DNA from: an uncultured Candidatus Saccharibacteria bacterium
Lineage (GTDB): Bacteria > Patescibacteriota > Minisyncoccia > Phycocordibacterales > WO2-35-19
Length of the DNA: 64,000 bases
Reading direction: 5' to 3'
Assembly: GCA_964630525.1 (NCBI GenBank)
Contig: CAZVUY010000003.1
Coordinates: 48,699-112,698, forward strand
Positions within the stretch are counted from its first letter, which is position 1. Each line of letters begins with the position of its first letter. Under the pieces are notes generated by a model, which made no database searches, was not told the origin of the DNA, and saw nothing but the letters and a program-made list of their open reading frames with translations. Of this stretch, positions 1 through 64,000 are shown piece by piece. The position numbers and the translations under genes were made by a program.

Positions 1-1
1 T

Positions 2-814
2 TTTAACCAAGAGGCTTATGAAAAAGTGAAAAATCTTGGCGGACTTTTCGTCGTTGGTACTGAACGGCACGATGCTCGTCGTATCGACAACCAGCTCCGT
101 GGGCGTTCCGGCCGACAAGGTGATCCGGGCGAAACCCAATTTTTCGTCTCAATGGAGGATCATATCATGCGAGTTTTTGCGGCTGATACGGTGAAAAAAA
201 TGATGGGTCGGCTCGGTATCCCAGAAGATCAACCGATCGAGAACAAACTGATCACTCGTTCGCTCGAAAGCGCTCAGGAAAAAATCGAAGGACTCAATTT
301 TGATGCTCGCAAACACGTTTTGGAATATGATGATGTGCTCAATTTTCAACGCAAAGTCTTTTATGAAAGGAGGAGAAAGGTGTTGATGGAGCCAGCGAGC
401 GGTGAAGAAGCGGAGAGGGTGCGCCAGGTCAAACTCCAGGTTTATGATATGTTCTGGGTCGATCATTTGGAGATGATGGATTATCTGCGTAGTAGCGTGA
501 ACTTGCGCGCTTATGGTCAGCGCGACCCACTAGTCGAGTACAAGAAAGAGGGTTTGCGTTTGTTTAAAGAGATGGAAGCCTCAATTCAAAACACGATCGA
601 CGAAAATCTGCAAAAGTTGGCTGAAGCTCAGAAAACCACGGTGCTTTCGAATGTTCAAAAACAGGCGGAGCTGATTACAGACTCTGATAATTCTTCTAAT
701 CTCCCTAACCCTCTTTATTCTAAAGAGGGGACTGGAGGGAACAAGAACATTGGTCGCAACGACCCATGCTGGTGCGGCTCTGGTAAAAAATTCAAAAAAT
801 GCCACGGGGCTTAA
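2..814 (+). CDS. secA: Preprotein translocase SecA, C-terminal fragment (5' end lies outside the window)
   Basis: The ORF has no start inside the window. The SecA C-terminal region ends in the zinc-binding tail CWCGSGKKFKKCHGA. Confidence 0.85.
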   Translation, partial: FNQEAYEKVKNLGGLFVVGTERHDARRIDNQLRGRSGRQGDPGETQFFVSMEDHIMRVFAADTVKKMMGRLGIPEDQPIENKLITRSLESAQEKIEGLNFDARKHVLEYDDVLNFQRKVFYERRRKVLMEPASGEEAERVRQVKLQVYDMFWVDHLEMMDYLRSSVNLRAYGQRDPLVEYKKEGLRLFKEMEASIQNTIDENLQKLAEAQKTTVLSNVQKQAELITDSDNSSNLPNPLYSKEGTGGNKNIGRNDPCWCGSGKKFKKCHGA

Positions 815-817
815 AAA

Positions 818-1420
818 ATGAAATTTTCACCTAAGATAAAAAATCTGATCGACTTTATAGAATTCAATCACGAATTTAGAGAGGTAATTAGGGTGGCGCG
901 ATCGCCTAATGCTAAGAATTTTGAAAATGATGCCGAACATAGCTACCAACTTGCGATGGTTGCTTGGTATCTGATCGAATCTGACAAATTGAAGCTTAAT
1001 AAAGAACTTTGCTTTATGTATGCTCTTGCACATGATTTGGTAGAAATTTACGCTGGGGATACTTATTTTCTCGATAATCAAAAAGCCGAATCAAAACATA
1101 AAAGAGAAAAAGAGGCGTTATTGAAGATCAAAAAAAGATTTCCTCGTTTTAGATCACTTGTTAAAGTAATTGAACGATATGAAAAGAGGGAAGATGAAGA
1201 GAGTAAATTTATTTATGCAATTGATAAAATCATACCTCCGATCCAAATATACTTAGAGAATGGTAAATTATGGCGAGAGCAAAAAGTACCTTTTGATGGT
1301 TTGATGCAAAACAAAAATCCAAAAATTGCTCTTTCCAAACCAGTCGACAAGTATTGGCAAGAGATGAAAAGGGCGATTAGCAAAAATAAGAAAAAATTAT
1401 TTAATTATGAACACCACTGA
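818..1420 (+). CDS. HD-domain phosphohydrolase (YfbR-like)
   Basis: H...HD motif (EHSYQLAMVAW ... ALAHDLVEIYAGD). Starts 4 nt after the secA stop. Confidence 0.65.
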   Translation: MKFSPKIKNLIDFIEFNHEFREVIRVARSPNAKNFENDAEHSYQLAMVAWYLIESDKLKLNKELCFMYALAHDLVEIYAGDTYFLDNQKAESKHKREKEALLKIKKRFPRFRSLVKVIERYEKREDEESKFIYAIDKIIPPIQIYLENGKLWREQKVPFDGLMQNKNPKIALSKPVDKYWQEMKRAISKNKKKLFNYEHH

Positions 1421-1964
1421 AATCGAATGTCGGTTTTTGGAGATAGACAAGGATGACTTGGTTAAAAAACTTAAGGAGCTTGGGGCGCATGATGAAGGGG
1501 AAAATCTTATTGAGGAAACTGTGATTTATGACAAAGATCTGAAGTGGAGAGATGAACAAAAATTCGTGCGGATAAGAAAAGTTGGAAACAAAACCAAGCT
1601 GACTTATAAAGATCAAAAGATACAAACAGTAGATGGTACTTTTGAAATAGAATTTGAGATTGAAGATTACCAAAAAGCTGAACTCCTTTTTCAAAAAATA
1701 GGATTGTGGCCTTACCGACACCAACAAAAGAAGCGACATGCTTTTAAGTTGGATGGAGTTTCGATTGATATTGATTCTTGGCCTATGATTCCAACATATG
1801 TAGAACTGGAAGGTGAATCAGAAGAAGATTTAAAGAGAGTGGCAAAACTGCTTGATTTGGATTGGGAGAAAGCCGATTTCCATAATGCGAGATGGGTGAT
1901 AGAAAATGTTTACAACATTCCGGTCGGCACTTTTAGGTGGTATACCTTTGATAAATGTGAATAA
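1407..1964 (+). CDS. CYTH-domain protein (triphosphatase / class IV adenylyl cyclase fold)
   Basis: N-terminal EIECRFLEI matches the CYTH 'EIERKFL' start. Alternating acidic/basic beta-strand pattern. Overlaps the previous gene by 14 nt. Confidence 0.6.
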   Translation: MNTTEIECRFLEIDKDDLVKKLKELGAHDEGENLIEETVIYDKDLKWRDEQKFVRIRKVGNKTKLTYKDQKIQTVDGTFEIEFEIEDYQKAELLFQKIGLWPYRHQQKKRHAFKLDGVSIDIDSWPMIPTYVELEGESEEDLKRVAKLLDLDWEKADFHNARWVIENVYNIPVGTFRWYTFDKCE

Positions 1965-1965
1965 A

Positions 1966-2481
1966 ATGCGGGGAACTATTCCAGAATTTGGTATAAAACG
2001 GGAAAATGAGGAGCACCGAGATGGTGGTTGTGGAGTGGTTTTTGATCCGAAGACACAAAAATATGCGGTAGGAGAAAAAACTGATTCTGGTTTTTTTATA
2101 CTATTTTCAGGCGGAGTTGATAAAGGTGAAGATATAAAAGGGGGGATTTTGAGAGAGGTGACCGAAGAGAGCGGGCTTTACGATTTTGGTCATATCGAAA
2201 AGATAGCTGAAGCTTTTACTCATTATCGAAATACGGCGAAAAATGTAAACCGTGTCGCCCATGCGACGTGCTTTCTGGTTATTTTAAAGAGCACAAATTT
2301 GAAAAATACCAAACTAGAAGAACACGAAAAATTTGTTTTAAAATGGAAAACTTTGGAAGAAATTTTTGCTAACTGGAAAGAAAGCAATCAAAATAAAGAC
2401 AATGATCATTGGTTTTATTTTATGGAAAAAGCTGTCGCTCGAGCAAAAGAACTTGGATATGACAAGACAAGCAAAATATGA
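1966..2481 (+). CDS. NUDIX hydrolase
   Basis: Nudix box GGVDKGEDIKGGILREVTEESGL. ATG at 1966 directly after the CYTH stop; the track ORF starts upstream at 1906. Confidence 0.7.
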   Translation: MRGTIPEFGIKRENEEHRDGGCGVVFDPKTQKYAVGEKTDSGFFILFSGGVDKGEDIKGGILREVTEESGLYDFGHIEKIAEAFTHYRNTAKNVNRVAHATCFLVILKSTNLKNTKLEEHEKFVLKWKTLEEIFANWKESNQNKDNDHWFYFMEKAVARAKELGYDKTSKI

Positions 2482-2639
2482 AAAAACGGACCGTTGAAAA
2501 AATCCATCACTTTAGTTGTGAGAAGTGCAAAAGATGGTGGAGTGTAGGGGACGCGCCTCCTGAAAAGAAAAACTGGTTTTGTCCTTGGTGTGGTAAGGAA
2601 AATTTATACAAAAATCCACGGCCGTGGGAAAGTGTATAA
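2478..2639 (+). CDS. Small zinc-ribbon protein (53 aa, 2x CxxC)
   Basis: Its ATG overlaps the NUDIX stop (ATGA). CEKC...CPWC motifs. Below the ORF track's 60 aa cutoff. Confidence 0.4.
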   Translation: MKKRTVEKIHHFSCEKCKRWWSVGDAPPEKKNWFCPWCGKENLYKNPRPWESV

Positions 2640-2723
2640 AATGTAGCGATTAATTGCTACAAAATGGGAACTTCCTTTTTTGTTAGAGATGTGTAAGATT
2701 GAGGAAGGAAGGAGATTGATTGT

Positions 2724-2951
2724 ATGACAATTGACCTAATAGACGCTCGTTTTGAAGAAGAGAGGAAGAGGACAAAAAAGTGTTTGGATCAAGTGCTCCA
2801 GTATCTTTCACATGACACTTCTCCTACTCGAAAAAAACTTGCTGAAGTTTTGAGGCAGCAGGCTTATCTGGTTGAATCAGAATCCAATATAGATTGTTTT
2901 TCAGCTAAGTATGATATGACTGGAAAGGATGAATATGTCTGCGAAGATTGA
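2724..2951 (+). CDS. Hypothetical protein (75 aa)
   Basis: ORF with upstream GGAAGGAGA RBS. Confidence 0.4.
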   Translation: MTIDLIDARFEEERKRTKKCLDQVLQYLSHDTSPTRKKLAEVLRQQAYLVESESNIDCFSAKYDMTGKDEYVCED

Positions 2952-3285
2952 CAGCGATCTCAAGCAAATGGACATCGGTTCTCTTAGACGAGAAGTGATG
3001 AAACTACGCAGAGCCATTCGCCTGGAGCTGAGGCATACTGGCAATCGGCGCTGTTGGATCAACTTGGCAAATGTTTTGCCAGAAGGGGGCGAAATCTGCC
3101 CTCTGAATCTACCAGAAGAAGAGTTTCTGAAGAATTGTGCTCGTTATTACAAGCGCAACAAGAGGAAGAATCCAATTGAAAGAAATAACTTGATCAAAGT
3201 CATCCAAGAGATCGCAGAAAACCAAAAGCAGTTTGATGATTATAAGAAAAGGTCGGGATTGCGCCACTTGACCTTCACCTTGTGA
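2929..3285 (+). CDS. Hypothetical basic protein (118 aa)
   Basis: ORF overlapping the previous gene by 23 nt. Confidence 0.4.
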   Translation: MNMSAKIDSDLKQMDIGSLRREVMKLRRAIRLELRHTGNRRCWINLANVLPEGGEICPLNLPEEEFLKNCARYYKRNKRKNPIERNNLIKVIQEIAENQKQFDDYKKRSGLRHLTFTL

Positions 3286-3380
3286 CTTTTAGAGTCCGAT
3301 GCGAGAGACGATCTCGTGTCGGACTTTCGCTTTTTGGGCCAGTATTTTGCTATAATTCGACTTACTAATAACAAAAAATT

Positions 3381-3626
3381 ATGGAAGGATTTCAAAGGCC
3401 TAATACGGTGGAAGGAATAACGAAAATAATAGAAAATTTTGCCGAGCAAAATGAAATGGCGATTGAGGATTTATTTTCTGATGTGCTTACTTTTGCAGAA
3501 TTAGCTGAGGCGGGTGATGGGGCAGAAGAATATTTTGTTGAAATGGAGGAGTTAGCCGGTATTTCTAGAGCAGAAATGATCCAAGCGGCAAATGCGTATA
3601 AAGAGTCTCAAGAATCAGAAGAATAA
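3381..3626 (+). CDS. Hypothetical acidic protein (81 aa)
   Basis: ORF. Very acidic C-terminal half. Confidence 0.4.
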   Translation: MEGFQRPNTVEGITKIIENFAEQNEMAIEDLFSDVLTFAELAEAGDGAEEYFVEMEELAGISRAEMIQAANAYKESQESEE

Positions 3627-3628
3627 TT

Positions 3629-3943
3629 ATGGAAGAGTTAAATAATCAGGAACGTTTTGGGGATTTTAAAAATAGAATTTCAGAAATTTTTAAAACGGAA
3701 GGTCTTTCTGAAAACTTATTAGCAGAAGTAGAGAAGTGGCATAATCGCAGATATGAAGAGACTGATAGGCAAGGTGGCACCATAGAACAAAGAATTACCT
3801 TTCAGATGGAATTGGCAGAAATTTATCTAATCACAGAAAGGGTAGATCTTGCTTTGGAGATTTTAGATGATGCTTGGACTCAGGCTGATCAAGAAGGTTT
3901 ACAGGATCTTGCAGCTAAAATTGGAGATATAATAAGAGGTTAA
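3629..3943 (+). CDS. Hypothetical acidic protein (104 aa)
   Basis: ORF starting 2 nt after the previous stop. Confidence 0.4.
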   Translation: MEELNNQERFGDFKNRISEIFKTEGLSENLLAEVEKWHNRRYEETDRQGGTIEQRITFQMELAEIYLITERVDLALEILDDAWTQADQEGLQDLAAKIGDIIRG

Positions 3944-3965
3944 TGAGTTATCTAAAATAGATATT

Positions 3966-4110
3966 AAAAACGGCTGGGAGCGTAAGCTGCCAGCCGGGGG
4001 CGTCGGGTCTCTTGGGTTGTTCGCATAACAAACTCATTGTAGGCGTCCCACAAACGCCTCGTTGTTCGGCCCGCAGGGCGCAGGCCTACACCCGACATTG
4101 GTCATATGAT
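3966..4110. ncRNA. Candidate structured non-coding RNA, class unknown
   Basis: GC-rich intergenic block in an AT-rich genome. An 11-bp stem with a GUAA tetraloop lies at 3971-3996. A long-range 7-bp pairing joins GTCGGGT (4002-4008) to ACCCGAC (4090-4096). Internal hairpins are AGGCGT/ACGCCT and TTGTT/AACAA, and GTTGTTCG occurs twice as a direct repeat. Confidence 0.3.
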
Positions 4111-4167
4111 AGCCAAGTTACTCATTTGGTCAAGTTGCCGTTTACGATTTAATGTGTACTATGAATT

Positions 4168-4851
4168 ATGGAAAGGCTCTGTATGTCCAAAAAATTCAAC
4201 AATGGCTATGCGTTTGAGCGATATGTATTCGGTGAGCCGATCTTAAAAAGGGAGGCTCACCAGATCCAAGCGTCAGCGATCACTTTCAGCAATGCTTTAA
4301 GGAGGGTGATCGCCAATGCAAACGGGCATTTGCATTCTCAGCACCCTAAAACAGAAGTAGGGAGAGATTTGTGGCATTTCGTGCGCAAATTTTTGGTTGC
4401 AGCTCAATTGCCCATTCAGAAGTTTGGGTTCTATTCTGCCATCAAGACAGATGCCGACTTTCGGTACGGGGTCGATGGCTTCTTTTATTTGGTTAGCCAA
4501 GACAAGGAGGCTTTGGCAATAATTGACGCTTTTCTGATTCCGAATTTTCTGATTGAAAAATTGGAAAACCGGCAATTCAGTTCTTGTTCGCAAGTCCAAG
4601 ATGAGTTGTACCGGATGAAGAGAATCATCAGACAGGTAAAACAGTCAAATCCAAACAATGAGTTAACCTGGCCCCAATTTTGGCAAATATATAACAACAA
4701 AGAATCCGCGAAAGAATTTGTGAGGTTCAAGAATTCTTTCGTTTTTACCCAGTATGATTTGCGTAGGCCAAAGGGGATCAAGGAGTTGGGTAAAGAGATC
4801 GCCAGGTCCCTCTTTTGGCAGATACGACCCGGGGTAAAGTTATCTTTCTAG
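4168..4851 (+). CDS. Hypothetical protein (227 aa)
   Basis: ORF directly downstream of the structured RNA candidate. No recognisable domain. Confidence 0.45.
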   Translation: MERLCMSKKFNNGYAFERYVFGEPILKREAHQIQASAITFSNALRRVIANANGHLHSQHPKTEVGRDLWHFVRKFLVAAQLPIQKFGFYSAIKTDADFRYGVDGFFYLVSQDKEALAIIDAFLIPNFLIEKLENRQFSSCSQVQDELYRMKRIIRQVKQSNPNNELTWPQFWQIYNNKESAKEFVRFKNSFVFTQYDLRRPKGIKELGKEIARSLFWQIRPGVKLSF

Positions 4852-4862
4852 CTTCGGAAGGA

Positions 4863-4896
4863 AGCGGCCAGTTGGAGGCTGGTCGCTTTTATTTTG
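4863..4896 (+). terminator. Rho-independent terminator
   Basis: AGCGGCCAG-N7-CTGGTCGCT stem followed by TTTTATTTT. Confidence 0.5.
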
Positions 4897-4936
4897 AGGG
4901 TGTAATAAGATTATCGATATCAAATAATTACATTTA

Positions 4937-5575
4937 ATGATCGAATCACTCATACTTTTTTTACAGGTCAATGTTTTGCCGCTCGGGGCGCTCGGGGTAT
5001 TTTTGGCGAGCGTGATCGAAGAGGTGGTAGCTCCCATTCCATCGGCTCTTATCATGACCATGTCGGGCTTTCTGTTGGTGTCCGGGCCGGTCTCGGTTGG
5101 GACAATAACAAGCTTATTACTCAAAGTCGCGCTGCCCGCAGCCTTGGGAGTGACGATCGGCTCTTACGTCGTTTACTTCGCGGCTCGTTATGGTGGTAAG
5201 TTTGTAATTGAAAAATGGGGTAAATATATAGGTCTTTACTGGAGCGATATCGAAAAGTTACAAAACAAACTTTCAGGTACAAAGAGCGATGAACTTTTGA
5301 TAGCTGGAGCCAGAGTGCTACCGATTGTACCATCGGTCGCCATCTCGGCATTTTGCGGAATCATCGGTATGAATGCCGCCAAATATTTCCTGATTAGCTT
5401 GGTTGGCACGTTTCTAAGGGGGATTATTTTGGGTAGTATTGGTTGGCAGGTGGGCAATGTTTACGCTCGGTATGCCAAAGTGGTCGCTTCAGTAGAAAAT
5501 ATAGTGCTTTTATCCACCGTTTTTATTTTTATCGGATTTGTTGTGTTAAAATATAAAGGTAAATTGGGGGAGTGA
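4937..5575 (+). CDS. DedA/VTT-family membrane protein
   Basis: LGALGVFLASVIEEVVAPIPS motif. Multi-pass membrane protein. Confidence 0.75.
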   Translation: MIESLILFLQVNVLPLGALGVFLASVIEEVVAPIPSALIMTMSGFLLVSGPVSVGTITSLLLKVALPAALGVTIGSYVVYFAARYGGKFVIEKWGKYIGLYWSDIEKLQNKLSGTKSDELLIAGARVLPIVPSVAISAFCGIIGMNAAKYFLISLVGTFLRGIILGSIGWQVGNVYARYAKVVASVENIVLLSTVFIFIGFVVLKYKGKLGE

Positions 5576-5599
5576 GCACTATCCTTCAGTTTTACCCAT

Positions 5600-6646
5600 A
5601 TGTCTCAAAAAACTATCCAACTATCATTTTTTATCGCGCTTACTTTGGGACTTTTGGTACTCGCTTTCTTTGTTTTTAAGCCCTATCTCGGGATCATCTT
5701 TATCGCCAGTGTGTTGTCAGTCCTCTTTTACCCCCTTTACCAGAAATTTCTTATCTGGTTCAATGGCCGGCCGGGCCTCTCGGCTCTCGCTACACTTTTG
5801 GTGATTGTGGTCGCCATTGTTTTGCCAGCAATTTTCATATCAGCGAGCGTTTTTTCAGAAGCGATCGGTCTCTATAATTCGATCGCTTTCGGTGGCGGGG
5901 CTCAAAAAGCGATAGATTACATTGACCTGCTTTCCTCTAAGGTTGGTGGGTCGCTTTTCAATAATCCGACTTTTGAAATAGGTATCGAAAATTATTTTCG
6001 AGATATCTTGGGTTGGGTGATCAGTCATTTCGATTCTATTTTCTCAGCAGTATTCAAAGGGATTTTGGGTTTTGTCTTGATGCTCATCTCGATCTACTAT
6101 TTGCTGCGCAATGGTACCAAACTCAAAGAGGCGATCGTGATGTGGAGCCCGCTACCAGACAATTATGACGAAGAGATATTGGTGGCTCTGCGATCTTCTG
6201 TTGATGCGGTGATTCGCGGGAGGCTCCTAGTTTCGGTGGCCCAAGGTGTTTTTTTGAGCATTGGCTTCGTTATTTTCGGAGTGGCCAACCCAGTGTTGTG
6301 GGGTTTTGTGGGTAGTATCGCTTCTCTTATCCCAGCTCTCGGCACTTCGCTCATCACAATTCCGGCAGTGCTCTATCTTTTTGTAAACGGAAGTTATGGT
6401 GCGGGCTTAGGTCTTTTGGTTTGGGGAGCAGTGGCAGTCGGTTTGGTCGACGATACCCTTTCTTTCTTTATTTTGAAAAGAAGTATAAAAATTCACCCGC
6501 TCCTGATCCTCTTCTCTATTTTAGGCGGAGTCCAATTGTTCGGGATCATTGGTTTGATAGCCGGACCGGTCGTTATCAGTGCTTTTCTGGCGCTACTTCG
6601 GGTTTACCCCTTTATCCTTCGCCAGGATTTATCTACCAAAATGTAA
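5600..6646 (+). CDS. AI-2E family transporter (PerM/UPF0118)
   Basis: Roughly 350 aa polytopic membrane protein with the typical AI-2E layout. Confidence 0.7.
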   Translation: MSQKTIQLSFFIALTLGLLVLAFFVFKPYLGIIFIASVLSVLFYPLYQKFLIWFNGRPGLSALATLLVIVVAIVLPAIFISASVFSEAIGLYNSIAFGGGAQKAIDYIDLLSSKVGGSLFNNPTFEIGIENYFRDILGWVISHFDSIFSAVFKGILGFVLMLISIYYLLRNGTKLKEAIVMWSPLPDNYDEEILVALRSSVDAVIRGRLLVSVAQGVFLSIGFVIFGVANPVLWGFVGSIASLIPALGTSLITIPAVLYLFVNGSYGAGLGLLVWGAVAVGLVDDTLSFFILKRSIKIHPLLILFSILGGVQLFGIIGLIAGPVVISAFLALLRVYPFILRQDLSTKM

Positions 6647-6649
6647 ACA

Positions 6650-7939
6650 ATGGCAAGTTCGAGGTTACCAAGTGTACTCATGTTTGGGTGGGAGTTCCCA
6701 CCTTTTAATAGTGGTGGACTTGGAGTGGCCTGTGAGGGCTTGACCAAAGCGTTGTCGGCAAGCGGGGTCGACTTGACTTTTGTGTTGCCTTTTAAAATCC
6801 CGGTGGCGGCTTCCTGGTGCCGTTTTGTTTTTGCCAATGATTCGACCACTTTTAAAAATGAGGCCCAGATCCGGACACTTTTTGCTGGTTATCAGAGTCA
6901 TTCTGATACTGTTTATACTAAAAAATATGGGTTACCAAAAAATATTTCTGGCAGTTTGGTTGAGCGGGTACGCACTTATGCTCACAGTGCACCAGCGGTG
7001 GCGGCACGAGTCGAACATTCGGTGATCCATGCCCATGATTGGCTTACTTACCCGGCCGGGATAGCTGCCAAAGAAGTTTCTGGTAAGCCGCTGGTCGCTC
7101 ATGTGCATGCGACCGAGTTTGATCGTAGTGGAGGGGACAGTGTCAACCGAGAAATTTTTGAAGTGGAGATGGAAGGTTTTCATAAAGCCGATCGGGTGGT
7201 CACTGTTTCTGGTCTTACCAGAAAAAAAGTAATTGAAAAGTACGGAGTTGCACCAGAAAAGGTGCAAGTGGTCTACAATGGAATTGAATTTGGTACTAAC
7301 CACTCTGCGATCGAGCACAATCTGGAAAAGCTTAAGAGAGAAGGTAATTCAATTGTTTTGTTTGTAGGCCGGATCACTCTCCAAAAAGGTCCGGAGTTTT
7401 TTGTTGAGATGGCCAAGCGGGTGATGAGTTATGAACCAAACACATTTTTCGTAGTTTCGGGAAGTGGAGATATGGAAGGAGAAATGATTGGAAGGGTGGC
7501 AGCGGCCGGACTTTCTCACAAATTTATATTCTGTGGTTTCTTGCGAGGAGATGAGCTTGCACGAGTTTACAAAGCAGCCGATATTTTCGTGATGCCCTCG
7601 GTTTCTGAGCCGTTCGGGTTAGTGCCACTAGAGGCAATGATTTCAGAAGTACCGGTCCTAATCTCTAAAGAATCCGGAGTGAGTGAAATATTATCGACAG
7701 CGCTCAAATCTCATTTTTGGGACATAGACGATATGGCCGACAAAGTGGTGAGTGTTTTGCGTCATCAGAAACTAAAAAAACATTTGAGTATAAATGGTCG
7801 CGAAGAAGTGAAGACTATCCACTGGAAAAAAGCTGCAGACACCTTGATCTCAGTGTATAATTCTCTAGACAATGCCTTCGGTATGCTTTTACTTCCAAGT
7901 TCACCAGCCGTTGCGGGTGCGAAAGTACCGCATTTTTGA
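6650..7939 (+). CDS. Glycosyltransferase, GT4/GT5 glycogen-synthase-like
   Basis: N-terminal FGWEFPPFNSGGLGVACEGLTKAL and C-terminal SEPFGLVPLEAM motifs. Confidence 0.7.
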   Translation: MASSRLPSVLMFGWEFPPFNSGGLGVACEGLTKALSASGVDLTFVLPFKIPVAASWCRFVFANDSTTFKNEAQIRTLFAGYQSHSDTVYTKKYGLPKNISGSLVERVRTYAHSAPAVAARVEHSVIHAHDWLTYPAGIAAKEVSGKPLVAHVHATEFDRSGGDSVNREIFEVEMEGFHKADRVVTVSGLTRKKVIEKYGVAPEKVQVVYNGIEFGTNHSAIEHNLEKLKREGNSIVLFVGRITLQKGPEFFVEMAKRVMSYEPNTFFVVSGSGDMEGEMIGRVAAAGLSHKFIFCGFLRGDELARVYKAADIFVMPSVSEPFGLVPLEAMISEVPVLISKESGVSEILSTALKSHFWDIDDMADKVVSVLRHQKLKKHLSINGREEVKTIHWKKAADTLISVYNSLDNAFGMLLLPSSPAVAGAKVPHF

Positions 7940-9131
7940 TGTTGGTAACAACCGTTCTTATTTTAGCGACGAGAGCGGCACCAGCCTGGACAACAGAGCA
8001 ATCGTCGAGAAAGTGGCTACCAAATGTTATCTGCCAGCCAACGCTACTATTCTCGAAAATATAAAAAGCAATCCTGATTTCAAAGTGAGCTACTCGATCT
8101 CTGGGGTGGCACTCGAACAGTTTGAAAAGTTTAAGCCAGAAGTTATCGATTCGTTCAAAGCGCTGATTGACACCGGCAATGTCGAGCTGCTTTCTGAGAC
8201 TTATCACCACTCACTCTCTTCTATTTTTGCTGAGGATGAGTTTGTCAATCAGGTCAAAATGCACCGCAAGAAAGTGAGGGACATGTTTGGCGTCACTCCA
8301 ACTATTTTCCGCAACACGGAGCTTATTTATTCCAACGAGATTGCTCGTTTGGCAGAGGCGATGGGTTACAAAGGTATTTTGGCTGAAGGAGCCGACCATG
8401 TTTTGGGTTGGCGTAGCCCCACCTTTCTTTATCGACCGGTTGGTACGGAAAAAATAAAATTACTACTCAAGCATTATCGACTTTCCGATGATATCGCTTT
8501 TCGTTTTAGTCAGCGGAGTTGGGAAGGTTGGCCACTCACTGCGCCCAAGTTTGCTGATTGGGTAGCTTCGCACAATGGCAATGGGCAGACAGTCAATCTT
8601 TTCATGGATTATGAGACTTTCGGTGAACATCAGTGGGAGGATACCGGTATTTTCGAATTTTTGCGTCATTTGCCAGGAGAGATTTTGCGCAATCCGGACA
8701 ATAATTTTCTCACTCCTTCTGAAGTGGTTGATCGCTACGAGGCGGCAGCCGAACTCGATGTGCCGTACCATGTCTCTTGGGCCGATACTGAGCGCGACCT
8801 CTCGGCTTGGATGTCAAATGATTTACAAAATGAAGCACTGCGAACTGTCTATGATTTGGGTAAAGAAATAGTACACGTGAATGATCCTGAACTTTTGGAA
8901 GATTGGCGGCGATTGCAGACTTCTGATCACTTCTACTATATGTGCACCAAATATTTCAATGACGGCGATGTTCACAAATACTTTTCTCCATACGAGTCGC
9001 CCTACGAAGCCTTTATTGCTTATATGAATGTGATGCAAGATATGCGTCTGCGCCTTGAAGAGGCCAAGAAAAATGAATCACACGGGATTAGCATTCATCG
9101 AGTGAAGCCACTTCGTTTTAGTGAAATGTAA
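7872..9131 (+). CDS. Glycoside hydrolase family 57 (alpha-glucan acting)
   Basis: N-terminal FYFQVHQP matches the GH57 FHQHQP signature. About 420 aa. Confidence 0.75.
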   Translation: MPSVCFYFQVHQPLRVRKYRIFDVGNNRSYFSDESGTSLDNRAIVEKVATKCYLPANATILENIKSNPDFKVSYSISGVALEQFEKFKPEVIDSFKALIDTGNVELLSETYHHSLSSIFAEDEFVNQVKMHRKKVRDMFGVTPTIFRNTELIYSNEIARLAEAMGYKGILAEGADHVLGWRSPTFLYRPVGTEKIKLLLKHYRLSDDIAFRFSQRSWEGWPLTAPKFADWVASHNGNGQTVNLFMDYETFGEHQWEDTGIFEFLRHLPGEILRNPDNNFLTPSEVVDRYEAAAELDVPYHVSWADTERDLSAWMSNDLQNEALRTVYDLGKEIVHVNDPELLEDWRRLQTSDHFYYMCTKYFNDGDVHKYFSPYESPYEAFIAYMNVMQDMRLRLEEAKKNESHGISIHRVKPLRFSEM

Positions 9132-9333
9132 TTCACATAAACTGATTGCATTTTGTTATTTTTTTTCTAAAATACTGGGAGGAGCATTCCAAGAGAGAGA
9201 TGAGGGACAACTTCGGGTCGCAGCCATTTTCATACTTGGCTCGCGACCCTCTTTTTATATAAAAATAGAGAGGGCGCCTCGTCTTAAACCTTGCGGCTTG
9301 TAACGAAGCGCCCTTCTTGCGGGGGAGGAGGCG

Positions 9334-9870
9334 TCAGGCCCTTTTGCTAGCGGTGGGAGTGATGGTTGGCGGCATAAACGGTGTTAGGATCATCAGTTTC
9401 AAAAATTCGAAACTTTTCTCAACACCATTTTTGATTAACAAGCTTGCTGCTCTGGTGACGGCCAGTGTATTGTCACCGCCCGGGTTTCTCCACACAACCG
9501 TCACCTGGACATCTCCAGGAGAAGGATTCATAGCGTATGGGGCGAACAAAACACCTATTGTCTGGCCACAAATCGGACTCTCTTGCCCTTTTTGGACTTC
9601 TTTTTTTACCCAAGCGTCGATCTTCTCCTTCAAGGTAGAAGTGAAAACTTCATATCCTGCGGGATTAGATTTCCGGTTGAGCAAGAAATCCATCTTCGCC
9701 ACTCCTACATGGTCACCTCGCTTTTGAGCAGCAGCCCTTTCTGACCTGAGCTCAGCAAGGTAATCATTATCGGCGAGTGTGAAGACAATGACGTCCACAT
9801 TGGTTTGCCACTGCGCGAATGCGCTCGTGGCGGAAACGAACAGTAGCACAACCGTCAAAAGCCACGGCAT
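9334..9870 (-). CDS. Secreted hypothetical protein
   Basis: ATG at 9870 has an AAGGAGG RBS. Signal peptide MPWLLTVVLLFVSATSAFA. Confidence 0.5.
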   Translation of the reverse strand: MPWLLTVVLLFVSATSAFAQWQTNVDVIVFTLADNDYLAELRSERAAAQKRGDHVGVAKMDFLLNRKSNPAGYEVFTSTLKEKIDAWVKKEVQKGQESPICGQTIGVLFAPYAMNPSPGDVQVTVVWRNPGGDNTLAVTRAASLLIKNGVEKSFEFLKLMILTPFMPPTITPTASKRA

Positions 9871-9925
9871 GGCAGTGGCCTCCTTTCTTTCTTCTACTTT
9901 AATCCTCCCATTTTGATGCAAAAAG

Positions 9926-10534
9926 TCAAGTACTCTTGGGGAAGGGGGTGCGACACTCTTTTTCTCTAAAACAGGTAGTGAGGTGGTCGTTCGTCATACC
10001 TACGGCCTGCATATGGGCGTAAACCACAGTTGGACCCAAGAATTTAAACCCTCTTTTCTTCAAATCTTTGGCAAAAATTTCTGCCTCTCTAGTAACAGCG
10101 GGGATGTCTTTCAAACTTTTCCTCTTGTTTTGGATTTGCTTATTTTTCACAAAACCCCACATGTATTTGGCAAAACTACCGAACTCTTTTTGGACCAACA
10201 TAAACTTATTAGCATTGTTGATCGCCGCCGCTATCTTGAGTTTGTTCCTGATGATCCTGCTATCTTTTAGCAATGACGCTACTTTGGTTTTATTGAACCT
10301 AGCTATCTTTTTATAATCAAACTCGGCGAAGGCTTTGCGGAAATTTGCTCGCTTGTGCAAAATGGTGCGCCAAGAAAGTCCGGCCTGCATACTCTCAAGG
10401 ATTAAAAACTCAAATATTTTCTGGTCGTCAAAAACCGGCACACCCCATTCTCTGTCATGGTATTCGATCATGAGAGCGTCCTCTCCCGGCCATGGACAGC
10501 GAGCGCTTCCTTTTTTCTGTTTTTGCCCTAGCAT
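9926..10534 (-). CDS. tag: DNA-3-methyladenine glycosylase I
   Basis: CPWPGEDALMIEYHDREWGVP ... FEFLILESMQAGLSW. Confidence 0.85.
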   Translation of the reverse strand: MLGQKQKKGSARCPWPGEDALMIEYHDREWGVPVFDDQKIFEFLILESMQAGLSWRTILHKRANFRKAFAEFDYKKIARFNKTKVASLLKDSRIIRNKLKIAAAINNANKFMLVQKEFGSFAKYMWGFVKNKQIQNKRKSLKDIPAVTREAEIFAKDLKKRGFKFLGPTVVYAHMQAVGMTNDHLTTCFREKECRTPFPKST

Positions 10535-10848
10535 TATTTCTTCTTGTCGAGTTTGTCGATGCCGATTATCCGAACTCCGAAGTAGACGACTAGCGCGATT
10601 ACTAAAAAGTCTATAACAACCGCAACGAAGTCTCCATAAAGGATTTGATTTTCGCCTATTTTTAGCGAAGCAGATTTCAATCCTTCTGTGGTGCCAAGCA
10701 AAGCTCCGAGGAGGGGATTGACGATATCGGTGACAAGTGCACTCACCACTCTGGAAACAGCGCCTCCTAAAATAAAGCCGACCGCAAGCCCTACCACTCC
10801 CTGCTCACGTATAAAATCAACAAACGCCTCTATGTTATTTCGGATCAT
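10534..10848 (-). CDS. mscL: Large-conductance mechanosensitive channel
   Basis: Typical MscL sequence throughout, including GLAVGFILGGAVS. 104 aa. Confidence 0.85.
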   Translation of the reverse strand: MIRNNIEAFVDFIREQGVVGLAVGFILGGAVSRVVSALVTDIVNPLLGALLGTTEGLKSASLKIGENQILYGDFVAVVIDFLVIALVVYFGVRIIGIDKLDKKK

Positions 10849-11029
10849 TTTTTTTGATGAAGTAAATAAATACTATTGTTATGTCGACTATAAACCCAAT
10901 GATTCCGACGATGACAAGGACAGCAACACTCCACTTCGGCATCACCACTCCTCGCAGTGTATTAATAGCAAATATGGTTATATAAGCAAAAGCCAGCGAA
11001 CCTAAAATATCGAAATGTTGGGGCTTCAT
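10835..11029 (-). CDS. Small membrane protein (64 aa, 2 TM)
   Basis: Internal ATG (MKPQHF...) of the track ORF lies downstream of the pyrF terminator. Two hydrophobic helices. Confidence 0.35.
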   Translation of the reverse strand: MKPQHFDILGSLAFAYITIFAINTLRGVVMPKWSVAVLVIVGIIGFIVDITIVFIYFIKKNDPK

Positions 11030-11089
11030 AGCTTGAATGAAATATAGTTTATCAGATGAAATACCTAAAAGATATAAGAAACAAATATG

Positions 11090-11117
11090 CCCGGTCTGCA
11101 TTGTTGCAGACCGGGCA
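11090..11117 (-). terminator. Rho-independent terminator for pyrF
   Basis: Perfect 12-bp stem GCCCGGTCTGCA-TTGT-TGCAGACCGGGC with a T-rich run on the minus strand. Confidence 0.6.
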
Positions 11118-11138
11118 TTAACAGTATCATCTCTTTTA

Positions 11139-12053
11139 TCACGGCAGGTATTTTTTGATCTCTGCTGCCAGTTCTTGTGTTTTTGTTCGGGCCGCATCCG
11201 CATAATCCCTGTCGGACGAAGCGAAGATGATGCCGCGCGAGGAGTTGACGATGATGCCGTCGCCATTGTGGGTGATGCCAGCTTTGACCGTCTTCTCGAC
11301 GTCGCCGCCTTGAGCGCCGATGCCCGGAATGAGGATCGGCATGTCGTGGACGATCTTGCGAACGACTGTCAGTTCTTCCGGATAGGTGGCGCCGACTACG
11401 ACTCCGCAGTTGTGGCCAATTCGGTTCCAGACTCCGTGAACGCGATGCGCCACATACTTCCAGAGCGGCATGGATCTCTCCATGGTGAAGTGTTCTTCTG
11501 AAGCCAGTTGACCTTGATAGATTTCATCGAAGTGCTCCGACTGAAGCGAAACGGTCAGATCCTGGAACTCCCACGCTCCTGGATTGGAGGTGCGACAGAG
11601 CACGAAGATACCTTTGTTATCGCAATCGAGAAAAGGCTTCAGTGCGTCCGGTCCGCCGAGATACGGGTGAACGGTGATGGCGTCGACCTTAAGTCTGTCG
11701 AAAGCCATCTTGATGTAGCCGTTGTTGGTGTTGCCGATGTCTGCTCGCTTGGCGTCCAGAATGACAGGGACGTCTGGGGCGAGCCGATGGATGGTCCTCA
11801 CCGTTTCCTCGAGAACTTGCCAGCCACTGTTGCCGAACGCCTCATAAAAGGCAGCGTTTGGTTTGTATGCCAGCACCATGTCGCAAGTAGCATCGATGAT
11901 GCTTTCGTTGAAAATCCTCATGATTCTTTCAAGAGAATCTGATGAGCGGCGGAGGTGGTACGGAAGTTTGGAGACTTCAGAATCGAGGCCGACGCAGACG
12001 AATTTGCCTTCCGCCCATTTGGCTTTGAGTAATTCCTTGAAGTGTCTTCTCAT
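11139..12053 (-). CDS. pyrF: Orotidine-5'-phosphate decarboxylase, type 2
   Basis: VCVGLD, ILDAKRADIGNT and HPYLG motifs. About 300 aa. GC content clearly above the flanks. Confidence 0.75.
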   Translation of the reverse strand: MRRHFKELLKAKWAEGKFVCVGLDSEVSKLPYHLRRSSDSLERIMRIFNESIIDATCDMVLAYKPNAAFYEAFGNSGWQVLEETVRTIHRLAPDVPVILDAKRADIGNTNNGYIKMAFDRLKVDAITVHPYLGGPDALKPFLDCDNKGIFVLCRTSNPGAWEFQDLTVSLQSEHFDEIYQGQLASEEHFTMERSMPLWKYVAHRVHGVWNRIGHNCGVVVGATYPEELTVVRKIVHDMPILIPGIGAQGGDVEKTVKAGITHNGDGIIVNSSRGIIFASSDRDYADAARTKTQELAAEIKKYLP

Positions 12054-12369
12054 TAGGCACCCCTTTCTAAGTTGATTTGACTGTTGGTAAGGAACAGTTT
12101 CGGATCAATATTACATTATGTTTAATATAATACAACCCACCAAAAACAGTGCATCGGACACTTTTTTGTTTCTGGTGGACATCAGCCCGAAAAGTTGGAA
12201 CCAGTGGGAAATCTATGTATTTGAGAGCTATGGATTGTTGAGCGGGTTAAATATATAAAGAAATACCTTAATCTTATTTAAATTTAGATACACAAGAGAG
12301 GAATAGAATATTATAAAAAAAGAAACCGCCCGCCGAAACGAGTGGTCTCTGCGGGACGGGTGACTAAGG

Positions 12370-12735
12370 TTACTGCTTGACTAGATATCGTGTGCAAGTG
12401 TCCCAAATAGTCTTGACGACACTAACCCACTCCGTGGCAAGAAATTTATCAGTCGGGACGTAGCACTGCCGATTCTCGTCGGATACTGGGTGATAGTAGA
12501 CGTATTCGATTTTACCTCCACACAACATAATTGTCCGTAGAGGTTCCTCGTTAAGCTTAATCTTGACACCCACGGAGGAGAGATCGAGTGCTTTGCCCCA
12601 TAAGTAATCGACCTCAATTTGAAGCATCTCTGCTCCTGAAACAAAATCCTCTTTGGTAGGCGGACGATACCCTTGCAATGTTGCTAATTTGTAGAACATG
12701 CTGAGTCCCTCTTCAACAGATAGCTCAGTGACCAT
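12370..12735 (-). CDS. Hypothetical protein
   Basis: ATG at 12735 has an AAAGGAGGAG RBS. A GC hairpin plus T-run follows the stop on the minus strand. Confidence 0.45.
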   Translation of the reverse strand: MVTELSVEEGLSMFYKLATLQGYRPPTKEDFVSGAEMLQIEVDYLWGKALDLSSVGVKIKLNEEPLRTIMLCGGKIEYVYYHPVSDENRQCYVPTDKFLATEWVSVVKTIWDTCTRYLVKQ

Positions 12736-12810
12736 CACTACTCCTCCTTTTTCCAAAAGAACTTATATGTTTATATATTATACTTTACTATAAAAATAAA
12801 GTCAAATTTG

Positions 12811-12883
12811 TGGACCCTACCAGATTCGAACTGGTGACCTCCTCATTGCAAATGAGGCGCTCTACCAACTAAGCTAAGGGCCC
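12811..12883 (-). tRNA. tRNA-Cys (GCA)
   Basis: Cloverleaf folded by hand: acceptor GGGCCCU/AGGGUCC, anticodon loop UUGCAAU, T-loop UUCGAAU. 73 nt. Confidence 0.85.
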
Positions 12884-12963
12884 GTTATGGGTTTATTATA
12901 CGATTTTTTGATTTCAATTTACTACTCCATCAACCAAACTAAGTGCTTGCGTTGGCTAATATA

Positions 12964-13956
12964 TCACACCCTATCTCTTTTCCCAAGAGCTTTGTTGATG
13001 AGGTGGGAGAGGAATTCTTTGATGTTGGAACCGATGGCTTGGAGGGACTTTGGCAGAAGTGAAGTTTCGGTGAGGCCAGGGAGAGTGTTGGTTTCCAAAA
13101 TATAAATACCGCGCCGTGGATGGACGATAAAGTCTGAGCGGGAATAATGACGCAGGTGAAGGGCTCGGTGAGCTTCGGTAGCCAGTTGTTTTATAAGATC
13201 GGACTCTTCGGGTGTAAAGTTGCCAGGGCAAATCTCTTCAGCACCACCATTTTTGGAGTCGCTGTACTTGGCCGCATAGTCGAATAGATCTCGGCCATGC
13301 CTTATCTCTATCGGGATGAGTGGATAATGTTCGGTATTTCTAAAATGGTCGATCACACCACAGGTCGCTTCCTTGCCTTCTATCATCTCTTCGATCAAGA
13401 CAGCAGGGGAATGTTCGGCGGCTGCTACCACTGCTTCTTCGAGCTCGGGCAATGAGCGAGCCAGGTAAACACCGACCGAAGAGCCGGCCGAAGATGGTTT
13501 GACGATGAAAGGAGCTGGTACACTTTCATAAGCACTTCTGATCATTTGTTTACTCAAGTCTTCAAAGGGTATTACGAAAGAGGCTGGCGTCTTGAGTCCA
13601 TGGTGTCGATAGATTTTTTTGGCAGCCACTTTGTTCATGGCGATCGCTGAGGCGAGAGAAGTGGAGCCGGTGTAGGGGACTTTGAAATGCTCTAGTAAGC
13701 GTTGGACCTCGCCATCTTCGCCGTACTTGCCGTGGAGCCCGTTGATGACCAGGTCGAGCCTGGACAAAACATTTTCTGGTTTGCGTTCTACACCACGCTC
13801 GTGCCAGACACCGTCTTTGGAGATCAAGATATCGGCTGGCTCATATTCTTCACCCAAATTGGCGAGAATGTTGGCTCCGGTTTTGAGTGACACTTCATAT
13901 TCCGGAGAAGGGCCGCCGCGCAAAACACCAACTTTTATTTTATGAGCAAAAGACAT
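12964..13956 (-). CDS. ddl: D-alanine--D-alanine ligase
   Basis: Ddl-like N-terminus KIKVGVLRGGPSPEYEVS and an ATP-grasp body. Confidence 0.85.
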   Translation of the reverse strand: MSFAHKIKVGVLRGGPSPEYEVSLKTGANILANLGEEYEPADILISKDGVWHERGVERKPENVLSRLDLVINGLHGKYGEDGEVQRLLEHFKVPYTGSTSLASAIAMNKVAAKKIYRHHGLKTPASFVIPFEDLSKQMIRSAYESVPAPFIVKPSSAGSSVGVYLARSLPELEEAVVAAAEHSPAVLIEEMIEGKEATCGVIDHFRNTEHYPLIPIEIRHGRDLFDYAAKYSDSKNGGAEEICPGNFTPEESDLIKQLATEAHRALHLRHYSRSDFIVHPRRGIYILETNTLPGLTETSLLPKSLQAIGSNIKEFLSHLINKALGKRDRV

Positions 13957-14184
13957 ACGGTAATTATAATTGAAAGAAGGAAAGATTGAAAATTGAAAGA
14001 TTGAAAATCTGGTTTGACTTTTATTTATTAAGTTTATATTATTGAGATGGTTTTTAATATACTTCTCGCTTGTGCCAAACTTCTTGTAGAAGGCGGGAAG
14101 TATAGCTCCATAGGCGTTGTGTGTGAAGACTCCCGATCATACAACGCCTTTTTTTATATCCGATTTTTAGCTATACTTGGTCGC

Positions 14185-15216
14185 ATGTCAGAGGCACTTT
14201 ATCGAAAATATCGACCGCAAACTTTCAAAGAAGTCGTTGGTCAGGAGCAGGTAGTCAAAGTCCTCGAATCGGAGGTGGCTTCGGGCAAAGTGGCACACGC
14301 CTATCTGTTTGCTGGTAGTCGAGGGACGGGCAAGACCAGTATTGCTCGTATTTTCGCTAAAGCTCTCGGGGTTAGCGCTGAGGATGTGTATGAAATCGAT
14401 GCCGCCTCCAATCGTGGGATCGATGAAGTGCGAGAAATCAGAGACTCGGTGCATACTTACCCTTACTCTTCAAAATACAAAATCTATATTGTCGATGAAG
14501 TGCACATGCTTACTAAAGAAGCTTGGAACGCTTTCCTCAAAACTTTGGAAGAGCCGCCGGCTCATGTGATCTTTATCATGGCGACGACCGAGGAACACAA
14601 GTTGCCTGACACCGTGATTTCTCGTTGCGAAACTTTCACTTTCAAAAAACCAAACCACGCTCTGCTCGCCGCCGCTGTTTTAGAAGTGGCCAAAAAGGAG
14701 GGTTGCAAGCTGGAAAAGAAATCAGCCAACCTGATCGCCACTTTGGCGGAAGGCTCGTTTCGAGACGCTTTCTCTATTTTGCAGAAGACGATCAACTCTT
14801 CAAAAGACAAAACTCTCTCTCATGGAGAAGTAGAAGGGGTACTCGGTGCTCCGGAAGAATCTCTAATTCTCGAAGTGCTTGCGGGAGTGGCGGCTAAAGA
14901 TGCGAAGCAGGCTCTCGGGGCGATCCAAAAAGCGGTCGCCATGAATACTGATATGCAGGTTTTGTTGAAAATGATTATCCGCGCTTTGCGCTTTGTACTG
15001 CTGCTCCGGTTTGCGAGTGACACCAAAACAATGATCATAGCAGAGACCGGTGAAGCGGAATTTGAAAAACTTGCTGCGCTTGCCAAGACGGCGAGGGACC
15101 TAAATTCTAAAACAGTGGTCGCTTTTCTTGAAGCGGCTTCACGGCAAGCACACGCTTCTATGCCAGAATTGCCGATCGAATTGGCGATCATCGAATCTTG
15201 TGAAAGCGGGAAATAG
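14185..15216 (+). CDS. dnaX: DNA polymerase III subunit gamma/tau (short form)
   Basis: YRKYRPQTF, GTGKTS Walker A and IVDEVHML. ATG at 14185; the track ORF starts upstream at 14047. Confidence 0.85.
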   Translation: MSEALYRKYRPQTFKEVVGQEQVVKVLESEVASGKVAHAYLFAGSRGTGKTSIARIFAKALGVSAEDVYEIDAASNRGIDEVREIRDSVHTYPYSSKYKIYIVDEVHMLTKEAWNAFLKTLEEPPAHVIFIMATTEEHKLPDTVISRCETFTFKKPNHALLAAAVLEVAKKEGCKLEKKSANLIATLAEGSFRDAFSILQKTINSSKDKTLSHGEVEGVLGAPEESLILEVLAGVAAKDAKQALGAIQKAVAMNTDMQVLLKMIIRALRFVLLLRFASDTKTMIIAETGEAEFEKLAALAKTARDLNSKTVVAFLEAASRQAHASMPELPIELAIIESCESGK

Positions 15217-15341
15217 TTTTGCAACTTACAAAAATAGCTTCTTTCGCTTTGCGCACATAATTTTCTGCTGAAAATTTGCTCGTGCTCGCTTCAGTCAAGC
15301 CTCGCATGGCACACTCAAGAACTATTTTTGTAAGTTACAGG

Positions 15342-15851
15342 CTACTCGTCTTCTTTTAGTTCGGCCAAAGCGACTTTGAGCTCGTTTTGTTTGAGTGAAG
15401 CAAAAAATCTTTTTAGAGTATCGACGATCACCGGCAACTCTAGGTAGTCGATCAAGATAGCGACCCAGGCGAGCCAAAGAGGCAAAAGCAGCGGTGCATT
15501 TTCTACAAATGCATCGATCACAAACTCATCGGTGATCCAGAAGAGGTGCAACCATTGGGAATTGATAAAAAGGAAATACATCAATGACTTTTTGTTGAAA
15601 GATTTGCGGAGTTCGTTGAGGTACACAGTGGAGGTGGCCAAGATGGCTGGGATCTCGGTGTAGTCGATGAGGACGATGAAAGCTTTGGGGGCGTCGTGGA
15701 GGGAGAAGAGAGGGGCGCCGAAAAGTTTGGCTGTGATCACTTCGCCAAAAAGCCAGATCAAATGAAATATTTGTAGCAAAAAAAGTCCCGCGGCGATGCC
15801 GAGGTTTAGTGTGTAATGGCTTTCGTACCAACTCCAAAATTTTTTAAACAT
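15342..15851 (-). CDS. Hypothetical membrane protein
   Basis: ORF with several hydrophobic helices. Confidence 0.45.
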   Translation of the reverse strand: MFKKFWSWYESHYTLNLGIAAGLFLLQIFHLIWLFGEVITAKLFGAPLFSLHDAPKAFIVLIDYTEIPAILATSTVYLNELRKSFNKKSLMYFLFINSQWLHLFWITDEFVIDAFVENAPLLLPLWLAWVAILIDYLELPVIVDTLKRFFASLKQNELKVALAELKEDE

Positions 15852-15902
15852 GGAGGAAATAATACCATAACCGGCTTTTTTATGTTATAACTCTCTAGTA
15901 AT

Positions 15903-15976
15903 TGCCGGGTCGTCTAATGGTAGGACATCAGGTTTTGGTCCTGAGTATCGGGGTTCGAGTCCCTGCCCGGCAGCCA
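15903..15976 (+). tRNA. tRNA-Gln (UUG), CCA encoded
   Basis: U1-A72 acceptor pair, anticodon loop UUUUGGU, T-loop UUCGAGU, terminal CCA. Confidence 0.8.
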
Positions 15977-16126
15977 AGTCGTGCGGCGTTCGAGACGCGT
16001 CAACATAACGCTTTTCTTGCTAAGTAAAGCTGATCCGTCTAGAGTGCAAAAACCCATAAAATTCTTTTTCGTGGTCGATTCCAGTCTTCTGGATTTCTAG
16101 ACCATAAAAAGCTATTATGAGCAATA

Positions 16127-17596
16127 ATGATAACTCGAAGATTGGAATTTTGGGCTGACAGCTTCCATGAGGGAAATTGGGCTTGTGAGGAGCTTTCCAA
16201 ATTTTTTAAGCTGAAAAACATTTCTTATGCAAAGGGTTTTATACCAGTCTTTATTTTCTCGATTGATAAAGACACGGAGCTTGAGGTTACCGTTTTGGGA
16301 TCGTATAAGAATTGGTCGCCCATTCCTAAACCAATAAGTGAGCTGTTAGAGTGGGGTAAACCAGATCTCGTTGCTTACGATGTAGAGGATGACAAAATTC
16401 TTTTTGCGATGGAAGAAACTGCCGCAGTCCCTACTGGTAACCAGGCATTACAACGTTGCGAGCGCATTTACGGAAGTCTTCGACTAGGCATTCCATTTTG
16501 GTATCTTTTGGGAGAATTCGGCCTCCATGTGGATGGTGGGGTTCGAAGAGATTCCATTTGGCCAACCGTTTTGGGTATCAAGCTAAGTTGTATTCAACGT
16601 ACACCCTGCATGGTTCTTCATTACTCAGACCAAGAGCATCCAGAAGATTACTCAGTCGGCGAAGGCGTTAAATCCTTATATACAGCTCTTGCTACAGAAA
16701 TTGAAATTTTCCTTGGTAAAAAGAAGCGGGCTGACCTGAACCAAGTTCTTTCTGAGCAATATGCTCACATGCTTAAGTTTGTAGAGAGTCAGGGCCATAA
16801 TCTAGTGAACTTTATTCCTAATAAAGATGTTCTTTATCACTCAGATACTCCAATGCGTCTGGCACAGCTGGTTACTTCAGGTGAAGTGTTGAGTAATGAT
16901 GATCTTGATTTCTTTAATTGGGGAAAGACTGATGAGCTCCCATCAGAGATTTATGAAAAAATAAGACCCGGAGGATCAATAAAAGAAGATGTTTTCGTAA
17001 AATCTTTAGAAGGTTTAGTGGAAAGCAAAAAGGCCTATACCTTGTCAGGAAACGCTGGTTCACGACCTCAGGATATTGAAAGTATTCGTGAATGGTTGAG
17101 TCAACAAAAAGCATTGTTTGAGGCGGGTAATACCACAAACGCAAAATTTACACTTAAAGAAGGCGATTTCCCTTCGAGTATTTCAGGTAGGAGGCATGTT
17201 ACGACTGCTAAGAACGTGTTTTATCTGGTCGATTCATGTGAAGACATCGAAAATGCATTGAAGTTAAGTTTCCCTAGACTTAGTAGTCTTGATCTAACAT
17301 CAAAGGAGATGCCGGCGTTCGTGTATATTTCTAATAGCTTAAAGCCTGGTCGAATTTTTGGTGACCCATTTACAGGTCAGTTGTCAGCTTTTGCAAATAT
17401 TTTTACAAAGAATGTGCTCGGTGATAAAACGAGAATCTCTATTGCTTACTATCCCCATCAAGTTCATACTCAACTATTAGATCGGAATGGCAAACTGAGA
17501 CGCAACAAGGGAATTGTATTGATGTCTGAACTTCTCGACTACGCTGTTTTTCTGGGTGGGGTTGTCGTGAACATGAAATCAGGAGAAATCATATGA
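16127..17596 (+). CDS. Hypothetical protein (489 aa), first gene of a putative restriction-modification / defence operon
   Basis: ORF whose stop overlaps the next start (ATGA). A weak PDLVAYDVEDD...AMEE region. No clear domain. Confidence 0.45.
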   Translation: MITRRLEFWADSFHEGNWACEELSKFFKLKNISYAKGFIPVFIFSIDKDTELEVTVLGSYKNWSPIPKPISELLEWGKPDLVAYDVEDDKILFAMEETAAVPTGNQALQRCERIYGSLRLGIPFWYLLGEFGLHVDGGVRRDSIWPTVLGIKLSCIQRTPCMVLHYSDQEHPEDYSVGEGVKSLYTALATEIEIFLGKKKRADLNQVLSEQYAHMLKFVESQGHNLVNFIPNKDVLYHSDTPMRLAQLVTSGEVLSNDDLDFFNWGKTDELPSEIYEKIRPGGSIKEDVFVKSLEGLVESKKAYTLSGNAGSRPQDIESIREWLSQQKALFEAGNTTNAKFTLKEGDFPSSISGRRHVTTAKNVFYLVDSCEDIENALKLSFPRLSSLDLTSKEMPAFVYISNSLKPGRIFGDPFTGQLSAFANIFTKNVLGDKTRISIAYYPHQVHTQLLDRNGKLRRNKGIVLMSELLDYAVFLGGVVVNMKSGEII

Positions 17597-18165
17597 TCAA
17601 ATACACTTTCAACATCAATGAGGAAATTGCTCGGTGGGTTACCGAGGTGTACGTACGCGATAATAAAAATCTAGATTGGTGGGTAGCTTTTACTAATCCT
17701 ATTGCTGGTCCTTGGAAGAAAATAACAGCACTAAACGGAGACGGAGTTCCTGTTGAGATTTACCGATTCGAAAGAGAGGGAGAAAGGCCGGATCTTATTT
17801 TGGTCAATGACACGCATAAGACAATACTAATTATCGAGGCAAAAGATTTTGTTCAGAAATTAGTAGCTGGTGAGCAAATGCGTAAATCTGCCCGTGTTAT
17901 TAAAGAAATTACTTCTATACTTAGAAATTGCGGTAATGAACATTGGGTATCACGTAAGGATTATAAAATTATTCCTTCGTTCTTATGGTATACAGATAAA
18001 CAAGATCTGATTAAGCCAGAGGATGAGTTGGTACGAGTAACTTATAAAACAGTAGCGGATGATGATTCTGAACTATTGAATATAGTGATCACAAAAGGTG
18101 AATCAGGAGATCTAAAGAACAACTTTGTCTACAATTCACAGATCACTGATGATCTAACTGTTTAA
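17593..18165 (+). CDS. PD-(D/E)xK nuclease-fold protein (candidate restriction endonuclease subunit)
   Basis: RPDLILVND...ILIIEAKD motif. Converges on the methyltransferase genes. Confidence 0.5.
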   Translation: MIKYTFNINEEIARWVTEVYVRDNKNLDWWVAFTNPIAGPWKKITALNGDGVPVEIYRFEREGERPDLILVNDTHKTILIIEAKDFVQKLVAGEQMRKSARVIKEITSILRNCGNEHWVSRKDYKIIPSFLWYTDKQDLIKPEDELVRVTYKTVADDDSELLNIVITKGESGDLKNNFVYNSQITDDLTV

Positions 18166-20030
18166 AATAAAGTGGAAGTTCTGGTAATTCTTTGGAGATA
18201 GGCGTAATTTTTGTCGAATAAGACCGTGTGCTTCAATAGGTTTTTTACTTCTCCCAATGAAGGTGAACCGATATCAAAAGTAGACTCAAGTATAGCTTCA
18301 TAAAGTTCCTTTATACTCTTTTTACCATCTCGCAAAAGATCCACAGCCACATTTGCAACATATTCCTCAATCTTTTTCGCGTTCTCTATTTCTCCAAGAA
18401 ACTCATCTCTAAGTTGGTAATAATCCTTATCACTTGTCGCAATCGGAATAATTACTTCATTTATTTTTCCGAGAGTGAGTGTATTCATACCCTCATTTAG
18501 GATGCATAGGATGATCATCCTATGCACAAGGTTTTTTGGAGCGGTCCCTCCGCGACTCAGTAAAACCTTTTTAGCTATTTCGGTTAGGTGAAAAAGATCC
18601 TGCTTCTTTTTTGGGGGATGCACTTTCTTTTCAAATACACAGTAGTAGTCTCCCACATAGCTTGTGTTTGAAGCCGTCTGTGATTTTGATGATACCACTG
18701 CAGGAATTTGATATTTTGCCTCAGTACAAACGAAAGATTTTTCTGAGAAAGACTCAAGAACGATCTTCCATGCACGGGGATCTAGATTATTGAAAGTCAT
18801 AATAATTTTTCCTCCTTTTTTCAGCTTGCGCTGAAATAGATCCACGATAATTGCTATATCTGCTCCGTACTTATCCCAGGAGCTTACGTATTCTTTTCTG
18901 TCAGAAACGATAATTTCGTCATCGTAGGAAACTCTTTTCTTGAGGAAGCCGTTCCAAATGGCAGAGAATTCTACATACGGAACATTATCTCCGTAAGGTG
19001 GATCAAAGAAAATACCATCGATGCTTTCATCCTCAAATTCCTCTAGCCCATTCTGAGCAGGTTTTAAATCAATTTTGGATGTCGCACCTGTATTTTTGTA
19101 ACTACTTGCGAGAGCCTCAAGTCCTTTAACAAATTTTTTGTATCTAGCCTGTAGGTGAATCACTGGATTTGTTTCAAGGTGTAATGGAGCAATCCAAAAA
19201 CCTGGGATAGTCCATGCAGGCCCGCCTGTACTCAGGTTATTTCTGTAAGGTATAAGTCGTGACGATTGCGCAACGGAAGATGTTAAAAGTAAGAGTGCAG
19301 CATTTCTAATAGAATCTTTTTTTATCTTATGGGCTTTATCGAAGAGTTGGGAAAGTACATAAAATGCTCTAGGGGTGAACAGGTCAGAAAGTTGCATTCC
19401 CGGAAAAGCCAGAATTCTACGATTAATCAATAAATTTTCACTGTCTATCCTGGGAATTTTCTGAATAATAGATTCCTGTTTTTCAATAGCCTTTTTATCT
19501 ATATAAACTTCATTATCACGAGTGATAATTTTTACGATCCTAGTGCCTGTAAACTTTTCAAAATTAAAATACAGTCTTTCGTCACATTTCGCGCAGTGGT
19601 ATTTAGACCCTTTTTTTATTGCATTATCAATTGATCCAATGGTGTTGCAAGAAGGACACTCTGATTCCATGCGATGCACTAAGTACCGGACGTCCTTTCC
19701 ATCGAGGGTATAGAGTTCCTTAAAAGAATCCGCAAACGAAATCAGGTTCTCAATTTCGTGATTAAATTCCTCCACAGTAGGGGGATTAACTGTGACTTCA
19801 GAAAGTAGTTGAGCTAACGGATTTATGTCGAAACCCCTAGAATTAATCCCCAGCTTTTTTGCCTCAGCCAAGAAAACTCCACTTCCACAAAAAGGATCTA
19901 CTACTAAATCACCAGGCTTAAAATGTGACCTTATATATCCATGTAGAATATTTGAAGGCTTTCGTGCCCAGTACTTATGAATTAGGTATTCATTGGGATG
20001 GGTCTCAGCCATCAGTGCTCTTGAGCTCAT
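18162..20030 (-). CDS. DNA methyltransferase (N6-adenine/N4-cytosine type)
   Basis: Motif I VVDPFCGSG and motif IV IFFDPPYG with a long intervening region. Confidence 0.75.
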   Translation of the reverse strand: MSSRALMAETHPNEYLIHKYWARKPSNILHGYIRSHFKPGDLVVDPFCGSGVFLAEAKKLGINSRGFDINPLAQLLSEVTVNPPTVEEFNHEIENLISFADSFKELYTLDGKDVRYLVHRMESECPSCNTIGSIDNAIKKGSKYHCAKCDERLYFNFEKFTGTRIVKIITRDNEVYIDKKAIEKQESIIQKIPRIDSENLLINRRILAFPGMQLSDLFTPRAFYVLSQLFDKAHKIKKDSIRNAALLLLTSSVAQSSRLIPYRNNLSTGGPAWTIPGFWIAPLHLETNPVIHLQARYKKFVKGLEALASSYKNTGATSKIDLKPAQNGLEEFEDESIDGIFFDPPYGDNVPYVEFSAIWNGFLKKRVSYDDEIIVSDRKEYVSSWDKYGADIAIIVDLFQRKLKKGGKIIMTFNNLDPRAWKIVLESFSEKSFVCTEAKYQIPAVVSSKSQTASNTSYVGDYYCVFEKKVHPPKKKQDLFHLTEIAKKVLLSRGGTAPKNLVHRMIILCILNEGMNTLTLGKINEVIIPIATSDKDYYQLRDEFLGEIENAKKIEEYVANVAVDLLRDGKKSIKELYEAILESTFDIGSPSLGEVKNLLKHTVLFDKNYAYLQRITRTSTLF

Positions 20031-21271
20031 GTTTTCTTAAGAATTACCATTAGGTCACAAAGGTTAATTCCAACGTCTCCACCTTTTCTTCGTTGGCTTG
20101 CAGCCCATGAAGCCTCAGTGAACTTAGGTATTCTGAGAGCTACTTTTTCCACATTATATACATCTTTCAATCTGTGGATTAGATTATGTGTGACAGGTAT
20201 ATATTGACCTTTGATAACAGTGTCGCCAATCATTAAGACAACTCTACCATCAGACTCTAAGTAGCCGTTTAGGTTTCGAAGCCCGTTCTCCATATCATTA
20301 AGATATTCCTCAACTTTTTCTGGCTTTCCAACTTTAAATGCTTCTCTAATTTCACCTTTTCGAATAGATGCATGATCTATATCAAGCCAGGCCAGTTCAA
20401 GTGAATTAACTCCACTGTATTTATATGAATTAAAGTAAGGTGGATGACAGATAATTAATTTAGCAACCTGGTCCTTGCTATTTGGCGTATCAAATATAGA
20501 TCGAACTTCAATATTAATAACCGACTTCCTGGTTTTGGGTAGTTCAGGGGCTGACTCCGCAATTTCTAATGCTTTTTTAAGAAAGAAAGGGAAGGCATCC
20601 TTTTCAGCCGTCTCCACATCTAGAAAAAGTCTCCCTTGTTGTGTTGTCGCCCGCGAAACCCTACGGACGATACCCAAGAAAGCAACCATTAAAGCGTCTT
20701 TAATTTCAGAAGAGTAACTCAGATTCTTAACCCCTGTTCGAATCTTTTCAAGAGAAATAATTGTTTCTGGTAGAAACCAATGATCGGGGTTTCTTAGTCC
20801 CGTTAAAACAGGTTTTTTTATCCTTTTTGAATTTGTATAAAAATCTCTTACTTCATTGAGAGCTTGGAGATAGTCTTCCTTGTCAATCTTTGTAGTTTTA
20901 ACTCGTGATATCAGTACAGACAGAGGGTTGATATCGAAGCAAGAAGCCTGTCTCTTTAATAAGAGGGCTTCTAGTGCTGTGGTTCCACTACCACACATGG
21001 GATCAATAACCAAATCATTTTCCTTCGTGTATTCTTTAATTGCATGTCTTGCAATAGGAGGGGGGAATTTACCAAAATATCTGAAAATGCCATGAGATAA
21101 ATAAGACAGTGTTTTGTTTGAGGCACTAGAAGTCCAAACCTCGATATCTTTTGAAAGTTCCTTGATTCTGCTCCTATTTATTAAATCAGCATACTTTTCC
21201 TGAATTTCGTGGCTTGAAAAATCAACAATTTCAAGTTCTGGGATATTATCTTTTACGTTATAGATAGACAT
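20027..21271 (-). CDS. DNA methyltransferase (N6/N4 type), second copy
   Basis: VIDPMCGSGTT motif I and ICHPPYF motif IV. Its stop overlaps the start of the other methyltransferase gene. Confidence 0.7.
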   Translation of the reverse strand: MSIYNVKDNIPELEIVDFSSHEIQEKYADLINRSRIKELSKDIEVWTSSASNKTLSYLSHGIFRYFGKFPPPIARHAIKEYTKENDLVIDPMCGSGTTALEALLLKRQASCFDINPLSVLISRVKTTKIDKEDYLQALNEVRDFYTNSKRIKKPVLTGLRNPDHWFLPETIISLEKIRTGVKNLSYSSEIKDALMVAFLGIVRRVSRATTQQGRLFLDVETAEKDAFPFFLKKALEIAESAPELPKTRKSVINIEVRSIFDTPNSKDQVAKLIICHPPYFNSYKYSGVNSLELAWLDIDHASIRKGEIREAFKVGKPEKVEEYLNDMENGLRNLNGYLESDGRVVLMIGDTVIKGQYIPVTHNLIHRLKDVYNVEKVALRIPKFTEASWAASQRRKGGDVGINLCDLMVILKKT

Positions 21272-21321
21272 CAGCAATGTATATAGAATATGTTTGCAAT
21301 GTAATTATATCAGTAAAGTCT

Positions 21322-22638
21322 TTAATTTAACGATACCCGCTTGTTGATAAGTGTAATTTTCCCCCTTAAACAGCCGAGCAATTCTCTTTTTTCAAAATCT
21401 TTCCCTTCTCTAAGAATATATTTAGCATAATTACGAATATCTATTTCAGGTATATCAGGCCTTTCCCTGTTACCTAGTAGTACCCTTTGAAATTTTTTAT
21501 ACCTCTCCACTTCTTCTTTTATCTTCTTATTTATGCCGAGTTCGTCTATCTCGATCTGATCAATTAATTTCTCAAACTGAGTGATTAGATCATTCTCGTT
21601 GATATAGTTACCCTTACAATCCACCCCTTTACTCCTTGAACATCCGTAGTAGACATGTCTGTTCACGCTTCCACTCTTTAGCTTCTTAAATTTCTCCTCT
21701 GCTGTTATTCCGGAGCTGCATAGCCCACAAACCATCAACTTGGTAAAAGCAAACTCCTTATTTGAACCTCTAACGTAATCTATTCGCATATTTTCTTGCA
21801 CCATATCAAACAATTCTTTCGTTATGATAGGTTCGTGCTTGCCCTTATACCAATTACCGCTTTTTGTTGGAAACTCAAATGTGCCGTAATAGAAGTGATT
21901 GCATAATATCCGATGAACATTTCCTATGCTTAGGTTTTTATTTCCATTGGCTGTCCTAAAATTAAGATCAAATTTAAGCCAATTATAAATTTTCCTTGTT
22001 GACCACTTTTCGTAGGCTGCTTTTTCAAACATTTTCTTAATAATTGGCGCTCTCTCTGGATCTATCATCACATATCCCTTTCTATCGATTCTCTTTTCCG
22101 TAAGGTAGCCAGTCGGTGCAACAGATGGCCACAATCCCATTTCTACTCTAGCTCTCAACCCTCGTTTTACGTTTATGCTTTTATTATCGTTTTCAAGTTT
22201 TGCCTGAGAACATAGAATCATTAGTAGAAATTTTTCGCTCGGAGTGTTCGTAAAGGTTTGGCCGTAGGTTCTAATTTGTGTCAGTTTTTTCTCATCCATT
22301 AAATCAACAATTGATCCCAGATCTCCGGCGTTTCTAGACAATCTATCTGGATGCCAAACTAGTATTCCGTTGAATCTATCTCTCCTTAGATCCTCAAGAA
22401 TCTCTTTAAATACTGGCCGTTGCCCTGAATCCTTGGCAGAATGGGCTTCTCGTCGTATGTCTACAATCTCAAGGCTTTCTCGCTCAGCTATAGCGAGCAT
22501 TTCTTTAACCTGAGACTCAATTGATAAGGCCTGCTTTTCATCTTGTTCTGTTGATTTACGAGCATATAAGCAATACCTAACTTTTATTACTGGTATTGGT
22601 AATGGATTGCCGATTAGGGCAGTTGCTTGCGTTTCCAT
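21322..22638 (-). CDS. Large serine recombinase (integrase/transposase type)
   Basis: N-terminal YARKSTEQDEKQALSIESQ serine catalytic domain, a recombinase domain and a C-terminal Cys-rich zinc ribbon. ATG at 22638. Confidence 0.8.
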   Translation of the reverse strand: METQATALIGNPLPIPVIKVRYCLYARKSTEQDEKQALSIESQVKEMLAIAERESLEIVDIRREAHSAKDSGQRPVFKEILEDLRRDRFNGILVWHPDRLSRNAGDLGSIVDLMDEKKLTQIRTYGQTFTNTPSEKFLLMILCSQAKLENDNKSINVKRGLRARVEMGLWPSVAPTGYLTEKRIDRKGYVMIDPERAPIIKKMFEKAAYEKWSTRKIYNWLKFDLNFRTANGNKNLSIGNVHRILCNHFYYGTFEFPTKSGNWYKGKHEPIITKELFDMVQENMRIDYVRGSNKEFAFTKLMVCGLCSSGITAEEKFKKLKSGSVNRHVYYGCSRSKGVDCKGNYINENDLITQFEKLIDQIEIDELGINKKIKEEVERYKKFQRVLLGNRERPDIPEIDIRNYAKYILREGKDFEKRELLGCLRGKITLINKRVSLN

Positions 22639-22968
22639 GTATATATTGATGACAGACCCCAAAACCCTGCATAGCTATGCAGAACTAAGAAAACGTCGCA
22701 TACTCGCGTTTAGGGCTTAGCAAAAGCTCTGTAGTGCGATAGATTCAAATGGATAGCCGTAAGTGCTATCATGTAAATACAACTGAATATTGGCCCGTAA
22801 AGGGCAGGACCTAAACCCGAAAGGGCATGGTCCCAAATTCGCAAGCAACATAGAGAACCCGTCATTAGGGCGTTGCTTGCGTTACTAGGGGAAACCCTAG
22901 TAGAGGAGTCCGCGAGGCCCTTCCTAGTGGCGGGCTTTCTGTTTCTATTAAAAACGCAAGCAACAAAC

Positions 22969-23847
22969 ATGATTAAGAAAATATTACTGGGGCTAATTGG
23001 AGGCTTTGTCCTACTCGTATGGATCGGATCAATGCTTCCAGATGTCCCAAGGGAGGAAGTAAGCCAAGATAAAGTTTCTGTCTCATCTGATGTTCAAGAA
23101 GCAACTGCTCCTCAAATATCAATACAAGAAACTAGTTCAGTTACGAATCAATCTCCTACTACTGAAACCGCAACCAAGTCAGTCCAAACGACTCAATCAA
23201 GTCCCACTACAGCCCCGCAATACACATATTATTCAGTAACTGATGTGGTAGACGGAGATACGGTCAAAGTGAATATAAATGGAACTGTAACAACTCTTCG
23301 ATTGATTGGAATGGATACGCCAGAGACTGTTGATCCCAGAAAACCAGTTCAATGCTTTGGTAAAGAAGCATCTAACAAAGCAAAAGAATTACTTTCAGGA
23401 AAGAAAGTAAGACTTGAGATGGATCCAAGCCAAGGAACTCTCGATACTTATGGCAGAACTCTTGCTTATATCTACCGAGAAGACGGTTTGTTCTTTAACA
23501 AATACATGATTGAGCAGGGGTATGCCCACGAGTATACCTACCGAACTCCATACAAATACCAGGCTGAATTTAAAACTGCTCAAAAGACAGCTCAAACCAA
23601 TCAGGCGGGACTGTGGTCTCCAAGTACCTGTAACGGAGATACGACCTCCTCTTCCGAAACTGTCCCAGCCACTACTTCATCAGGTGGAAAGTTCTACACC
23701 TCATCACACTACAGTGCGAAATATTACTATCCAGAGGCATGTAATGGTTGGGAAAGTCTAAGTCCAACTTATCTCAAATCATTCGATACCCTAGAAGCTT
23801 TATTGGCTTCTTATCCTTCGAGAACTAAGAGCCCACAGTGTCAGTAG
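22969..23847 (+). CDS. Membrane-anchored thermonuclease (SNase family)
   Basis: N-terminal TM helix, a Ser/Thr-rich linker, then an SNase core LIGMDTPETV...GRTLAYIY. Confidence 0.75.
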   Translation: MIKKILLGLIGGFVLLVWIGSMLPDVPREEVSQDKVSVSSDVQEATAPQISIQETSSVTNQSPTTETATKSVQTTQSSPTTAPQYTYYSVTDVVDGDTVKVNINGTVTTLRLIGMDTPETVDPRKPVQCFGKEASNKAKELLSGKKVRLEMDPSQGTLDTYGRTLAYIYREDGLFFNKYMIEQGYAHEYTYRTPYKYQAEFKTAQKTAQTNQAGLWSPSTCNGDTTSSSETVPATTSSGGKFYTSSHYSAKYYYPEACNGWESLSPTYLKSFDTLEALLASYPSRTKSPQCQ

Positions 23848-24247
23848 TCTGGTTACTTTCTGTCTTGCCCCTGCTTGAGGTCGGCTCATTTTTACCATGT
23901 CTAATGATCACCTCAAAACCTTCCGATCTTTTTACTCCCATTAATTCAGCAATCAACCCTTTCGGTCTTGGTCGTACGTAGTTTTTATGATGATTATCAA
24001 GCCAATACTTCACAGCCCACTTTTCACCCCTTTGCATAGCCAAAAATAATTTACTATGTGCCAAATCATTTCCTGTTTCTTCTCCTAACTGCATGGCCTT
24101 ATCCATTTCTTTTCTGAACGCAGGATCTTTTTCTCGCCATTGGTAAACTGTGTTTCTTGCGATTCCAAGATTCTTGCAGACAACCGAGACATTCGGAAGT
24201 AGGCATAATTCCTCCAGAAGCTTTTTAGATTTTCGGTACTTCTTCAT
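23825..24247 (-). CDS. HTH protein, phage terminase small-subunit-like
   Basis: N-terminal HTH LLEELCLLPNVSVVCKNLGIARNTVYQW. Sits next to a ParB-MTase gene, as in phage packaging regions. Confidence 0.4.
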   Translation of the reverse strand: MKKYRKSKKLLEELCLLPNVSVVCKNLGIARNTVYQWREKDPAFRKEMDKAMQLGEETGNDLAHSKLFLAMQRGEKWAVKYWLDNHHKNYVRPRPKGLIAELMGVKRSEGFEVIIRHGKNEPTSSRGKTESNQTTDTVGS

Positions 24248-25508
24248 CTCTTAATACTTCAGCAGTTAACCCGGTGAGTTTTTCCCAACGCTTAACAATG
24301 AGATCGCAAAATATTGGCTCGAGCTCAATCCCATAGACTCTACGCTTTAATTGTTCTCCTGCGATTAGGGTACTACCAGAACCTAGGAAGCTATCCAAAA
24401 TCACGTCTCCAGGCCTTGTGCAGCGTAGGATGGCCTTCTCATGGAGCTTCGGTGGCTTTGAGGTAGCATGTTCGTAATCTTTGCCTGCCAATCTCTTAAC
24501 AGCCCAGATATCTCCAATCTGATCTAACATCTCGTTTCCTGTACTAATTTCTTTATTTAAAACCTCGTTAAGATCTTGCTTATCAGTTGAGAGATACGGA
24601 GAGCCTTTAGTGCCATAGGTACAAGGTTCGTAACACTTGTTGAATGCAACTGTAGGAGTGGGGTTGTGGCCATTCTTTACCCACAAGCACACTCGCTTAT
24701 TGTTAATTCCAAGTTCGGCGTAAAGAGTCTGCATGAGCCAAATGTATCGCTGATCCGACCAGTAAAAAATGTGGAAATCTTTCTTGGCTACGGAAAGAGC
24801 GTTTACCATAGAACTTCTAATTAGATTTCTGTACGCCTCTTCAGTGCGATTGTCCTCGACTTTACCACCGTAACCTCTTTTACCGCCGATACCTTTGTCA
24901 TAACTTACGTTCAGGTTATAGATAGGGTCCGAATAGATCATGGACGTCTTCTCATCCTCGAATAGTTTATGGACCACTTTTGGGTCAGTAGAGTCGCCAC
25001 AAATAATCTTGTGCTTACCCAGAGTGATAACATCTCCGAGTTTAGTCTTAGGTTCCCTAATCTTCTTGACCTCTTTTTCTACATCGAAGTCGTCGTCTTC
25101 AACTTCTGCATCCTTAGCCCAGATGTTATCTAACTCAATTTGGTCAAAACCGATATCCACCAGTAGATCCACATCAAAGTCCTTGAGTTTCTCGAAATCC
25201 CAGTCTCCAATCACGGCGTTACTCGTGAGCATATATCTTTTGTATTCATCTTCCGTTAGTTTACGATTTGGTACTCTCACTTCAATTTCTTCCTTACCTC
25301 TGCCAAGAATTTGGAGGGCTCTGATTCTTTGATGTCCGGCGCAGATCTTGCCATCTAGGTCTATTGCTGGAATTTCTACTAGATTAAACTTCTTTAAACT
25401 TTTCTTAAGATCTTCCATTGTCTTGTCCGACATAACCCTTGGGTTCTTAGGGGAGGGTAAGAGGGCGTCGACTGTACGTTTTTCCGTATGCCATATAAGT
25501 TTTTTCAT
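24225..25508 (-). CDS. ParB-like nuclease domain / DNA methyltransferase fusion
   Basis: ParB motif LVEIPAIDLDGKICAGHQRIRAL. Methyltransferase motifs SDPIYN and ILDSFLGSGST. ATG at 25508. Confidence 0.75.
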   Translation of the reverse strand: MKKLIWHTEKRTVDALLPSPKNPRVMSDKTMEDLKKSLKKFNLVEIPAIDLDGKICAGHQRIRALQILGRGKEEIEVRVPNRKLTEDEYKRYMLTSNAVIGDWDFEKLKDFDVDLLVDIGFDQIELDNIWAKDAEVEDDDFDVEKEVKKIREPKTKLGDVITLGKHKIICGDSTDPKVVHKLFEDEKTSMIYSDPIYNLNVSYDKGIGGKRGYGGKVEDNRTEEAYRNLIRSSMVNALSVAKKDFHIFYWSDQRYIWLMQTLYAELGINNKRVCLWVKNGHNPTPTVAFNKCYEPCTYGTKGSPYLSTDKQDLNEVLNKEISTGNEMLDQIGDIWAVKRLAGKDYEHATSKPPKLHEKAILRCTRPGDVILDSFLGSGSTLIAGEQLKRRVYGIELEPIFCDLIVKRWEKLTGLTAEVLRDEEVPKI

Positions 25509-25658
25509 ATTGTTGGTGATTAGCTTTGTAACCACTTCTAGACCTTACGCAAAACGGGCCCACAACGCCGATCCCGTAGGATCTGCTTTGTGGGCCCGTA
25601 GGCTCCGAATCTATGTAAGTGTGCTTAAAGTTTATATCCACCCGTAAAGGGTGTCAAG

Positions 25659-26345
25659 ATGCTTTACAAAATCTGTGGATTGGGCGATAATGAAAGTATG
25701 CATCAAACACAGCAGAAATTACTTGACCTGATTGGTCGCCAAGACCTGGGGAAAATGAGCCTAAGGCAGATTGCTAAGCTCGTGGGGGTTGAAAATAAGC
25801 CTCAGATCGTGAAGCATCATCTTCTTCAGCTTGAGAAGGCGGGGCTTATTCAGCTTAACCTCGAAAGTGGCATAATCCGTCTCACTAGCCGAGGGTTTAA
25901 CCCATCTCCTGTTAAGAGCATTTTCTACTCTATTCCCATTGTGGGTGCCGCTAACTGTGGCCCAGCAAATATTTTTGCAGAAGAAAGAGTTGAGGGGTAT
26001 CTAAAGGTATCTTCAAAAATGCTTCCCCGCAGGAGAAATGATCTCTATGTGCTTATAGCTGACGGACCATCCATGAACCGGGCGGAAGTGGTTGATGGCA
26101 AAACCATCGATAGTGGCGACTTCGTTATTGTTGACCGTTCATATAATACCCCTAAGGATGGTGACATCGTCGTGGCTGTTATTGACGGCATGGCGACAAT
26201 CAAAAGATATCGGGAAGATAAGGATCACGATCAAATTATTCTCGAGGCGGAATCTACTGAGAAATTTCTTCCAGTCTTTATCCACGAGGGAGACGATTTC
26301 GTGATTAGCGGTAAGGTTATCAATGTTATTAAGAATCCAAAATAA
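25659..26345 (+). CDS. S24-peptidase repressor (CI/LexA-like)
   Basis: N-terminal wHTH and C-terminal S24 domain (ADGPSMN ... GDIVVA ... TIKR). Divergent from the ParB-MTase gene. Confidence 0.7.
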   Translation: MLYKICGLGDNESMHQTQQKLLDLIGRQDLGKMSLRQIAKLVGVENKPQIVKHHLLQLEKAGLIQLNLESGIIRLTSRGFNPSPVKSIFYSIPIVGAANCGPANIFAEERVEGYLKVSSKMLPRRRNDLYVLIADGPSMNRAEVVDGKTIDSGDFVIVDRSYNTPKDGDIVVAVIDGMATIKRYREDKDHDQIILEAESTEKFLPVFIHEGDDFVISGKVINVIKNPK

Positions 26346-26347
26346 TT

Positions 26348-26587
26348 ATGGTTAAGAAAAATATTCACACGGTCTACAACAGTGACCGCAAGATGTGGGA
26401 GACAAAGAAGGAAGGACAAGCAAAACCACTCGCTTCATCACACACTAAGGATGCGGCAGAGGAGAAGTCTATTCGCGAAGCAAAGAAAGCAGGGGTTGAG
26501 CATGTGATCCACAACAAGGACGGCAAGATCTCTGACAAAGACAGTTACGGCAAGGACTCCAACCCTCCAATCGATAGGAAACACTAA
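26348..26587 (+). CDS. DUF2188-like small protein
   Basis: SHTKDAAEEKSIREAKKAG...VIHNKDGKI...SYGKDSNPP pattern. Confidence 0.5.
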   Translation: MVKKNIHTVYNSDRKMWETKKEGQAKPLASSHTKDAAEEKSIREAKKAGVEHVIHNKDGKISDKDSYGKDSNPPIDRKH

Positions 26588-26599
26588 TTACCAACTCCG

Positions 26600-27520
26600 A
26601 TGATGACTGTCTTTACATGGCTACTAGCTAAATTTGCTGAAACGGCATTTGGCGGTGTAATCATGGAAGGACTTGAGCACTATTTCCCAGATTTATTTAA
26701 GGGAAAGACAAAAGAATTGGTAGATGTTTATGAGAAAAGAATTAGGGAGAAGAATAAGAAAATTAGAGAGCTAGAAAAAGCAAAGACAAAGGAACAGCAA
26801 CGCCATGATGAAGAGGAATCAAGACTTATTGATTCATTGAAAAGAAGGAGCATAGCGACGGATAAATTGATTGAGCAGTACCACAAACCCCTGAATGCAA
26901 TATTAATTTCGTATGCCACACAACGAGAAGATGTGGGTGGGAGAAATAAAGAGTCCCATTTTCTTAAAGAAGAGTTAGAGAAATATAACTCTAAGTACCT
27001 AGGTGGAACAGATGTTCTTATTCCTCCCGCCCATGTTCCTTCAGGTATAAAAAGCCAGGGCGATTTAAAGAAATGGTTTGAGGAAGATATTTTGAAGGGT
27101 CGATATTGCAAGATAAAGTTTATGATCTTGTTTGATATAAAGAAGTCTGCTTTTTGGGGCACATATTTGCCCTACATTCAAAAGAAACCCATGCATCACA
27201 GTGTTGGTGAAGTCCTAAGTGTCGGAGATGTTTTCACAGAGGAGCAAATTAATAAATTGGCTCTAAGTGAGATTATTAAATCTGGCGATATAGCTTGGTT
27301 GGCATCATCAGTTATATCTGAGGCTGAAATAGAGATCATATTAAGAAACCAAAAAAAGATTGAGCAAGAGATTGGCAATCCTTCTTTAAGAGTGGTTGCT
27401 GATGGTGATATTAAAGTAAAATTATCCTCTGCATTATCAAAATTTATACAAAGTGCTGATTCTGTGGCTGACGCAATTATTGATGAGGCCAAGTTTTGGA
27501 ATGAAAAGATTAAGGGTTAA
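26600..27520 (+). CDS. Hypothetical protein (306 aa)
   Basis: ORF. Hydrophobic N-terminus and a charged coiled-coil segment. Confidence 0.4.
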   Translation: MMTVFTWLLAKFAETAFGGVIMEGLEHYFPDLFKGKTKELVDVYEKRIREKNKKIRELEKAKTKEQQRHDEEESRLIDSLKRRSIATDKLIEQYHKPLNAILISYATQREDVGGRNKESHFLKEELEKYNSKYLGGTDVLIPPAHVPSGIKSQGDLKKWFEEDILKGRYCKIKFMILFDIKKSAFWGTYLPYIQKKPMHHSVGEVLSVGDVFTEEQINKLALSEIIKSGDIAWLASSVISEAEIEIILRNQKKIEQEIGNPSLRVVADGDIKVKLSSALSKFIQSADSVADAIIDEAKFWNEKIKG

Positions 27521-27533
27521 AGATTAAAATCTT

Positions 27534-27908
27534 ATGATTAGATGCTCAAATTGCAAATCAATATTGGTTAAGGAGATAGACATGAATTATGCCTCTGTCA
27601 AAAAAGAAGGTGAGCCCGCTGATTCCTCAGAACTTTTACCAGAGTACTTTCAGTGCGAGACTTGTAGTCATGCCTGGTTTGCTGATCCGTCTGCTAAAAA
27701 ACTATATCTTGAATATAAGGAGTTGGTACCAAAAACAGAAATTATATCTCAGATTGCACGACCCCGTGGCACATATACTATCTATCATATTAAGCCAGAA
27801 GAACTTTCTCGGAGATTAGAAATTGCTCGTATACTTACTGAGGCACATCAGCATGATTTAAATATAGATGCTGGGGACTGGTATGAAATATTTCAAGATG
27901 CTAGATAG
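27534..27908 (+). CDS. Zinc-ribbon hypothetical protein
   Basis: CSNC...CETC motifs. Confidence 0.4.
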   Translation: MIRCSNCKSILVKEIDMNYASVKKEGEPADSSELLPEYFQCETCSHAWFADPSAKKLYLEYKELVPKTEIISQIARPRGTYTIYHIKPEELSRRLEIARILTEAHQHDLNIDAGDWYEIFQDAR

Positions 27909-27933
27909 TTAAAGATATTAAATTACAGACGAT

Positions 27934-28560
27934 ATGGAAACTTTCATATTAAACATTTATCAAAAATTAGGAGATTACTTTACAGGAAGTAAAAGAAGGA
28001 GGTTGTTATATGCACTTGTTGTAATATTCTTTGTATCTATTTTAGTAATTTCGACCTGTTTTAAATTATCTGTTTCAATCGATACTCTTTATTGGGTTTT
28101 TAGTAGTCTCGTTCAGGCACTTTTAGCACTTGTTGCATTAATGGGAGTCGTATCAGTATTTAAATTACAATCACTTAAATCATCTGAGGACCAGTTTTTG
28201 ATGATTGCAAGAGAAAGTACTTATACCTACTACATCGGAGCGCCACCATCAACTATTGAATTATTGTTATCAAAAATAGAACCAGTCATATCTTCTAATA
28301 ATTTAGACAAATCTAACCACCTGCACATTCTCAGAGATAACATTATGGAAGTAAGATCATCTAAGGAATTAGTGGTGAATTATGCTACAAAATATGCAAT
28401 ATTTACCTTTCTAGTTGTTCTGTTATCCCTACTTTTTCTAATGTGCACAACTTATATTTCTAGGTTCTATTTGGGTGTACCCTCCCTGTACCTCATGTTT
28501 GTGTTAACCGCATATTCTTTATTTCTTGCGATGAAGGGATTTTCTGGCTCTATTAGATAA
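27934..28560 (+). CDS. Hypothetical 4-TM membrane protein
   Basis: Four hydrophobic helices. Confidence 0.45.
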   Translation: METFILNIYQKLGDYFTGSKRRRLLYALVVIFFVSILVISTCFKLSVSIDTLYWVFSSLVQALLALVALMGVVSVFKLQSLKSSEDQFLMIARESTYTYYIGAPPSTIELLLSKIEPVISSNNLDKSNHLHILRDNIMEVRSSKELVVNYATKYAIFTFLVVLLSLLFLMCTTYISRFYLGVPSLYLMFVLTAYSLFLAMKGFSGSIR

Positions 28561-28627
28561 TGTCCATAAATAAATGCTGAAAAGTGTCACTTTTGTCACT
28601 TTTTGCTATCCTTAAAGAAACATATAT

Positions 28628-29263
28628 ATGGACCAGATAGTCTACATACTCACGAATGAAGCCATGCCCGGCTATGTAAAGATTGGGATTACTGGTGATT
28701 TACAGACAAGGATTAAGCAACTAAGTAGCACCTCGGTTCCCGTCCCTTTTGAATGTTTTTATGCCAAAAAGGTAAAAGATGCTCGGTTTGTAGAAAATAG
28801 GTTACAAGCCACATTCTCTCAGGACAGAGTCGATTCTGGGGCAGGTAGAGAATTTTTCATGATCCAACCCGAGCAGGCAGCAGCCGCCCTGAGTCTTGCT
28901 GAAGGAGAGGAAATCATATTAGGTGACTCAACCATATCTGAACAGGAGCGAATTGCTATTGAGGAAATCAAAAAACGCCGTCCTGGATTTAACTTTTCAA
29001 TGGTAGGTATAAAACCAGGTGCAATATTAACTTTCTCTTTAGATGAATCAATTACTTGTGTGGTTCATGATTCAAAGAAAGTTGAGTTTAATGGAGAGGT
29101 GACCTCACTATCAGATGCAGCTATGAAAGTTCTAGAATCAAAAGGTCTAAACTGGAAAGCGGTTTCTGGACCTGGTATCTGGATGTATGAAGGAGAGAAT
29201 CTATATGAAAGAAGAATTAGGATGGAGGAAGAAGGGGATGGATCTATTTCTGAGAATAATTAA
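28628..29263 (+). CDS. T5orf172 / MUG113 (GIY-YIG-like) domain protein
   Basis: VYILTNEAMPGYVKIGIT...R.KQL...PVPFE...GREFF motif. Confidence 0.55.
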   Translation: MDQIVYILTNEAMPGYVKIGITGDLQTRIKQLSSTSVPVPFECFYAKKVKDARFVENRLQATFSQDRVDSGAGREFFMIQPEQAAAALSLAEGEEIILGDSTISEQERIAIEEIKKRRPGFNFSMVGIKPGAILTFSLDESITCVVHDSKKVEFNGEVTSLSDAAMKVLESKGLNWKAVSGPGIWMYEGENLYERRIRMEEEGDGSISENN

Positions 29264-29482
29264 CGTGTACGAGACGCGTCATTCGGGAGTGTTAAAATAA
29301 ATCTATTCCGTCAAGCAGGGCTTGACCGACCACGGTTCTAACACGAGGCGGCCAGCAGCCATGTGAGATAGACTGAGACGCCTAAATCAGTCATATTTCT
29401 CAAAGTATTTTTTGAACGAGTCATGGGCTCGAACCGTCTTTGGATGGTGTCCTAAACGGGTCAAGATTGATAAAATATAAAT

Positions 29483-29923
29483 ATGAAAATTATTAGTCTA
29501 AATACTTGGGGTGGGCGTGCAGGAAAGGAAGGGTTACTTTCTTTCTTTAAGGAGCATAAGAATGATACGGATATCTTTTGTCTCCAAGAAATTTGGTCCG
29601 CACCCTATAGTCATTTAGAGGGATACAAAGCTGGCGGTAAGGAGATTAATCATGCGGAAATCATGGTTCAGGGTCTTCAGGAAATCACTGAGCTTTTATC
29701 TGATTTTGTTCCATATTTCCGACCACACCATGGTGATCACTACGGTCTTTTGATGATGGTAAAGAAAGATATCGAGGTGAAAGTTGAGGGAGAAATTTTT
29801 GTACACAAGCACAAGGGATATATTCCTGAAGGTGCCTCGCCCTACAACTTTGAGACCATGACAGCCAGCAGTCATATACTAAGTCAGGTGACTAGGATAC
29901 CTCGGCTTATTTATCCAAAATGA
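29483..29923 (+). CDS. Endonuclease/exonuclease/phosphatase-like protein, short and possibly truncated
   Basis: N-terminal MKIISLNTWGG resembles an EEP start. At 146 aa it is shorter than typical EEP proteins. Confidence 0.4.
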   Translation: MKIISLNTWGGRAGKEGLLSFFKEHKNDTDIFCLQEIWSAPYSHLEGYKAGGKEINHAEIMVQGLQEITELLSDFVPYFRPHHGDHYGLLMMVKKDIEVKVEGEIFVHKHKGYIPEGASPYNFETMTASSHILSQVTRIPRLIYPK

Positions 29924-30882
29924 TACCAGTTCAAAACCCAAAAAATAAAATTATTGTAGCCGCCATTCTTACTTTGCTTATGATCGTAGGTCTTGTAATC
30001 TGGTATTTAAATCAACCAAAACCAGCATCGGACCATATCCAGGAATTAACTATGGAAGAAGTAGAAGCAGGCTATGAAGTCAGTGCTCGCGCTATGGCTT
30101 CGAGCTCTCCTGATTTTGCTCGTCGAATGGCAATAAATGAATTACCTGCTATTGGAGATAGTAATTATAAAAAGGATGATAATTATGTATATTTTGGTAC
30201 TGATATTGTAGTGGGGGCAGATCCAAAAACTTTTGAAATAATAAATGAGGAATTCGCAAAAGATAAAACTCATGTGTATTACGAAGGAGATATGTTGGAA
30301 GATTCTAACTCTCCAACTTTTGTTCCAGGTCCGATTCCAAAGGATAAATATAGCGTGTATCTGCTTTTGATTTGTAAAGATAACCAATGGGATCAGTGTT
30401 ATCAAAAAGTAGCAGGAGCAGATCCAGCAACTTTTGAACCTGTAAAGTATGGATTTTATAAAGATAAATCTCATATCTTCTACAACACAAAGTTGGTTCC
30501 CGAGGCGGATGTAAACACTTTTGCTATTTATGATGGAGGTAAATATGACTATACCTATGGTTATGATAAGAACTATATTTTTGTAATTGGATACGACCGA
30601 GTCGGAGTGATTAAAGAAAAGTGTAGTGACTTAAATCGAATTGGTGGCTACTATTTGAAATGCGACGACAAAGTTTACTATGAAGATAAACTTTTGGTAG
30701 GTGCTGATGTAAATACTATGAGACCCGTGGGAGTTACAAGTAACTATGCGAAAGATTCAAAGACCGTTTACTTCGATGGAGAGGTTGTGGTAGGTGCAGA
30801 TGCGTCAACCTTTGAGATCGGAGATGGAATAAATGCGAAAGATAAAAATTACACATATCGATTTGGGAAGAGGGTGGAATAA
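29920..30882 (+). CDS. DKNYY repeat membrane protein
   Basis: N-terminal TM helix. Repeated YF/YY...GAD..TF units (KTHVYYEGD, KSHIFYN, KVYYEDK, KTVYFDG). Confidence 0.6.
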   Translation: MIPVQNPKNKIIVAAILTLLMIVGLVIWYLNQPKPASDHIQELTMEEVEAGYEVSARAMASSSPDFARRMAINELPAIGDSNYKKDDNYVYFGTDIVVGADPKTFEIINEEFAKDKTHVYYEGDMLEDSNSPTFVPGPIPKDKYSVYLLLICKDNQWDQCYQKVAGADPATFEPVKYGFYKDKSHIFYNTKLVPEADVNTFAIYDGGKYDYTYGYDKNYIFVIGYDRVGVIKEKCSDLNRIGGYYLKCDDKVYYEDKLLVGADVNTMRPVGVTSNYAKDSKTVYFDGEVVVGADASTFEIGDGINAKDKNYTYRFGKRVE

Positions 30883-30883
30883 T

Positions 30884-31393
30884 ATGGAAATAAAAACTGA
30901 ATTTGAATATCAAGGGAAAACATATCCAGTAACCTATAAGGAAGCTGATCCGACTAATGATTTGGAAGGAAAAATATTAAATGGAGTTCATGCATATTGT
31001 TTCTGTGGAGACAAATTCGTTTTAGTCTACAATCAAAAGAAAGATCACTATACTCCTCCGGGTGGCGGTATTGAACCTGGAGAAACTTATGAACAAGCCA
31101 TTATTCGAGAAGTAAAAGAGGAATCCAATATGAAAGTAATCAGCCAAGAATTAATTGGTTACCAAGATGTGGTAGATATCGCGAACGGAGATCGGGTTAT
31201 AAGGCAGGTTAGATCATTTTGTATCGTGGAGCCGTATGGAGATTTTGTTTCTGATCCAGATGGAGATATCACTGCAATTAAATTGATTGATCCCAAAGAT
31301 TACAAACAATATTTCGACTGGGGTAAAATTGGAGACAGAATAATGGAAAGAGCTTTGGAAATATACAATGGAAAATCAACCTCAACAATTTAA
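30884..31393 (+). CDS. NUDIX hydrolase
   Basis: PPGGGIEPGETYEQAIIREVKEESN. ATG at 30884 with a GGGTGGAATAAT RBS. Confidence 0.7.
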   Translation: MEIKTEFEYQGKTYPVTYKEADPTNDLEGKILNGVHAYCFCGDKFVLVYNQKKDHYTPPGGGIEPGETYEQAIIREVKEESNMKVISQELIGYQDVVDIANGDRVIRQVRSFCIVEPYGDFVSDPDGDITAIKLIDPKDYKQYFDWGKIGDRIMERALEIYNGKSTSTI

Positions 31394-31862
31394 TATCGAA
31401 AGTAGCCCAATGGAAGAAGCTTATGAGCTTCTTGAAGCCTCGACTCCTTTAGAGTTATCTCAAAACTATACGAAAGCAGAACAGCCGATATTCATTTCTC
31501 AAGAATGGGACTATGAAAATCCGGAGCAAATACAGAATAAAGTTAAAGATATTTTGGAAGCTGTGAATCCCAGTACCCTAACCGAAGAAGAACAAGATTG
31601 GAGGCAAGAAATACTCTGGTTCTGGTATCACCATGCGATTAGTTGTGCCATTTGGAAAAAAGATAGAGCCAAAGCGATTGAATATTCCAACAAAGCACTC
31701 TCACTTCAAGACGAAAATCATCCGAATAAAATAACAAAAGTATTAAGTCTCTTGGTAAACGATAAAGTGGAGGAAGCAGAAGAATTTGTAAAAACTGTAG
31801 ATACCGACAGAGAAGAAGCTGAGGGATTGATTGAGGATTATAAAGAAGGAAAATTCTTCTAG
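31368..31862 (+). CDS. Hypothetical acidic protein
   Basis: ORF with no recognisable domain. Confidence 0.4.
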   Translation: MENQPQQFNIESSPMEEAYELLEASTPLELSQNYTKAEQPIFISQEWDYENPEQIQNKVKDILEAVNPSTLTEEEQDWRQEILWFWYHHAISCAIWKKDRAKAIEYSNKALSLQDENHPNKITKVLSLLVNDKVEEAEEFVKTVDTDREEAEGLIEDYKEGKFF

Positions 31863-32128
31863 ATTAACTCCACTTTCTTATCTTTCAACACCAGCTTACT
31901 CTTAAGGCAACTTAAAGAAAGGGGTACCTTTCACTCCAATCAAGGTACGGACCCGTTGAATCTGAAAAATATATTTTGTACCACATCATGGTTGGTGGAA
32001 GCCCAGGTGAAGCCCCATTTTTTGATTTCCCAGAACCAGATTCAATCTATATTTGGTTGAAGAGCCAAATGAATCCCACCGAGTAATGATCGTGAAAGGT
32101 AGGATTTGTGCTATGTTATTATTGACTT

Positions 32129-33289
32129 ATGAAAAGAGTTTTTGCTTTTTTGGGTTTGGTACTAGTTTTGCCGTGGGTCGCTTTTGCCCAGGGTGAAATT
32201 GTGCAAGATAAATACGAGACAGTGCTTGCCAAGGTGGTTGAAATAATTGAGCAGGAGACAAAAAATATTCCCGGTACTGATACTCCCACTCTCCACCAAA
32301 AAATCAAAGTAGAATTGCTTGAAGGTTGGCAAAAAGGCGAGATAGTCCAAATAGACAACGACTATCTAAACCTCAAAAAGGGAGAAAAATTTTATGTTCT
32401 CCATACGATAGGTTGGGATAGTCAGAAGGATTATTATTCTGTCCAGGAAAAATATCGTCTACCAAATCTATTTATTCTCACGATTATATTTATCGGGATC
32501 GCTCTTTATTTCGGAAGAGGCCAGGGTTTTCGGGGGTTGATTAGTCTTGCGGGGAGTATTGTTTTGATAATTTTTGTCTTGTTGCCCGGCATTTTACACG
32601 GATTTTCTCCAATCTTTATGACTATTGCGGTCTCCTCTGTAATTATTATCCTTGGGTCTTATATTACACATGGGTTTAATAGGGTCACTTCGGCGGCTGT
32701 TGTGGGGATGATCGCTACTGTCGTCATCACAGGGGCGTTTGCCTACTTTGCTGTCCACTTTACCTCCCTTACTGGCTATGAATCTGAAGAAGCGACATAC
32801 CTCACTCTCAATTCAAGAGGAACGATCGATATTCTAGGTCTCTTGTTTGGTGGGATCATGATCGGTCTTTTGGGGGTGCTCTATGATGCTGCCATTTCAC
32901 AGGCGATCTCTGTTGAGGAGCTTTGGAAAATCGCTCCGCATGTTTCTGCCAGAAAAATTTATGAAAGAGCGATAAGGATTGGTCGAGAACACATCGGAGC
33001 GCTCGTCGATACTCTTGCTATCGCTTATGTCGGCGCCTCGCTCCCACTTCTTCTTTTGTTTTTCCAGACTTCGGCTGAAAGCCCTCTCATTACTCTAAAT
33101 CGTGAAATATTTTCTACCGAGATAGTACGCATCCTTATTGGTTCGATTGGCCTTATCCTTGCTGTGCCGATCACAACATTTGTGGCGGTACGGATGTTGC
33201 AAAATAAAAAAAGCTCCAAAATTAGTGAAAGTGAGCTTCAAAAAGAAGAGCACAAATTGCTCGCGGTCGAACAAGGGCATAGCCATTAA
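32129..33289 (+). CDS. YibE/F-family membrane protein
   Basis: Signal/TM start, a periplasmic domain, then a polytopic membrane domain. Confidence 0.55.
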   Translation: MKRVFAFLGLVLVLPWVAFAQGEIVQDKYETVLAKVVEIIEQETKNIPGTDTPTLHQKIKVELLEGWQKGEIVQIDNDYLNLKKGEKFYVLHTIGWDSQKDYYSVQEKYRLPNLFILTIIFIGIALYFGRGQGFRGLISLAGSIVLIIFVLLPGILHGFSPIFMTIAVSSVIIILGSYITHGFNRVTSAAVVGMIATVVITGAFAYFAVHFTSLTGYESEEATYLTLNSRGTIDILGLLFGGIMIGLLGVLYDAAISQAISVEELWKIAPHVSARKIYERAIRIGREHIGALVDTLAIAYVGASLPLLLLFFQTSAESPLITLNREIFSTEIVRILIGSIGLILAVPITTFVAVRMLQNKKSSKISESELQKEEHKLLAVEQGHSH

Positions 33290-33310
33290 AAACAAATCCT
33301 TATTTAATTT

Positions 33311-33589
33311 ATGTTTAAAGAATTGATCGAGTATTGCCGAGATAATCCTAAAGGCTATTGGTTTAAGCGCAAGGTGTATGGTTGGGGGTGGACTCCGGTC
33401 AAGTGGCAAGGGTGGCTGGTGGTGTTGGTGGCGGTAGCCTTCATCTTTGCTGGTGCTTACGTGGGAGAAACTGACGATGCGCCTGGGGCGACGTTACTTG
33501 GAATCTTGATCGCCACCGCGCTCATATTTGGTTTTGGTTATTGGAAAGGGGAGAAGCCACGTTGGCAATGGGGCCTGCCTAAAAAATAA
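33311..33589 (+). CDS. Small membrane protein
   Basis: ORF with two TM helices. Confidence 0.35.
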   Translation: MFKELIEYCRDNPKGYWFKRKVYGWGWTPVKWQGWLVVLVAVAFIFAGAYVGETDDAPGATLLGILIATALIFGFGYWKGEKPRWQWGLPKK

Positions 33590-33591
33590 AT

Positions 33592-33849
33592 ATGAACCCC
33601 ATTTCAAAAAAGACTTCCTTAATAATACTCGCTATCACCGCTCTGCTACTTTCTAGATTAATGTTTGTCTTTTTCGATGATCCAGAAGGGCCAAACTTGC
33701 TTATTGTTACTGTCGGAGCAGCAGTCGTTTATTTCTTGTCTCTCACTACCTACCGACTCAATCCTCCTATTGCTGGTCTTAAAAAACTACTCCTCGCTAT
33801 TTTTGTTCAAATTCTTATCGTCACCTGTGCTGGTCTGCTTTTGCATTAG
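33592..33849 (+). CDS. Small membrane protein
   Basis: ORF with three hydrophobic segments. Confidence 0.35.
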   Translation: MNPISKKTSLIILAITALLLSRLMFVFFDDPEGPNLLIVTVGAAVVYFLSLTTYRLNPPIAGLKKLLLAIFVQILIVTCAGLLLH

Positions 33850-33854
33850 TTCTG

Positions 33855-34388
33855 ATGGTTTTTCAGGCGGGTCTTGAATTTTATGTAAAAATAGCTATTC
33901 TTCATTTAGAAAGGAAGAGGATAATGCAAGCTGTAGATATTGTAATCTCCGGGATAGGTAGTATGAGCTTCGACTGGAATTCTAACGGATTCGGAGTCTC
34001 GTGCAATCTTTGTGGTTCAGAAAATGCAACCAACCGGCTATCTGGCGACATGCCACTAGGCATCCCTGGTTATTACTGCGATTCCTGCCACAAGACCGTG
34101 TGCCGGAGAGCCAGTGAATACTACCTAGAACAATTCAAGAAAAGTACCAAAAATCTCAGGTGGACGGTACTGTTCCGCGATAGCGGTACATGGTCAACCG
34201 AAGAGAGGAATTGTTTAATCTCTCTCAGTGGAGGAGTGTGGGATCATGTCGAGCATCCTGGTTATCTGATACTTGAGGGGCACTACTCCAGAAGAGCTGT
34301 CTCAAAGGCGCTTTTGGGGGGTCCTAAGTTTACTATTACCAAGGTTGTTGGCACAGAAGGGGGCCAGCTCCCATTCCTGCCAATCTAA
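33855..34388 (+). CDS. Hypothetical Cys-rich protein
   Basis: CNLC...CDSC motifs. Confidence 0.35.
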   Translation: MVFQAGLEFYVKIAILHLERKRIMQAVDIVISGIGSMSFDWNSNGFGVSCNLCGSENATNRLSGDMPLGIPGYYCDSCHKTVCRRASEYYLEQFKKSTKNLRWTVLFRDSGTWSTEERNCLISLSGGVWDHVEHPGYLILEGHYSRRAVSKALLGGPKFTITKVVGTEGGQLPFLPI

Positions 34389-34504
34389 CTCGTTTGCAAA
34401 ACCCAACTTGTTTGAAAAGGTACGACTTAATCGTCGTACCTTTGTGTTTTTAGGAGAGAATTGTTAATTCTAAAATTTAGAAAATTTGGTATAATGTTGA
34501 ACAT

Positions 34505-34786
34505 ATGAAAAATACAATTATTGCGATTGTGGCGATCGTCCTTCTGGTAGGTGGTTATGTGGTTTATTCTCGCAATCAAGGAGAGACATCGGTGCCAACA
34601 CCAAACCAAAATGGCAATGCCAAGATAAATATCGATGATGTTTGTGAAGGCGCGCTAGCTTACATGACTTTTGAAAACGGCGAGCAAGCGGAAATCTTTG
34701 TACAGGAGTGTAAAGAGGGTAAACACCCGCAAGTGATCGAACAGTACAAGGCTAGCTTGAATTTGGACGCGGGAGTAGAGATATAA
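34505..34786 (+). CDS. Small secreted or anchored protein
   Basis: N-terminal TM/signal segment. Confidence 0.4.
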   Translation: MKNTIIAIVAIVLLVGGYVVYSRNQGETSVPTPNQNGNAKINIDDVCEGALAYMTFENGEQAEIFVQECKEGKHPQVIEQYKASLNLDAGVEI

Positions 34787-34879
34787 GCCGGCCCATCATC
34801 ATTCCACAGCTGTCTAGACAGCTGATTTGGCTATGCTACAATTGACGCAAACGGATTATTATCAATTAATATATAAAAT

Positions 34880-35134
34880 ATGCCAAAAGCAAATTCCGCA
34901 TTTATGAAGCCTTGGAATCTTAGTCCGGAAATGGAAGTTATCGTGGGTAAGGGTCCGATGCCTCGATCTGAGGTAGTTTCTAAGATGTGGGTTTATATAA
35001 AAAAGAATGGTTTGCAAGACTCGGTCAATAAGAGGAACATTAATGCTGATGAAAACTTGAAGAAGGTTTTTGACGGCAAGTCTATGGTGACTATGTTTGA
35101 AATGGCCAAATATATTTCAAAGCATCTCTCTTAG
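34880..35134 (+). CDS. SWIB/MDM2 domain protein
   Basis: LSPEMEVIVG ... VSKMWVYIKKNGLQD ... MFEMAKYISKHL. Confidence 0.7.
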   Translation: MPKANSAFMKPWNLSPEMEVIVGKGPMPRSEVVSKMWVYIKKNGLQDSVNKRNINADENLKKVFDGKSMVTMFEMAKYISKHLS

Positions 35135-35237
35135 TCAGAAATCATTATGTAAAACAAAATCCATCCGGCTTTTGCTTGGGTGGGTTTTGTTTTGGAGATA
35201 TTTCCTTTGAACGCCAAAACTGGTAGGATAGACGATC

Positions 35238-36113
35238 ATGAAGAGTGAATACAAAGTTATCCTTTTTTATAAATTCGTCCGTCTTAAAAATCCGGAAAAG
35301 ATATTAAGGGAGCAGAAGAAGCTCTGCTCAAGCCTCAATTTGAAGGGGCGGATGCTTTTGGCCAAAGAGGGGATCAACGCTACTTTTGAAGGTAAGGTAC
35401 GAGATATCGGTCGGTACAAAAAAGCCCTAAACGAAAGCCGATTGTTTAAAAATATTGTTTTCAAAGAAAGCGAGAGTGACGGTCGAGCCTTCACTAAGCT
35501 GAAAATAAAAGTGCGCAATGAGGTGGTGACACTGGGAGATTTTGATTTTAACGTAAAAAAGGAAACCGCGAAGACCCTCACGGCTCGCGAACTCGAGCAG
35601 ATGTATAAAAAAGATGAAGATTTTGTGGTCCTTGATCTACGCAATGATTATGAAATCCAGGTTGGTCGTTTTGAAAAGACGGTTAATGACGATATTGGCT
35701 TTGCGACCCAAAATTTCCGAGAGTTGCCAGATCAGCTCAGACGACTCAAACCACTAAAAGAAAAGAAGGTGGTGGCGGTTTGTACAGGTGGTATTCGTTG
35801 TGAAAAGGCCACTTGTCTTCTCAGGCGAGAAGGGTTTAAAAATATTTTCCAGCTTCAGGACGGTATCCATACCTATATGCAAAAGTATCCCGGTAAAAAT
35901 TTCAAAGGTTCTCTTTTTGTTTTTGATAATCGGATGACGACTCCGGTCAAAGATAGTGCGGATCGAGAAATAATCGGTCACTGCCTCTATTGTCAGAAAA
36001 AATGTGAACAATTTTTTAGCGATGACACTTTCAGTCCTTCACGTAAGGTGATTTGCTGCTCGGCTTGCGCCAAAAAACACGGCACTCATCTGCGCCACTG
36101 CTTGCCAGCCTAA
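35238..36113 (+). CDS. trhO: Rhodanese-domain protein, UPF0176/TrhO (YceA) family
   Basis: N-terminal LFYKF fold, a rhodanese Cys loop CTGGIRCEKA, and a C-terminal Cys cluster. Confidence 0.7.
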   Translation: MKSEYKVILFYKFVRLKNPEKILREQKKLCSSLNLKGRMLLAKEGINATFEGKVRDIGRYKKALNESRLFKNIVFKESESDGRAFTKLKIKVRNEVVTLGDFDFNVKKETAKTLTARELEQMYKKDEDFVVLDLRNDYEIQVGRFEKTVNDDIGFATQNFRELPDQLRRLKPLKEKKVVAVCTGGIRCEKATCLLRREGFKNIFQLQDGIHTYMQKYPGKNFKGSLFVFDNRMTTPVKDSADREIIGHCLYCQKKCEQFFSDDTFSPSRKVICCSACAKKHGTHLRHCLPA

Positions 36114-36139
36114 TTTTCAACGTTATCCCCAGCTTTTAT

Positions 36140-36168
36140 TTGCTAGGTGAACTATGGTTCACTATAAT
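36140..36168 (+). promoter_or_regulatory. Sigma-70-like promoter with an embedded GAAC-N4-GTTC LexA (Cheo-type) box
   Basis: TTGCTA -35, 17 nt spacer, TATAAT -10. The perfect palindrome GTGAACTATGGTTCAC lies in the spacer, upstream of a small ORF and lexA. Confidence 0.5.
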
Positions 36169-36227
36169 GTTTTTATATTAGATTATTTAGAAATTAAGTC
36201 GCACTCCAAAGGACGGTATCGTGCGAC

Positions 36228-36449
36228 ATGATTTCACTAAATCAAATGAGCAAATATCAAATCGCAAAAGCTGTCCAACGAGAATTAGAAATCTTGAATC
36301 GAAGGATTGACCAAAAGATTCTTCGAGGCATGTCTTATGTTACCGAAGCGAGACGCCACAAAATGCTCCTTGCTCAACTCAATCGTCTGCATCGCCACAA
36401 TTCAGTCGGTCTTTTGAGCAGGATCGCTTCGGTGTTCTCATTTTCTTAA
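36228..36449 (+). CDS. Small hypothetical protein (73 aa) upstream of lexA
   Basis: ORF between the SOS-box promoter and lexA. Confidence 0.35.
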   Translation: MISLNQMSKYQIAKAVQRELEILNRRIDQKILRGMSYVTEARRHKMLLAQLNRLHRHNSVGLLSRIASVFSFS

Positions 36450-36461
36450 GTTCTCCCAATA

Positions 36462-37028
36462 ATGTTCGAATCACATAAAAACAAAATATTAAATTTTTAC
36501 AAAAAGCATCGACGGATGCCGGGTTATAACGAGATGCTCTCATTGCTTGGATTTAAATCTAAAAATGCAGTCTATAAATTGATTCAGAAAATGGTAGATG
36601 ATGGTACGGTGAGCAAAGACGCTAAGGGCAGGATCATTCCAACCAAACTGATAGGGGAGCTACCGTTTTTGGGTTTGGTAGAAGCTGGTATACCCACCAT
36701 GGCCGAAGCCCTAACCTCAGACACCTTGAGCCTCGATGATTATTTGATCCGTAGTAAAGAAGGTACCTATATTTTAGAAGTAAAAGGTGACTCCATGATC
36801 GAAGAGGGTATCAAAGAGGGTGATCTGGTGATCGTCGAGAGGCACGGCGAACCAAAAGAAGGAGACATTGTCATCGCCGAAGTCGATGGTGGCTGGACAA
36901 TGAAATTTTTTAGAAAGAATGGAAAACAAATTTATCTTGAACCAGCCAACAAAAAATACAAACCCATTTATCCCGAGTATGATTTGAAGATCGCCGCCAT
37001 CGTCAAAGGGGTAATCCGCAAATACTGA
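36462..37028 (+). CDS. lexA: LexA repressor (S24 peptidase)
   Basis: N-terminal wHTH. C-terminal S24 domain with GDSM and the KEGDIVIAEVDGGWTMKFF pattern. Confidence 0.8.
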   Translation: MFESHKNKILNFYKKHRRMPGYNEMLSLLGFKSKNAVYKLIQKMVDDGTVSKDAKGRIIPTKLIGELPFLGLVEAGIPTMAEALTSDTLSLDDYLIRSKEGTYILEVKGDSMIEEGIKEGDLVIVERHGEPKEGDIVIAEVDGGWTMKFFRKNGKQIYLEPANKKYKPIYPEYDLKIAAIVKGVIRKY

Positions 37029-37216
37029 TTTGTCTTTTAGGTAAAATAATGCATAATAGAAAGTGCCCCAAGCAGGGGTTTTATTATGGATCCTGTAGTA
37101 GAAAATGGCATAGAAAGCTTTTCTCTCAGGCTAAGCGTATTTTGGAATTATTAGAATGAACTAAAATAATGGCGCAAATGCTTTCCAAATAAGCAATGCC
37201 ATTTTTCACTAACAGG

Positions 37217-38992
37217 ATGGAAATTAGAAACATTGCTATTATCGCTCACGTCGACCACGGCAAAACGACTCTCACTGACTCTATTTTGAAGCAGACCCAT
37301 GCCGTTGAAGAAGGAGTGAGTATGGACTCAAATGCGCTCGAAAAGGAGCGTGGTATTACCATTTATTCCAAAAATGCTTCTATTCAATACAAAAGTACCA
37401 AGATCAATATTGTCGACACTCCAGGGCATGCCGACTTTGGTTCTGAAGTAGAGCGAATCTTGCGATCGATCGACTCGGTTCTTTTGGTAGTCGATGCGCA
37501 AGAAGGGCCAATGCCCCAGACTCGCTTTGTGTTGAAAAAATCTTTGGAAATCGGCCATCGCCCGATCGTGGTTTTAAATAAAATCGATAAACCAGCGGCT
37601 GACCCGAAACGGGCGCATGATGAAATATTCGAATTATTTTTTGACTTGGGAGCGACCGAAGAACAACTCGATTTCACTACAGTCTATGCGATCGGTAAGG
37701 ATGGGGTGGCGATGAAAAATTTGGACGATGAACGGAAAAATATGGAACCACTTTTGGATACTATTTTAGAAAAGGTTACTCCGGCCCCCGACAAGACTGA
37801 AACAGCCCTCAGGGCTCAACCTTTTAATCTGGGTTATGACAACTTTTTGGGTCGCTTGGCGATCGTGAGGGTTTACGAGGGGGTACTCAAAGATGGTCAA
37901 AAAGTTTTTGTGAAGAAATCGGAAGGCAAGATCGAAGAAGGCAAGATCACCAAAATTTTCGTTTTTGAAGGTACCAACCGAAAGGAGGTGGCTGAAGTGA
38001 GAGCAGGGGATATTGCGATTATTGCTGGCCTGCCAAATATTTATATTGGAGACACCGTGACCGACAATCGAGAAGTGGAAAATTTGCCCTCGATCCATGT
38101 CGATGAGCCGACCATCGCTGTCAACTTTTTGGTCAACAATTCGCCTTTTGCTGGTCGGGAAGGCAAGTTTGTGACTAGTCGCCAGATTCGGGACAGATTG
38201 GTCAAAGAGCTTGAGATAAACGTAGGTCTAAAAGTGGACTTCGACGAGGAGGTAATGAAAGTTTATGGTCGTGGCGAGCTACATATCGCTATTTTGCTTG
38301 AAAATATGCGCCGCGAAGGTTTTGAGCTCCAGGTTTCTCAACCGCAGGTGATCATCAAAGAGATCGAGGGGGTGAAATGTGAGCCTTTCGAAGAAGTAAC
38401 CATCGATGTGCCTGAGGAAATGCAGGGGGTGGTGATCGAAAAGTTGGGCAAGCGTGGCGCTATCATGACCAATACTCGACACCACAACAACCATGTGCGA
38501 CTGATTTTCGAAGGACCAACTCGAGGGCTCCTCGGTTACCGCAACCAATTTGTGGTAGACACCAAAGGGGAAGGTATTTTTGCCAGTCGCGTGCTCGGCT
38601 TCAAACCTTATGCTGGTGAAATCCAAAAAAGACCGACCGGCTCGATGACTTCGATGGCTTCTGGCAAGGCGCTTGCTTTCGCGCTCGACAATCTGCAAAC
38701 TCGAGGCACTCTTTATATTGGTCCGACGACCGAAGTGTATGAAGGAATGGTGATCGGCAATACAGCGAAGGGTGATGAACTCGTGGTCAACCCAACCAAA
38801 GGCAAACAACTTACCAACATGCGTGCTTCCGGCTCGGACGACAAGATTTATCTAGCGCCCCCACTCCCAGTTACCATCGAAAGTGGTTTGGAAATAATGG
38901 CTGAGGATGAATATTTGGAAATTACTCCAAAAAGTGTCCGTTTGCGCAAAAAATATCTGACCGAACTCGAGCGCAACAAACATAGGGCATAA
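37217..38992 (+). CDS. typA: Translational GTPase TypA/BipA
   Basis: [18 protein letters not shown]1 motif and an EF-G-like body. An alternative start exists at 37196. Confidence 0.85.
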
Positions 38993-39086
38993 ATAAACCC
39001 AGACTTGCATTTTTTGCAACAATAATGTAGTATCCTGCCGGGCCTCTTTATGAGGCTTAATTTGATCTTTGAATTTGGAGGATAGT

Positions 39087-39857
39087 ATGCGACAAATCGT
39101 CGCCTTTTTTGTGATTTTCGTTTTTGCTTCCCTGGCTCCGGCCGCGGAGCTGATGCCGGATTTCGCTGGCGTACCTACCGGTTGGGTGACTGACCGGTAT
39201 CAGCCGAATGTTTTCGCCAACGTCGGCAACTTTGCCGGGCGCGACAATGTGCTCGGTATAACCACCACGGCGGACGAGAGTCTCGGTTCCCGTCCGGGGC
39301 CTTTCCAATCCACGTTCTACAACACTCAGGGCATGCAGTACGCCCTGACTGGCGGCGCAGGTGATTCGCTTTCAGCGGATCTCTGGGTGCCAGAAGAGTG
39401 GCGGAGCGAGGCCAATGGCTCGCGGAGGACCGATATGTGGGGGGTGATGACCGACGGCTCGTTGGTGACCGACTACCCAATAATCGGATTCACCAACTAC
39501 GGCGGGACTCCAACGTTTCGGGTGTGGGATGACATTGCTTGGGTGAACTTGAGCGATCCCATCCAGTACGGGTCATGGAACCGACTGAGCTTGCTATTCA
39601 CTGGTGCTTCCTACGAGTACTACGTAAATGGCAATCTTGCTTACACCGATAACACACTCGGTGCTGGAACCACTGGTTTCAGCGCCACGATCATGCAGAT
39701 CTACAATTTGGGCGATCCAGCATTTCCCAACGCGGTGGTCAACGACTATAGCGCCCATTGGGACAACGTAGGAGATGTACCCGAGCCGGCGACGTTGTCG
39801 CTTGCTGGACTGAGTCTGATGGGGCTCGGAATCTGGCATCGACGAAAAAAGGCCTGA
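39087..39857 (+). CDS. PEP-CTERM sorting-domain protein
   Basis: Signal peptide and the C-terminal motif VPEPATLSLAGLSLMGLGIWHRRKKA. GC content far above the flanks. GGAGGA RBS. Confidence 0.7.
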   Translation: MRQIVAFFVIFVFASLAPAAELMPDFAGVPTGWVTDRYQPNVFANVGNFAGRDNVLGITTTADESLGSRPGPFQSTFYNTQGMQYALTGGAGDSLSADLWVPEEWRSEANGSRRTDMWGVMTDGSLVTDYPIIGFTNYGGTPTFRVWDDIAWVNLSDPIQYGSWNRLSLLFTGASYEYYVNGNLAYTDNTLGAGTTGFSATIMQIYNLGDPAFPNAVVNDYSAHWDNVGDVPEPATLSLAGLSLMGLGIWHRRKKA

Positions 39858-39881
39858 GCCTCATCGTTTGTTCATTCCCAA

Positions 39882-39920
39882 AACGCCCGAGACCGTAAGG
39901 TCTCGGGCGTTACCTTTTTT
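39882..39920 (+). terminator. Rho-independent terminator
   Basis: Perfect 13-bp stem AACGCCCGAGACC-GTAA-GGTCTCGGGCGTT followed by a T6 run. Confidence 0.7.
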
Positions 39921-40662
39921 AATTTAATTTTTGTATCAGAGCCTGCACCCCATCCCAGAGACCGTCACCGTCAGTGTCTCTCATTTTCGGATTGGTTTTA
40001 TTGCAAACCTCACCATCTTTAGCACCGAGGCATTCTTCATTGTAATCAGCGATACCGTCTTGGTCGGTATCTTCCGACCAGCGGGTGACTCTAGCTGTTA
40101 ATTCTTCTTCACCGGCCTCACCTCTATTTGTTGCCCCGCCTTGGGTTGGACTAAAACTGAGCATTTTGAGATTGCCGGCCTCGTCTTTGAGGAAAAAGAT
40201 AATGCTGCGAAAGCGGCCGATCAGGTTCATGTCTTTGTTATTTTCGATCCAGAAATCGGTAGCCAGGATTGCTTGCTTTTCGTCTGACCAGAAATGGACA
40301 AAGTCAGATTTTTTGAAAGCGCTACCGTAAGAGTAGGCGGCTCCCATCCGGGCTTCGCAGTCGATCCGAGTCTTTGGATCTTCACAGACCGGAGCGATTT
40401 TGTAGACTACACTTTTGATGCCTGCCAAATTGCGAGTTTTGTTGTATTCCAAATATTTTTGAAATAGATTCCAGGCCGCGTCTTTTGGATCATTCGAGAG
40501 TGGTAGGGACATTTCTGGCACTTCCGGATTTAGTGCTATTTTTTCTAATTGAGGCTCTTCTTTGGTGTTGGTCGGGTCGCCTGGTTGGTAGCGCATGATC
40601 AATACCAAAAGACCGATGATTGCCAAGAAAGAAAAAGTGAAATATATGATTTTGGTTTTCAT
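39919..40662 (-). CDS. Membrane-anchored protein with calcium-binding (thrombospondin type-3-like) repeats
   Basis: N-terminal TM anchor. DTDQDGIADYNE and DTDGDGLWDG motifs. Confidence 0.45.
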   Translation of the reverse strand: MKTKIIYFTFSFLAIIGLLVLIMRYQPGDPTNTKEEPQLEKIALNPEVPEMSLPLSNDPKDAAWNLFQKYLEYNKTRNLAGIKSVVYKIAPVCEDPKTRIDCEARMGAAYSYGSAFKKSDFVHFWSDEKQAILATDFWIENNKDMNLIGRFRSIIFFLKDEAGNLKMLSFSPTQGGATNRGEAGEEELTARVTRWSEDTDQDGIADYNEECLGAKDGEVCNKTNPKMRDTDGDGLWDGVQALIQKLN

Positions 40663-40697
40663 AATGGGGTAGGATAACATAGGTGTATAATATTTTC

Positions 40698-41315
40698 ATG
40701 CAAAACCTAATCAAGACACTCAAGACACCGCAACGGGTACAAGATTTTCTCGACACCATTCCTTTCAATTTTGAAAACAGTAGAGAAACATATTGGTCGC
40801 CAAAGAAGGCATTAGCGAAAAACAAAATGCACTGCTTTGAAGGAGCACTGTTCGCTTGTGCTTGCTTGCATCATCACCTCTTAGTCAACTATTTGCTCGA
40901 TCTCAAAGTGAAAAATTTGCAAAAAGATAGCGATCACACCCTGTGTGTTTTCAAGGTGAATGGTTTTTGGGGAGCGATCAGCAAGACCAACCATGGTGTT
41001 TTGCGTTACCGCGATCCGATCTATCGGACGACCCGGGAGCTGGCGATGTCGTATTTCCATGAATACTTTATAAATTCTGGAGAGAAAACTTTGCACTCTT
41101 TTTCCAAACCTTTCGATATTTGGAAAAAGTTTGGTACTGATTGGGTGGAGAGCGAAGCCGATTTGGATGAGATAGCGCAGGCTCTGGATAGCTCCCCTCA
41201 CGAGCTGTTTGTGCCCAAGACTAATCGAAAGTATGTCCGCCCAGCTGGTAAATTGGAAATAAAAATGGCTTCTTTGCAAGAGTGGAGCAAAAAAGGGAAA
41301 AAAGGTATATTTTAG
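40698..41315 (+). CDS. Hypothetical protein
   Basis: The ORF track starts at a GTG (40683); ATG at 40698 is the likely start. Confidence 0.4.
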   Translation: MQNLIKTLKTPQRVQDFLDTIPFNFENSRETYWSPKKALAKNKMHCFEGALFACACLHHHLLVNYLLDLKVKNLQKDSDHTLCVFKVNGFWGAISKTNHGVLRYRDPIYRTTRELAMSYFHEYFINSGEKTLHSFSKPFDIWKKFGTDWVESEADLDEIAQALDSSPHELFVPKTNRKYVRPAGKLEIKMASLQEWSKKGKKGIF

Positions 41316-41319
41316 CAAT

Positions 41320-41826
41320 ATGAAAAAAGCAATCACTTGGATAGTTTGGCTGCTGGTACTTATCGGCCTTGTTTATCTTTATCGTATTTCGACCAAGGTA
41401 GAATTGCCAGTGGTAGGAACTAATGGCGAAGTGAAGGGGGAATACGCGATCAGCAATATCATGGCTTTGGGCAAACCCTATCGTTGTACTTTTGAAAAGA
41501 AAGACGAAACCTCGATGATCCAAGGCGTACTTACCACCGATGCGCTCAATATTTACGGTGAATTTAAAATCAATACTGAAATTTTGGAGGAGAGCTTCAG
41601 AACTTTCCTTCTGGTCAGGGGCAAAGAATCATACATTTGGACTTCGCTGCAAAATGTAGGTTTCAAGTCGAGAGTGACAAATTCTGCGACCAAAAATGCT
41701 TCACCGGAAGAGCAGGCTCAGATCGTCGGCCTCAAAGACAAGTTGGAACTTAGCTGCTCACCACTCGCTGAGATCGACCCTTCTACTTTCGAAGTGCCAT
41801 CCTCGATAGAATTCGTAAGTCGCTAA
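41320..41826 (+). CDS. Secreted hypothetical protein
   Basis: TM/signal start. Confidence 0.4.
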   Translation: MKKAITWIVWLLVLIGLVYLYRISTKVELPVVGTNGEVKGEYAISNIMALGKPYRCTFEKKDETSMIQGVLTTDALNIYGEFKINTEILEESFRTFLLVRGKESYIWTSLQNVGFKSRVTNSATKNASPEEQAQIVGLKDKLELSCSPLAEIDPSTFEVPSSIEFVSR

Positions 41827-41905
41827 TCCACAGCCCCACTTTTTGACTTTTTAAGTCAAGGAGTGTATTGTTTTTATTAGTAGTTATTTCTTCTCAAGGA
41901 GATTT

Positions 41906-42169
41906 TTGATGCGCTTGTCTATGGAGGAAGTGAGGAAGATGTTAGAAGGTGGTAGCCCCATCCTTCTTTCGGAAGGAATTCATCCGAAAGTGGTTGAGCA
42001 GGCTGTCCGGCATACCTACAATGTGCCGGATCATATTGGATTGAAGTTTCTTCCAAAATTTGGAGGAGGTATGCCGCCCAAGAATGCGATCATATCGGAA
42101 ATCCCGATTGTTTCGATGGCAGAAATGGATCCCAAGAAGATCCCTGTTACATTCAGACAGATGCAGTAA
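41906..42169 (+). CDS. Hypothetical protein (87 aa)
   Basis: ORF. Confidence 0.3.
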   Translation: MMRLSMEEVRKMLEGGSPILLSEGIHPKVVEQAVRHTYNVPDHIGLKFLPKFGGGMPPKNAIISEIPIVSMAEMDPKKIPVTFRQMQ

Positions 42170-42321
42170 TATTCCGGCCGGCGCGTCTGACGCGCCGGCC
42201 ACTTTCATGCCCAAAAGTTATCCCCAACTCCACTACCTCTTGCAAGTTTTAAATAATAGGTGTATAAAATGTGAGGAGGACCTTCCGTTGACGAGGAGGT
42301 CAATCTAGAAGGAGATTTTTT

Positions 42322-42507
42322 ATGGTGAGTCCAGGGTTTGGGTATAATAATACCCCGAGAAGACAACTGCGTCAGGCAGCAAAGGAGGAAGCGGTAATTT
42401 GTTCCTGCTGCTTCAAAAACTCGTTGGCTCATGCCAACAGGTTTGGGACTTGTCGCGGTTGCCGGCAAGTTCTCAAAGGATACGAGAAGGTGGCCAAGGT
42501 TCAGTAG
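42322..42507 (+). CDS. Small Cys-rich protein (61 aa)
   Basis: CSCC...CRGC motifs. Confidence 0.3.
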   Translation: MVSPGFGYNNTPRRQLRQAAKEEAVICSCCFKNSLAHANRFGTCRGCRQVLKGYEKVAKVQ

Positions 42508-42606
42508 TCCTAGGGAGGGGCTTCGAGGTGTTTACCCCGGAGTGCTAGGCCCCGCACACGTTGTTGATGCGGGGCTTAATCGTGCCAACCACTTTTTGAT
42601 GCTATA

Positions 42607-43617
42607 ATGCGAGGGATGATCGAAAAGTTTAAAGACACCAAATACATATTTTTTGTTGGTATTGGTGGGTCGGACCTGGCATCCAAAGCAGTTTGGGAAG
42701 CGATAACTCTCCACAAACCAGAGACAGGCAAAAAAGTTTTTTTCTTGGAATCGCCGGATTCGCGCGAATATGAAGAAGTTAGTTATTTTGTAAACGAGGT
42801 GGCGGCCGATCTCAGCGAGGTGGTGCTTTTGGTGGTCAGCAAATCCGGACGGACGACTGAAACCATCGAAGCTTATCAAAAAACTTTCGATATACTTTCT
42901 GAAAAATTTGGCGGTCCGATCAGCGAACAGACTGTTGTCATCTCTACTCCGGGTTCGCCCCTTTGGCAGATGGCCGAATCGAAAGGGTTTTCTCTCATTG
43001 CCTGGGAAGGGGAGGTGGGCGGCCGGTTCAGCGCTTTTACAGTAGCGCATACTGCTTTTTTGAAGATGGTTGACCTCGATGTGGAATCTTTCCTCTCTGG
43101 TAAGGCTGATATGGATAAACGTTGTGAGAGCGAAGACAGTCCCGCCAAGATTTTGGCTCAAAATATTTTTGATAATTACAAAAAAGGTCTTGAGATCCTT
43201 GATTTCTTTTTCTTCAATTCCGAACTTGAAAGTTTGGGCAAGTGGTGCCGGCAGCTGATCGCCGAGAGTCTTTCGGTTTTGACACCAACTATTTCGTTGG
43301 GTCCGACCGATCTCCACTCGATGCTCGAACTCTATTTGGGCGGACCAAAAGATCGCTTTACTCTTTTTGTTCGATCAATTGAGGAGATAAGGGGAGGTGT
43401 CAACGAAAAGGCTTATGGAGATGTGGCGCTCGCTTATGAGAAAGCCTCGCTACCTTTTGAAAAGTATGAAATGGAGAAGATCGACGAATACAATATCGGT
43501 GCTTTTATGGCGTTTATGATTGCGACAACACTCGAGCTCGCAGAGCTGCTCGGAGTCGACCCTTATGATCAGCCAGCGGTGGAGGAGTATAAAAAACATT
43601 TAACTGATAACCAGTAA
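42607..43617 (+). CDS. pgi: Glucose-6-phosphate isomerase (short SIS-type)
   Basis: FVGIGGSDLASKA and VSKSGRTTET. Confidence 0.75.
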   Translation: MRGMIEKFKDTKYIFFVGIGGSDLASKAVWEAITLHKPETGKKVFFLESPDSREYEEVSYFVNEVAADLSEVVLLVVSKSGRTTETIEAYQKTFDILSEKFGGPISEQTVVISTPGSPLWQMAESKGFSLIAWEGEVGGRFSAFTVAHTAFLKMVDLDVESFLSGKADMDKRCESEDSPAKILAQNIFDNYKKGLEILDFFFFNSELESLGKWCRQLIAESLSVLTPTISLGPTDLHSMLELYLGGPKDRFTLFVRSIEEIRGGVNEKAYGDVALAYEKASLPFEKYEMEKIDEYNIGAFMAFMIATTLELAELLGVDPYDQPAVEEYKKHLTDNQ

Positions 43618-43627
43618 TCACAATTTT

Positions 43628-44407
43628 ATGGGCTTTATATTATTCGACATAGGAGGAACCAAAATAAGGATGGCATATTCAGACGATGGCGAGAGTTTTG
43701 AAGAACCGAGAGTGATTGAGACACCCAAAAATTATGAAGAAGGTAAAAAAATTTTTGTAGAGCTTGCAAAAGATTTGACCAAAGGTAGGGAGGCAAAAAA
43801 ATTTGTAGGTGGTATGAGTAGGAGCGTTGCTGGCTGGGGTTATGGTTGGTTTAAGTCAGATTTGGAGAACCTGGTACAGGCAGAAATCTATCTTGAAAAC
43901 GATGCCGCCATGGTTGGGCTTGGTGAAGCGGTTTATGGCGCTGGCAGAGGTTTTGATATTGTGGCATATGTTACAGTTTCTACCGGAGTGGGCGGTGCGC
44001 GGATTGTTGGTGGTAAAATCGACGAGAAGGCAGTGGGCTTTGAGCCAGGTAAGCAGATAATCGATATCGATGCGGGTGACAGACTTGAAGATTTGATATC
44101 TGGCAAGGCTCTAGAAGAAAAGACCGGTAAGTCTCCAAAGGAAATAACTGATCCGAAAGTGTGGAATGAGCATGCCTACTTCCTCGCGGTGGGACTCAAC
44201 AATGTTATCGTTGGCTGGTCGCCAAACGTGGTGGTGCTAGGTGGCTCCATGATAACCGGCGATCCAGCTATTCCTCTCGACAAAACCGAAGAATATCTTA
44301 AAGGTTTGTTGAAAATTTTCCCAGAATTGCCGGCGATCAAAAAAGCAAAGCTTGGCGACTTTGGCGGGCTCTGGGGCGCACTGACATACCTAAAAGCTAA
44401 AAATTAA
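43628..44407 (+). CDS. ROK-family sugar kinase (glucokinase-like)
   Basis: DIGGTKIR N-terminus and a Gly-rich ROK core. Adjacent to pgi. Confidence 0.7.
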   Translation: MGFILFDIGGTKIRMAYSDDGESFEEPRVIETPKNYEEGKKIFVELAKDLTKGREAKKFVGGMSRSVAGWGYGWFKSDLENLVQAEIYLENDAAMVGLGEAVYGAGRGFDIVAYVTVSTGVGGARIVGGKIDEKAVGFEPGKQIIDIDAGDRLEDLISGKALEEKTGKSPKEITDPKVWNEHAYFLAVGLNNVIVGWSPNVVVLGGSMITGDPAIPLDKTEEYLKGLLKIFPELPAIKKAKLGDFGGLWGALTYLKAKN

Positions 44408-44433
44408 AAGCATAAAGTTAAAAGTTTATAAAC

Positions 44434-44661
44434 ATGGGAATCAAAGATTTTTTTGTTCGAAAGATGGTGGAGGCCAAACTGAAGGATGTGCCGAAGGAAC
44501 AACAGGAGCAAATGCTTAAACTGATCGAACAAAATCCGGAGCTGTTTCAAAAGATCGCTCTTGAAATTCAAGCTGAAATGAAAAATGGCAAAGAGGAGAT
44601 GGTGGCGGCGATGTCAGTGATGGCAAAATACAAAGATGATTTACAAAAGTTAATGAAATAA
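44434..44661 (+). CDS. Hypothetical helical protein (75 aa)
   Basis: ORF. Confidence 0.35.
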   Translation: MGIKDFFVRKMVEAKLKDVPKEQQEQMLKLIEQNPELFQKIALEIQAEMKNGKEEMVAAMSVMAKYKDDLQKLMK

Positions 44662-44666
44662 TCGCT

Positions 44667-45239
44667 ATGAAGAAAATCTGCATCATTATCGGTCACCCGG
44701 ACACCATAAGCTTCAACCACCAATTGGCCGAATCTTACGCAGAGGGGGCGAGAGAAAAAGGTCATGAAGTGAGGGTTACCAACTTGGGCGATCTATCTTT
44801 TGATCCAGTGCTGCACCACGGTTATCGCGAAATTCAGGAGTTGGAGCCAGACCTGAAAAAGATCCAGGAGGATATAAAATGGTGTGAGCACCTAGTGATC
44901 ATCTACCCATCTTGGTGGTCGACGATGCCGGCTATCCTGAAAGGTATGTTTGATCGTATTTGGTTGCCGGGTTTTGCTTTTCATTTCCACCCAAACGGTT
45001 TGTGGTGGGACGGTTTGCTCAAAGGTCGCACCGCGAGAGTCTTTGTGACTTCCGATGCTCCACCCATCTTCACTCGCATTATCTTTGGTGATACGACCAA
45101 TGAAATCCGCAAAGGTATTTTGTGGTTTGCTGGCCTCTCTGTCTCAGTCAAAAAGATTGGCCCTCTCAAAAGAATTTCAGAAGAGAAGAAGCAAAAGTGG
45201 CTCAACAAGCTCAAAAAGTGGGGGAGCAAGGTTTACTGA
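44667..45239 (+). CDS. Flavodoxin-like NAD(P)H dehydrogenase (quinone) family protein
   Basis: KKICIIIGHP N-terminus and the HLVIIYPSWW pattern. Confidence 0.65.
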   Translation: MKKICIIIGHPDTISFNHQLAESYAEGAREKGHEVRVTNLGDLSFDPVLHHGYREIQELEPDLKKIQEDIKWCEHLVIIYPSWWSTMPAILKGMFDRIWLPGFAFHFHPNGLWWDGLLKGRTARVFVTSDAPPIFTRIIFGDTTNEIRKGILWFAGLSVSVKKIGPLKRISEEKKQKWLNKLKKWGSKVY

Positions 45240-45251
45240 TACCTATAATTT

Positions 45252-45779
45252 TTAAGCAATATTTTTAAGGAGAGCACCGACGAAATAAGCAACTAAAGCG
45301 GCGATAGTGCCGATGGTACATGTTTGCAACGCAGTTTTCCAGCTTGGAGTGTGAGATACTTTGCCTCTAATCAAACCGATTATGAAAAACGTGATAAGAG
45401 TTAGTATTGAAGCGATGAGGAATTCATCTTTAATTGTTTCCGGTGAAAAATAGCTTATGACGTAAGCAACGAGGGGAATCGAACCGACAGTGATAAAAGA
45501 GAAAAAGGTGGCCAGGGCTGTTTTCCAGGGTTTGGTATGTGAATGTCCGCTTTCGTGCTTGGTTTGGTCTTGGTGCGATTCTTCGGAGAGATAATTTGAA
45601 GAGGCCATAGAAAAGCCGTCGGCGAGTACATTCGAAAAGCCCAAAATTAAAACAATGCCCGAGTCTAGTCTGGCTCCGGCGATACCAGCAATAATAGCGA
45701 AGGTGGTCACGGCGCCATCGATCGAACCGTAAACAAACTCCGGCAAATATTTCCAAAATTTTTTCTTCAATCGTTCCAT
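45252..45779 (-). CDS. VIT1/CCC1-family membrane protein
   Basis: GSIDGAVTTFAIIAG motif. Confidence 0.7.
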   Translation of the reverse strand: MERLKKKFWKYLPEFVYGSIDGAVTTFAIIAGIAGARLDSGIVLILGFSNVLADGFSMASSNYLSEESHQDQTKHESGHSHTKPWKTALATFFSFITVGSIPLVAYVISYFSPETIKDEFLIASILTLITFFIIGLIRGKVSHTPSWKTALQTCTIGTIAALVAYFVGALLKNIA

Positions 45780-46108
45780 TTACGAAATAATAACACAAAA
45801 CCCGAGGAGCAAAAGCTCAACTCGGGTGTTTTGTTTATCGCGGGACGAGCTGGTTTAGATCAAAGCCAGCTTCGAGATTTCTGCTTGTATTACTCATCAC
45901 TGCGTTTGCGGTGTTGAGTGTGTTGACAAGCAGGTCTTCTCCGGCGACAAACACTTCGGACATAAGGAACTTGAGGATTATTATCGTTAACCCAAGTCCC
46001 AAAGCTTTTCTAATCATCCGATTAAAATTGCGGGGGCTAAATGTAGTGGCCCGGACCCCAAAATTTGCACACTGATCTTGTATAATTAGTCACCTAATAT
46101 ACAAGTAT

Positions 46109-46363
46109 ATGAAAAAGCATCGCATCGCTCCCGAAGTTAAGGAGCAAATCATTAATCGCATCAAGAACGATGGTTTAACTGTCGTTCAGGCTGCCAAAGA
46201 TCACGGAGTGGCCGAGGGCACCATCTATACTTGGATCGCCAGGAAAACGGACGAGAATGTATCTCTATCAGACTTTCTCAAGATTAAAAGAGAAAATGAT
46301 CAGCTCAAGATGCTTCTGGGCGAGATCACCCTCAAGCTGTCCGAAACCCAAAAAAAGAAGTGA
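46109..46363 (+). CDS. IS3 transposase OrfA (HTH)
   Basis: HTH LTVVQAAKDHGVAEGTIYTW and a leucine-zipper-like tail. Confidence 0.8.
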   Translation: MKKHRIAPEVKEQIINRIKNDGLTVVQAAKDHGVAEGTIYTWIARKTDENVSLSDFLKIKRENDQLKMLLGEITLKLSETQKKK

Positions 46364-47184
46364 GGGAAACCAGCCTGACCACCAAAGCTCTTCGGGCCCG
46401 AGAGTTAGGTGTGTCACTGCGTAGTCTGTACTACAGACCAAAGAAACCGGACAAAGATTGGCTTCTGAAGTGTCAGATTGAATCTGTTCTGCGAGAACAT
46501 CCATCATATGGATCGAGGAGAATATCAATCCATCTGAATATGAATCGCAAACCGGTGAAGCGAGTGATGAACCTTTTTGGCATCAAAGCATACAGACGTA
46601 GAGGCAGAAAATGGAAGAAAACCAAGAATATCAGGGTGATATATCCAAACCTGCTCCTGACAGAATATCCAGCATATCCTAACCATATCTGGACAGCAGA
46701 TTTCACTCACTTAAATTTTCAAGGAAAAATCATATACATCGCCACCGTGATGGATTTGTTCACCAGGCGGATTGTCGGCGTAGCGGTGTATACGAATCAC
46801 GCTGTTCAGTTGGTATTAGCTGCTCTAATGAACGCAATATTGACCAACCAAAGGCCGGAGATATTCCACTCCGACAACGGCAGTGAATACAACGCGGATG
46901 TATTCATCGAGGCTCTAACAAATATCGGAACAATGATTTCCAGATCTGCTCCAGGTTGTCCGTGGGAGAATGGCTACCAAGAGAGCTTCCACTCACAGTT
47001 TAAGGTGGACTTTGGTGATCCTGCTAGATTCAAAAGTCTCGGTGAGTTGGTCTACGAAATATATCAGACGATCTACCGCTACAATCACATGAGGATTCAT
47101 TCAGCTCTCAAGATGCCGCCACAGAAATTTGCAGATTTAGCGGCAGCAGAATACAATTTAGAATACAAGATTCGTGTGCAATGA
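46360..47184 (+). CDS. IS3 transposase OrfB (DDE integrase core)
   Basis: DDE triad at WTADFTH, HSDNGSEY and ENGYQESFH. Probably expressed as an OrfAB fusion by a -1 frameshift. Confidence 0.8.
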   Translation: MRETSLTTKALRARELGVSLRSLYYRPKKPDKDWLLKCQIESVLREHPSYGSRRISIHLNMNRKPVKRVMNLFGIKAYRRRGRKWKKTKNIRVIYPNLLLTEYPAYPNHIWTADFTHLNFQGKIIYIATVMDLFTRRIVGVAVYTNHAVQLVLAALMNAILTNQRPEIFHSDNGSEYNADVFIEALTNIGTMISRSAPGCPWENGYQESFHSQFKVDFGDPARFKSLGELVYEIYQTIYRYNHMRIHSALKMPPQKFADLAAAEYNLEYKIRVQ

Positions 47185-47488
47185 ATGGGGTCCAGTACAG
47201 GTCGACATAAAAGCAAAGAGCCCCAAGTCTTTCAACTTGGGACCCCGCAGTTGATGTCATTTGGCACTACTGCCAAACGTGGACTCATTCTATACCAAGT
47301 TAGATGAAAAATCAATGATATTCACAGCTTTACATTTAAATCCCAAAATATGGCTTCAGAACTAAGCATCGGCATAGTCTAGATACTACACGTAACTATT
47401 TTGGCCAACAGAAAGGTATTCCATTTGAATTTGTTGTAAAACTTCCTCCTCGCCGCAAGCTATTTGGTAATCCGTAATCTGGCATTCT

Positions 47489-47524
47489 AATTAAAATAAA
47501 AAGCCCCCAGTTTCCTAGGGGCTT
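47489..47524 (-). terminator. Rho-independent terminator
   Basis: AAGCCCC...GGGGCTT stem with a T-rich run on the minus strand. Confidence 0.45.
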
Positions 47525-47643
47525 CTTGCTAACGAGAGGTTAGGTTCTTATTCTCTGACTTAATCTCAAACTACGAGAGAGTCAGAATTAGCCTTTTAGG
47601 AAATCCCGAAGGACTTCACCTTGTCGTTTGCAAGTAATGAGTA

Positions 47644-47901
47644 CTAATCGTACTCGAAGTGTTCCTTGTTCTGCGCTACCGACTCAGGAGCCGGCGGCTT
47701 TGCAAGGGAAGCAATTTGAGCGTCGAAGAGTTCACGATAAACTTCCGTGACGAACTCGACGGACTCCTCGTAAGTGATACCGATGGCTTTGGCCTCGTTG
47801 GCCAGCTCTCGGTTGAGACCTCGCCGTAGCTTGATCCCATTCTCACGAAGTTGCTTCTTCATCAGCAATAGAGCAATTTGCCCTTTGCGTTCTTCTGTCA
47901 T
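47644..47901 (-). CDS. Hypothetical protein (85 aa)
   Basis: ATG at 47901 has an AGGAGGTG RBS; the longer track ORF starts at 47952. Confidence 0.4.
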   Translation of the reverse strand: MTEERKGQIALLLMKKQLRENGIKLRRGLNRELANEAKAIGITYEESVEFVTEVYRELFDAQIASLAKPPAPESVAQNKEHFEYD

Positions 47902-48014
47902 GTACATCACCTCCTTTCCGAAGTGATCTAGGTATAGTATAGCATAATCCATCCGCTATTGCAAGTTTTATTAAAACATGGTTGAATTATGCGCGGAAAA
48001 GGAGATTTTACACA

Positions 48015-48809
48015 ATGCAGAAGAAAGTTGGTCCCTACGTTGGAGTCACAGGATTCATGTCCCGCGCTGAAGTAAATGAGGCGCTTGCTATGGTCCCTGA
48101 GGGATCAAAGCATCGTCTCATGGTCGGAGTTCTTATTAGCTCCAAGACATTCGCTGGTTTGCCAAACAAATGGCCCGGCCGGTATCCGAAGAAAGAGGTC
48201 GCGGCAGACATCTTCGCTGATGATCCGCGAGCACTCAACCTTATCCACTACAACACTGACAACCGTAACCAGCTTCATCATGAGCTCGTCGAGATCACGC
48301 GATTCATTGGTCCCGATAAGTTCGATGGATTCCAGATCAACATGCGATGGCCGTGTGCTACGGAACTACGCAATTACCAGCACATTTTCCCTGACAAGTT
48401 GCTGGTAGTGCAGGTTGGTGGCGGCGCACTTGAAGATGTGGGACGGATTGGTGGTCATCTGGGAGGTATTCTTTACCTCGTCTATGACCACCGCTCATGC
48501 TGTAGTTGGATGATCGATTCAGTTCTTATCGATCCAAGTGGTGGTAAGGGAATACCACTGAATACCGAGGAAGGAGCTGATCATCTTCGCGATGTCCGCG
48601 ATCACTACAAGACAAAAGAAGTTGGTATCGGCATTGCCGGTGGTCTTGGTCCGGATACGCTTCATCTCATCGAGCCGCTTGTTCAGGAGTTTCCGAACCT
48701 GAGCATTGATGCAGAAGGCAGGCTTCGCACCCAAGATGACCAGTTGGATATGTTAAGGGTCAAACTCTACCTTCAACGCGCATTCGAAATGTTCAATCGT
48801 CGGGCCTAA
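48015..48809 (+). CDS. Hypothetical TIM-barrel-like protein, possibly TrpF/PRAI-like
   Basis: Weak IDPSGGKG...GIAGGLGPD...IDAEGRLR pattern. GC-rich. The ORF track starts at TTG 47982; ATG at 48015 has a GGAG RBS. Confidence 0.3.
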   Translation: MQKKVGPYVGVTGFMSRAEVNEALAMVPEGSKHRLMVGVLISSKTFAGLPNKWPGRYPKKEVAADIFADDPRALNLIHYNTDNRNQLHHELVEITRFIGPDKFDGFQINMRWPCATELRNYQHIFPDKLLVVQVGGGALEDVGRIGGHLGGILYLVYDHRSCCSWMIDSVLIDPSGGKGIPLNTEEGADHLRDVRDHYKTKEVGIGIAGGLGPDTLHLIEPLVQEFPNLSIDAEGRLRTQDDQLDMLRVKLYLQRAFEMFNRRA

Positions 48810-49122
48810 TAGCCCACTCTCGCGTCAGGCCAAGTGTCTGGCGCGAGCTTTCTTTTTATCCAAAATTTAATTACACTCTATAAATCATGGCCAATATTTC
48901 TGTTGGCACGGGAGGGACGCAATCGAGCATTTTCATAACCCAATGGCTTCTAAGAAAATTCCCTTCTTTTTCGAGATAAAATTACCGCCTCCACTCCGTA
49001 GGGGAATCGACTACGGCATTACCAAGGACAACCGCTGGGTCTTTACCGTAGATAAAAAAGAATAGTCCGACTTCTCGGGTAAGGTTTACTAACAAACAAA
49101 TATAAGATAAATTACCTTTGGT

Positions 49123-49557
49123 ATGAAAAATTGTGTATATTGCACGTTACCGGAAATCAAGGAAAGACAGATTATCGAGAATGATCTGGCTTGGGCTTTC
49201 TTAACCAACATCCCAATCACCCCCGGCCACACACTCGTTATACCGAAGAGGTGTGTCGCAAAGTATGAGGACCTGACCACAGAAGAAAAGTCGGCGATTG
49301 AAGAACTTCGAGTGAAGATCGTCGATGTCCTTACAAAGCTCTACGGAGCTGAAGGGTTCAATATCGCTTGGAACGTGAACAAGATCGCTGGCCAGTCGGT
49401 CCCTCATTTTCACTTGCACATTGTGCCTCGGAAGGAAGGCGACGAAGGTATCTACGAATACGAGCCGAGGAAGTTTTTATATCGGCCGGGAAGTCGCGAG
49501 ACAACTCCGGAAGATGAACTCAAAGCCACTTCGGAGGAAATACGAAATGCACTGTAG
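49123..49557 (+). CDS. HIT-family hydrolase
   Basis: Histidine triad HFHLHIVPR. Confidence 0.8.
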   Translation: MKNCVYCTLPEIKERQIIENDLAWAFLTNIPITPGHTLVIPKRCVAKYEDLTTEEKSAIEELRVKIVDVLTKLYGAEGFNIAWNVNKIAGQSVPHFHLHIVPRKEGDEGIYEYEPRKFLYRPGSRETTPEDELKATSEEIRNAL

Positions 49558-49599
49558 TACAAAGGGCCGCGGAGAATATCCACGGCCCTGTTCTTTTGT

Positions 49600-50171
49600 T
49601 CATAGAGCAAGTTCCTTTTTGACAACTTCCACGATCTTCGGCCAATCCCGTTCGTGGAAAGCCATATACTCGCGAATGGCATGTTGCACTTGGCGCCAGC
49701 CGCCATCTCCGTTACTTCTCGGATAGACTTTGCCGGTCTTCATGTCGAACACCTCGCTTCCCATAAAAGTAGCAACACGAGCGGTATGCAAAGCCGGTTT
49801 TTCCATGTCTGGATACTTGAGCGGTTTGTGGGCTCGCCATAGTTCACAACCCAGATTGTCATTTTGGTCTTCTCCTCGACAGAGAAAGAACGATTCGATA
49901 CCGAGGTCATGCAGCTCTTTGGCAAAAGCGAGCTGTTTGTGCGAGATACCGGGGATCTTGCCGGGCAGCCAGCAATTTTCGAAGATAATGGCCCGAAGTT
50001 TCCCATCAACCAAACACTGCTTCAGCTTGGTTAGTTCTTCTTCTGGATTGGTGTCGAAGATGTCGTTGTGCAGGCAAAAGGTATGCAGCCCTTGGCCAGT
50101 TTGGGCGGTTTCCGTAAGTTGCCCAGTTCCGGACGAATAGCTGGTAGTCGCCAGTATTTTGAGTTTTTTCA
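49600..50171 (-). CDS. Hypothetical protein (190 aa)
   Basis: ATG at 50171 has a GGAAGGAG RBS. Moderately GC-rich. Confidence 0.4.
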
Positions 50172-50262
50172 TCAGAACTCCTTCCGGGAGTAAAGCTACC
50201 TCCAAAACGCCACTATGTAAATAGCTTTCTTTTTATCTAAATTTTGGTTAAGCTCAATACCA

Positions 50263-51345
50263 ATGGCCAATATTTCTGTTGGGATAGTCGGTTTGCCGAA
50301 TGTGGGGAAGTCCACCCTTTTTAATGCGCTTACCAAAAAAAGCGTGCCGGCGGAGAATTATCCTTTTTGCACCATTGATCCGAGTGTTGGGATTGTGCCG
50401 GTGCCAGACGATCGTCTCACCAAGCTGGCCGAGCTTAGTCACTCGGCCAAAACGATTCCAGCGGTAGTGGAATTTACTGACATTGCCGGGTTGGTAAAAG
50501 GCGCTTCGGAGGGTGAAGGGTTGGGCAACCAATTTCTCTCTCATATCAGAGAGGTAGATGCGATCGCTCAGGTGGTCCGTATCTTTGAGGACAAAGATAT
50601 CATTCATGTTCATAATAAAGTGGATCCGGTATTTGATATCGGTACTATCAACCTCGAGCTTATCTTGGCCGACTTGCAGACGGTGAGCAAAAGACTTGGG
50701 ACTTTGGAGAAAGATGTCAAAAGAGGCGATAAGGAAGCAGTGATTTTACAAGGGGCGTTGCAAAAAATAAAAGAAGCACTGGAGAGCGAAAAACTTGCTT
50801 CCACTGTTTTTGCTCCGACGCACGAAGTGGTCGGAGGGTCGGCTGTAAACGTCGACCATGATAAAGAGTATCCGCTAGTCAAACAAATGCAACTTCTCAC
50901 CATGAAGCCGATCTTTTATGTTCTGAATACTTCGGAGGCAAGTGAAAATTTGGAAATTGAAAATTTACTCCGACGTGAAGTCGGAGAGCCGACCGAAGCG
51001 TCGGCTTTGAAAATTAACAACTATGTTGTTGTTGATGCGGTGTTTGAAAAAGGTTTTGATGATTTGATCAAAAAAGCTTACGAAGTGCTTGATCTCATAA
51101 CTTTTTTCACTACCGGAGAGGACGAAACCAGGGGTTGGACTACCAAAAAAAATTCGACAGCACCGGAAGCGGGTACGGCGATCCATACAGATTTTAAAGA
51201 CAAATTCATTCGAGCCGAAGTGGTGTATTGTGATGATCTGCTAAGTGCTGGCTCTTATACTACTGCTCGCGAGAAAGGTCTGGTCCGCACCGAAGGCAAG
51301 GAGTACATTGTCAAAGATGGCGATGTGATTGAGTTTAAGATCTAA
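50263..51345 (+). CDS. ychF: Ribosome-binding ATPase YchF
   Basis: GIVGLPNVGKSTLFNALT. Obg-like with a TGS domain. Confidence 0.9.
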   Translation: MANISVGIVGLPNVGKSTLFNALTKKSVPAENYPFCTIDPSVGIVPVPDDRLTKLAELSHSAKTIPAVVEFTDIAGLVKGASEGEGLGNQFLSHIREVDAIAQVVRIFEDKDIIHVHNKVDPVFDIGTINLELILADLQTVSKRLGTLEKDVKRGDKEAVILQGALQKIKEALESEKLASTVFAPTHEVVGGSAVNVDHDKEYPLVKQMQLLTMKPIFYVLNTSEASENLEIENLLRREVGEPTEASALKINNYVVVDAVFEKGFDDLIKKAYEVLDLITFFTTGEDETRGWTTKKNSTAPEAGTAIHTDFKDKFIRAEVVYCDDLLSAGSYTTAREKGLVRTEGKEYIVKDGDVIEFKI

Positions 51346-51390
51346 TAATTTAATGATATAATCTGATTTATTATTTTAATTGAAAACTTT

Positions 51391-52332
51391 ATGGAAAATA
51401 ATATCCCCACAAATCGTGGTACTAGCGCCAAGGACTTCTTCCTCCATCTTGGCATGATAGTTTCGCTCTATGTAGTTGCCGGTAACTTTATTAGCCTTTT
51501 GTTTACTATCATCAACAAGTCTTATCCTGAGGTTGCTAGATATTATAGCTATTATTACAACGGTTCCGAAATAAGCTTGCCAGTTGCGACGCTCATTATT
51601 GTCTTTCCGGTTTTTGTTGTTCTCTCAAGATGGGTACATCGGAGCTACGAAGAATTTCCCGAGAAAAAGCACCTGGCGATCCGCAAGTGGCTGACTTACA
51701 TCACTCTTTTTGTGGCCGGTATCATGTTGGTGGGGGATTTGGTAACAGTACTCTATAAGTTTTTGGATGGTCAGGATCTGACTGCCGCCTTCTTGCTCAA
51801 AGCACTCACTGTACTTTTGGTTTCCGGAGCGGTATTTGGGTTCTATCTGCAGGATATCCGAGATCGGGTATCAGAAAAAGCACGCAATATATGGGCGGTA
51901 GCGGTCGGCTGCATTCTTTTGATCAGTATCATCCTCGGTTTTTCAGTCATCGGCTCACCCAGAACCCAACGGCTGATGAGGTGGGATAATCAAAAAATTT
52001 CTGATCTCCAAAACTTGCAATGGCAGGTGATCAATTATTGGCAAATGAATGGCATGATCCCGGAGATGATGCCAAACATTCCTCTTGACCCAGAGACCGG
52101 CACTCCTTATGAATATCGCAAGAGAGGCGATTTGCAATTTGAACTTTGTGCTAGTTTCAACCGCTCTTTTGAAGGCAATGGTTATGGTGGTAGGGGTGTT
52201 GGAATGATGGGTGAAGGACCATACTTTAAAGGTGGCATGATGAATAATGACAATTGGATGCATAGCGCTGGCCGACAATGCTTTACTCGAGAAATCGATC
52301 CCATTGCATATCCGACCAGTGTAAGGGGGTAG
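51391..52332 (+). CDS. Hypothetical membrane protein
   Basis: Polytopic N-terminal half and a Gly/Met-rich tail. Confidence 0.45.
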   Translation: MENNIPTNRGTSAKDFFLHLGMIVSLYVVAGNFISLLFTIINKSYPEVARYYSYYYNGSEISLPVATLIIVFPVFVVLSRWVHRSYEEFPEKKHLAIRKWLTYITLFVAGIMLVGDLVTVLYKFLDGQDLTAAFLLKALTVLLVSGAVFGFYLQDIRDRVSEKARNIWAVAVGCILLISIILGFSVIGSPRTQRLMRWDNQKISDLQNLQWQVINYWQMNGMIPEMMPNIPLDPETGTPYEYRKRGDLQFELCASFNRSFEGNGYGGRGVGMMGEGPYFKGGMMNNDNWMHSAGRQCFTREIDPIAYPTSVRG

Positions 52333-52340
52333 GCTCCCTA

Positions 52341-52377
52341 CAACAAAAAACCGCTTTGAATCAGCGGTTTTTTGTTG
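52341..52377 (+). terminator. Rho-independent terminator
   Basis: AAAACCGCT-TTGAATC-AGCGGTTTT plus TTTTGTTG. The outer 15-bp arms also pair. Confidence 0.6.
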
Positions 52378-52389
52378 TATATTTTGGTT

Positions 52390-54768
52390 ATGGATAATTA
52401 TAATCACCAAGAAATAGAAAAGAAGTGGCAAGAGAAGTGGAAGGCAGAAAAAATGTACGAAGCCAAAGATGATACTTCTAGAGATAAGAATTTTTATCTT
52501 CTTTTTGAATTCCCGTATCCATCGGGCAATCTGCATATAGGTCATTGGTACGCTTTTGCGATGCCTGATATTTTTGCTCGAATGAAGCGAATGCAGGACT
52601 TCAATATTCTTTTTCCGATTGGTTTCGATGCATTTGGTTTGCCGGCAGAGAACGCGGCGATCAAGCATGGCCTTGATCCTAAAAAGTGGACTTACGAAAA
52701 TATAGCCTACATGGAGCAGCAGCTCTCGAGTATGGGCGGCTCTTTTGATTGGTCGCGCAAGGTGGTGACTGCAGATCCAGAGTATTACAGGTGGACTCAG
52801 TGGTTGTTTTTGAAATTTTTCAAAAAAGGTTTGGCTTATAAGAGGCGGGCCAATGTTAACTGGTGTCCCAAAGATCAGACCGTGCTTGCCAATGAACAGG
52901 TGATAGCGGGCAAATGTGAAAGGTGCGGGACTGAGGTGGTGCAGAAAGATTTGGAGCAATGGTTTTTCAAAATTACGGATTATGCCGATCGCTTAGTTGA
53001 CGATCTGGCAAATCTAAATTGGCCTGAGCCCATCAAGGACGCACAGAGAAATTGGATAGGGAAGTCAGAAGGATCGGAAATAAGCTTTGAGCTTAAAGCT
53101 AAAAGCTTAGAGTCCGAACAGCTCCAAGCTCCAAGCTCCAAGCTCTCAGCTATTAATATATTCACCACCAGGGCAGACACTCTTTTGGGTGCTACTTACC
53201 TTGTTTTGGCGCCGGAGCATCCAGCAATTAAAAATCTAGCATCTAGCATCCAGAATCTAGCAGAAGTGGAAAAATATATTGAAGCAGTAAAGAAAAAAAC
53301 GGAAATAGAAAGGACTGATGCTAAAAAAGAAAAAACTGGTGTGGAGTTGAAGGGGGTAAAGGCTATCAATCCAGCGACTGGGGAAGAAATACCGGTTTGG
53401 GTGGCTGACTATGTACTTGGTGGCTATGGGACTGGGGCGGTAATGGCTGTACCAGCTCATGATGAGCGCGATTTTGATTTTGCTCAAAAATACAATTTGC
53501 CGATCAAGGAAATTACTCCTGATTGGGGTTTGTTGGAGCAGTTTGGCAAAAAAGTCACTAAATATAAATTGCGAGATTGGTTGTTGAGCCGCCAGCGCTA
53601 TTGGGGAGTGCCAATCCCGATCGTTTATGATCCGCAGGGTCAGCCGCAGCCAGTCCCTGAAGAGTATTTGCCTTGGCTTTTGCCGGAAGACAATATCGAC
53701 TTTACTCCTAGAGGTGCTTCACCACTCGCTTCATCTGCCGAACTAAAAGAAAGGGTGGTAAAAATTTTTGGTGAAGGCTGGACTCCAGAGTACGACACAA
53801 TGGATACTTTTGTTGATTCCTCTTGGTATTTTCTGAGGTACACCGATCCCAAGAATAGTCAGGAGTTTGCTTCTCAGGAGAAAATGAATGCTTGGTTGCC
53901 AGTCGACAAATATTCTGGCGGAGCCGAACATACGACGATGCATCTTTTGTATTCGCGCTTTTTCCACAAAGCTCTTTTCGATATGGGTTTGGTCAAAGAT
54001 TCAGAACCATATTTAAACCGAATGAATCGGGGTTTGATCCTCGGTCCCGATGGTCAAAAGATGAGCAAATCAAAAGGTAATGTGATTGATCCTGATGAAC
54101 AAGTGACTCGAGTTGGGGCTGACACGGTCCGCATGTACCTAGCCTTTATTGGGCCCTACAACGAGACCGGCCAATATCCGTGGGACCTAGGCGGGGTCGC
54201 TGGTGTTAGAAGATTTTTGGAAAGAGTGTGGAGAGTAAGCTTAGAGCTTAAAGCTAAAAGCTCAGAGGAAGAAAAGCTCTCAGCTCCAAGCTCTCAGCTC
54301 TCAACTCTTTTGCATAAAACTATAAAAAAAGTTACTGAAGATATCGAAGCTTTCAAATTCAACACCGCCATTTCGGCACTCATGATATTGCTGAATGAGT
54401 TGGAGAAACAGGTCACTAATAACCAGCCACAATTAACCAAACAAACATTCGAAGTATTTTTGAAGTTGTTGGCCCCGTTTGCACCACACATAACTGAAGA
54501 GATCTGGCATAATTTTGGGTATCAAAATTCTATTCATCTCGAAAAGTGGCCAGAATACGATGAAGCTGAAATCGTCGAGGATAAAGTGACAATATCAGTA
54601 CAGATCAATGGCAAAATCAGGGCTAAGTTTGAGGCCAGCTCTGATATTTCGGAGCAAGAGGCCAAAGATAGAGCGCTTATGATGCCGGAGGTGACCAAAT
54701 GGCTAGGGAGTGGGGAAGTTAAAAAGACAGTCTTTGTACCTAAAAAGATCATTAGTTTTGTGGTATAA
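52390..54768 (+). CDS. leuS: Leucyl-tRNA synthetase
   Basis: HIGH motif (PYPSGNLHIGHWY) and KMSKS present. The track ORF starts at TTG 52372; ATG at 52390. Confidence 0.9.
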   Translation: MDNYNHQEIEKKWQEKWKAEKMYEAKDDTSRDKNFYLLFEFPYPSGNLHIGHWYAFAMPDIFARMKRMQDFNILFPIGFDAFGLPAENAAIKHGLDPKKWTYENIAYMEQQLSSMGGSFDWSRKVVTADPEYYRWTQWLFLKFFKKGLAYKRRANVNWCPKDQTVLANEQVIAGKCERCGTEVVQKDLEQWFFKITDYADRLVDDLANLNWPEPIKDAQRNWIGKSEGSEISFELKAKSLESEQLQAPSSKLSAINIFTTRADTLLGATYLVLAPEHPAIKNLASSIQNLAEVEKYIEAVKKKTEIERTDAKKEKTGVELKGVKAINPATGEEIPVWVADYVLGGYGTGAVMAVPAHDERDFDFAQKYNLPIKEITPDWGLLEQFGKKVTKYKLRDWLLSRQRYWGVPIPIVYDPQGQPQPVPEEYLPWLLPEDNIDFTPRGASPLASSAELKERVVKIFGEGWTPEYDTMDTFVDSSWYFLRYTDPKNSQEFASQEKMNAWLPVDKYSGGAEHTTMHLLYSRFFHKALFDMGLVKDSEPYLNRMNRGLILGPDGQKMSKSKGNVIDPDEQVTRVGADTVRMYLAFIGPYNETGQYPWDLGGVAGVRRFLERVWRVSLELKAKSSEEEKLSAPSSQLSTLLHKTIKKVTEDIEAFKFNTAISALMILLNELEKQVTNNQPQLTKQTFEVFLKLLAPFAPHITEEIWHNFGYQNSIHLEKWPEYDEAEIVEDKVTISVQINGKIRAKFEASSDISEQEAKDRALMMPEVTKWLGSGEVKKTVFVPKKIISFVV
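53083..53152 (+). repeat. In-frame repeat element, copy 1, inside leuS
   Basis: AAGCTTTGAGCTTAAAGCTAAAAGCTTAGAG followed by (AGCTCCA)x3-AGCTCTCAGCT. Translated as ELKAKSLE...APSSKLSA. Confidence 0.6.
54236..54305 (+). repeat. In-frame repeat element, copy 2, inside leuS
   Basis: AAGCTTAGAGCTTAAAGCTAAAAGCTCAGAG is 29/31 identical to copy 1 and is followed by AGCTCTCAGCTCCAAGCTCTCAGCTCTC. Translated as ELKAKSSEEEKLSAPSSQLS. Confidence 0.6.
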
Positions 54769-54858
54769 TCTGTTTGTTTGACAAAAAACTACTCTATGAT
54801 ATTGTTTAGAGCGTTCTAATTAAACTTTTTAATTTTATTATCAAAATAACTCAATCGG

Positions 54859-55914
54859 ATGAAAAAAGAAGTTCAAAAAAATAAATTAGCTACTCTCTCC
54901 TTCAATCCAAAGCAGGTGGTCAAAAAGCTGCTTGGCTCTCTACCAAACAGGGCTCAAGATGTGATAGTGGGTCGATTCGGACTGAACCAAGCGGGTGATG
55001 AAATGACCCTTGAAGCGATTGGTCAAAAATACGGCATTACCAGAGAACGTGTCCGACAAATAGAGAATTATGCCATCAACCACATTCGCAAATCCGATAT
55101 TTATACTAAAGAGAAGCCTGTTTTTGAAGAACTGCTTTCGGTCGTGGCCAAGATGGGCGGAGTTATCTCTGAAGAAGATTTGCTTGACTACTTAGCAAAA
55201 GATGAGAGTACTAAAAAACACCTTCATTTTTTGCTAGTAGTAGGTGATGATTTCAACAAGATCAAGGAAGACAGTGAATTTAAACATCGTTGGCATATCG
55301 ATAAAGCTTTGTCCGAAAGGATTGAAGATGCTCTTCGCAAGCTCTATACCAAACTCTCTGATGACGCGATCGTGCCAGAGTCAGAAATGATCTCTTCTTT
55401 TTTGGAACATTTGAAAGACGTTTCTGAAGATTATAAACAGGATGAGATCATCACTCGATGGCTTTCTCTTTCTAAAAACATTTCTAAGAATCCGCTCGGT
55501 GAATGGGGTAAAACCAAATCTTCCAACATCAAAACCAAAGGTGTCAGGGATTATGCTTATCTTATCTTGCGTCGACACGGTTCTCCTATTCATTTTCGGG
55601 AAGTTGCCAAATTGATCAGCGAAGTTTTCAAGAAGAAGGCTCACGTAGCGACAACTCACAATGAATTGATCAAGGATCCGAGATTTGTTTTGGTGGGCCG
55701 CGGCCTCTATGCTCTCAAAGAATGGGGTTATTCGACCGGTGTTGTCAAAGATGTGATCCGGGAAATCATCAAAAAGAATGGACCACTTTCGAAAGAGGAT
55801 ATCTTGGAGAGAGTATTGAAAGAGCGATATGTCAAACCAAACACTGTAATGGTCAACCTCCAAAACCCAAAGTATTTTAAAAAGACCAAACAAGGAGTAT
55901 ACACAATTGCCTAA
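54859..55914 (+). CDS. Sigma-70 region-4 HTH protein with a C-terminal HARE-HTH-like domain
   Basis: N-terminal LEAIGQKYGITRERVRQIENYAINHIR and C-terminal IHFREVAKLI...RFVLVGRGLYALKEWG. Confidence 0.55.
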   Translation: MKKEVQKNKLATLSFNPKQVVKKLLGSLPNRAQDVIVGRFGLNQAGDEMTLEAIGQKYGITRERVRQIENYAINHIRKSDIYTKEKPVFEELLSVVAKMGGVISEEDLLDYLAKDESTKKHLHFLLVVGDDFNKIKEDSEFKHRWHIDKALSERIEDALRKLYTKLSDDAIVPESEMISSFLEHLKDVSEDYKQDEIITRWLSLSKNISKNPLGEWGKTKSSNIKTKGVRDYAYLILRRHGSPIHFREVAKLISEVFKKKAHVATTHNELIKDPRFVLVGRGLYALKEWGYSTGVVKDVIREIIKKNGPLSKEDILERVLKERYVKPNTVMVNLQNPKYFKKTKQGVYTIA

Positions 55915-55938
55915 AAAGTCCTGTGCTATAATTTGGAC

Positions 55939-57168
55939 ATGCCAGATTTTATACCCCCAGAGATAGGGAATGCTCTTGTTCAAGCTTTCAAATATATCTA
56001 CTTAGCGATGCCTGTTTGGTTGCCTGTTTTTTTCCTCGTTACTCTTTTTAATGCCTGGATTTACTATCGCCGCTCAGCTTATTTCGCTGGCTTGGGGAGT
56101 ATTTTGCTTGAAATCAAATTGCCGAGAGAAGTATTTAAATCACCTGCGGCGATGGAGATCGTGCTTCAGGTTTTGCATCAAGGTGGTGGGGAGAGTACCT
56201 GGATCGATCGTCTTTGGCTTGGCAAAAAAAGAGATTGGTTTTCTCTCGAGATAGTCTCTTCTGGAGGTAAAGTGAGTTTCTACATTTGGACTCGACCCAA
56301 GTATCGCAACTTGATCGAGTCTCAGATCTATTCTCAATACCCAGGTGTCGAGGTTTATGAAGTCAAAGACTATACTTTGCCGTTTTTCTACAATCCGGAG
56401 GCCAATGAAGTTTGGGCTTGCGGCTTTGAGTTGGCTGAAGCTGATCCGTATCCCATTAAGACCTATATTGATTATGGTCTGGAGAAAGATCCTAAAGAAG
56501 AGTTCAAGATTGATCCGATGACCTCGATGATCGAGTTCCTTGGTTCGATCGTGAGTGGTCAGAATATTTGGATCCAAATATTAGTGCGAGCTCACAAGAA
56601 ACGTCGTGTTCTCGATCTTTTTGATGAAAAGGAAGATGCTTGGAAGGATGAGGCCAAAAATCAAATAAAAACAATCATTGAGAGCATGAAGGTTGAGGGT
56701 GCTAGTTTTGGTCGGATTCCAACCAAAGGTGAAGCAGATAAAATCGCCGCTTTAGAGAGGAGTGTCACCAAACTACCTTTTGATTGTGGTATCCGAGCCA
56801 TCTATTTGACTGATAAAGAAAAATTTAATTCAGCCAACATTGGCGGTATTACCGGGGCTCTCAAACAGTATGGTTCAAATGGTTTGAATGGATTCAAGCC
56901 GGCTGGTGGGATGACTATCTTCGATTACCCTTGGCAAGAGTGGTTTGGGGCCAAAGAAAAACTAAAACCAATTTTTCTTGATGAGTATAAACTCAGAAGA
57001 TTTTTTCACTCACCTTATGTTGGTAAAAAGTTTTATCACAAACCGTTTGTACTGAATGCTGAAGAGTTGGCCACAATTTTCCATTTTGTTGGATCGGTCG
57101 CCATGACACCAACCTTCGAAAGAGTTAATTCTAAGAAAGCTGAAGCACCTTCCAATTTACCGATATGA
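55939..57168 (+). CDS. Hypothetical membrane protein
   Basis: N-terminal TM helix. The track ORF starts at TTG 55933; ATG at 55939. Confidence 0.4.
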   Translation: MPDFIPPEIGNALVQAFKYIYLAMPVWLPVFFLVTLFNAWIYYRRSAYFAGLGSILLEIKLPREVFKSPAAMEIVLQVLHQGGGESTWIDRLWLGKKRDWFSLEIVSSGGKVSFYIWTRPKYRNLIESQIYSQYPGVEVYEVKDYTLPFFYNPEANEVWACGFELAEADPYPIKTYIDYGLEKDPKEEFKIDPMTSMIEFLGSIVSGQNIWIQILVRAHKKRRVLDLFDEKEDAWKDEAKNQIKTIIESMKVEGASFGRIPTKGEADKIAALERSVTKLPFDCGIRAIYLTDKEKFNSANIGGITGALKQYGSNGLNGFKPAGGMTIFDYPWQEWFGAKEKLKPIFLDEYKLRRFFHSPYVGKKFYHKPFVLNAEELATIFHFVGSVAMTPTFERVNSKKAEAPSNLPI

Positions 57169-58271
57169 TAAAAATTTCAAATTTCAAAACTCAAATCTCA
57201 AAATTGTGGAGAAGATTTTTAGCCGAGACAGAAAGCCTGCGGGTGATTGTCGGCACCAATCCAAAAGTTATACTTTGGCGACTCCATATTTTCGGTTACT
57301 CCCCATTTCTTTCAAGGCATATTTTCAAAATCGCAGCTACTGGTCTGGTACTTTTCTCATTCTTTTTTAGTTTCTATATTTTTTGTTGGCGTTCACCACG
57401 ACCATTCCCTGAAAATGCATTAGTTACTGTTGAACGAGGTGAGCCTCTTTCTCAAATAGTGAACGATTTTGCTAGCAAAGGGGTGGTTCGTTCGTCATTT
57501 TGGCTTAGGGTTTTTATCACTATTTCAGGTGGACAAAATAGGGTGATTGCCGGAGATTATTATTTCCCAAAAGCAAAAAATGTTTTTAGTGTTGCTAAGG
57601 TGTTGCATCAGGGTAAATTTGGGCTTATCCCTTTTCGAGTCACTATCCCGGAAGGTCTTTCCTCAATGGAAATTGCTGACATCTTAGATGAACAGTTACC
57701 CGCTTTTAATTCAAGTGATTTTATAAGCGAGGTTGATAGCGGTGATTTTGAAGGTTACTTATTCCCCGATACTTACTTTTTTATGCCCAATACCAAGGCG
57801 GGCGATGTCATCTTGACCATGCGCGAGAATTTTGCGCGACAGGTGAGTACTTATGAAGCTGATATTGCAAAGTTTGAAAAGCCGCTGCATGAGGTGGTGA
57901 TCATGGCTTCTATCATTGAAGATGAGGCTAACAAGTCACTTGCCGATAAAAGGATTATTTCCGGTATTCTTTGGAAGCGGATCAGGATGGAAATGCCAAT
58001 GCAGGTGGATGCTCCTTTCAAATATTACAACGGCAAGCACAGCTACACTTTGACCAACGAAGATTTAAAAGAAGATCATCCTTACAATACTTATATAAAC
58101 AAAGGTTTGCCGCCGACGGCGATCAGCAACCCGGGGATTGATTCTATTCGCGCCGCTATCACCCCGACCCCGACTAATTACCTTTACTTCATGTCTGACA
58201 AGTCAGGTAACCTTTACTACGCTTCCGACTTTGAGGGGCATCAGGTGAATAGGGAGCGGTATTTGAGGTAG
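57165..58271 (+). CDS. mltG: Endolytic murein transglycosylase MltG (YceG-like)
   Basis: N-terminal TM helix and a YceG-like domain with GLPPTAISNPG. Confidence 0.75.
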   Translation: MIKISNFKTQISKLWRRFLAETESLRVIVGTNPKVILWRLHIFGYSPFLSRHIFKIAATGLVLFSFFFSFYIFCWRSPRPFPENALVTVERGEPLSQIVNDFASKGVVRSSFWLRVFITISGGQNRVIAGDYYFPKAKNVFSVAKVLHQGKFGLIPFRVTIPEGLSSMEIADILDEQLPAFNSSDFISEVDSGDFEGYLFPDTYFFMPNTKAGDVILTMRENFARQVSTYEADIAKFEKPLHEVVIMASIIEDEANKSLADKRIISGILWKRIRMEMPMQVDAPFKYYNGKHSYTLTNEDLKEDHPYNTYINKGLPPTAISNPGIDSIRAAITPTPTNYLYFMSDKSGNLYYASDFEGHQVNRERYLR

Positions 58272-58299
58272 CGATTAAAATATTGAAAGATTTAAAGAT

Positions 58300-58350
58300 T
58301 GAAAAAATAGAAAGCGAGCCGTCCTCCGAGTACGGCTCGCTCTGGTTTAT
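58300..58350. terminator. Bidirectional terminator hairpin
   Basis: Perfect 10-bp stem AGCGAGCCGT...ACGGCTCGCT with T-runs on both strands. Confidence 0.5.
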
Positions 58351-58727
58351 TGGCCTGCCGGTAATCTCTCCAGAGCTTTTTCGAACACGGCTTTGTAGAC
58401 CTCCATTGGTTTTGCCTGCCCCACCCCTTTCGCGAGGAAAAACATTGGGTTGGGGTCGGAATCTGTGGACAAACAGCAAAAGATTCTGGTTGCCCAAGAC
58501 CCCGATTGACAAATAAAACGCACAAGAAATTGAACCGAGAAAATATTATGTCCTGACTGCTGGTACCTTTCTATTTCAAGTCGAACTATTGAATCTTTTG
58601 GCAACGAAACACCTTGATTTATAACCTCACACTGTAACATCAAGGATGTAACGGTTTGGGCTGTTACGATGTGGTTGAAGTCAGGATTGTTGAATTCAAC
58701 ATTTTTTATTTCAAACTGGAAATTCAT
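58347..58727 (-). CDS. Hypothetical protein (126 aa)
   Basis: ATG at 58727 has an AAAGGAG RBS. The terminator lies directly downstream. Confidence 0.45.
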   Translation of the reverse strand: MNFQFEIKNVEFNNPDFNHIVTAQTVTSLMLQCEVINQGVSLPKDSIVRLEIERYQQSGHNIFSVQFLVRFICQSGSWATRIFCCLSTDSDPNPMFFLAKGVGQAKPMEVYKAVFEKALERLPAGQ

Positions 58728-58776
58728 CCAAAGCTCCTTTCTTGCGAACTTTCCGAAAATAAACTAACATACTGTT

Positions 58777-60027
58777 ATGAAAAGTCAACCAAGTAGTGAA
58801 AAATTCCATAGCCCTAAAAAAGCAGGCAAGGCCCAATCGAATTTTCTACTACAAGATCAAGCGAAAAAAGGAAGGGTGTTTGTCGGACTCTCCGGTGGGG
58901 TGGACTCGGCGGTGAGTGCGGCGCTCTTAAAAAAAGAAGGTTACGAGGTGACCGGAGTTTTTATAAAGGCCTGGGACCCAGCCTCGACGTCAAACCACAG
59001 GCATATAAAATATCCGTGCACATGGAAAGAAGACAGGCGGAGCGCTATGCGAGCGGCAGCTGTTTTGGACATACCATTTTTAACTTTGGATTTGGAAAAA
59101 GAATACAAACAGGAAGTGGTGGACTACATGATAAAAGAATACAAAGAGGGTAAAACTCCAAACCCGGATGTTATGTGCAACAAAGAAATAAAATTTGGCC
59201 ATTTTTTGAAGTTCGCTTTAAAAAATGGAGCAGATTTTGTGGCGACCGGGCATTATGCTCAAAAGCTAAAAGCTAAAAGCTTAGAGCTTAAAGTAAAAAT
59301 TTCCAATTCCAAACCTCTTAGCTCCAAGCTTTTAGCTCCAAGCTATATCTTGAGTGAAGCGAAAGATAAAAACAAAGATCAATCATATTTCCTCTGGACT
59401 CTTACTCAAGAGCAGCTTGCTCGTACGCTCTTTCCGGTCGGTCATCTTGAGAAAGAAGGGGTGAGGAAGTTGGCGGTGAAATTTGGTTTGCCGCAGGCCA
59501 CTCGGAAAGACAGCCAGGGTCTGTGCTTCCTTGGCAAGATCGATATAAAAGAATTTTTGAAAGATTATTTACAATCAGCAAAAGGCGAGGTGATTAATGA
59601 AAAAGGTGAAGTGGTGGGCGAACATGATAGTGCTGTATTTTATACGATTGGGGAGAGGCATGGTTTTAGGGTTACCCAAAAGAGGGACAACGAAGTGCCG
59701 CTGTATGTGGTGGCTAAAGATATAGTTAAAAATACCATCACTGTTGCACCCAGGTTGAATACTGGAGAAAAGAAAGAGAGAGTTAGACAAAAGATTGCCT
59801 TGTCAGATGTAAACTGGAATCAAGGCAAAGAGCCTGATTTGAAAAAGTTTTATACCGCCAGAGTGAGATATCGGGGTGAAAAAATAAAATGCCAAATTAA
59901 GATTGAGGAAGGTGGGGTGGTCGTGAGCCTAGCCAAATACCAACAAGGAGTATCTCTCGGTCAATCACTCGTTTTGTATCAGGGTGAAATTTGTATTGGT
60001 GGCGGCGTGATGTCTGAAATATTGTAA
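58777..60027 (+). CDS. mnmA: tRNA-specific 2-thiouridylase MnmA
   Basis: VGLSGGVDSAVSA PP-loop and DQSYFLW. About 30 aa N-terminal extension. Confidence 0.85.
   Translation: MKSQPSSEKFHSPKKAGKAQSNFLLQDQAKKGRVFVGLSGGVDSAVSAALLKKEGYEVTGVFIKAWDPASTSNHRHIKYPCTWKEDRRSAMRAAAVLDIPFLTLDLEKEYKQEVVDYMIKEYKEGKTPNPDVMCNKEIKFGHFLKFALKNGADFVATGHYAQKLKAKSLELKVKISNSKPLSSKLLAPSYILSEAKDKNKDQSYFLWTLTQEQLARTLFPVGHLEKEGVRKLAVKFGLPQATRKDSQGLCFLGKIDIKEFLKDYLQSAKGEVINEKGEVVGEHDSAVFYTIGERHGFRVTQKRDNEVPLYVVAKDIVKNTITVAPRLNTGEKKERVRQKIALSDVNWNQGKEPDLKKFYTARVRYRGEKIKCQIKIEEGGVVVSLAKYQQGVSLGQSLVLYQGEICIGGGVMSEIL
59262..59345 (+). repeat. In-frame repeat element, copy 3, inside mnmA
   Basis: AAAGCTAAAAGCTAAAAGCTTAGAGCTTAAAG followed by AGCTCCAAGCTTTTAGCTCCAAGCT. 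Translated as KLKAKSLELKVKIS...SSKLLAPS. The insert is about 20 aa longer than the equivalent loop in E. coli MnmA. Confidence 0.55.
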
Positions 60028-60049
60028 ATATGTTATATAATACTCATCT

Positions 60050-60886
60050 ATGAATGATGGTGTCACTATAGTCAAAGCTACGGGCGAGAGAGAAGTTTTC
60101 GATCCGCAAAAACTTCGCAATTCTTTACGTAAAGCTGGTGCGGGAGAAGAAACGACCAACAGGATCATTGATCAAATAGTTGGAGTTCTAAAAGATGGTG
60201 ATACTACCAAAGAGATTTATACTCGAGCTTTCGACCTCCTTAAACAGGAAAATGTGCCAAAGGTAACTGCTCGTTATTCCTTGAGAAATGCCATCATGGA
60301 TTTGGGTCCTTCCGGTTTTCCGTTTGAACAGTTTGTCGCTCAGATTTTCCAGGCCAAAGGTTTTGAGACTGCAACTGATTTTATTGCTCAAGGTCACTGC
60401 GCTGAACACGAGATCGATATTGTGGCTTGGAATCCAGAAAAATTGATCATGGTGGAAGCAAAGTTTCACAATATCTTCGGTATCAAGTCTGATCTGAAGG
60501 TGGCGCTTTATGTCAAAGCGCGTTGGGAAGATTTGGTAGATCAAGAATTTGATTTTGGTCACAAACGTAAATTAGATGAAGGTTGGCTTGTCACCAATAC
60601 CAAGTTTTCGGAAGCAGCGATCAAATATGCCAATTGCCGAGGAATGAAATTGGTCGGCTGGAATTATCCAGAAGATGGCAGTTTGCAAGATTTGATCGAA
60701 GATGCCAGGCTTCATCCGATCACCTGCCTCACCTCTATCAACCCGAGTGACGAAAAGCTTCTGATGGCTGCCGGTATAGTGCTCTGTAAACAGGCTAAGG
60801 ACAATCCGGATGTGGTGCTTCAAACCGGACTAAATAAAAACAAGTTAGATAAAATGTTGGAGGAGATTGAAATTATTTCTAACTGA
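60050..60886 (+). CDS. ATP-cone domain fused to an Mrr-like PD-(D/E)xK restriction-endonuclease domain
   Basis: N-terminal ATP-cone IVKATGEREVFDPQKLRNSL. Nuclease motif EIDIVAW...LIMVEAKF. Confidence 0.6.
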   Translation: MNDGVTIVKATGEREVFDPQKLRNSLRKAGAGEETTNRIIDQIVGVLKDGDTTKEIYTRAFDLLKQENVPKVTARYSLRNAIMDLGPSGFPFEQFVAQIFQAKGFETATDFIAQGHCAEHEIDIVAWNPEKLIMVEAKFHNIFGIKSDLKVALYVKARWEDLVDQEFDFGHKRKLDEGWLVTNTKFSEAAIKYANCRGMKLVGWNYPEDGSLQDLIEDARLHPITCLTSINPSDEKLLMAAGIVLCKQAKDNPDVVLQTGLNKNKLDKMLEEIEIISN

Positions 60887-61620
60887 TGGCCTTTTATCGC
60901 AAAAAACTTTATGATCCGAAAGCAAAGGAGGCTTTCAAAATAAGCCGGTCCAAAATCGACCTTTTCATCCAATGCCCGCGTTGTTTCTACCTTGATCGTC
61001 GGCTGGGGGTGTCGAGACCACAAGGTTTCCCTTTCAACCTAAACAGCGCAGTCGATATTTTGCTTAAAAAAGAATTTGACTTGCATCGAGCTCAAAAAAC
61101 ACCGCATCCTCTCATGGATGCTTATGGAGTCGAGGCAGTACCTTTGGCTCATCAAAACATGGACACCTGGAGAGATACCTTCAAAGGAGTAGAGTTTTTC
61201 CATGAACCAACCAATTTTATTGTTTTCGGCGGGGTAGATGATGTTTGGATCAATCAAAATCAGGAGCTTATCGTAGTTGACTACAAGGCGACTAGTAAAG
61301 ATGAAAAAGTAAATTTGGATGCCGAGTGGCAAGATGGTTACAAGAGGCAAATGGAAGTTTACCAATGGCTCTTGCGCCAAAATGGTTTTAAGGTTAGTGA
61401 CACTGGGTATTTCGTTTACGCCAATGGCAAAAGAGACAGGGAAGCCTTCGATGGGAAACTAGAGTTTGATGTGACCCTGATTCCTTACACTGGTTCCGCT
61501 GATTGGATAGAAAAAACTTTGCTAAAAATGAAAGAATGTTTAGATGGAGAAATACCAAAATCTTCTCCGGTTTGCGAGTATTGTGCTTATATAAATAATG
61601 TAAATAATTCTTTAAAATAG
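60886..61620 (+). CDS. PD-(D/E)xK nuclease with a Cas4/RecB-like Cys cluster
   Basis: N-terminal CPRC, ELIVVDYKAT and C-terminal CEYC. Its start overlaps the previous stop. Confidence 0.55.
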   Translation: MAFYRKKLYDPKAKEAFKISRSKIDLFIQCPRCFYLDRRLGVSRPQGFPFNLNSAVDILLKKEFDLHRAQKTPHPLMDAYGVEAVPLAHQNMDTWRDTFKGVEFFHEPTNFIVFGGVDDVWINQNQELIVVDYKATSKDEKVNLDAEWQDGYKRQMEVYQWLLRQNGFKVSDTGYFVYANGKRDREAFDGKLEFDVTLIPYTGSADWIEKTLLKMKECLDGEIPKSSPVCEYCAYINNVNNSLK

Positions 61621-61622
61621 TA

Positions 61623-61646
61623 GTGGCGAACCTTTCGGTTCGCCAC
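61623..61646. terminator. GC hairpin / terminator
   Basis: GTGGCGAACC-TTTC-GGTTCGCCAC perfect 10-bp stem. Confidence 0.45.
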
Positions 61647-61797
61647 ACTGGTTTGTCTGCCTAGCCCTTTCTCTTCTTGAGAGGGTCCGGTAGACGGAAA
61701 GTATCTTTCCCCTTGGTTTGAGCGATGATGAAATCGGTCCGCGCCAAGAGCTTTCTGAAATTACTCAAACTCATCCTGTTCTCCTAATGAAAATAGT

Positions 61798-62070
61798 ATG
61801 AAAACAAAAATAAAAACACAAATAACTTTTACACAGAAAGTTTTGGAGGTTGTAAGGAAAATACCAAGGGGGAAAATTTTGACCTACAAACAAGTGGCCA
61901 AATTTGCAGGGAGTCCAAATGCGGCTCGGGCAGTCGGGAGTGTTTTGAAGCAAAATTATGATCCCAAAATTCCTTGTCACCGAGTGATTCGTAGCGACGG
62001 AGTAGCCGGTGAATACAATCGTGGGCGAGCCAACAAAATCAAATTATTAAAAGCAGAAGAGGCGCTCTAG
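61798..62070 (+). CDS. MGMT-family (O6-alkylguanine transferase DNA-binding domain) protein
   Basis: PCHRV active-site motif and the HTH GKILTYKQVAKFAGSPNAARAVG. Confidence 0.65.
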   Translation: MKTKIKTQITFTQKVLEVVRKIPRGKILTYKQVAKFAGSPNAARAVGSVLKQNYDPKIPCHRVIRSDGVAGEYNRGRANKIKLLKAEEAL

Positions 62071-62208
62071 TTTGGCGCCCCTGAGAAAAACTCGTTAATA
62101 AGAACTATTACTATCCAAAGCAGGATAATAATATCAATAAAGCGAATCTTAACCAACCCCTTCTGATTCATAGTTGCACCTCTCCTCCATTTATAACATA
62201 ATTGCCGC

Positions 62209-62814
62209 ATGTCTCAAACAGTAGAAGAGAGGAGAGAATTGTTAAAAAAGATACGTGACGAAGTGGTGGAGTTGAAAAACTCGCCACTATATAAATTTCG
62301 GGTTGAAAATAAAAATCTGCCGGTGATCGGGGAGGGAAGTCATTTTGCCAAAATCATGTTTATCGGTGAGGCGCCGGGTAGGAACGAAGCCAAGACCGGC
62401 CGACCATTTTGCGGGGCGGCCGGTAAAATTTTGGACGAGCTCTTAGGGGCTGTAGGTATTGAGCGGAGCGAAATATATGTGACCAATATCGTCAAAGATC
62501 GGCCGCCACAAAATAGGGATCCGTTGCCGGAGGAGATAAAAATTTATGGTCCGTTTTTGGATCGACAAATTGAGATTATCCAACCGAGAGTGATCGCAAC
62601 TTTGGGTCGGTATGCGATGGGGTATGTTATGCCGAAGTTTGACCTGTCTCTCAAGTTAGAACCGATCAGCAAAGCTCATGGCAAAACATATGAAGCCCTG
62701 GCTACTTATGGTCCGATCAAAATTATCCCTCTCTATCACCCAGCCGTTGCTGTCTACAACTCCCATACCAAAGATATTTTAAAAAAAGATTTTGAGGTTT
62801 TGAAAAATTTGTAG
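62209..62814 (+). CDS. Uracil-DNA glycosylase, family 4
   Basis: GEAPGRNEAKTGRPFCGAAGKILDELL. Confidence 0.8.
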   Translation: MSQTVEERRELLKKIRDEVVELKNSPLYKFRVENKNLPVIGEGSHFAKIMFIGEAPGRNEAKTGRPFCGAAGKILDELLGAVGIERSEIYVTNIVKDRPPQNRDPLPEEIKIYGPFLDRQIEIIQPRVIATLGRYAMGYVMPKFDLSLKLEPISKAHGKTYEALATYGPIKIIPLYHPAVAVYNSHTKDILKKDFEVLKNL

Positions 62815-62826
62815 TAAGGTTTTCCT

Positions 62827-64000
62827 ATGAAATACAAAACGGAGTGGGATTTGGGTCATATCTATAAAGGAGAGGTGAAAAGGCAGGTAGCCAAAGATCT
62901 GGCTACTACTAAAAAAGAGTATTTGGCATTTGCCAAAAAATATCGCCAAAACAAAAAGCATCTTAAAAATCCAAAGGCGCTAGCGGGGGCTATTTTAGAA
63001 TATGAAAAATTAGGAGCCAATCCATCTAGCTCCCGGCCGAGTGCTTACTATTCGTACCGAAAGAGCTTGAATGCGCTGGACAATGAAGCTCAAGCCGAGC
63101 TCGCCAAACTCTCTGATTTTTATTCCAAACTTGGGAATGAAGTGGAATTTTTTATGCTGGAAGTTGGGAAAATATCCAAAAATCTACAACCCAAATTTTT
63201 GAAATCAAAAGAGTTGGCGCCTTTTAAATATTTTTTGACTAAAGTCTTTGAAAATGCCAAACATGATTTGAGTGAAGCGGAAGAAAAAATAATGAATCTA
63301 AAAAGCGCACCCTCTCACCAGATGTGGGTTTCTGGTTTTGCTCGGCTTTTGAATAAGCAAGAAGTGGAACACGAGGGGAGGCCAGTGCCTATCTCTGAAG
63401 CTGGCTCAAAAATTTCTACTTTGCCGACGAAAGCAAGAAGAGAGCTACATCAAAAATTGATGAAGGTTTACGAAAACGTGGCTGATTTTTCGGAAAGCGA
63501 AATAAATGCGATCGTGACCAACAAGAAAATCAGTGATGAATTGCGAGGGTTCAAAACTCCTTATGAAGAAACTGTCAAAGGTTATGAAAATGAACCAAAG
63601 ACGGTGAGGGAACTGACAGAGGCAGTAACCAAAAATTTTGAGATTGCTCACCGTTTTTTCAAGTTGAAAGCCGAAATGCTGGGTGAAAAAAGGCTGACCT
63701 ATGCCGACCGGGCGGCTAAAGTCGGCTCGGCTCAAGTGAAGATTGGCTTTGAAGAAGCAACGGAAAGAGTGATCCGTTCATTCAATGAAGCTGATCCAAG
63801 TTTCGGCGCTTTTGTCAAAGAAATGCTGGAGCGAGGTTTAGTGGACGTTTTTCCCAAGAAGGGCAAAACCAGTGGGGCCTTCTGTTCTTCTTGTACCGGC
63901 CTACCTTCTTATGTGCTCCTAAATCATATTGAAGATTTTAGATCGATCACCACTTTGGCTCACGAGATGGGCCATGCTCTGCACAGCAAATATTCGAAAA
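62827..64000 (+). CDS. pepF: Oligoendopeptidase F / M3-family peptidase, N-terminal part (3' end lies outside the window)
   Basis: Open to the window end. HEMGHALH zinc motif near the end. Confidence 0.75.
   Translation, partial: MKYKTEWDLGHIYKGEVKRQVAKDLATTKKEYLAFAKKYRQNKKHLKNPKALAGAILEYEKLGANPSSSRPSAYYSYRKSLNALDNEAQAELAKLSDFYSKLGNEVEFFMLEVGKISKNLQPKFLKSKELAPFKYFLTKVFENAKHDLSEAEEKIMNLKSAPSHQMWVSGFARLLNKQEVEHEGRPVPISEAGSKISTLPTKARRELHQKLMKVYENVADFSESEINAIVTNKKISDELRGFKTPYEETVKGYENEPKTVRELTEAVTKNFEIAHRFFKLKAEMLGEKRLTYADRAAKVGSAQVKIGFEEATERVIRSFNEADPSFGAFVKEMLERGLVDVFPKKGKTSGAFCSSCTGLPSYVLLNHIEDFRSITTLAHEMGHALHSKYSK

Follow-up and report, generated by a model that had tools for sequence, protein, structure and literature searches.

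Between a strain-variable cluster of small genes and an uncharacterised gene, a segment of an uncultured Candidatus Saccharibacteria genome carries a GC-rich, highly structured block (positions 3966-4110 of the 64,000-nt stretch analysed, hereafter the window). The question is whether this block is a leader of the gene that follows it or an RNA gene in its own right, and on which strand. The block is present as the original prediction described it, stems and 8-nt repeat included. GC content is 0.59 in 4000-4099, compared with 0.27-0.40 in the flanks, and its best 90-nt value (0.62) is the joint highest among the 35 non-coding segments of the window (mean 0.41); a tRNA gene reaches 0.61. The one other segment at 0.62 looks non-coding and owes its value to features at 42322-42577, namely a 61-codon Cys-rich ORF (CxxC...CxxC; 42322-42507, plus strand) and a GC-rich hairpin (GGCCCCGCA...TGCGGGGC; ~42540-42577). 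Rfam models identified tRNA genes at 12811-12883 (minus strand, 72.2 bits) and 15903-15973 (plus strand, 58.6 bits).

The individual pairings described for the block were also recovered. These are an 11-bp stem (CGGCTGGGAGC/GCTGCCAGCCG, 3971-3996) with a GTAA loop and a single G-G mismatch (C-C on the minus strand), a long-range 7-bp helix of GTCGGGT (4002-4008) with ACCCGAC (4090-4096), and the direct repeat GTTGTTCG at 4016-4023 and 4061-4068. The internal hairpins exist too, but on the minus strand they number three (4068-4086, 4042-4058 and 4019-4033) rather than the two that had been counted. The plus-strand fold has a free energy of -59.4 kcal/mol (z = -1.96), with 7 of 200 dinucleotide shuffles equally good, and the minus-strand fold one of -60.4 kcal/mol (z = -3.27), a value matched by none of 200 shuffles. 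The structure therefore exceeds an effect of composition, mainly on the minus strand, which had not been considered before. Pair by pair, the minus strand is favoured again: the core has 25 pairs there, every one standard, three of them being G-U pairs (one in helix H1, two in H3) that become C-A mismatches on the plus strand, and no core pair shows the opposite asymmetry. The minimum free energy of the core is 2-6 kcal/mol better on the minus strand in each of the three sequence variants of the element (V1, V2 and V3, described below).

The two ends of the block read in the same direction. On the minus strand, the hairpin 3996-3971 (-17.7 kcal/mol in the window) is followed by UUUUU, whereas the plus strand continues as GGGGGCG without a U tract, so the hairpin can be an intrinsic terminator in the minus sense only. 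An automatic terminator scan missed it, presumably since its stem-loop criteria call for a stem that the internal C-C mismatch interrupts. At the opposite end, TTGACC and TATCAT form the only sigma-70-like site with at least 10 of 12 consensus matches in 3500-5200, as judged by match to the consensus; such matches are scarce (4 in 10.6 kb, both strands). Both hexamers are identical across the three variants, with one change in the spacer, and the putative start at A4099/A4098 lies 2-3 nt before the first base of P1, the helix that closes the core.

Together, the promoter, the closed structured core and the terminator probably delimit a minus-strand gene of ~134 nt running from 4099 to 3966, both ends being predicted (Table 1). 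We give a probability of about 0.6 to the reading that 3966-4099 is a free-standing, minus-strand, non-coding sRNA gene with its own promoter and terminator. In such a gene, the sigma-70-type promoter TTGACC-16-TATCAT (4133-4106, minus strand) would start transcription at about A4099. The RNA would fold with the 7-bp P1 closing three hairpins joined by A/C-rich single strands, followed by a C5 linker, and transcription would stop at the hairpin and U5 tract of the intrinsic terminator. The gene would be transcribed divergently from the downstream 222-aa gene and would lie outside the mRNA of that gene.

Table 1. Features of the predicted sRNA gene (positions in the window; motifs are given as read on the minus strand).
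Feature	Position	Strand	Remarks
-35-like hexamer TTGACC	4128..4133	-	16-nt spacer to TATCAT; 10/12 consensus matches
-10-like hexamer TATCAT	4106..4111	-	ends 7-8 nt before A4099/A4098
Predicted ~134-nt transcript	3966..4099	-	ends predicted from the -10 box (5') and the U-run (3')
P1 5' strand GUCGGGU	4090..4096	-	7 pairs with 4002-4008, invariant in three variants
P1 3' strand ACCCGAC	4002..4008	-	pairs with 4090-4096
H1: GGCCUGC / loop GCCCU / GCGGGCC	4068..4086	-	7 pairs
H2: GGCGU / loop UUGUGGG / ACGCC	4042..4058	-	third pair (4056/4044) changed on both sides in V3
H3: GUUUGU / loop UAU / GCGAAC	4019..4033	-	6 pairs, two of them U-G; invariant
First CGAACAAC copy	4061..4068	-	H1/H2 junction; unpaired except for the first C
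Second CGAACAAC copy	4016..4023	-	H3 3' strand running into junction AACCCAAGAG
Linker G/U + CCCCC	3996..4001	-	between P1 and the terminator; C-run invariant
Terminator hairpin	3971..3996	-	-15.7 to -18.7 kcal/mol in three variants
U5 tract	3966..3970	-	directly after the terminator hairpin; UUUUC in V2

The minimum free energy and alifold structures of all three variants consist of P1, H1, H2, H3 and the terminator. Long, A/C-rich junction strands of 9, 8 and 10 nt connect the helices (GAACAACGA, UACAAUGA and AACCCAAGAG). CGAACAAC, the minus-strand reading of the plus-strand repeat GTTGTTCG, occurs twice and ACAA three times in the junctions, and CCC or CCCCC runs occupy unpaired sites. In 95 nt of random sequence, we estimate the chance of an exact 8-mer repeat at about 6%. 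The linker begins with U in V2 and with G in the other two variants.

The original prediction had offered a riboswitch or leader of a 227-aa "orphan" ORF as one identity of the block. The ORF itself (4183-4851, plus strand) most likely starts at ATG 4183, encoding 222 aa, rather than at 4168. This ATG, an SD-like GGAAAGG and a -10-like TACTAT (4157-4162) align with the corresponding sequences of two related loci (L003 and L004), both of which lack the RNA. Nor is the ORF an orphan, as it belongs to a CPR-wide, uncharacterised family of ~210-250 aa that a profile search found in Zambryskibacteria and Paceibacterota, with the invariant residues D92, D98, D115 and R181. A first AlphaFold model of the ORF, built from 6 sequences, was unusable (pLDDT 51). 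In Zambryskibacteria the homologue follows secD-secF after 36-45 nt and no RNA is present; in the window the ORF lies a few genes after secA. Upstream of its homologues the RNA is absent from L003, L004, L025 and L026-L031, Zambryskibacteria loci included. Since these homologues, the distant CPR ones included, do without it, the RNA is neither partner nor leader of the ORF family and is better described as a lineage-specific neighbour. The first ~20 codons of the ORF (4183-4250) stand out in a separate respect: 15 of 17 synonymous codons are shared between V1 and V2 loci (counted over the first 19 codons), compared with ~40-50% in the remainder of the gene. Just within the coding region is an imperfect inverted repeat (GGTGAGCC/GGCTCACC, 4224-4268). 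The shared codons and the inverted repeat could reflect a recombination boundary or a constraint on the 5' end of the mRNA.

A plus-strand, cis-regulatory leader or riboswitch of the 222/227-aa gene, residing in its 5' UTR or in a read-through operon transcript, would fit the position of the element directly upstream of this gene in all three variants. Read-through could include the element, as no plus-strand terminator lies between the preceding 104-aa gene (ending at 3943) and the ORF, and the plus strand does fold somewhat better than its shuffles, as the z-score of -1.96 indicates. Against a leader, three core pairs would be C-A mismatches, and no expression platform was found: a plus-strand terminator-like site is absent from 3943-4183, and an SD-sequestering structure from the 86 nt that lie between element and start codon. 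These 86 nt are AT-rich and contain promoter-like boxes. The aligned -10-like box and SD of the ORF lie downstream of the element and are common to loci without the RNA; the element is therefore upstream of the probable promoter of the ORF, the two being arranged back to back. In the V2 loci, moreover, the upstream gene has its own hairpin and T-run terminator just before the element, and no Rfam riboswitch family matches. The -10 box downstream of the element and the homologous genes without it (in L003, L004, L025 and the Zambryskibacteria loci) thus argue that there is no leader or riboswitch. With pairing asymmetry, promoter and terminator all assigned to the minus strand, we consider this reading extremely unlikely.

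The back-to-back arrangement also bears on the idea that minus-strand transcription from the 4133-4106 promoter controls the amount of plus-strand read-through into the 222-aa gene, by colliding with the read-through transcripts of the upstream operon (transcriptional interference) or by pairing with them (cis-antisense). The plus-strand genes of the window that end at 3943 lack a terminator, and transcription from the two strands should therefore converge across 3966-4099; the -35 boxes of the two promoters are close neighbours (4133-4128 for the sRNA and ~4135-4140 for the ORF). Interference, however, needs neither a conserved four-helix fold nor compensatory changes, and the element is unchanged in the V2 loci even though the upstream gene there has its own terminator. 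We regard interference as the role of the element as very unlikely.

The sRNA gene reading draws its further evidence from the variants. The RNA occurs in three distinct sequences, V1 in the window and seven other loci, V2 in L001/L002 and V3 in L020/L021, which are 92-96% identical. In every case the RNA adjoins the 222-aa gene, and the genomes concerned are close relatives and mosaic. Four positions vary in the 95-nt core, and no substitution breaks a pair. At the H1 pair 4082/4072, V2 has C-G where V1 and V3 have U-G, which would be a C-A mismatch on the plus strand. The third pair of H2 (4056/4044) changes from C-G in V1 and V2 to U-A in V3, a compensatory double change. By our estimate, the chance that two of three random substitutions in 95 nt restore one pair is a few in a thousand; therefore, H2 is regarded as supported and the other helices as merely consistent with the variants. 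P1 and H3 are invariant, and the remaining variable position, 4050 in the H2 loop, is U in V1 and A in V2 and V3.

The terminator is the most variable part of the element, with 5-7 differences in ~30 nt, and the hairpin is retained throughout. Its inner stem reads CA..UC in V1, AC..UC in V2 and AC..CU in V3, a series suggesting that an A-U pair has moved stepwise by one position, V2 being the weaker intermediate (-15.7 kcal/mol, compared with -17.7 and -18.7 in the other variants). The covariation analysis called for by the original prediction gave suggestive evidence, the pairs being kept, with 98% of cells paired as against 33-46% with slid partners. Covariation as high as that observed nevertheless arises in 162 of 500 column shuffles; with only three distinct sequences, 92-96% identical to one another, the pair statistics do not attain significance.

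The same variants bear on whether the transcript is instead, or in addition, an mRNA. Read from AUG 4098-4096 to UAA 3966-3964, the minus strand could encode a 44-aa arginine-rich peptide (MSGVGLRPAGRTTRRLWDAYNEFVMRTTQETRRPRLAAYAPSRF), as a leaderless gene or within a dual-function RNA; the frame has no Shine-Dalgarno sequence, so only a leaderless AUG is possible. The frame is open in all three variants and its AUG falls exactly at the 5' end predicted from the promoter. A run of 44 stop-free codons is nevertheless expected by chance about once in four at 59% GC, by our estimate, and the gene caller annotated nothing here in any related contig. The variants differ by about ten non-synonymous changes, including L->P, W->R, R->C and R->L, against a single synonymous one, and V2 loses the stop codon and gains six residues. 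Two of the amino acid changes, R15C and A19T, are the two halves of the compensatory pair in H2. The peptide is, on these grounds, highly improbable as the product of the gene.

The identity among variants has to be read against their surroundings. The 96% identity of V1 and V2 was first taken as a sign of constraint because the neighbouring ORF is only ~62% identical in protein (55-70% in DNA) between the same loci. An interpretation as strong purifying selection was rejected, as the flanking 75-aa gene is 97% identical in DNA. Because the genomes are close and mosaic and a neighbouring gene is this similar, the identity of the RNA is itself no evidence of constraint, and because the RNA sits in a recently shared segment of the mosaic, the depth of its conservation is shallow. 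In comparison with L002, the 75-aa gene (2724-2951, plus strand) has 97% DNA and 95% protein identity and the 118-aa gene (2929-3285, plus strand) 82% and 78%, respectively. These two genes overlap, match no family and are far better conserved than the nearby 222-aa ORF.

From secA to the RNA (818-3966) the region is strain-variable, and its DNA identity to L002 switches between ~97% and ~55-70% over a few hundred bases. The window has a 611-bp insertion relative to L002 (3356-3966, encoding 81-aa and 104-aa proteins), which falls exactly between the terminator of the 118-aa gene and that of the RNA. The slot upstream holds a NUDIX or a NADAR gene depending on the strain, and HD and CYTH genes are present or absent (L016-L024). 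Judged from these comparisons, the region is a patchwork in which some segments are recently shared and others deeply divergent.

Among 5.8 billion proteins, the close homologues of the adjacent ORF fall into only four 90%-identity clusters, and the contigs of homologues and cluster members yielded 13 RNA-carrying loci. One of the 13 (L022) is broken by an assembly gap: 10 Ns at 2895-2904 of the ENA contig cover H1 and the 5' half of H2, which is not a deletion variant. A covariance model of the element (R1) matches the RNA in all loci of the ORF cluster of the window and in L001/L002, and finds none in L003 or L004, where the ORF is ~60% identical. A Saccharibacteria MAG reached through its AI-2E transporter (L015; 63% identity) has the CYTH-VTT-AI-2E genes and lacks both the ORF and the RNA. 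Junction-only and R/Y-degenerate patterns had no matches in IMG/VR. In JGI metagenomes, the pattern GAACAACGA-N{28,43}-GAACAACCCAAG returned 10 matches, all of them chance occurrences in Glu/Lys-rich coding DNA. A degenerate pattern had no matches in GTDB representative genomes, which thus include no carrier as an exact pattern match, and blastn against phages and plasmids gave chance matches of 27-28 nt at most. All carriers found so far belong to one narrow clade, a relative of Candidatus Saccharibacteria, in which the RNA is a likely lineage-specific addition.

So narrow a distribution in so mosaic a region would also suit an element without any dedicated RNA function, either a GC-rich structured relic of, for instance, a mobile element or decayed gene, or an insulator acting at the DNA or RNA level, whose hairpins would do no more than stop or separate convergent and divergent transcription in an island prone to recombination. 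The 611-bp indel directly at the terminator, the NUDIX/NADAR exchange upstream, the lack of distant homologues in the pattern scans of IMG/VR, JGI metagenomes and GTDB representatives, and an identity to V2 no higher than that of some neighbouring genes are all compatible with this. What it explains poorly is the precise, gene-like arrangement of promoter, closing helix and terminator, and the preservation of pairing by each paired-site substitution, one double change included. The element is also single-copy, without a terminal-repeat or target-duplication signature. A relic or insulator is thus unlikely, in our view.

An intergenic sRNA gene of this kind could still belong to a known family. 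Scanning with Rfam 15 at gathering thresholds assigned no family at 3966-4110, so the outcome that had been named as refuting the original prediction did not occur. With a permissive cutoff (E<=10) over 3850-4250, the only match was a chance one to an archaeal eL15 leader (14.7 bits; gathering threshold 33.7). ARAGORN found no tRNA or tmRNA in 3800-4300 and no Rfam tRNA model matched; a tRNA-like cloverleaf was rejected, the lengths of arms and linkers being unsuitable. 6S RNA is a rod-like helix of ~180 nt in which a large central bubble imitates an open promoter. The suggested 6S-like identity is not supported, as the predicted fold has no long rod and is a closed junction of three short hairpins in a 95-nt core, and no Rfam 6S model scores at E<=10.

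Neither blastn nor a full covariance-model scan found further copies in the 64 kb of the window, and the element is also single-copy in ~150 kb of related loci. A repeat or mobile element (MITE/REP) was rejected on the basis of the single copy and the lack of flanking repeats, terminal repeats or a target-duplication signature in our searches. A novel small RNA is the one identity left of the three first proposed, and it would lie on the other strand than had been assumed. We classify the RNA as a candidate bacterial intergenic sRNA, unclassified by Rfam and narrowly distributed.

That the RNA is transcribed and acts in trans are both inferences, and it is most likely a lineage-specific, trans-acting sRNA. 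Its hairpin scaffold would display repeated CA-rich single strands and C-runs, either for pairing with mRNAs or for an RNA-binding protein. Base-pairing regulation of mRNAs may be its function, an assignment that we make tentatively. It is possible, if somewhat doubtful, that the RNA is a protein-binding sponge offering repeated sites to an RNA-binding protein. A ligand-sensing or other structured role is improbable, and the remaining probability falls jointly on the absence of an RNA function, on coding and on interference. Closure by P1 makes ligand- and protein-binding roles more plausible than they would be for a typical sRNA made of a seed and a terminator. Duplex folding and searches for exact or GU complementarity found no complementary targets above background within the 64-kb window.

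Among base-pairing sRNAs, RsaE/RoxS of Firmicutes and 6C of Actinobacteria (PMC6486639) resemble the candidate in their size (~100-130 nt), intergenic location, own promoter, hairpins and Rho-independent terminator. Like these C-rich sRNAs, the candidate has CCC or CCCCC in the loop GCCCU, the junction AACCCAAG and the linker before the terminator. The likeness has limits: no Rfam model of those families scores at E<=10, those sRNAs lack the 7-bp helix that brings together the 5' and 3' ends of the candidate's core, and searches of the 64-kb window gave no SD-like complementarity to a target. The RsaE/RoxS and 6C families act independently of Hfq or other RNA chaperones. To our knowledge, CPR bacteria mostly lack Hfq.

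The sRNAs CsrB/RsmZ and CrcZ sequester proteins through short single-stranded motifs (GGA and AAnAAnAA, respectively) on a hairpin scaffold. The candidate likewise repeats an A/C-rich motif between hairpins, and AACAAC fits the A-R-N repeat pattern; unlike them, it has two or three motif copies only, and it matches none of these families by sequence or Rfam model. A third likeness is to riboswitch aptamers in which a terminator follows a P1-closed four-way junction, for example SAM-I, and to orphan riboswitch-derived sRNAs such as Listeria SreA; the candidate shares the layout of a multi-helix junction closed by P1 with an intrinsic terminator directly after it. The candidate differs from riboswitch aptamers in matching no Rfam model and in its junction strands, which at 8-10 nt are much longer, and from riboswitches in having no evident antiterminator pairing and no downstream gene on the same strand.

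In a more far-reaching version of the sRNA gene reading, the RNA would be the first of a new class of non-coding RNAs with complex folds in episymbiotic Saccharibacteria and other CPR bacteria, with a P1-closed four-helix junction that binds a small ligand or a specific protein and not mRNAs. The H1 loop GCCCU might then contact the (A/U)GGG of the H2 loop and compact the fold, and the RNA might spread between strains by recombination within the variable island. We consider such a class distinctly unlikely.

Saccharibacteria and other CPR bacteria are epibionts with tiny genomes and few classical regulators, and a search of the literature available to us found no paper on regulatory RNAs of these groups. 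An sRNA gene running from promoter to terminator with a defined fold, if real, would offer a handle on post-transcriptional control in them and a new seed for an RNA family; its narrow distribution keeps it a modest candidate. Both the strand and the gene association first proposed from sequence alone appear to be wrong, the structure probably being that of a separate gene oriented away from the ORF.

The window holds another orphan RNA, a LOOT RNA (RF03000) at 22808-22923 on the plus strand, which is a full-length Rfam match (63.2 bits; gathering threshold 46.4). LOOT and the candidate are alike in being GC-rich, structured, intergenic RNAs of the same genome. They differ in having no sequence or structure similarity, as the LOOT model misses 3966-4110 and model R1 misses the LOOT locus. 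The LOOT RNA is preceded, ~28 nt upstream, by a TG-extended sigma-70-like site (22744-22772).

Follow-up and report, generated by a model that had tools for sequence, protein, structure and literature searches.

PICIs and SaPIs are satellites of 10–15 kb that integrate site-specifically and combine a master repressor and a terminase small subunit (TerS) with terminal defence genes, without capsid, tail or lysis genes (PMC10085698, PMC6092414); the integrases known from PICIs belong to the tyrosine recombinases (10.1101/2020.12.28.424599). The cfPICIs encode their own TerS and large terminase subunit (TerL), together with capsid, portal, protease and head–tail adaptors, in a set of 11 core components (PMC10085698). 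The PLEs of Vibrio cholerae are satellites that integrate through a large serine recombinase (LSR) and in some cases carry a TerS homologue (PMC9618062, PMC10085698), and tycheposons and marine VEIMEs are environmental, tRNA-flanking elements with variable cargo, some subsets being PICI-like and carrying terS and a minority using serine recombinases (10.1101/2020.12.28.424599; PMC9618062). The genomes of Patescibacteria/CPR are tiny, most of these bacteria are uncultured, and few mobile elements have been described from them; the literature searched yielded no account of satellite-type elements in this group.

The island considered here lies in a window of 64,000 nucleotides (the whole stretch of DNA analysed, to which all coordinates refer), where it occupies 15977 to about 29361 (13.4 kb) directly at the 3′ end of tRNA-Gln(UUG). 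Judged by DnaX, whose best relatives are from Taylorbacteria/Paceibacteria (51–54% identity), the host is Paceibacteria/Taylorbacteria-like, in keeping with the CPR/Patescibacteria-type host that the earlier note had considered.

The island resembles PICIs and SaPIs in size, integration, possession of a repressor and of a TerS that could redirect a helper terminase, defence cargo, and absence of capsid, tail and lysis genes. Set against the PICI core set of SatelliteFinder (PMC10085698), judged here by Pfam, PHROG and PADLOC families, it has an integrase, of the serine type, a TerS homologue, and no tail, holin, portal or connector genes, but it has neither a primase-replicase nor an AlpA/Stl/MerR-type regulator, its S24 LexA/CI-like repressor being a functional analogue from another family. 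The PICI or satellite layout proposed in the earlier note is therefore borne out for the integrase, TerS, defence cargo and lack of structural genes, but not as a PICI proper. The island differs further from PICIs in its core ParB-methyltransferase, LOOT RNA and CPR host, and in the TerL of most relatives. Relatives of the island share with cfPICIs the possession of both TerS and TerL, yet capsid, portal, head–tail adaptor and connector genes are absent from island and relatives alike, and TerL occurs only in the relatives. With the PLEs the island shares its type of integrase, whereas its target is a tRNA 3′ end, its core genes and host differ, and no other PLE-specific genes were found.

The island family also shows the tRNA-proximal integration and partial tRNA repeats characteristic of tycheposons. 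However, tycheposons and VEIMEs mostly carry a tyrosine recombinase and primase, helicase or polymerase genes and belong to marine cyanobacteria and other plankton, whereas the island has an LSR in place of a tycheposon-clade tyrosine recombinase and no replication hallmark genes, and neither a core of terminase, ParB-methyltransferase and S24 repressor nor the LOOT RNA has been described for them. Finally, temperate phages with LSRs (phiC31, Bxb1, A118 and SPbeta type) share the LSR architecture, a repressor divergent from the early operon and a phage-origin ParB-methyltransferase/TerS/TerL block, but the island family, at 8.5–16 kb, has no structural, lysis or replication genes within its att boundaries. 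A complete prophage is likewise a poor match for both the 13.4-kb island and a complete 16.3-kb relative (L171), each of which is devoid of these modules.

Taking the locus as a whole, we consider it best explained as a site-specific integrative element with a satellite-type mechanism (probability about 0.6), and probably as a phage satellite, since none of the gene families that recur among its relatives is for capsid, portal or replication and the complete 16.3-kb relative has no such gene. We consider it very likely that the island is a discrete member of an integrative family; that it is helper-dependent, and hence a true satellite, we put at or just under an even chance.

Integration site and ends of the element

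The following features define the ends of the island:

15903–15976, plus strand: tRNA-Gln(UUG), the integration target, whose 3′ end abuts the element (ARAGORN; Rfam tRNA, 58.6 bits)
15977–16004, plus strand: left-end junction motif AGTCGTGCGGCGTTCGAGACGCGTCAAC, the proposed P′ arm of attL, with the 12-nt repeat CGAGACGCGTCA at 15991–16002
29264–29281, plus strand: direct repeat of the end motif (second copy), CGTGTACGAGACGCGTCA
29316–29361, plus strand: right end, the proposed P arm and core of attR, comprising the 24-mer CAGGGCTTGACCGACCACGGTTCT and then a degenerate tRNA 3′ end, GGCCAGCAGCCA
29362–29383, plus strand: third motif copy, TGTGAGATAGACTGAGACGCCT, the proposed B′ arm, that is, the sequence after the tRNA before insertion

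The order DnaX then tRNA-Gln is conserved in CPR relatives. Junction motifs of the left-end class trail the LSR-facing tRNA in most of about 32 related loci, irrespective of tRNA identity, with a second variant in this position in L198, L205, L207, L209, L210, L213 and L216. The motif was not found after the tRNA-Gln of relatives without the LSR, nor after neighbouring tRNAs, and the comparison with relatives by which the earlier note would have set the att boundaries thus marks it as element-specific.

At the far end, the 12-nt direct repeat CGAGACGCGTC has its second copy (15991 and 29270 being the only two in 64 kb, with 0.33 expected when one mismatch is allowed). The 24-mer that follows is identical in L171, has one mismatch in L168 and four to five in L143, L144, L179 and L180, and in most of these loci is trailed by ...CGGCCAGCA; in L171, its spacing to a tRNA-end-like core is the same as in the window. 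The GCAGCCA at the right end is common to tRNA-Gln, and the third motif copy is similar to the junction of L151, AGTCGTGATAGCACGAGACGCGT. Two relatives show at their far ends the same layout as the right end of the island, with a tRNA-end copy followed by the motif: in L144, the tRNA 3′ end recurs as a direct repeat of 18 nt that bounds an 8.5-kb element, and in L171 a 19-nt repeat bounds the 16.3-kb element. An IMG/VR scan for the far-end sequence returned chance matches only.

An independent assembly is consistent with these ends. In the Logan assembly of SRR13355620, window positions 15919–29342 form a separate 13,424-bp contig (0 mismatches, 3 samples) and the next contig begins at 29351, such that the assembly breaks at both island ends. 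The GC content of the island is 0.396, compared to 0.440–0.442 in the outer flanks. The earlier note's placement of an island directly after tRNA-Gln-UUG is hence upheld, as a discrete element with definable ends (tRNA end, motif, 24-mer and independent contig), while two of its details need revision: the right end is not at 29290 but at about 29361, as indicated by the 12-nt repeat, the conserved 24-mer and the degenerate tRNA 3′ end, and the classical long tRNA-derived att repeat that it implied is replaced by ends with only GCAGCCA and the motif in common.

We note that the proposed att sites have conserved ends but no obvious form of the inverted half-site symmetry around a central dinucleotide that is expected for LSR sites, and that, with direct copies of the end motif on both sides of the proposed core, the candidate crossover point is only approximate. 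In addition, the boundary model is complicated by the motif in the B′ arm, which suggests that the site was occupied earlier or that elements accreted in tandem.

The position of the LSR gene in mid-island, rather than at an end, could indicate that the restriction-modification (R-M) block (16127–21277) and the block from the LSR to the T5orf172 gene are two unrelated adjacent insertions, with the tRNA adjacency coincidental. The GC contents of the R-M block (0.386) and the core (0.417) are in line with such a composite, and LSRs are not classically known to target tRNAs. Nevertheless, it is the interval between the tRNA and the R-M genes, and not the vicinity of the LSR, that holds the element-specific junction motif, both blocks share one contig in the independent assembly, and in 32 relatives the interval between LSR and tRNA is a variable cargo slot of 0.09–9 kb with constant tRNA orientation, which together make a composite origin very improbable. 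In these 32 loci, the LSR gene and the first tRNA downstream of it are encoded on opposite strands, 89–9040 nt apart, with the tRNA 3′ end always facing the LSR and no case of the opposite orientation; the tRNAs are those for Gln, Trp, Ser, Glu, Asp and Asn, and in five loci DnaX lies beyond tRNA-Gln, as in the window.

Recombinase, LOOT RNA and the control and packaging module

The core of the site-specific element comprises:

21322–22662, minus strand: LSR, 446 aa (Pfam PF00239, 8.6e-23; PF07508, 1.1e-14; PF13408, 3.9e-6; phrog_95 integrase, 9e-65)
22808–22923, plus strand: LOOT RNA (Rfam RF03000; 63.2 bits against a gathering score of 46.4; model positions 1–121 of 121)
23825–24247, minus strand: TerS-like HTH protein, 140 aa (weak TerS matches by itself; family profile evidence)
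24225–25535, minus strand: fusion of a ParB-like N-terminal domain and an N6/N4 DNA methyltransferase (phrog_498, 7e-86; phrog_620 ParB-like, residues 16–162; Pfam N6_N4_Mtase, residues 198–414)
25554–25599, minus strand: palindrome with 21-nt arms, an inverted repeat 90% complementary, between the divergent promoters
25659–26345, plus strand: LexA/CI-like S24 autopeptidase repressor (full-length Pfam Peptidase_S24 PF00717, 7.5e-19; phrog_4 repressor)

All four proteins had been named in the earlier note, and all four stand: the LSR and the S24 repressor, divergent from the ParB-nuclease/methyltransferase fusion, by their Pfam and PHROG matches, as does the fusion itself, and the TerS-like protein by the family evidence given below. 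The LSR has the Resolvase, Recombinase and Zn_ribbon_recom domains in this order in one protein, as expected for its class, whose members have about 450–700 aa, and is presumed from its sequence to act as the integrase/excisionase of the element. It is 58–73% identical to its counterparts in 80 metagenomic loci, and the nearest deposited LSRs are streptococcal prophage integrases with 27–28% identity. The LOOT RNA is divergent from the LSR gene, with 146 nt separating it from the LSR start and 46 nt from the SNase ATG that follows; this position, about 140 nt upstream of the LSR, recurs in 34 of the 48 relatives with LOOT, and compensatory changes are found in 15 of 20 predicted pairs across eight copies. 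For an orphan structured RNA, this is a first consistent genomic context.

In the case of TerS, the Pfam matches of the window protein all fall below cut-offs, and four of its six PHROG matches are to "terminase small subunit" families. Within its family, however, 31 of 33 members match phrog_4044 "terminase small subunit" (best 1e-13), and the family profile has Sf6 gp1 TerS as its best PDB match (E 0.023). In about 28 relatives the gene is directly upstream of TerL (identified by phrog_38, E 1e-71 to 1e-85; nearest deposited TerLs from Mu-like phages, 27% identity). In about 70% of the relatives with a visible TerS–LSR interval, a TerL homologue comes directly after the HTH gene, and this placement validates the weak TerS call.

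The module operon opens with the ParB-methyltransferase gene, which is conserved with TerS and LSR in relatives. On the minus strand, the palindrome in its leader forms a GC-rich hairpin followed by UUUUG (fold energy −36.6 kcal/mol), with a promoter-like site at 25657–25629, and may act as an operator or terminate transcription in the leader. Of 23 relatives, at least 12 have a similar hairpin and T-run. The S24 repressor, which has homologues in the corresponding divergent position in about 22 loci, combines an N-terminal DNA-binding domain with an Ala/Cys-Gly site and a Ser/Lys dyad, the relative in L082 having a weak LexA_DNA_bind match. Its catalytic residues, read from the translation, are intact (Cys-Gly in VGAANCGP, Ser in GPSM, Lys in ATIKRY), where we take the cleavage site and dyad to correspond to those of LexA/UmuD. 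No capsid, portal, TerL, tail, holin or connector gene was found among the island ORFs in Pfam and PHROGs, which agrees with the absence of capsid, portal and large-terminase genes reported in the earlier note, and no primase, helicase or Rep family was found in Pfam, PHROGs and PADLOC.

Related elements and proposed life cycle

The island has at least 556 metagenomic relatives, of which 80 were examined. Their core consists of the S24 repressor divergent from the ParB-methyltransferase, TerS, TerL and LSR, followed downstream of the LSR by variable defence cargo up to the tRNA. Among 96 related loci, only five gene families recur, namely the LSR (86), ParB-methyltransferases and other methyltransferases (56), TerL (39), TerS (36) and S24 (22), with no recurrent capsid, portal or replication family; the complete L171 element has 11 genes, none of them found to be structural, lytic or for replication. 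The possibility raised in the earlier note against its own proposal, that recombinase, TerS-like and repressor genes are unrelated host genes, is countered by their joint occurrence with the ParB-methyltransferase, as a single conserved module, in dozens of contigs that are not related to each other. As we found no earlier description in the literature searched, this is apparently a large, undescribed family of serine-recombinase elements with phage-packaging genes.

TerL has been lost in the window island and repeatedly elsewhere; members that lack TerL, or the entire packaging module, are scattered over the LSR tree. Lacking the TerL that most relatives keep, the window copy may be a reduced or decaying one. 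It could even be the remnant of a larger temperate phage or full-length element, fixed and kept for its defence genes with TerS and LSR idle, as would fit the missing TerL, the spread of TerL-less and module-less variants over the tree, the reduction of L144 (the closest LSR, 73% identity) to LSR, SNase fragment and cargo, and the lack of replication genes in the island (Pfam, PHROGs). We nevertheless regard this as unlikely: the core ORFs are all intact, as are the five invariant residues of the TerS family, the catalytic residues of the repressor and both conserved ends, at which the independent assembly also breaks; in TerL-less relatives, the genes for ParB-methyltransferase, TerS and LSR form an orderly operon with gaps of 32–111 nt, which looks like a recurrent architecture; and no relative examined has structural genes to lose.

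For an element with a satellite-type mechanism, we propose the following cycle. The repressor would hold the operon off until DNA damage or a helper-phage signal leads to its self-cleavage, upon which the recombinase would excise the element by recombining attL (tRNA end and motif) with attR (24-mer and GCAGCCA). The predicted attP junction joins 29316–29361 to 15977 onward, and the predicted empty attB joins the tRNA-Gln ...CCCGGCAGCCA to TGTGAGATAGACTG... TerS would then bring a terminase to the element DNA, this being the element's own TerL in full-length relatives and the helper phage's TerL for the window copy, as in SaPI-type satellites. The DNA would leave in helper-phage capsids, since the element encodes none, and in a new cell the recombinase would reinsert it at a tRNA 3′ end, where the resident element would shield the host through its cargo. 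The ParB-methyltransferase may guard the element DNA or help in recognition of the packaging site.

More tentatively, and at somewhat less than even odds, these elements may form a new satellite class of CPR/Patescibacteria-type bacteria, minimal in make-up, with a complete terminase (TerS and TerL), ParB-methyltransferase, SOS-type repressor and an LSR aimed at tRNA 3′ ends but no capsid or replication genes, in which LOOT is a dedicated regulatory RNA coupled to the LSR gene and which serves as a main vehicle of defence-system exchange in these reduced genomes. Such elements would add to the known range of satellite-like designs one with a terminase but no capsid, recurrent loss of TerL and retention of TerS, and they provide a set of LSRs whose natural targets are tRNA ends, together with candidate att sites.

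Cargo genes

The remaining genes of the island are:

16127–17596, plus strand: Type II nicking-type restriction endonuclease, large subunit (PADLOC PDLC03392, E 1.9e-142, full length)
17593–18165, plus strand: 190-aa ORF overlapping the endonuclease stop, putative small endonuclease subunit
18162–20030, minus strand: Type II DNA methyltransferase 1, 622 aa (PADLOC PDLC03367, 7e-135, full length; Pfam N6_N4_Mtase)
20027–21277, minus strand: Type II DNA methyltransferase 2, 416 aa (PADLOC PDLC03239, 1.4e-105, full length)
22969–23847, plus strand: SNase-domain protein (Pfam SNase, 2e-25; PADLOC candidate "SNc+LTD", 2.6e-47)
26348–26587, plus strand: small DUF2188 protein (Pfam, 2.2e-12)
26600–28560, plus strand: three lineage-specific ORFs of 306, 124 and 208 aa (features read from translations), probably cargo
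28628–29263, plus strand: T5orf172/GIY-YIG-like protein (Pfam T5orf172, 7e-17; PADLOC candidate defence gene PDC-S57, 2.8e-66)

What the earlier note called an R-M-like module is a complete R-M system, with an endonuclease, which has a weak PDB match to BsmI, and two full-length Type II methyltransferases. The 190-aa ORF, for which no family or PDB match was found (Pfam, PHROG, PADLOC, PDB), would be the small subunit by its gene overlap and operon position. The T5orf172 gene reported there is likewise present, and its "membrane-anchored SNase" holds as an SNase gene, the anchoring being suggested by a hydrophobic N-terminus, MIKKILLGLIGGFV, read from the sequence. The SNase occupies the slot held by TerL in relatives, and has homologues in the same slot in L144 (72%), L151 and L197. 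The three lineage-specific ORFs gave no Pfam, PHROG, PADLOC or PDB match and no homologue among the 96 related loci; the first is hydrophobic at its N-terminus and includes a charged, coiled-coil-like stretch, the second has a CxxC...CxxC pattern, and the third several hydrophobic segments. Judged from these matches and features, three slots hold anti-phage cargo: a Type IIS-like R-M system, SNase-LTD, PDC-S57/T5orf172 and a three-gene membrane/Zn-ribbon set.

With defence cargo in every variable slot, no replication module, and many relatives reduced to LSR and cargo, the island could instead be an integrative defence island that is no satellite, moved by its LSR and transferred by vesicles, transformation or generalized transduction, with ParB-methyltransferase, TerS and TerL sabotaging the packaging of invaders; TerS-type proteins of known satellites are also interference factors (PMC9618062; PMC10085698). 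This seems quite unlikely to us, as TerS with TerL, a ParB-type domain and an SOS-type repressor make up a temperate-phage control and packaging set, and its co-linearity with the integrase over 45–73% protein divergence is hard to explain by interference alone.

Cargo in relatives of the satellite-like element includes Type III R-M, an OLD-family nuclease, Shedu SduA, a SMODS-domain protein and a SIR2-like-domain protein, and the family would offer a concrete route for R-M, Shedu SduA-type, SMODS-domain, SIR2-like-domain and OLD-family systems to move among Patescibacteria/CPR. An Eco57I-type methylase and a PLD/SNF2 helicase protein are further cargo of relatives.

Gene Content of the Island and Its Family

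The island inserted at the 3' end of tRNA-Gln(UUG) constitutes a discrete integrative element and belongs to a widespread family, in which a core of phage-type control and packaging genes is combined with defence cargo. Every gene listed for it in the earlier note was found, and its features, together with the adjoining tRNA, are as follows:

15903–15976, plus strand: tRNA-Gln(UUG), on which ARAGORN and Rfam agree
16127–17596: full-length "Type II nicking endonuclease" (PADLOC, 2e-142), overlapped by a 190-aa ORF
18162–20030 and 20027–21277: two Type II methyltransferases, both full-length
21322–22662, minus strand: large serine recombinase (LSR) with Resolvase, Recombinase and Zn-ribbon domains
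22969–23847: SNase-domain protein
23825–24247: 140-aa HTH protein with weak TerS matches
24225–25535: ParB-N/N6_N4-methyltransferase fusion (ParB-MT)
25659–26345: S24 peptidase (LexA/CI-like repressor), divergently transcribed
Between the S24 and T5orf172 genes: a DUF2188 gene and three unmatched ORFs
28628–29263: T5orf172 gene

No island ORF matched capsid, portal or large terminase (TerL), bearing out the earlier statement that such genes are missing. The GC content of the island is 0.396 vs 0.44 in the outer flanks, and deposited phages gave no megablast match to it. PDB sequence searches were uninformative for the three unmatched ORFs, and the TerS-like protein of the window, searched alone, had no PDB sequence match. 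At 16127–18165, the nicking-type endonuclease (489 aa) is translationally coupled to the 190-aa ORF, with the two methyltransferases alongside, a layout that we take to be of the heterodimeric Type IIS type, as in BsrDI or BtsI. No homologue of the 190-aa ORF was detectable, and its assignment as a BspD6I-type small subunit found no support in its sequence and draws on gene order.

A metagenome scan with an LSR alignment recovered at least 556 relatives, the best 80 of which are 58–73% identical to the LSR of the window; the closest deposited phage proteins are only 27–28% identical. When recurrence was assessed by all-against-all ORF clustering of 96 loci, only five recurrent families were obtained, namely LSR (86), ParB-MT/methyltransferases (56), TerL (39), TerS (36) and the S24 repressor (22), with no recurrent family for capsid, portal, tail, lysis or replication. 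A complete element in one related metagenomic locus, L171, spans 16.3 kb and 11 genes, none of them structural.

Searching IMG/VR with the LSR and with ParB-MT as queries returned contigs in which the LSR, ParB-MT and HTH genes are co-linear and co-oriented. In five of these, a 483–537 aa protein matching PHROG 38 "terminase large subunit" (1e-71 to 1e-85) sits between the HTH gene and the LSR, and because TerL adjoins it there, the HTH protein is by position TerS. Judged from their sequences, and taken as a family, the HTH proteins are TerS as well, as 31 of 33 members match phrog_4044 and the best, albeit weak, PDB match of the family profile is the Sf6 small terminase. TerL has been lost with TerS kept repeatedly over the LSR tree, often leaving a tidy operon of ParB-MT, TerS and LSR, and the window copy is likewise without TerL. 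This absence fits a SaPI-like dependence on the TerL of a helper; decay also fits. We note that one 55-kb contig, IMGVR_UViG_3300032737_000190 (L083 and L084), holds two diverged modules of ParB-MT, a second methyltransferase (MT2), TerS, TerL and LSR, which point the same way, are separated by approximately 37 kb and each precede a convergent giant ORF (1629 and 1526 aa).

The N-terminal region of the S24 protein is LexA-like. A Cys-Gly site in VGAANCGP, a Ser in GPSM and a Lys in ATIKRY are, by analogy with LexA and UmuD, presumably its cleavage and catalytic motifs. Between its gene and the ParB-MT operon lie a minus-strand sigma-70-like promoter (25657–25629) and a palindrome with 21-nt arms (25554–25599), which on the operon strand forms a leader hairpin of −36.6 kcal/mol followed by UUUUG. 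A hairpin with a T-run occupies the same place in at least 12 of 23 relatives, and the palindrome could be an operator, or else a leader terminator requiring antitermination. In locus L150, a SAM riboswitch (5923–6029, minus strand, 62.3 bits) lies within the leader of a 264-aa gene that is divergent from the ParB-MT operon, in the position held by the S24 repressor in other members.

Integration Site, Element Ends and Flanks

In 32 loci, the first tRNA gene reached downstream of the LSR is encoded on the other strand and points its 3' end at the LSR, 89 to 9040 nt away (median 4.3 kb; in the window, 5346 nt), and no locus has the tRNA turned the other way. Of these tRNAs, 16 are Gln (UUG or CUG), 5 each are Trp and Ser, 3 are Glu, 2 are Asp and 1 is Asn; DnaX lies just past tRNA-Gln in five loci, matching the window. 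A first cargo slot separates the LSR from the tRNA. The window has its restriction-modification (R-M) system there, L082 a Type III R-M system, L171 an Eco57I-type methylase together with a PLD/SNF2 helicase protein, and L158 this pair plus a Shedu SduA-type protein. A second slot, past the repressor, carries OLD-family nucleases (L082) or SMODS-domain and SIR2-like-domain proteins (L156), and a third, single-gene slot between TerS/TerL and the LSR carries SNase-LTD in the window, L144, L151 and L197.

Directly 3' of the tRNA, whatever its identity, most loci carry a left-end motif, A-N-TCGTGCTAGCACGAGA(C/A)GCGT, of which the window copy is AGTCGTGCGGCGTTCGAGACGCGTCAAC (15977–16004); seven loci (L198, L205, L207, L209, L210, L213 and L216) carry a second variant, ...TATCGAG(N)AGACC.... 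The motif is absent 3' of tRNA-Gln in LSR-free relatives and 3' of other tRNAs within the same clusters, and therefore belongs to the element. Across the 64 kb of the window, CGAGACGCGTC(A) has exactly two occurrences, on the same strand, at 15991 and at 29270, the second copy starting 7 nt past the T5orf172 stop. Beyond it, the 24-mer CAGGGCTTGACCGACCACGGTTCT (29316–29339) is identical in L171 and has 1–5 mismatches in L168, L143, L144, L179 and L180, being followed in most of these six loci by ...CGGCCAGCA. Next come GGCCAGCAGCCA (29350–29361), a 10/12 copy of the tRNA-Gln 3' end GCCCGGCAGCCA, and, right after this degenerate tRNA end, a third motif copy (29362–29383). This layout recurs in relatives: an 18-nt repeat of the tRNA 3' end, accompanied by the motif, lies 8.5 kb from the tRNA in L144, and a 19-nt repeat, again with the motif, 16.3 kb from it in L171. 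Furthermore, in an independent assembly, that of SRR13355620 by Logan, the island is its own contig (window 15919–29342, 13,424 bp, 0 mismatches, three samples) and a second contig of 45.6 kb takes up the right flank from 29351, so that the assembly graph branches at the proposed right end.

We therefore propose that the element extends from 15977 to about 29361, with attL at the junction of tRNA and motif, and attR at the junction of the 24-mer...GCAGCCA stretch and motif. The B' arm carries the motif too, which could reflect binding of one protein to all half-sites, making them alike, or an earlier occupancy of the site. A classical att repeat was rejected, as the window, with up to 2–3 mismatches allowed, holds no second copy of the last 15–24 nt of tRNA-Gln; the tRNA end shared at the right end is GCAGCCA only, inside the 10/12 match. 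The inverted symmetry expected of LSR sites was not found at the element ends, an Rfam scan of 29150–29500 gave zero matches, and the 24-mer shows, by inspection, no tRNA T-arm fold. In L186, tRNA-Glu is followed by the junction motif in two tandem copies (17228–17291), with a partial copy at a distance of 15.7 kb (~1572–1588); these may be the footprint of serial integrations.

The flanking DnaX shares 51–54% identity with its counterparts in MAGs of Candidatus Taylorbacteria, Paceibacteria and Vogelbacteria, where tRNA-Gln also follows DnaX. The comparison with related genomes suggested in the earlier note to define an empty site yielded none, because the closest species representatives share no synteny beyond DnaX then tRNA-Gln; exact-protein look-ups reached contigs of one Logan assembly only and gave contig breaks, with no empty site. 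The excised form that the note had also proposed to look for did not emerge from an IMG/VR scan for the far-end sequence (attP), which returned 12 chance matches and no family members.

In the right flank (29362–32000), GC is still low, at 0.36–0.40. It begins with the third copy of the end motif, followed by a 146-aa ORF spanning only positions 1–87 of the 225-position Exo_endo_phos profile, an overlapping DKNYY-repeat gene and a NUDIX gene, and may represent what is left of an earlier insertion into the same tRNA. Further along are the host's own LexA-like S24 gene (36462–37028), adjoining typA, and a protein with a PEP-CTERM sorting motif (39069–39857, 2.3e-6), unexpected for a Patescibacteria-type genome.

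Proposed Mechanism and Relation to Known Satellites

As the only recombinase present, the LSR would act as the integrase, and the repressor would sense either DNA damage or a helper. As the element encodes no capsid of its own, TerS, joined by TerL in full-length members, would package it into those of a helper phage. Taking the criteria for PICIs, cfPICIs and PLEs from PMC10085698 and PMC9618062, the suggestion of a PICI/satellite-like island holds for the mobile island and for the satellite-like layout, and the element would function in the manner of PICI-type satellites. It does not belong among the PICIs, however, as pri-rep and an AlpA/Stl regulator are absent and the integrase is of the serine type. 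The element likewise falls outside the cfPICIs because it is without capsid, portal and adaptor genes, and with PLEs it shares only an LSR and, occasionally, TerS. In ecology and layout it comes closest to the tycheposons, which flank tRNAs, and to the marine VEIMEs; a minority of these have serine recombinases and carry terS, but replication genes, and in most cases a tyrosine recombinase, set them apart from it (10.1101/2020.12.28.424599; PMC9618062). No account of this element family, or of satellites in Patescibacteria, turned up in the literature searched.

A LOOT RNA Beside the Recombinase

The structured RNA LOOT (Rfam RF03000) lies at 22808–22923 on the plus strand (63.2 bits vs the Rfam gathering score of 46.4). 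The LSR, encoded on the other strand, starts 146 nt away from it, and the SNase ATG follows after 46 nt. Searching 95 related loci with a covariance model built from eight copies placed it in 48 of them in addition to the window, for instance, on the minus strand, at L150:8839–8961, L086:2076–2195, L156:9767–9884 and L143:9740–9856. In 34 of the 48, it sits 109–217 nt upstream of the LSR and on the other strand; in 5, it lies 48–82 nt past the LSR stop on the same strand; and in 9, it is elsewhere. Compensatory changes back 15 of its 20 predicted pairs, and the gene downstream varies among loci. LOOT, an orphan Rfam family, is tightly linked to this recombinase family, typically some 140 nt 5' of the LSR gene in divergent orientation, with a variable cargo ORF behind it.

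The possibility that LOOT is a bridge-RNA-like guide was rejected, as the longest matches of the LOOT copies to their own tRNA/junction did not exceed those to non-cognate ones (6.33 vs 6.25–6.27 nt), and no complementarity to the cognate att site was found. It may instead act as a cargo-gene leader, as an sRNA or by regulating the divergent LSR promoter. Weinberg et al. 2017 (PMC5737381) do not discuss LOOT in their main text, and our literature search found no published genomic context for it, which the linkage to the LSR now supplies. In L198 (5764–9660), the block of ParB-MT, MT2, TerS and TerL is inverted relative to the LSR, with LOOT just 3' of the LSR, and the module can therefore be rearranged.

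What the first reader, a model, noticed from the sequence alone, without database searches (positions are those of the whole stretch)
16127..21277. Four-gene restriction-modification-like module: two methyltransferases, a PD-(D/E)xK nuclease and an unknown 489-aa partner
Two N6/N4-type methyltransferase genes lie in an operon with overlapping stop and start. They converge, with a 4-nt stop overlap, on a two-gene operon that encodes a 489-aa protein of unknown fold and a 190-aa PD...EAK nuclease. Two methyltransferases plus a two-subunit nuclease resemble heteromeric Type II or IIS systems such as BbvCI, which uses R1, R2, M1 and M2. The 489-aa protein has no obvious motif and could be a novel specificity subunit or a separate defence component.
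Basis: partly seen in the sequence, partly recalled or inferred. Interest (0 to 1): 0.6.

Follow-up and report, generated by a model that had tools for sequence, protein, structure and literature searches.

The report
BsrDI-type heterodimeric restriction-modification system
The four genes are an intact copy of a known restriction-modification system, the BsrDI type, in which a large and a small nuclease subunit each cut one DNA strand and two methylases protect the host; it is ordinary, apart from a conserved pair of the enzyme's own target sites in the methylase promoter.

Summary
In detail: there are four intact ORFs at the stated coordinates, with ATGA stop/start overlaps inside each gene pair and a 4-nt overlap of the two converging stop codons. 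The 489-aa protein is not an unknown. It is 48% identical over its full length to R.BsrDI subunit B (Nb.BsrDI, ABD15132.1). It carries that family's PD-X15-E-X12-QR site (D80/E96/Q109/R110), and its predicted fold matches only BsmI in the PDB. The 190-aa protein is 42% identical to BsrDI subunit A and keeps D67/E82/K84. The two methyltransferases are 38% and 50% identical to the BsrDI methyltransferases. Gene order and orientation match the Geobacillus BsrDI locus and most of about 60 metagenomic loci that were long enough to judge. This is therefore a new member of a known heterodimeric Type IIS/IIT family. It sits next to tRNA-Gln and a large serine recombinase in a low-GC island.

One extra finding: CATTGC, the complement of the BsrDI site GCAATG, occurs twice, 22 nt apart, just upstream of the first methyltransferase gene. 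The same pair is present in authentic BsrDI and in 24 of 54 dereplicated loci (63-fold enrichment). This supports GCAATG specificity and suggests that the methylase operon regulates itself through its own target site. I found no description of this for BsrDI in the papers searched.

The parts
16127..17596 (+). Large nuclease subunit, the R.BsrDI subunit B / Nb.BsrDI homologue (489 aa, 55.2 kDa). It has an N-terminal non-canonical catalytic site PD-X15-E-X12-QR (D80, E96, Q109, R110), followed by the presumed target-recognition region.
   Evidence: PADLOC PDLC03392 'Type II nicking endonuclease', E 1.9e-142, full length. 48% identity over 100% coverage to P0091 = ABD15132.1 R2.BsrDI / UniRef A1XI22 Nb.BsrDI. 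The motif aligns to BsmI PD..E-X12-QR. AF2 pLDDT 86.7. The only significant Foldseek hits in the PDB are BsmI, E 1e-13.
17593..18165 (+). Small nuclease subunit, the R.BsrDI subunit A homologue (190 aa, 22.1 kDa). It has the canonical PD-(D/E)XK site PD-X14-EAK (D67, E82, K84) and is translationally coupled to the large-subunit gene through an ATGA overlap.
18162..20030 (-). Second methyltransferase of the M operon (622 aa). Motif I DPFCGSG is at residue 45, motif IV DPPY is at residue 343, and a CxxC...CxxC cluster lies at residues 125-149.
   Evidence: Pfam N6_N4_Mtase E 1.7e-14. PADLOC MTase_II PDLC03367 E 7.3e-135. 38% identity over 621 aligned positions to the 633-aa BsrDI-locus methyltransferase. 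Motifs.
20027..21277 (-). First methyltransferase of the M operon (416 aa from TTG 21277, or more likely 414 aa from ATG 21271). Motif I DPMCGSG is at residue 92 and motif IV HPPY is at residue 278.
   Evidence: Pfam N6_N4_Mtase E 9.9e-21. PADLOC PDLC03239 E 1.4e-105. 50% identity to the 425-aa BsrDI-locus methyltransferase. The 414-aa gene call is on L004. Motifs.
21296..21301 (-). Distal copy of CATTGC (complement of the BsrDI site GCAATG), 2 nt downstream of the -10 hexamer and at about the expected transcription start of the M operon.
   Evidence: Sequence. Site positions. The same TGATATAAT-ta-CATTGC arrangement is present in the authentic BsrDI locus L001. Family-wide enrichment.
21274..21279 (-). 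Proximal copy of CATTGC, 22 nt downstream of the distal copy, ending 2 nt before ATG 21271.
   Evidence: Spacing is always 21 or 22 nt in the 24 dereplicated loci that have two or more copies.
21304..21312 (-). Extended -10-like promoter element TGATATAAT of the methyltransferase operon. This is an inference from the sequence.
   Evidence: Sequence. The identical TGATATAAT is present at the same place in L001, L009 and L013. In 12 of 28 site-bearing loci a TATAAT-like hexamer ends 2-3 nt before a site.

Best explanation
This is an intact BsrDI-family heterodimeric Type IIS (Type IIT) restriction-modification system, carried as cargo at the edge of a low-GC integrated element next to tRNA-Gln and a large serine recombinase. 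By homology with BsrDI, the 489-aa subunit recognises the whole asymmetric site. It nicks the bottom strand with its N-terminal PD...E-X12-QR site. The 190-aa subunit has no specificity of its own, docks on the large subunit and cuts the top strand with its PD...EAK site, which gives a double-strand break with a 2-nt 3' overhang. The two amino-methyltransferases each protect one strand. The most likely target is GCAATG, the BsrDI site. Two cognate sites 22 nt apart lie over the start of the methyltransferase operon. I infer that they let methylation status or methyltransferase binding feed back on methyltransferase expression. Shown here: homology of all four proteins, conserved catalytic residues, folds, synteny and conservation of the site pair. 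Inferred: enzymatic activity, the exact specificity and cut positions, and the regulatory role of the sites.
Against: There is no biochemical or methylome evidence. At 48% identity in the specificity-bearing subunit, identical specificity is not guaranteed. GCAATG/CATTGC is not under-represented in the 64-kb window (28 observed against 27-29 expected), so there is no genomic footprint of restriction pressure. About half of the family's loci, mostly those with 43% identity or less, lack the site pair, and no alternative repeated motif was found in them. The regulatory design is therefore not universal. Pfam and NCBIfam have no model for either nuclease subunit.
Confidence: 0.85

Rival explanations
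1. This is a BsrDI-family system with a diverged recognition sequence. The architecture and chemistry are the same, but the target is not GCAATG.
For: Identity to Nb.BsrDI is only 48%. Family members BsrDI and BtsI differ by one base in their sites (PMC1950550). Some loci carry variant upstream motifs: CACTGC with CATAGC in L041 and L047, and CATTGC with CATAGC in L017, L035 and L085. This suggests that specificity or operator drift occurs within the family. There is no GCAATG avoidance in the window.
Against: The window locus keeps two exact CATTGC copies in the same TGATATAAT-ta-CATTGC context as authentic BsrDI. All 9 loci of its subclade also keep them. Similarity to BsrDI runs evenly through the central presumed recognition region.
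Confidence: 0.2
2. The paired CATTGC motifs are not an autoregulatory operator. They could be inherited promoter sequence or the binding site of an unrelated host factor, with the methyltransferase operon expressed constitutively.
For: No experiment links the sites to expression. Half of the family lacks them. No dedicated regulator or helix-turn-helix domain was detected in either methyltransferase.
Against: Of all 4096 6-mers, the most enriched one is exactly the experimentally known recognition site of the family's type enzyme (63-fold). The spacer and flanks between copies are not conserved, and the position of the copies relative to the -10 element varies. Spacing (21-22 nt) and strand are fixed. 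The sites occur in both the convergent and the co-directional gene arrangements. This pattern indicates selection on the sites themselves.
Confidence: 0.3
3. This is a BbvCI-like Type IIT system, the first reader's analogue, with two similar subunits that each contribute to recognition and each cut one strand.
For: It has a two-subunit nuclease plus two methyltransferases and an asymmetric-site logic. Both systems are classed as Type IIT heterodimers (PMC4081073).
Against: The subunits are very unequal (489 against 190 aa). The large subunit uses the PD..E-X12-QR site typical of the BsrDI/BtsI/BsmI/BsrI group. No BbvCI chain appeared in PDB sequence or fold searches. Direct 38-50% identity to all four BsrDI proteins settles the family.
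Confidence: 0.02
4. This is an inactive remnant. The genes are intact as ORFs but restriction has been lost, so the locus now works only as a methylation module.
For: There is no site avoidance in the window. A related cassette in L007 appears broken into short ORFs, so decay does occur in this family.
Against: All four ORFs are full length relative to BsrDI. Every mutagenesis-defined catalytic residue is conserved. The translational coupling overlaps are intact.
Confidence: 0.1

Closest known systems
BsrDI restriction-modification system of Geobacillus (Bacillus) stearothermophilus D70 (R.BsrDI subunits B and A, M1.BsrDI, M2.BsrDI; GenBank DQ367879; Xu et al. 2007, PMC1950550)
   Same: It has the same four genes in the same order and orientation: large subunit, then small subunit, converging on the two methyltransferases. 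Identities are 48%, 42%, 38% and 50%. All catalytic residues are the same, subunit sizes are similar, and cognate CATTGC copies lie next to a TGATATAAT element upstream of the first methyltransferase gene.
   Different: The host is an uncultivated, moderately low-GC organism rather than a thermophilic Firmicute. The small subunit is 27 residues shorter at the C-terminus. There are two site copies rather than three. The flanking mobile gene is a serine recombinase rather than a transposase. Specificity and activity have not been measured.
BtsI (GCAGTG 2/0), heterodimeric, same enzyme group
   Same: A large subunit with the PD..E-X12-QR site nicks the bottom strand, a small PD..EXK subunit cuts the top strand, and there are two methyltransferases (PMC1950550).
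   Different: The BtsI large subunit is much smaller (38 kDa). Its gene order differs (M1, small subunit, M2, large subunit), and the two nuclease genes are separated and opposed.
BsmI / Mva1269I / BsrI, single-chain Type IIS enzymes with two catalytic sites (BsmI structures 9F38, 9EZD and others; PMC11889245)
   Different: In BsmI the two catalytic domains are fused in one 676-residue chain, whereas here they are separate polypeptides. Sequence identity is only about 15%.
CfrBI, LlaDII and LlaJI: restriction-modification systems with cognate recognition sites in the methyltransferase promoter
   Same: The system's own recognition site or sites lie in the promoter region of the modification gene. 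[quoted passage not shown] The LlaJI promoter carries two sites (PMC1459862).
   Different: The proteins are unrelated. Here the two sites are direct repeats on one strand, 21-22 nt apart. The regulatory effect is inferred only from conservation.

Membership tests
BsrDI-type heterodimeric Type IIS/IIT restriction endonuclease | Large subunit homologous over its full length to R.BsrDI subunit B (Nb.BsrDI) | tested here: met
   48% identity, 100% coverage, E 5e-157 to ABD15132.1. PADLOC nicking-endonuclease model E 1.9e-142, profile positions 5-486 of 488.
BsrDI-type heterodimeric Type IIS/IIT restriction endonuclease | N-terminal bottom-strand catalytic site (P/A/F)D-X13-17-E-X12-QR in the large subunit | tested here: met
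   PD-X15-E-X12-QR at residues 79-110. D80/E96/Q109/R110 align to the mutagenesis-validated D83/E99/Q112/R113 and are invariant in 14 homologues.
BsrDI-type heterodimeric Type IIS/IIT restriction endonuclease | Separate small subunit with the canonical PD-Xn-EXK top-strand site | tested here: met
   42% identity to BsrDI subunit A. D67/E82/K84 sit at the same numbering as the validated BsrDI residues and are invariant in 19 homologues.
BsrDI-type heterodimeric Type IIS/IIT restriction endonuclease | Fold shared with the solved family member BsmI | tested here: met
BsrDI-type heterodimeric Type IIS/IIT restriction endonuclease | Two separate amino-methyltransferases accompany the nuclease genes | tested here: met
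   The 622-aa and 416-aa N6_N4 methyltransferases are 38% and 50% identical to the BsrDI-locus methyltransferases and lie in the same arrangement.
BsrDI-type heterodimeric Type IIS/IIT restriction endonuclease | Recognition of GCAATG with 2/0 cleavage, with the large subunit alone acting as a bottom-strand nickase | not testable with these tools
   Support is indirect only: cognate CATTGC pairs are conserved in the methyltransferase promoter here and in authentic BsrDI. No site avoidance was seen in the window.
BsrDI-type heterodimeric Type IIS/IIT restriction endonuclease | Physical heterodimer of the large and small subunits | not tested
Overlapping ATGA genes and strict co-occurrence of the two genes in the metagenomic loci are consistent with a complex.
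BbvCI-type heterodimeric Type IIT endonuclease | Two subunits of similar size, both taking part in recognition and both homologous to BbvCI R1/R2 | tested here: not met
   The subunits are 489 and 190 aa. No BbvCI chain was recovered in PDB sequence or fold searches. The large subunit uses the E-X12-QR motif of the BsrDI/BsmI group.
BspD6I / Nt.BstNBI-type heterodimer (large nickase plus small subunit) | Large subunit homologous to N.BspD6I and small subunit homologous to the BspD6I small subunit | tested here: not met
Restriction-modification systems autoregulated through cognate sites in the methyltransferase promoter (CfrBI / LlaDII kind) | [quoted passage not shown] | tested here: met
   Two CATTGC copies lie at 21301-21296 and 21279-21274, directly after TGATATAAT and before the ATG. 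Family-wide enrichment is 63-fold. This assumes GCAATG specificity, which is itself inferred.
Restriction-modification systems autoregulated through cognate sites in the methyltransferase promoter (CfrBI / LlaDII kind) | Methyltransferase expression changes with methylation or methyltransferase binding at those sites | not testable with these tools
   This needs reporter fusions, gel-shift assays or transcript mapping.

The most novel reading that the evidence does not exclude
The direct-repeat pair of cognate CATTGC sites is fixed at 21-22 nt spacing and on the sense strand across the methyltransferase promoter and 5' leader. It could be a family-wide epigenetic autoregulatory switch that has not been described for BsrDI-type (Type IIT) systems. 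If so, such self-targeting operators could be used to read the recognition sequence of uncharacterised restriction-modification systems directly from genome sequence. In the convergent arrangement the switch might also time nuclease expression through transcriptional interference.
Probability: 0.5. Interest if true: 0.4.

Novelty: new member of a known kind. Interest (0 to 1): 0.22.

Why it matters
The main result is a clean reassignment. A 'mystery' 489-aa partner turns out to be the well-characterised large subunit of a commercial-enzyme family, so the locus is not a new defence system. It has modest practical value. It adds an intact BsrDI relative from an uncultivated, apparently mesophilic lineage, together with dozens of metagenomic relatives. 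These are candidate sources of natural nicking enzymes (Nb.BsrDI-like) with different temperature optima or altered specificity. The conserved cognate-site pair in the methyltransferase promoter is the only part that goes beyond the literature I could search. If functional, it extends methylation-coupled self-regulation to heterodimeric Type IIS systems. It would also offer a sequence-only clue to specificity.

Tried and rejected
- **Family models:** Pfam and NCBIfam gave nothing for either nuclease subunit. I dismissed the weak AlgF hit on the 489-aa protein (18 bits against a cut-off of 34) as chance.
- **Site avoidance:** GCAATG/CATTGC occurs 28 times against 27-29 expected and ranks mid-table among all 6-mers. 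This test is uninformative on specificity.
- **Island boundaries:** no convincing att-type direct repeats were found between 15.8 and 37.3 kb.
- **Phages and plasmids:** the large subunit has no homologue in the 50,697 phage or 72,556 plasmid records.
- **Operator-less loci:** a search for an alternative 6-mer repeated at 20-23 nt spacing found nothing consistent.
- **Host taxonomy:** cluster look-ups returned no organism names. The only named relatives are a Saccharibacteria MAG, an Acidobacteriota MAG and an 876-kb 'uncultured bacterium' chromosome.
- **Promoter scan:** the generic sigma-70 scan did not flag the methyltransferase promoter because it has no -35 match. The extended -10 reading rests on direct inspection and conservation.
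- **Literature:** full-text searches found no description of promoter sites in BsrDI.
Full report
**Observation.** The sequence confirms an ATGA stop/start overlap inside each co-directional pair. It also confirms a 4-nt overlap of the two converging stop codons. Both minus-strand proteins are N6/N4 amino-methyltransferases (Pfam PF01555, E 1.7e-14 and 9.9e-21). The 190-aa protein carries PD-X14-EAK at residues 66-84. The cassette has 38.6% GC against 44.1% outside the 16-36 kb region.

**What the 489-aa protein is.** It is not an orphan. PADLOC's model PDLC03392, 'Type II nicking endonuclease', matches it end to end (E 1.9e-142). A database search found 388 homologues. One of them, P0091, is 48% identical over 100% of the length. 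Its accessions are ABD15132.1 'R2.BsrDI [Geobacillus stearothermophilus]' and UniRef A1XI22 'Nb.BsrDI'.

Xu et al. 2007 (PMC1950550) showed that BsrDI (GCAATG 2/0) is a heterodimer.
- The 56-kDa B subunit binds the site and nicks the bottom strand. It uses a non-canonical N-terminal site, (P/A/F)D-X13-17-E-X12-QR, with catalytic residues D83, E99, Q112 and R113.
- The 25-kDa A subunit is inactive alone. It cuts the top strand with a canonical PD-Xn-EXK site (D67, E82, K84).

The body of that paper assigns the motifs this way. Its abstract states the reverse, and I followed the Results and the mutagenesis.

In the window protein the corresponding residues are D80, E96, Q109 and R110, within PDLVAYDVEDDKILFAMEETAAVPTGNQALQR. 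The same segment is the only part that aligns by sequence to the solved BsmI structures. These residues are invariant in a 14-sequence family alignment.

**The other three proteins and synteny.** In the Geobacillus contig that encodes Nb.BsrDI (L001), the gene order is 488 aa (+), 217 aa (+), then a converging 633-aa and 425-aa methyltransferase pair. This is exactly the window's layout.
- The 190-aa protein is 42% identical to the 217-aa BsrDI A subunit, with D67, E82 and K84 at identical positions. They are invariant in 19 homologues.
- The 622-aa methyltransferase is 38% identical to the 633-aa one.
- The 416-aa methyltransferase is 50% identical to the 425-aa one.

tblastn of the four window proteins against the 87 fetched loci shows the whole cassette wherever the contig is long enough. 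The methyltransferase pair usually converges on the nuclease pair. In 9 of 53 dereplicated loci it is co-directional.

BsmI is the single-chain relative in which the two catalytic domains are fused (PMC11889245). It is thought to derive from an ancestral heterodimer. The 489-aa protein thus corresponds to the N-terminal catalytic and recognition parts of BsmI. The 190-aa protein corresponds to its C-terminal catalytic domain.

**Mechanism.** By homology (inferred, not shown), the large subunit binds the asymmetric site and nicks the bottom strand. The small subunit docks and cuts the top strand two bases beyond the site. Each methyltransferase modifies one strand. The 622-aa enzyme has DPFCGSG at residue 45 and DPPY at residue 343. 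The 416-aa enzyme has DPMCGSG at residue 92 and HPPY at residue 278. Which base each one modifies cannot be told from sequence.

**Specificity, and an unexpected regulatory feature.** Counting GCAATG/CATTGC in the window showed no avoidance (28 against 27-29 expected). Two of the sites, however, lie 22 nt apart in the 45-bp gap upstream of the first methyltransferase gene. Read on the gene's sense strand, the sequence is cTGATATAATtaCATTGCaaacatattctatataCATTGCtgATG.

The authentic BsrDI locus has TGATATAATtaCATTGC in the same place, within a run of three CATTGC copies spaced 21-22 nt apart.

Across 54 dereplicated loci, CATTGC is the most enriched 6-mer in the 100 nt upstream of this gene (54 observed, 0.86 expected, 63-fold).
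- 28 loci have at least one copy and 24 have two or more.
- Every spacing is 21 or 22 nt, and all copies are on the sense strand.
- The regions upstream of the large-subunit gene carry it in 1 of 76 cases.

The intervening and flanking bases are not conserved. The copies can lie after the -10-like hexamer or on both sides of it. The pair occurs in both gene arrangements and in all nine loci at least 55% identical to the window protein.

I read this as selection on the sites themselves, that is, an operator built from the system's own target. This has two consequences. First, it is the best available evidence that the window system still recognises GCAATG. Second, it suggests feedback on methyltransferase expression through methylation status or methyltransferase binding. 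Such feedback is documented for CfrBI and LlaDII (PMC3874152), and two sites are present in the LlaJI promoter (PMC1459862). The BsrDI paper does not mention these sites, and a full-text search found no other description.

There are limits. About half of the family, mainly the most distant members, lacks the pair, and no substitute motif was found. Nothing here shows function.

**Context.** tRNA-Gln lies 150 bp upstream of the large-subunit gene (15903-15976). A large serine recombinase (21322-22662, Resolvase + Recombinase + Zn_ribbon_recom) directly follows the methyltransferase operon. After it come an SNase-family nuclease, a small helix-turn-helix or terminase-small-like protein, a further N6_N4 methyltransferase and an S24/CI-like repressor.

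Homologous recombinases (48-61% identity) adjoin the cassette in five other loci, on either side of it. One close relative (L020) has the cassette downstream of dnaX, as here. The cassette therefore looks like cargo of a family of serine-recombinase integrative elements. I could not define att sites. No homologue of the large subunit exists in the phage or plasmid collections.

**Comparison and verdict.** Every testable defining feature of the BsrDI family is met: full-length homology of both nuclease subunits, both catalytic motifs with validated residues, fold, two methyltransferases and gene order. Activity, cut positions and heterodimer formation remain untested. The locus is not a BbvCI-type or BspD6I-type system.

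The suggestion of a novel 489-aa component is not. The locus is a new member of a known kind and its interest is low (0.22). The conserved self-site pair in the methyltransferase promoter is the one element worth a small follow-up.

Noticed in passing
window 21274-21312 (minus strand); L001 12285-12333; many loci: A pair or triplet of the cognate site CATTGC lies at 21-22 nt spacing next to a TGATATAAT element, upstream of the first methyltransferase gene. It is conserved from Geobacillus BsrDI to the window and in 24 of 54 dereplicated metagenomic loci. I found no description of it in the BsrDI literature I could search.
   Followed up: yes
window 22808-22923 (+): An Rfam LOOT RNA (RF03000) match at 63.2 bits against a gathering score of 46.4, covering the full model. 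It lies in the divergent intergenic region between the serine recombinase gene and the SNase-family gene. Function is unknown, and a literature search gave nothing useful.
   Followed up: partly
window 15903-36400: A low-GC stretch (39.9% against 44.1%) begins at tRNA-Gln. It contains the restriction-modification cassette, a large serine recombinase (21322-22662), an SNase-like nuclease (22873-23847), a small helix-turn-helix/terminase-small-like protein (23825-24247), another N6_N4 methyltransferase (24225-25535) and an S24/CI-like repressor (25659-26345). It looks like an integrated element or prophage remnant. No att repeats were found.
   Followed up: partly
window 24225-25535 (-): A third DNA methyltransferase (436 aa, PF01555 E 2.9e-28) has no adjacent nuclease. 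Homologues (about 50% identity) travel with the same recombinase and cassette in L013 and L016, so it is probably an orphan methyltransferase of the mobile element.
   Followed up: no
window 18503-18526 (+): A perfect 10-bp-stem palindrome, TGCATAGGATGATCATCCTATGCA, is followed by a T-rich tail. It lies inside the 3' part of the 622-aa methyltransferase gene, on the strand of the nuclease operon and about 340 nt past that operon's stop codon. It could be a terminator for the nuclease operon embedded antisense in the methyltransferase gene, or it could be chance (3 such sites found against 4.2 expected in shuffles).
   Followed up: no
L041, L047 (upstream of the 416-type methyltransferase gene); also L017, L035, L036, L085: Variant upstream motifs occur. 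L041 and L047 have CACTGC (complement of the BtsI site GCAGTG) with CATAGC. L017, L035, L036 and L085 have CATTGC paired with CATAGC. These may mark diverged specificity or a degenerating operator.
   Followed up: no
L007 6001-10906 (OY969557.1, 876-kb chromosome): The homologous cassette (67% identity in the large subunit) is split into short ORFs under genetic code 11. This suggests pseudogenisation or an alternative genetic code in that small genome.
   Followed up: no
L031, L032, L035, L036, L038, L041, L052, L055, L056, L061, L063: An alternative architecture has the two methyltransferase genes following the small-subunit gene on the same strand instead of converging on it. Where present, the CATTGC pair then lies between the small-subunit gene and the first methyltransferase gene.
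   Followed up: partly
window, whole: The asymmetric site shows strand asymmetry: 20 GCAATG against 8 CATTGC on the plus strand. This is probably tied to gene orientation or replication-strand composition (GC skew is positive throughout) and is weakly significant at best.
   Followed up: no

Follow-up and report, generated by a model that had tools for sequence, protein, structure and literature searches.

The window analysed here, a stretch of 64,000 nucleotides, is bacterial chromosome with genes for SecA, D-Ala-D-Ala ligase, DnaX, BipA, YchF and LeuRS. Just past tRNA-Gln there is an island of lower G+C content (about 16 to 32 kb), whose genes include two DNA methylases, a large serine recombinase, the LOOT RNA described below, a nuclease, a small-terminase-like HTH protein, a ParB-methyltransferase and a CI/LexA-like S24 repressor. 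Since no structural phage genes were found in the island, it is regarded as a degenerate prophage or a small integrative element. The recombinase contains the Pfam domains Resolvase, Recombinase and Zn_ribbon_recom and is matched to the PHROG integrase phrog_95 (E = 8e-65). Its N-terminus (MET...) and a “tccat” motif are kept in relatives, and the gene most likely starts at ATG 22638, TTG 22662 being disfavoured. Therefore the spacer between the recombinase and the nuclease gene (Table 1) is about 330 bp long and not 306 bp as the earlier note had it, while its description as hairpin-dense holds. The gene downstream encodes a staphylococcal-nuclease-like protein with an N-terminal hydrophobic segment, and its N-terminus (MIKKILLG...) is conserved in L389, the closest locus among the matches listed, which comes from a Saccharibacteria genome.

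Table 1. Genes, repeats and RNA features at the LOOT locus, with positions counted from the first letter of the window
Feature	Position	Strand	Remarks
Large serine recombinase (integrase) gene	21322-22638	-	Start ATG 22638
Extra copy of P2 5' arm	22622-22634	-	AAACGCAAGCAAC (GTTGCTTGCGTTT on the + strand); codons 2-6 of recombinase mRNA
Spacer	between the recombinase (-) and nuclease (+) genes		Holds all the repeats and hairpins of the earlier note
16-bp palindrome	22667-22682		CTGCATAGCTATGCAG; about 28 nt upstream of recombinase ATG
Conserved blocks	22694-22746		CGTCGCATACTCGC and CTTAGCAAAA...GCGATAGATT; alignment of recombinase-adjacent relatives
Putative sigma-70-like LOOT promoter	22744-22772	+	TTCAAA-17 nt-TATCAT with upstream TG (promoter scan); -10 box TATCAT at 22767-22772
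Inverted repeat	22752-22770	+	GATAGC-N7-GCTATC; 3' arm overlaps -10 box
Conserved 5' leader	22779-22789	+	ACAACTGAATA; putative LOOT transcription start
P0 hairpin	22793-22805	+	GCCC-GUAAA-GGGC; subfamily-specific insertion, 5' of Rfam model
LOOT core	22808-22923	+	Rfam RF03000, P1-P4
P1	22808-22832	+	CCUAAAC...GCAUGG; inner stem CCC-GAAA-GGG (22816-22825), GAAA loop
P2 arms (lower P2 stem)	22840-22849 and 22872-22881	+	10-bp inverted repeat CGCAAGCAAC / GTTGCTTGCG
5' strand of long-range helix PK	22852-22863	+	AGAGAACCCGUC; apical P2; pairs with 22929-22940
P3	22883-22902	+	TACTAGGG-GAAA-CCCTAGTA (CTAGGG-GAAA-CCCTAG), 8 bp, GAAA loop
P4	22903-22923	+	GCGA loop
3' tail	22929-22949	+	Outside Rfam model; GGCGGGCUUUCU (22929-22940) is the PK 3' strand
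U-rich stretch	22936-22949	+	UUUCUGUUUCUAUU; terminator-like
Copy of linker and P2 5' arm	22952-22964	+	AAACGCAAGCAAC; in nuclease translation-initiation region; exact 10-mer at 22955-22964
Nuclease gene	22969-23847	+	Staphylococcal-nuclease-like protein, membrane-anchored or secreted; Pfam SNase, E = 1.6e-25

The earlier note had described in this spacer a perfect 16-bp palindrome, a perfect 10-bp inverted repeat with a third direct copy before the nuclease start, and two further hairpins with GAAA loops; all of them are present. The third copy ends four nucleotides ahead of ATG 22969 and extends to 13 nt. A fourth copy had been overlooked, in which the same 13-mer lies on the - strand inside the recombinase gene, and these two 13-mers form a perfect inverted repeat. 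Exact copies of the 10-mer occur four times in the whole 64 kb, all inside 343 bp. The density of hairpins, which had been called unusual, is beyond chance: the + strand RNA from 22779 to 22990 folds with z = -4.0, and none of 200 shuffles was as good.

On its + strand, the spacer encodes a LOOT RNA. With cmscan, the Rfam family LOOT (RF03000) was matched at 22808-22923 with 63.2 bits (gathering score 46.4; E = 1.6e-9), and the match is full length (model positions 1-121 of 121). Among the readings offered in the earlier note, that of a small structured RNA is thus the right one, as three of the hairpins in the spacer are P1, P2 and P3 of this RNA. Every defining feature of LOOT that we examined was found here, and the element belongs to an already catalogued family. 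The conserved linkers (CCUAAAC, GCAUGG, the A-rich linker and GU ahead of P3) are all found, and the long P2 and the 8-bp P3 are shared with the family as well. There are four consecutive hairpins with GNRA tetraloops, namely GAAA in P1, GAAA in P3 and GCGA in P4, and these loops are confined to the + strand; some non-canonical pairs appear in upper P2 and in P4 of the cmscan alignment. A permissive cmscan of 22300-23300 (E up to 10) gave LOOT and chance-level matches and nothing else. LOOT is a presumed small RNA, named from “lots of tetraloops”, and Rfam classifies it as sRNA. To our knowledge, it is known only from environmental sequences, without host or function (Rfam/Wikipedia text). The family stems from a survey by Weinberg, Breaker and colleagues (Weinberg et al. 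2017, Nucleic Acids Res 45:10811, PMC5737381), whose main text does not discuss LOOT. In the literature searched for its host, context and function, we found no paper discussing it.

Relatives were collected with IUPAC patterns made from the conserved LOOT linkers in three collections (viral, metagenome and genome). With a highly specific pattern, the metagenome and genome scans gave at least 120 matches each, and the frequencies reported for the family refer to the matches listed. At least 245 loci passed a filter on P3 pairing, so P3 is paired in them by construction. The first viral pattern was too loose, and almost all of its 120 listed matches were due to chance, while a stricter one yielded 8 true LOOTs among 49 matches. 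All of the pattern-derived relatives tested by Rfam (16 of 16) were matched to RF03000 with 56-94 bits. Patescibacteria labels are attached to 90 of the 120 genome matches listed, of which 33 are Saccharibacteria and 57 belong to other lineages (Paceibacterota/Parcubacteria, Microgenomates, etc.). The remaining listed genome matches comprise 13 unclassified “bacterium” and others oddly labelled, mostly from one automated batch. In contrast to the environmental-only picture of LOOT, the RNA is here mapped to Patescibacteria genomes and to temperate-phage regions within them. Three assemblies contain two LOOT contigs apiece among the matches listed, as would be expected of a mobile element more than of a housekeeping gene.

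A homologue of the window's integrase lies within 4 kb of 79 of the 245 LOOTs. It is upstream and divergent in 57 loci, about 20 of them with a distance of 90-235 nt like the window, upstream on the same strand and ending about 47 nt before LOOT in 5 loci, and downstream on the same strand in 17 loci, while the convergent arrangement was not seen among the matches listed. The direct adjacency of recombinase and LOOT recurs in about 25 other listed loci. Within 3.5 kb of the listed loci, the most abundant ORF clusters are integrase (49 loci), small-terminase-like HTH (27) and ParB/methylase (26), followed by DUF5659 (20), large terminase (19; phrog_38, E = 1e-73), excisionase-like HTH_17 (14) and XRE regulators (10). 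These neighbours place LOOT in temperate tailed phages of Patescibacteria, where it sits between the modules for integration and packaging. In a DNA search of annotated phage records, the sole similarity was a 58-bp integrase fragment.

In 162 of 213 listed loci, the closest ORF downstream shares its strand with LOOT, and it usually starts 25-100 nt after P3. The downstream proteins are highly diverse, with 143 clusters among 219 proteins from the matches listed, such as zinc-ribbon membrane proteins, nucleases, a trypsin-like protease, methyltransferases and many small membrane proteins. Such diversity is the pattern of a cargo or “moron” slot. In the window, the LOOT gene is part of a degenerate element of temperate-phage type, carried by the chromosome of a member of Patescibacteria, probably of Saccharibacteria, and is located between the serine integrase and such a cargo gene.

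Upstream of the Rfam model, the -10 box is supported both by the promoter scan and by its spacing to a conserved leader motif. Among the matches listed, ACAAYY was found 8-45 nt ahead of CCTAAAC in 143 of 232 loci and in 6 of 232 for a control window, and in 100 of these 143 loci a TAnnnT hexamer ends 4-10 nt, mostly 6-7 nt, before it. LOOT transcription would start near 22779 from the TATCAT box, with the leader ACAACUGAAUA. The P0 hairpin behind this leader has counterparts in two relatives, GCCC-GCAA-GGGU in L133 and TCCC-GAAA-GGGA in L199. The inverted repeat GATAGC-N7-GCTATC is positioned upstream of the putative transcription start, and its arms covary in relatives (GATAAC/GTTATC, ATAACG/CGTTAT and ATACCG/CGGTAT). 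In the conserved blocks further upstream, the + strand reads like a promoter (TTAGCA-17 nt-TAGATT), and the - strand offers a possible -35 box for the recombinase in TTGCTA.

Another addition to the model was found at the other end of the RNA. In alignment A1, which consists of 70 sequences from diverse loci and was made by MAFFT without structural information, a conserved tail, CUGGCGGCGGGCUUUGUGUUU, follows P4, and its consensus CTGGCGGCGGGCTTTGTGTTT is kept in nearly all 70 sequences. Twelve positions of this tail pair with twelve apical positions of 5' P2, and 87% of the cells are paired. In this long-range helix (PK), all of the pairs (12 of 12) change on both sides and 129 cells are compensatory; for example, one column is GC in 30 sequences, CG in 22, UG in 10 and AU in 5. 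None of 500 shuffles matched the observed covariation, and slid controls were only about 50% paired. Many U-G pairs are retained in PK. Compared with the 121-position model, the locus has three extra parts: the conserved leader with its promoter, the covarying helix from the P2 loop to the U-rich 3' tail, and the P2-arm copy at the downstream start codon. The comparative evidence indicates that LOOT RNA extends past the Rfam model by the leader, the long-range helix and the tail, which suggests that the model could be extended.

PK and the lower P2 stem would make up a pseudoknot of the H type, one loop of which holds P3 and P4. In the Rfam model, the nucleotides of PK are taken up by a local upper-P2 hairpin. 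The covariation which the earlier note had named as a check is strong for the loop-tail helix; the upper-P2 hairpin is weakly supported, with 57% of cells paired in A1. This low value is partly an alignment artefact. PK and the upper-P2 hairpin may coexist or alternate, or the Rfam pairing may be secondary. P2 is missing from the minimum-free-energy fold of the whole leader, as pseudoknots are beyond the program and the long-range helix is preferred. Another hairpin, P5, involves the start of the tail; it occurs in a subset of the listed loci with moderate enrichment and is essentially absent in the window.

The 3' strand of PK continues into the U-rich stretch and resembles, since the helix runs into a U tract, a branched terminator. 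In the terminator test, the 3' strand GGCGGGC is followed by UUUCUGUUUCU, but its pairing partner is about 65 nt upstream, in the P2 loop; for this reason a simple terminator scan called no terminator at the LOOT tail. The U-rich stretch is probably the 3' end of a short LOOT RNA, near 22940-22949.

The copy before the nuclease start is complementary to the P2 3' arm over 12 bp (duplex -20.5 kcal/mol), which can be compared with the helix between the two P2 arms themselves (10 bp, -17.6 kcal/mol). When each listed LOOT was compared with its own 500-nt flanks, 72 of 105 exact matches of at least 10 nt were downstream copies of the P2 5' arm. LOOT parts other than P2 are not copied in this way, as they account for 13 of 85 downstream matches among those listed, with scattered positions. 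A site able to form at least 10 of 12 Watson-Crick pairs with the P2 3' arm follows P3 in 33 of 232 listed loci and in 5 of 232 for the reversed control; the sites lie 49-106 nt after P3, and 31 of the 33 at 49-70 nt. In a permutation among the listed loci, matches of at least 8 nt to the own arm occurred in 16% (37 of 228) and matches to the arms of other loci in 0.8%. These own-arm copies are located 49-70 nt after P3, with two outliers at 82 and 106.

The position relative to the gene is fixed as well. An ORF could be called in 28 of the listed loci that bear a copy, and in 25 of these an ATG follows the end of the copy at a distance of 0-5 nt. Every copy is preceded by an A-rich run like the linker before P2. 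Some copies include Shine-Dalgarno-like ends. The sequences of the copies are unrelated between loci (CCGCTACAGTG, CTGTTCAGGT, CCTACTAGAGTG, CCATACCTACA, CGCGACGAAC, CCACGTGTATA and others). For instance, in the nuclease family the copy is CGCAAGCAAC in the window and in L389 and CCGCTACAGTG in L174, each matching its own P2; homologous cargo genes in general carry differing copies, each fitting its own P2, and four methyltransferases all bear a copy. Besides, the P2 arms vary between the listed relatives with their complementarity kept. The initiation region of the cargo gene therefore co-evolves with P2, and the comparison demonstrates, at the sequence level, covariation between the two. RNA pairing accounts for the 10-mer repeats, since their sequence differs between loci along with that of P2.

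The copy inside the recombinase gene is a different case. On the mRNA strand, the region of this copy reads AUG GAA ACG CAA GCA AC, and the copy is predicted to form a duplex of 16 bp with one bulge with the LOOT P2 3' region (-25.2 kcal/mol). As a family feature, an arm copy in the start of the upstream integrase was not found: matches to the own arm were distributed like permuted ones among the matches listed, the window being the only case. In L389 the version of this copy is degenerate.

On balance, we favour a reading in which the LOOT RNA of this phage element, comprising P1-P4, PK and the tail, regulates the adjacent nuclease through a switch of the P2 3' strand; in other words, LOOT probably controls the gene next door. 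The P2 3' strand (GUUGCUUGCGUU) is complementary both to the P2 5' strand and to the copy over the nuclease initiation region, and for this reason two helices are possible, each of which excludes the other. In the first state, P2 and the pseudoknot would be formed and the initiation region left free, while in the second the P2 3' strand would pair with the initiation region and sequester the start site. The action of LOOT could be in cis, on transcripts that read through, or in trans, by a terminated short RNA that meets a separately initiated mRNA. In the window, codons 2-7 of the integrase mRNA are a further potential partner of the P2 3' strand. When folds of 22779-22990 were constrained, P2 gave -69.5 kcal/mol and the alternative helix -71.3 kcal/mol; the two being nearly equal, near-bistability is predicted for the read-through transcript. 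Family membership, the extra helix, the phage and integrase context and the covariation of P2 with the initiation region are shown, whereas the ends of the transcript, the switch and the direction of its effect on translation are inferred.

Several points count against the switch. P2 is a stable, perfect 10-bp helix, and its 3' strand is not obviously free to act in trans. The U-rich tail may terminate most transcripts short of the nuclease gene. Just upstream of the copy, the A/T-rich TATTAA could be a separate promoter, and a transcript from it would lack part of the copy. The upper-P2 hairpin of the Rfam model competes with PK, and the copy in the integrase start is confined to the window among the matches listed. 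Moreover, as the copy is present in only about 15% of the listed loci, control of the translation start cannot be the core function of the LOOT family. Pairing with the start site would be an accessory use of a module which has a separate core role.

In function, if the analogy holds, LOOT most resembles the P4 CI RNA and IsrK. In the satellite phage P4, the immunity RNA (CI RNA, with seqA, seqB and seqC) is a small RNA of a mobile element; one of its segments is complementary to an upstream and a downstream copy in the same transcription unit, and this pairing silences downstream genes (PMC4825925). The LOOT layout, P2 5' arm, P2 3' arm and then the copy, follows the same logic, and the trait of P4 CI and P1 c4-type RNAs, an RNA segment complementary to flanking copies, is found with covariation in about 15% of the listed LOOT loci. 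Homology of the locus to P4 CI or P1 c4-type RNAs was not detected by cmscan of 22300-23300 with E up to 10. P4 CI acts by premature transcription termination, whereas the proposed target of LOOT is a translation start, and unlike in P4 CI the upstream copy in LOOT is the partner strand of a helix within the RNA itself. RNAs of the P4 CI and P1 c4 type are processed from a longer transcript and repress replication or antirepressor genes, whereas the genes downstream of LOOT encode nucleases, membrane proteins and methylases.

IsrK of the Gifsy-1 prophage is an RNA with a leaky terminator, whose short form is a small RNA and whose read-through form is the leader of the downstream gene; its alternative structures of nearly equal energy set the access to a ribosome-binding site (PMC4825925). 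LOOT would likewise have short and read-through forms, which are inferred here, and near-equal folds. The two are unrelated in sequence, and IsrK activates whereas LOOT is proposed to sequester. There is also a likeness to riboswitch platforms and translational attenuators (anti-SD and anti-anti-SD), where one strand has two partners and one of them covers the translation start. In LOOT, however, a locus-specific 10-14-mer co-evolving with P2 would be sequestered in place of a fixed Shine-Dalgarno motif; there is no known ligand, and among the matches listed the genes downstream are mutually unrelated.

LOOT is one of many orphan structured RNAs from comparative genomics, and Patescibacteria and their phages are almost entirely uncultured, with gene regulation that is essentially unknown. 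The present analysis adds the host range of LOOT, its phage and integrase context, an extended structure and a testable link between P2 and the neighbour gene. An anonymous motif is thereby turned into a testable hypothesis about its spread in Patescibacteria, its prophage context, its larger structure and the co-evolution of P2 with the start site, and the results point to a compact, sequence-programmable module of translational control. A far-reaching version, which we consider quite doubtful, is that LOOT might be a decision RNA of the temperate phages of Patescibacteria, bistable and pseudoknotted, with a programmable anti-start-site that gates the cargo gene and, in the window, also the integrase. 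If it were true, RNA folding state would be coupled to lysogeny or excision and to the functions expressed by the prophage. It would be a new class of phage riboregulator and a first functional handle on gene regulation in phages of Patescibacteria.

Some of the same observations could be read in another way, in which LOOT is purely a small RNA in its own right, with its end at the U-rich tail and a different function, for instance with a protein partner or in an RNA assembly, and the copy at the nuclease start is non-regulatory, for example a by-product of cargo recombination. The Rfam class of LOOT as sRNA, the lack of a copy in about 85% of the listed loci and the terminator-like appearance of the tail helix followed by U's all agree with it, and the 143 clusters among 219 listed downstream proteins suggest frequent gene replacement beside a constant module. 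A recombination scar, however, is not expected to track a locus-specific P2 in many unrelated versions, nor to sit at a fixed 0-5 nt from a start codon with Shine-Dalgarno-like ends, and homologous cargo genes carry differing copies fitted to their own P2. We consider this reading less likely than the switch but quite possible, and a stand-alone sRNA is compatible with the core of the LOOT family.

It is improbable that LOOT is a cis-acting sensor, that is, a riboswitch or attenuator in which the pseudoknot binds a ligand or protein, the U-rich tail is a regulated terminator and the copy is one expression platform among several. Such a sensor would suit the same-strand ORF 25-100 nt downstream in most listed loci and the alternative pairings of the RNA, since the apical P2 strand can pair with the local 3' strand or the tail, the P2 3' arm with the 5' arm or the copy, and in a subset of the listed loci a further hairpin takes up the tail. 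Unlike the targets of metabolite riboswitches, however, the downstream genes share no pathway or function (143 clusters among 219 listed proteins), about a quarter of the listed loci have no same-strand downstream gene, and no ligand candidate is known.

We give very little credence to a role at the DNA level, in which the CGCAAGCAAC copies, the palindrome or both would be repressor operators, an integrase attachment site or the ends of an invertible segment. It could draw on the adjoining serine recombinase gene, a CI-like S24 repressor encoded 3 kb away, a palindrome block partly conserved in four relatives, and the perfect 13-bp inverted repeats, which flank a 317-bp segment with LOOT; if this segment were inverted, the nuclease ORF would come to follow the recombinase ATG in frame (METQATN-MIKK...). 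By accident alone, though, one in three such fusions would be in frame, and the copy inside the recombinase gene is confined to the window among the matches listed. The P2 arms form a helix of an RNA defined by a covariance model, and their sequences are free to differ even where the integrases are similar; a site bound by a protein would not allow this. The operator array suggested in the earlier note is not borne out either: the 10-mers vary by locus in step with P2, and the palindrome, whose symmetry is not conserved, has no further copy with up to 3 mismatches in the 64 kb, with half-site matches at chance level. The suggested recombination site fares no better, as there are no distant copies of the 10-mer and the integrase and LOOT are still adjacent in an integrated, chromosomal window flanked on either side by host genes. 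The homology with L389 (21328-23252) crosses the spacer without a break and stops at the 3' end of the integrase; the attachment site is therefore not in the spacer and probably lies at that 3' end. RNA-guided (bridge-RNA-like) recombination is not supported, as no distal copies of the variable arm that could mark targets were found.

The LOOT reading leaves the palindrome as a separate element, conserved in part. Its right half, GCTATGCAGA, is kept in L389, L312 and L133, while the left half varies without compensation, being GCAAAG or GTAAAG in L312 and L133. Perfect symmetry is kept solely in L389 among the matches listed.

The inversion that would fuse the integrase ATG to the nuclease is a curiosity specific to the window.

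Perfect 13-bp inverted repeats at 22622-22634 and 22952-22964 enclose the entire 317-bp LOOT segment of the window, an arrangement that is found only here among the LOOT loci listed. As computed, a hypothetical inversion of this segment would bring the recombinase ATG in frame with the nuclease ORF (METQATN-MIKK...) and would also strip the recombinase of its start codon. No Shine-Dalgarno-like sequence lies ahead of the conserved recombinase ATG in the window (22636-22662), and the alignment gives GGAG, GGTGG or GGGTG at this position in the recombinases of relatives. The recombinase without such a sequence also belongs to the locus whose mRNA start is complementary to LOOT.

Two reading frames overlap LOOT. 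The nuclease frame is open 5'-ward across most of it, to a TTG at 22873 (324-aa ORF; region 22873-22968), and an 86-aa antisense ORF spans the spacer (22710-22970). Since this stretch folds as a structured RNA and the ATG at 22969 is conserved, both the extension and the antisense ORF are most likely ORF-listing artefacts. Upstream of the inferred transcription start of LOOT, a further inverted repeat (see table) has arms that covary among the aligned relatives (GATAAC/GTTATC, ATAACG/CGTTAT and ATACCG/CGGTAT), and it may be part of a longer transcript that starts at the promoter-like site.

Coordinates of features at the LOOT promoter, in the island and in viral contigs
Feature	Sequence	Position	Strand	Remark
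Inverted repeat GATAGC-N7-GCTATC	window	22752-22770		overlaps LOOT -10 box
Promoter-like site TTAGCA-17-TAGATT	window	22717-22745		
Two adjacent N6/N4 DNA methylase genes	window	18162-21277		left of integrase, inside island
Non-LOOT element with P1-like start	L064	about 6700-6760	-	
Non-LOOT element with P1-like start	L084	about 1263-1400		

The integrase is located in an island of lower G+C content (37-40% against 44-47%) at 16000-32000, and this island starts directly past tRNA-Gln (15903-15976). Since the homology to L389, the closest relative, ends at the integrase 3' end, the island may consist of two elements side by side.

Three viral contigs (L064, L075 and L084) have in common a different, structured-looking element, which opens like LOOT P1 (CCTAAsC-hairpin-GCATGG) and continues with YGGTAAAGCGACACGAGC and several hairpins; it failed the LOOT filters.

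At least three genome assemblies contain two separate LOOT-bearing contigs each (L300 and L322, L356 and L359, L296 and L387), therefore LOOT can be multi-copy within one genome. Among its neighbours, a small DUF5659 protein (~85 aa) ranks fourth by frequency, with at least 20 loci in the matches listed, and its gene is mostly divergent and upstream of LOOT, for instance ~1 kb upstream in locus L328.
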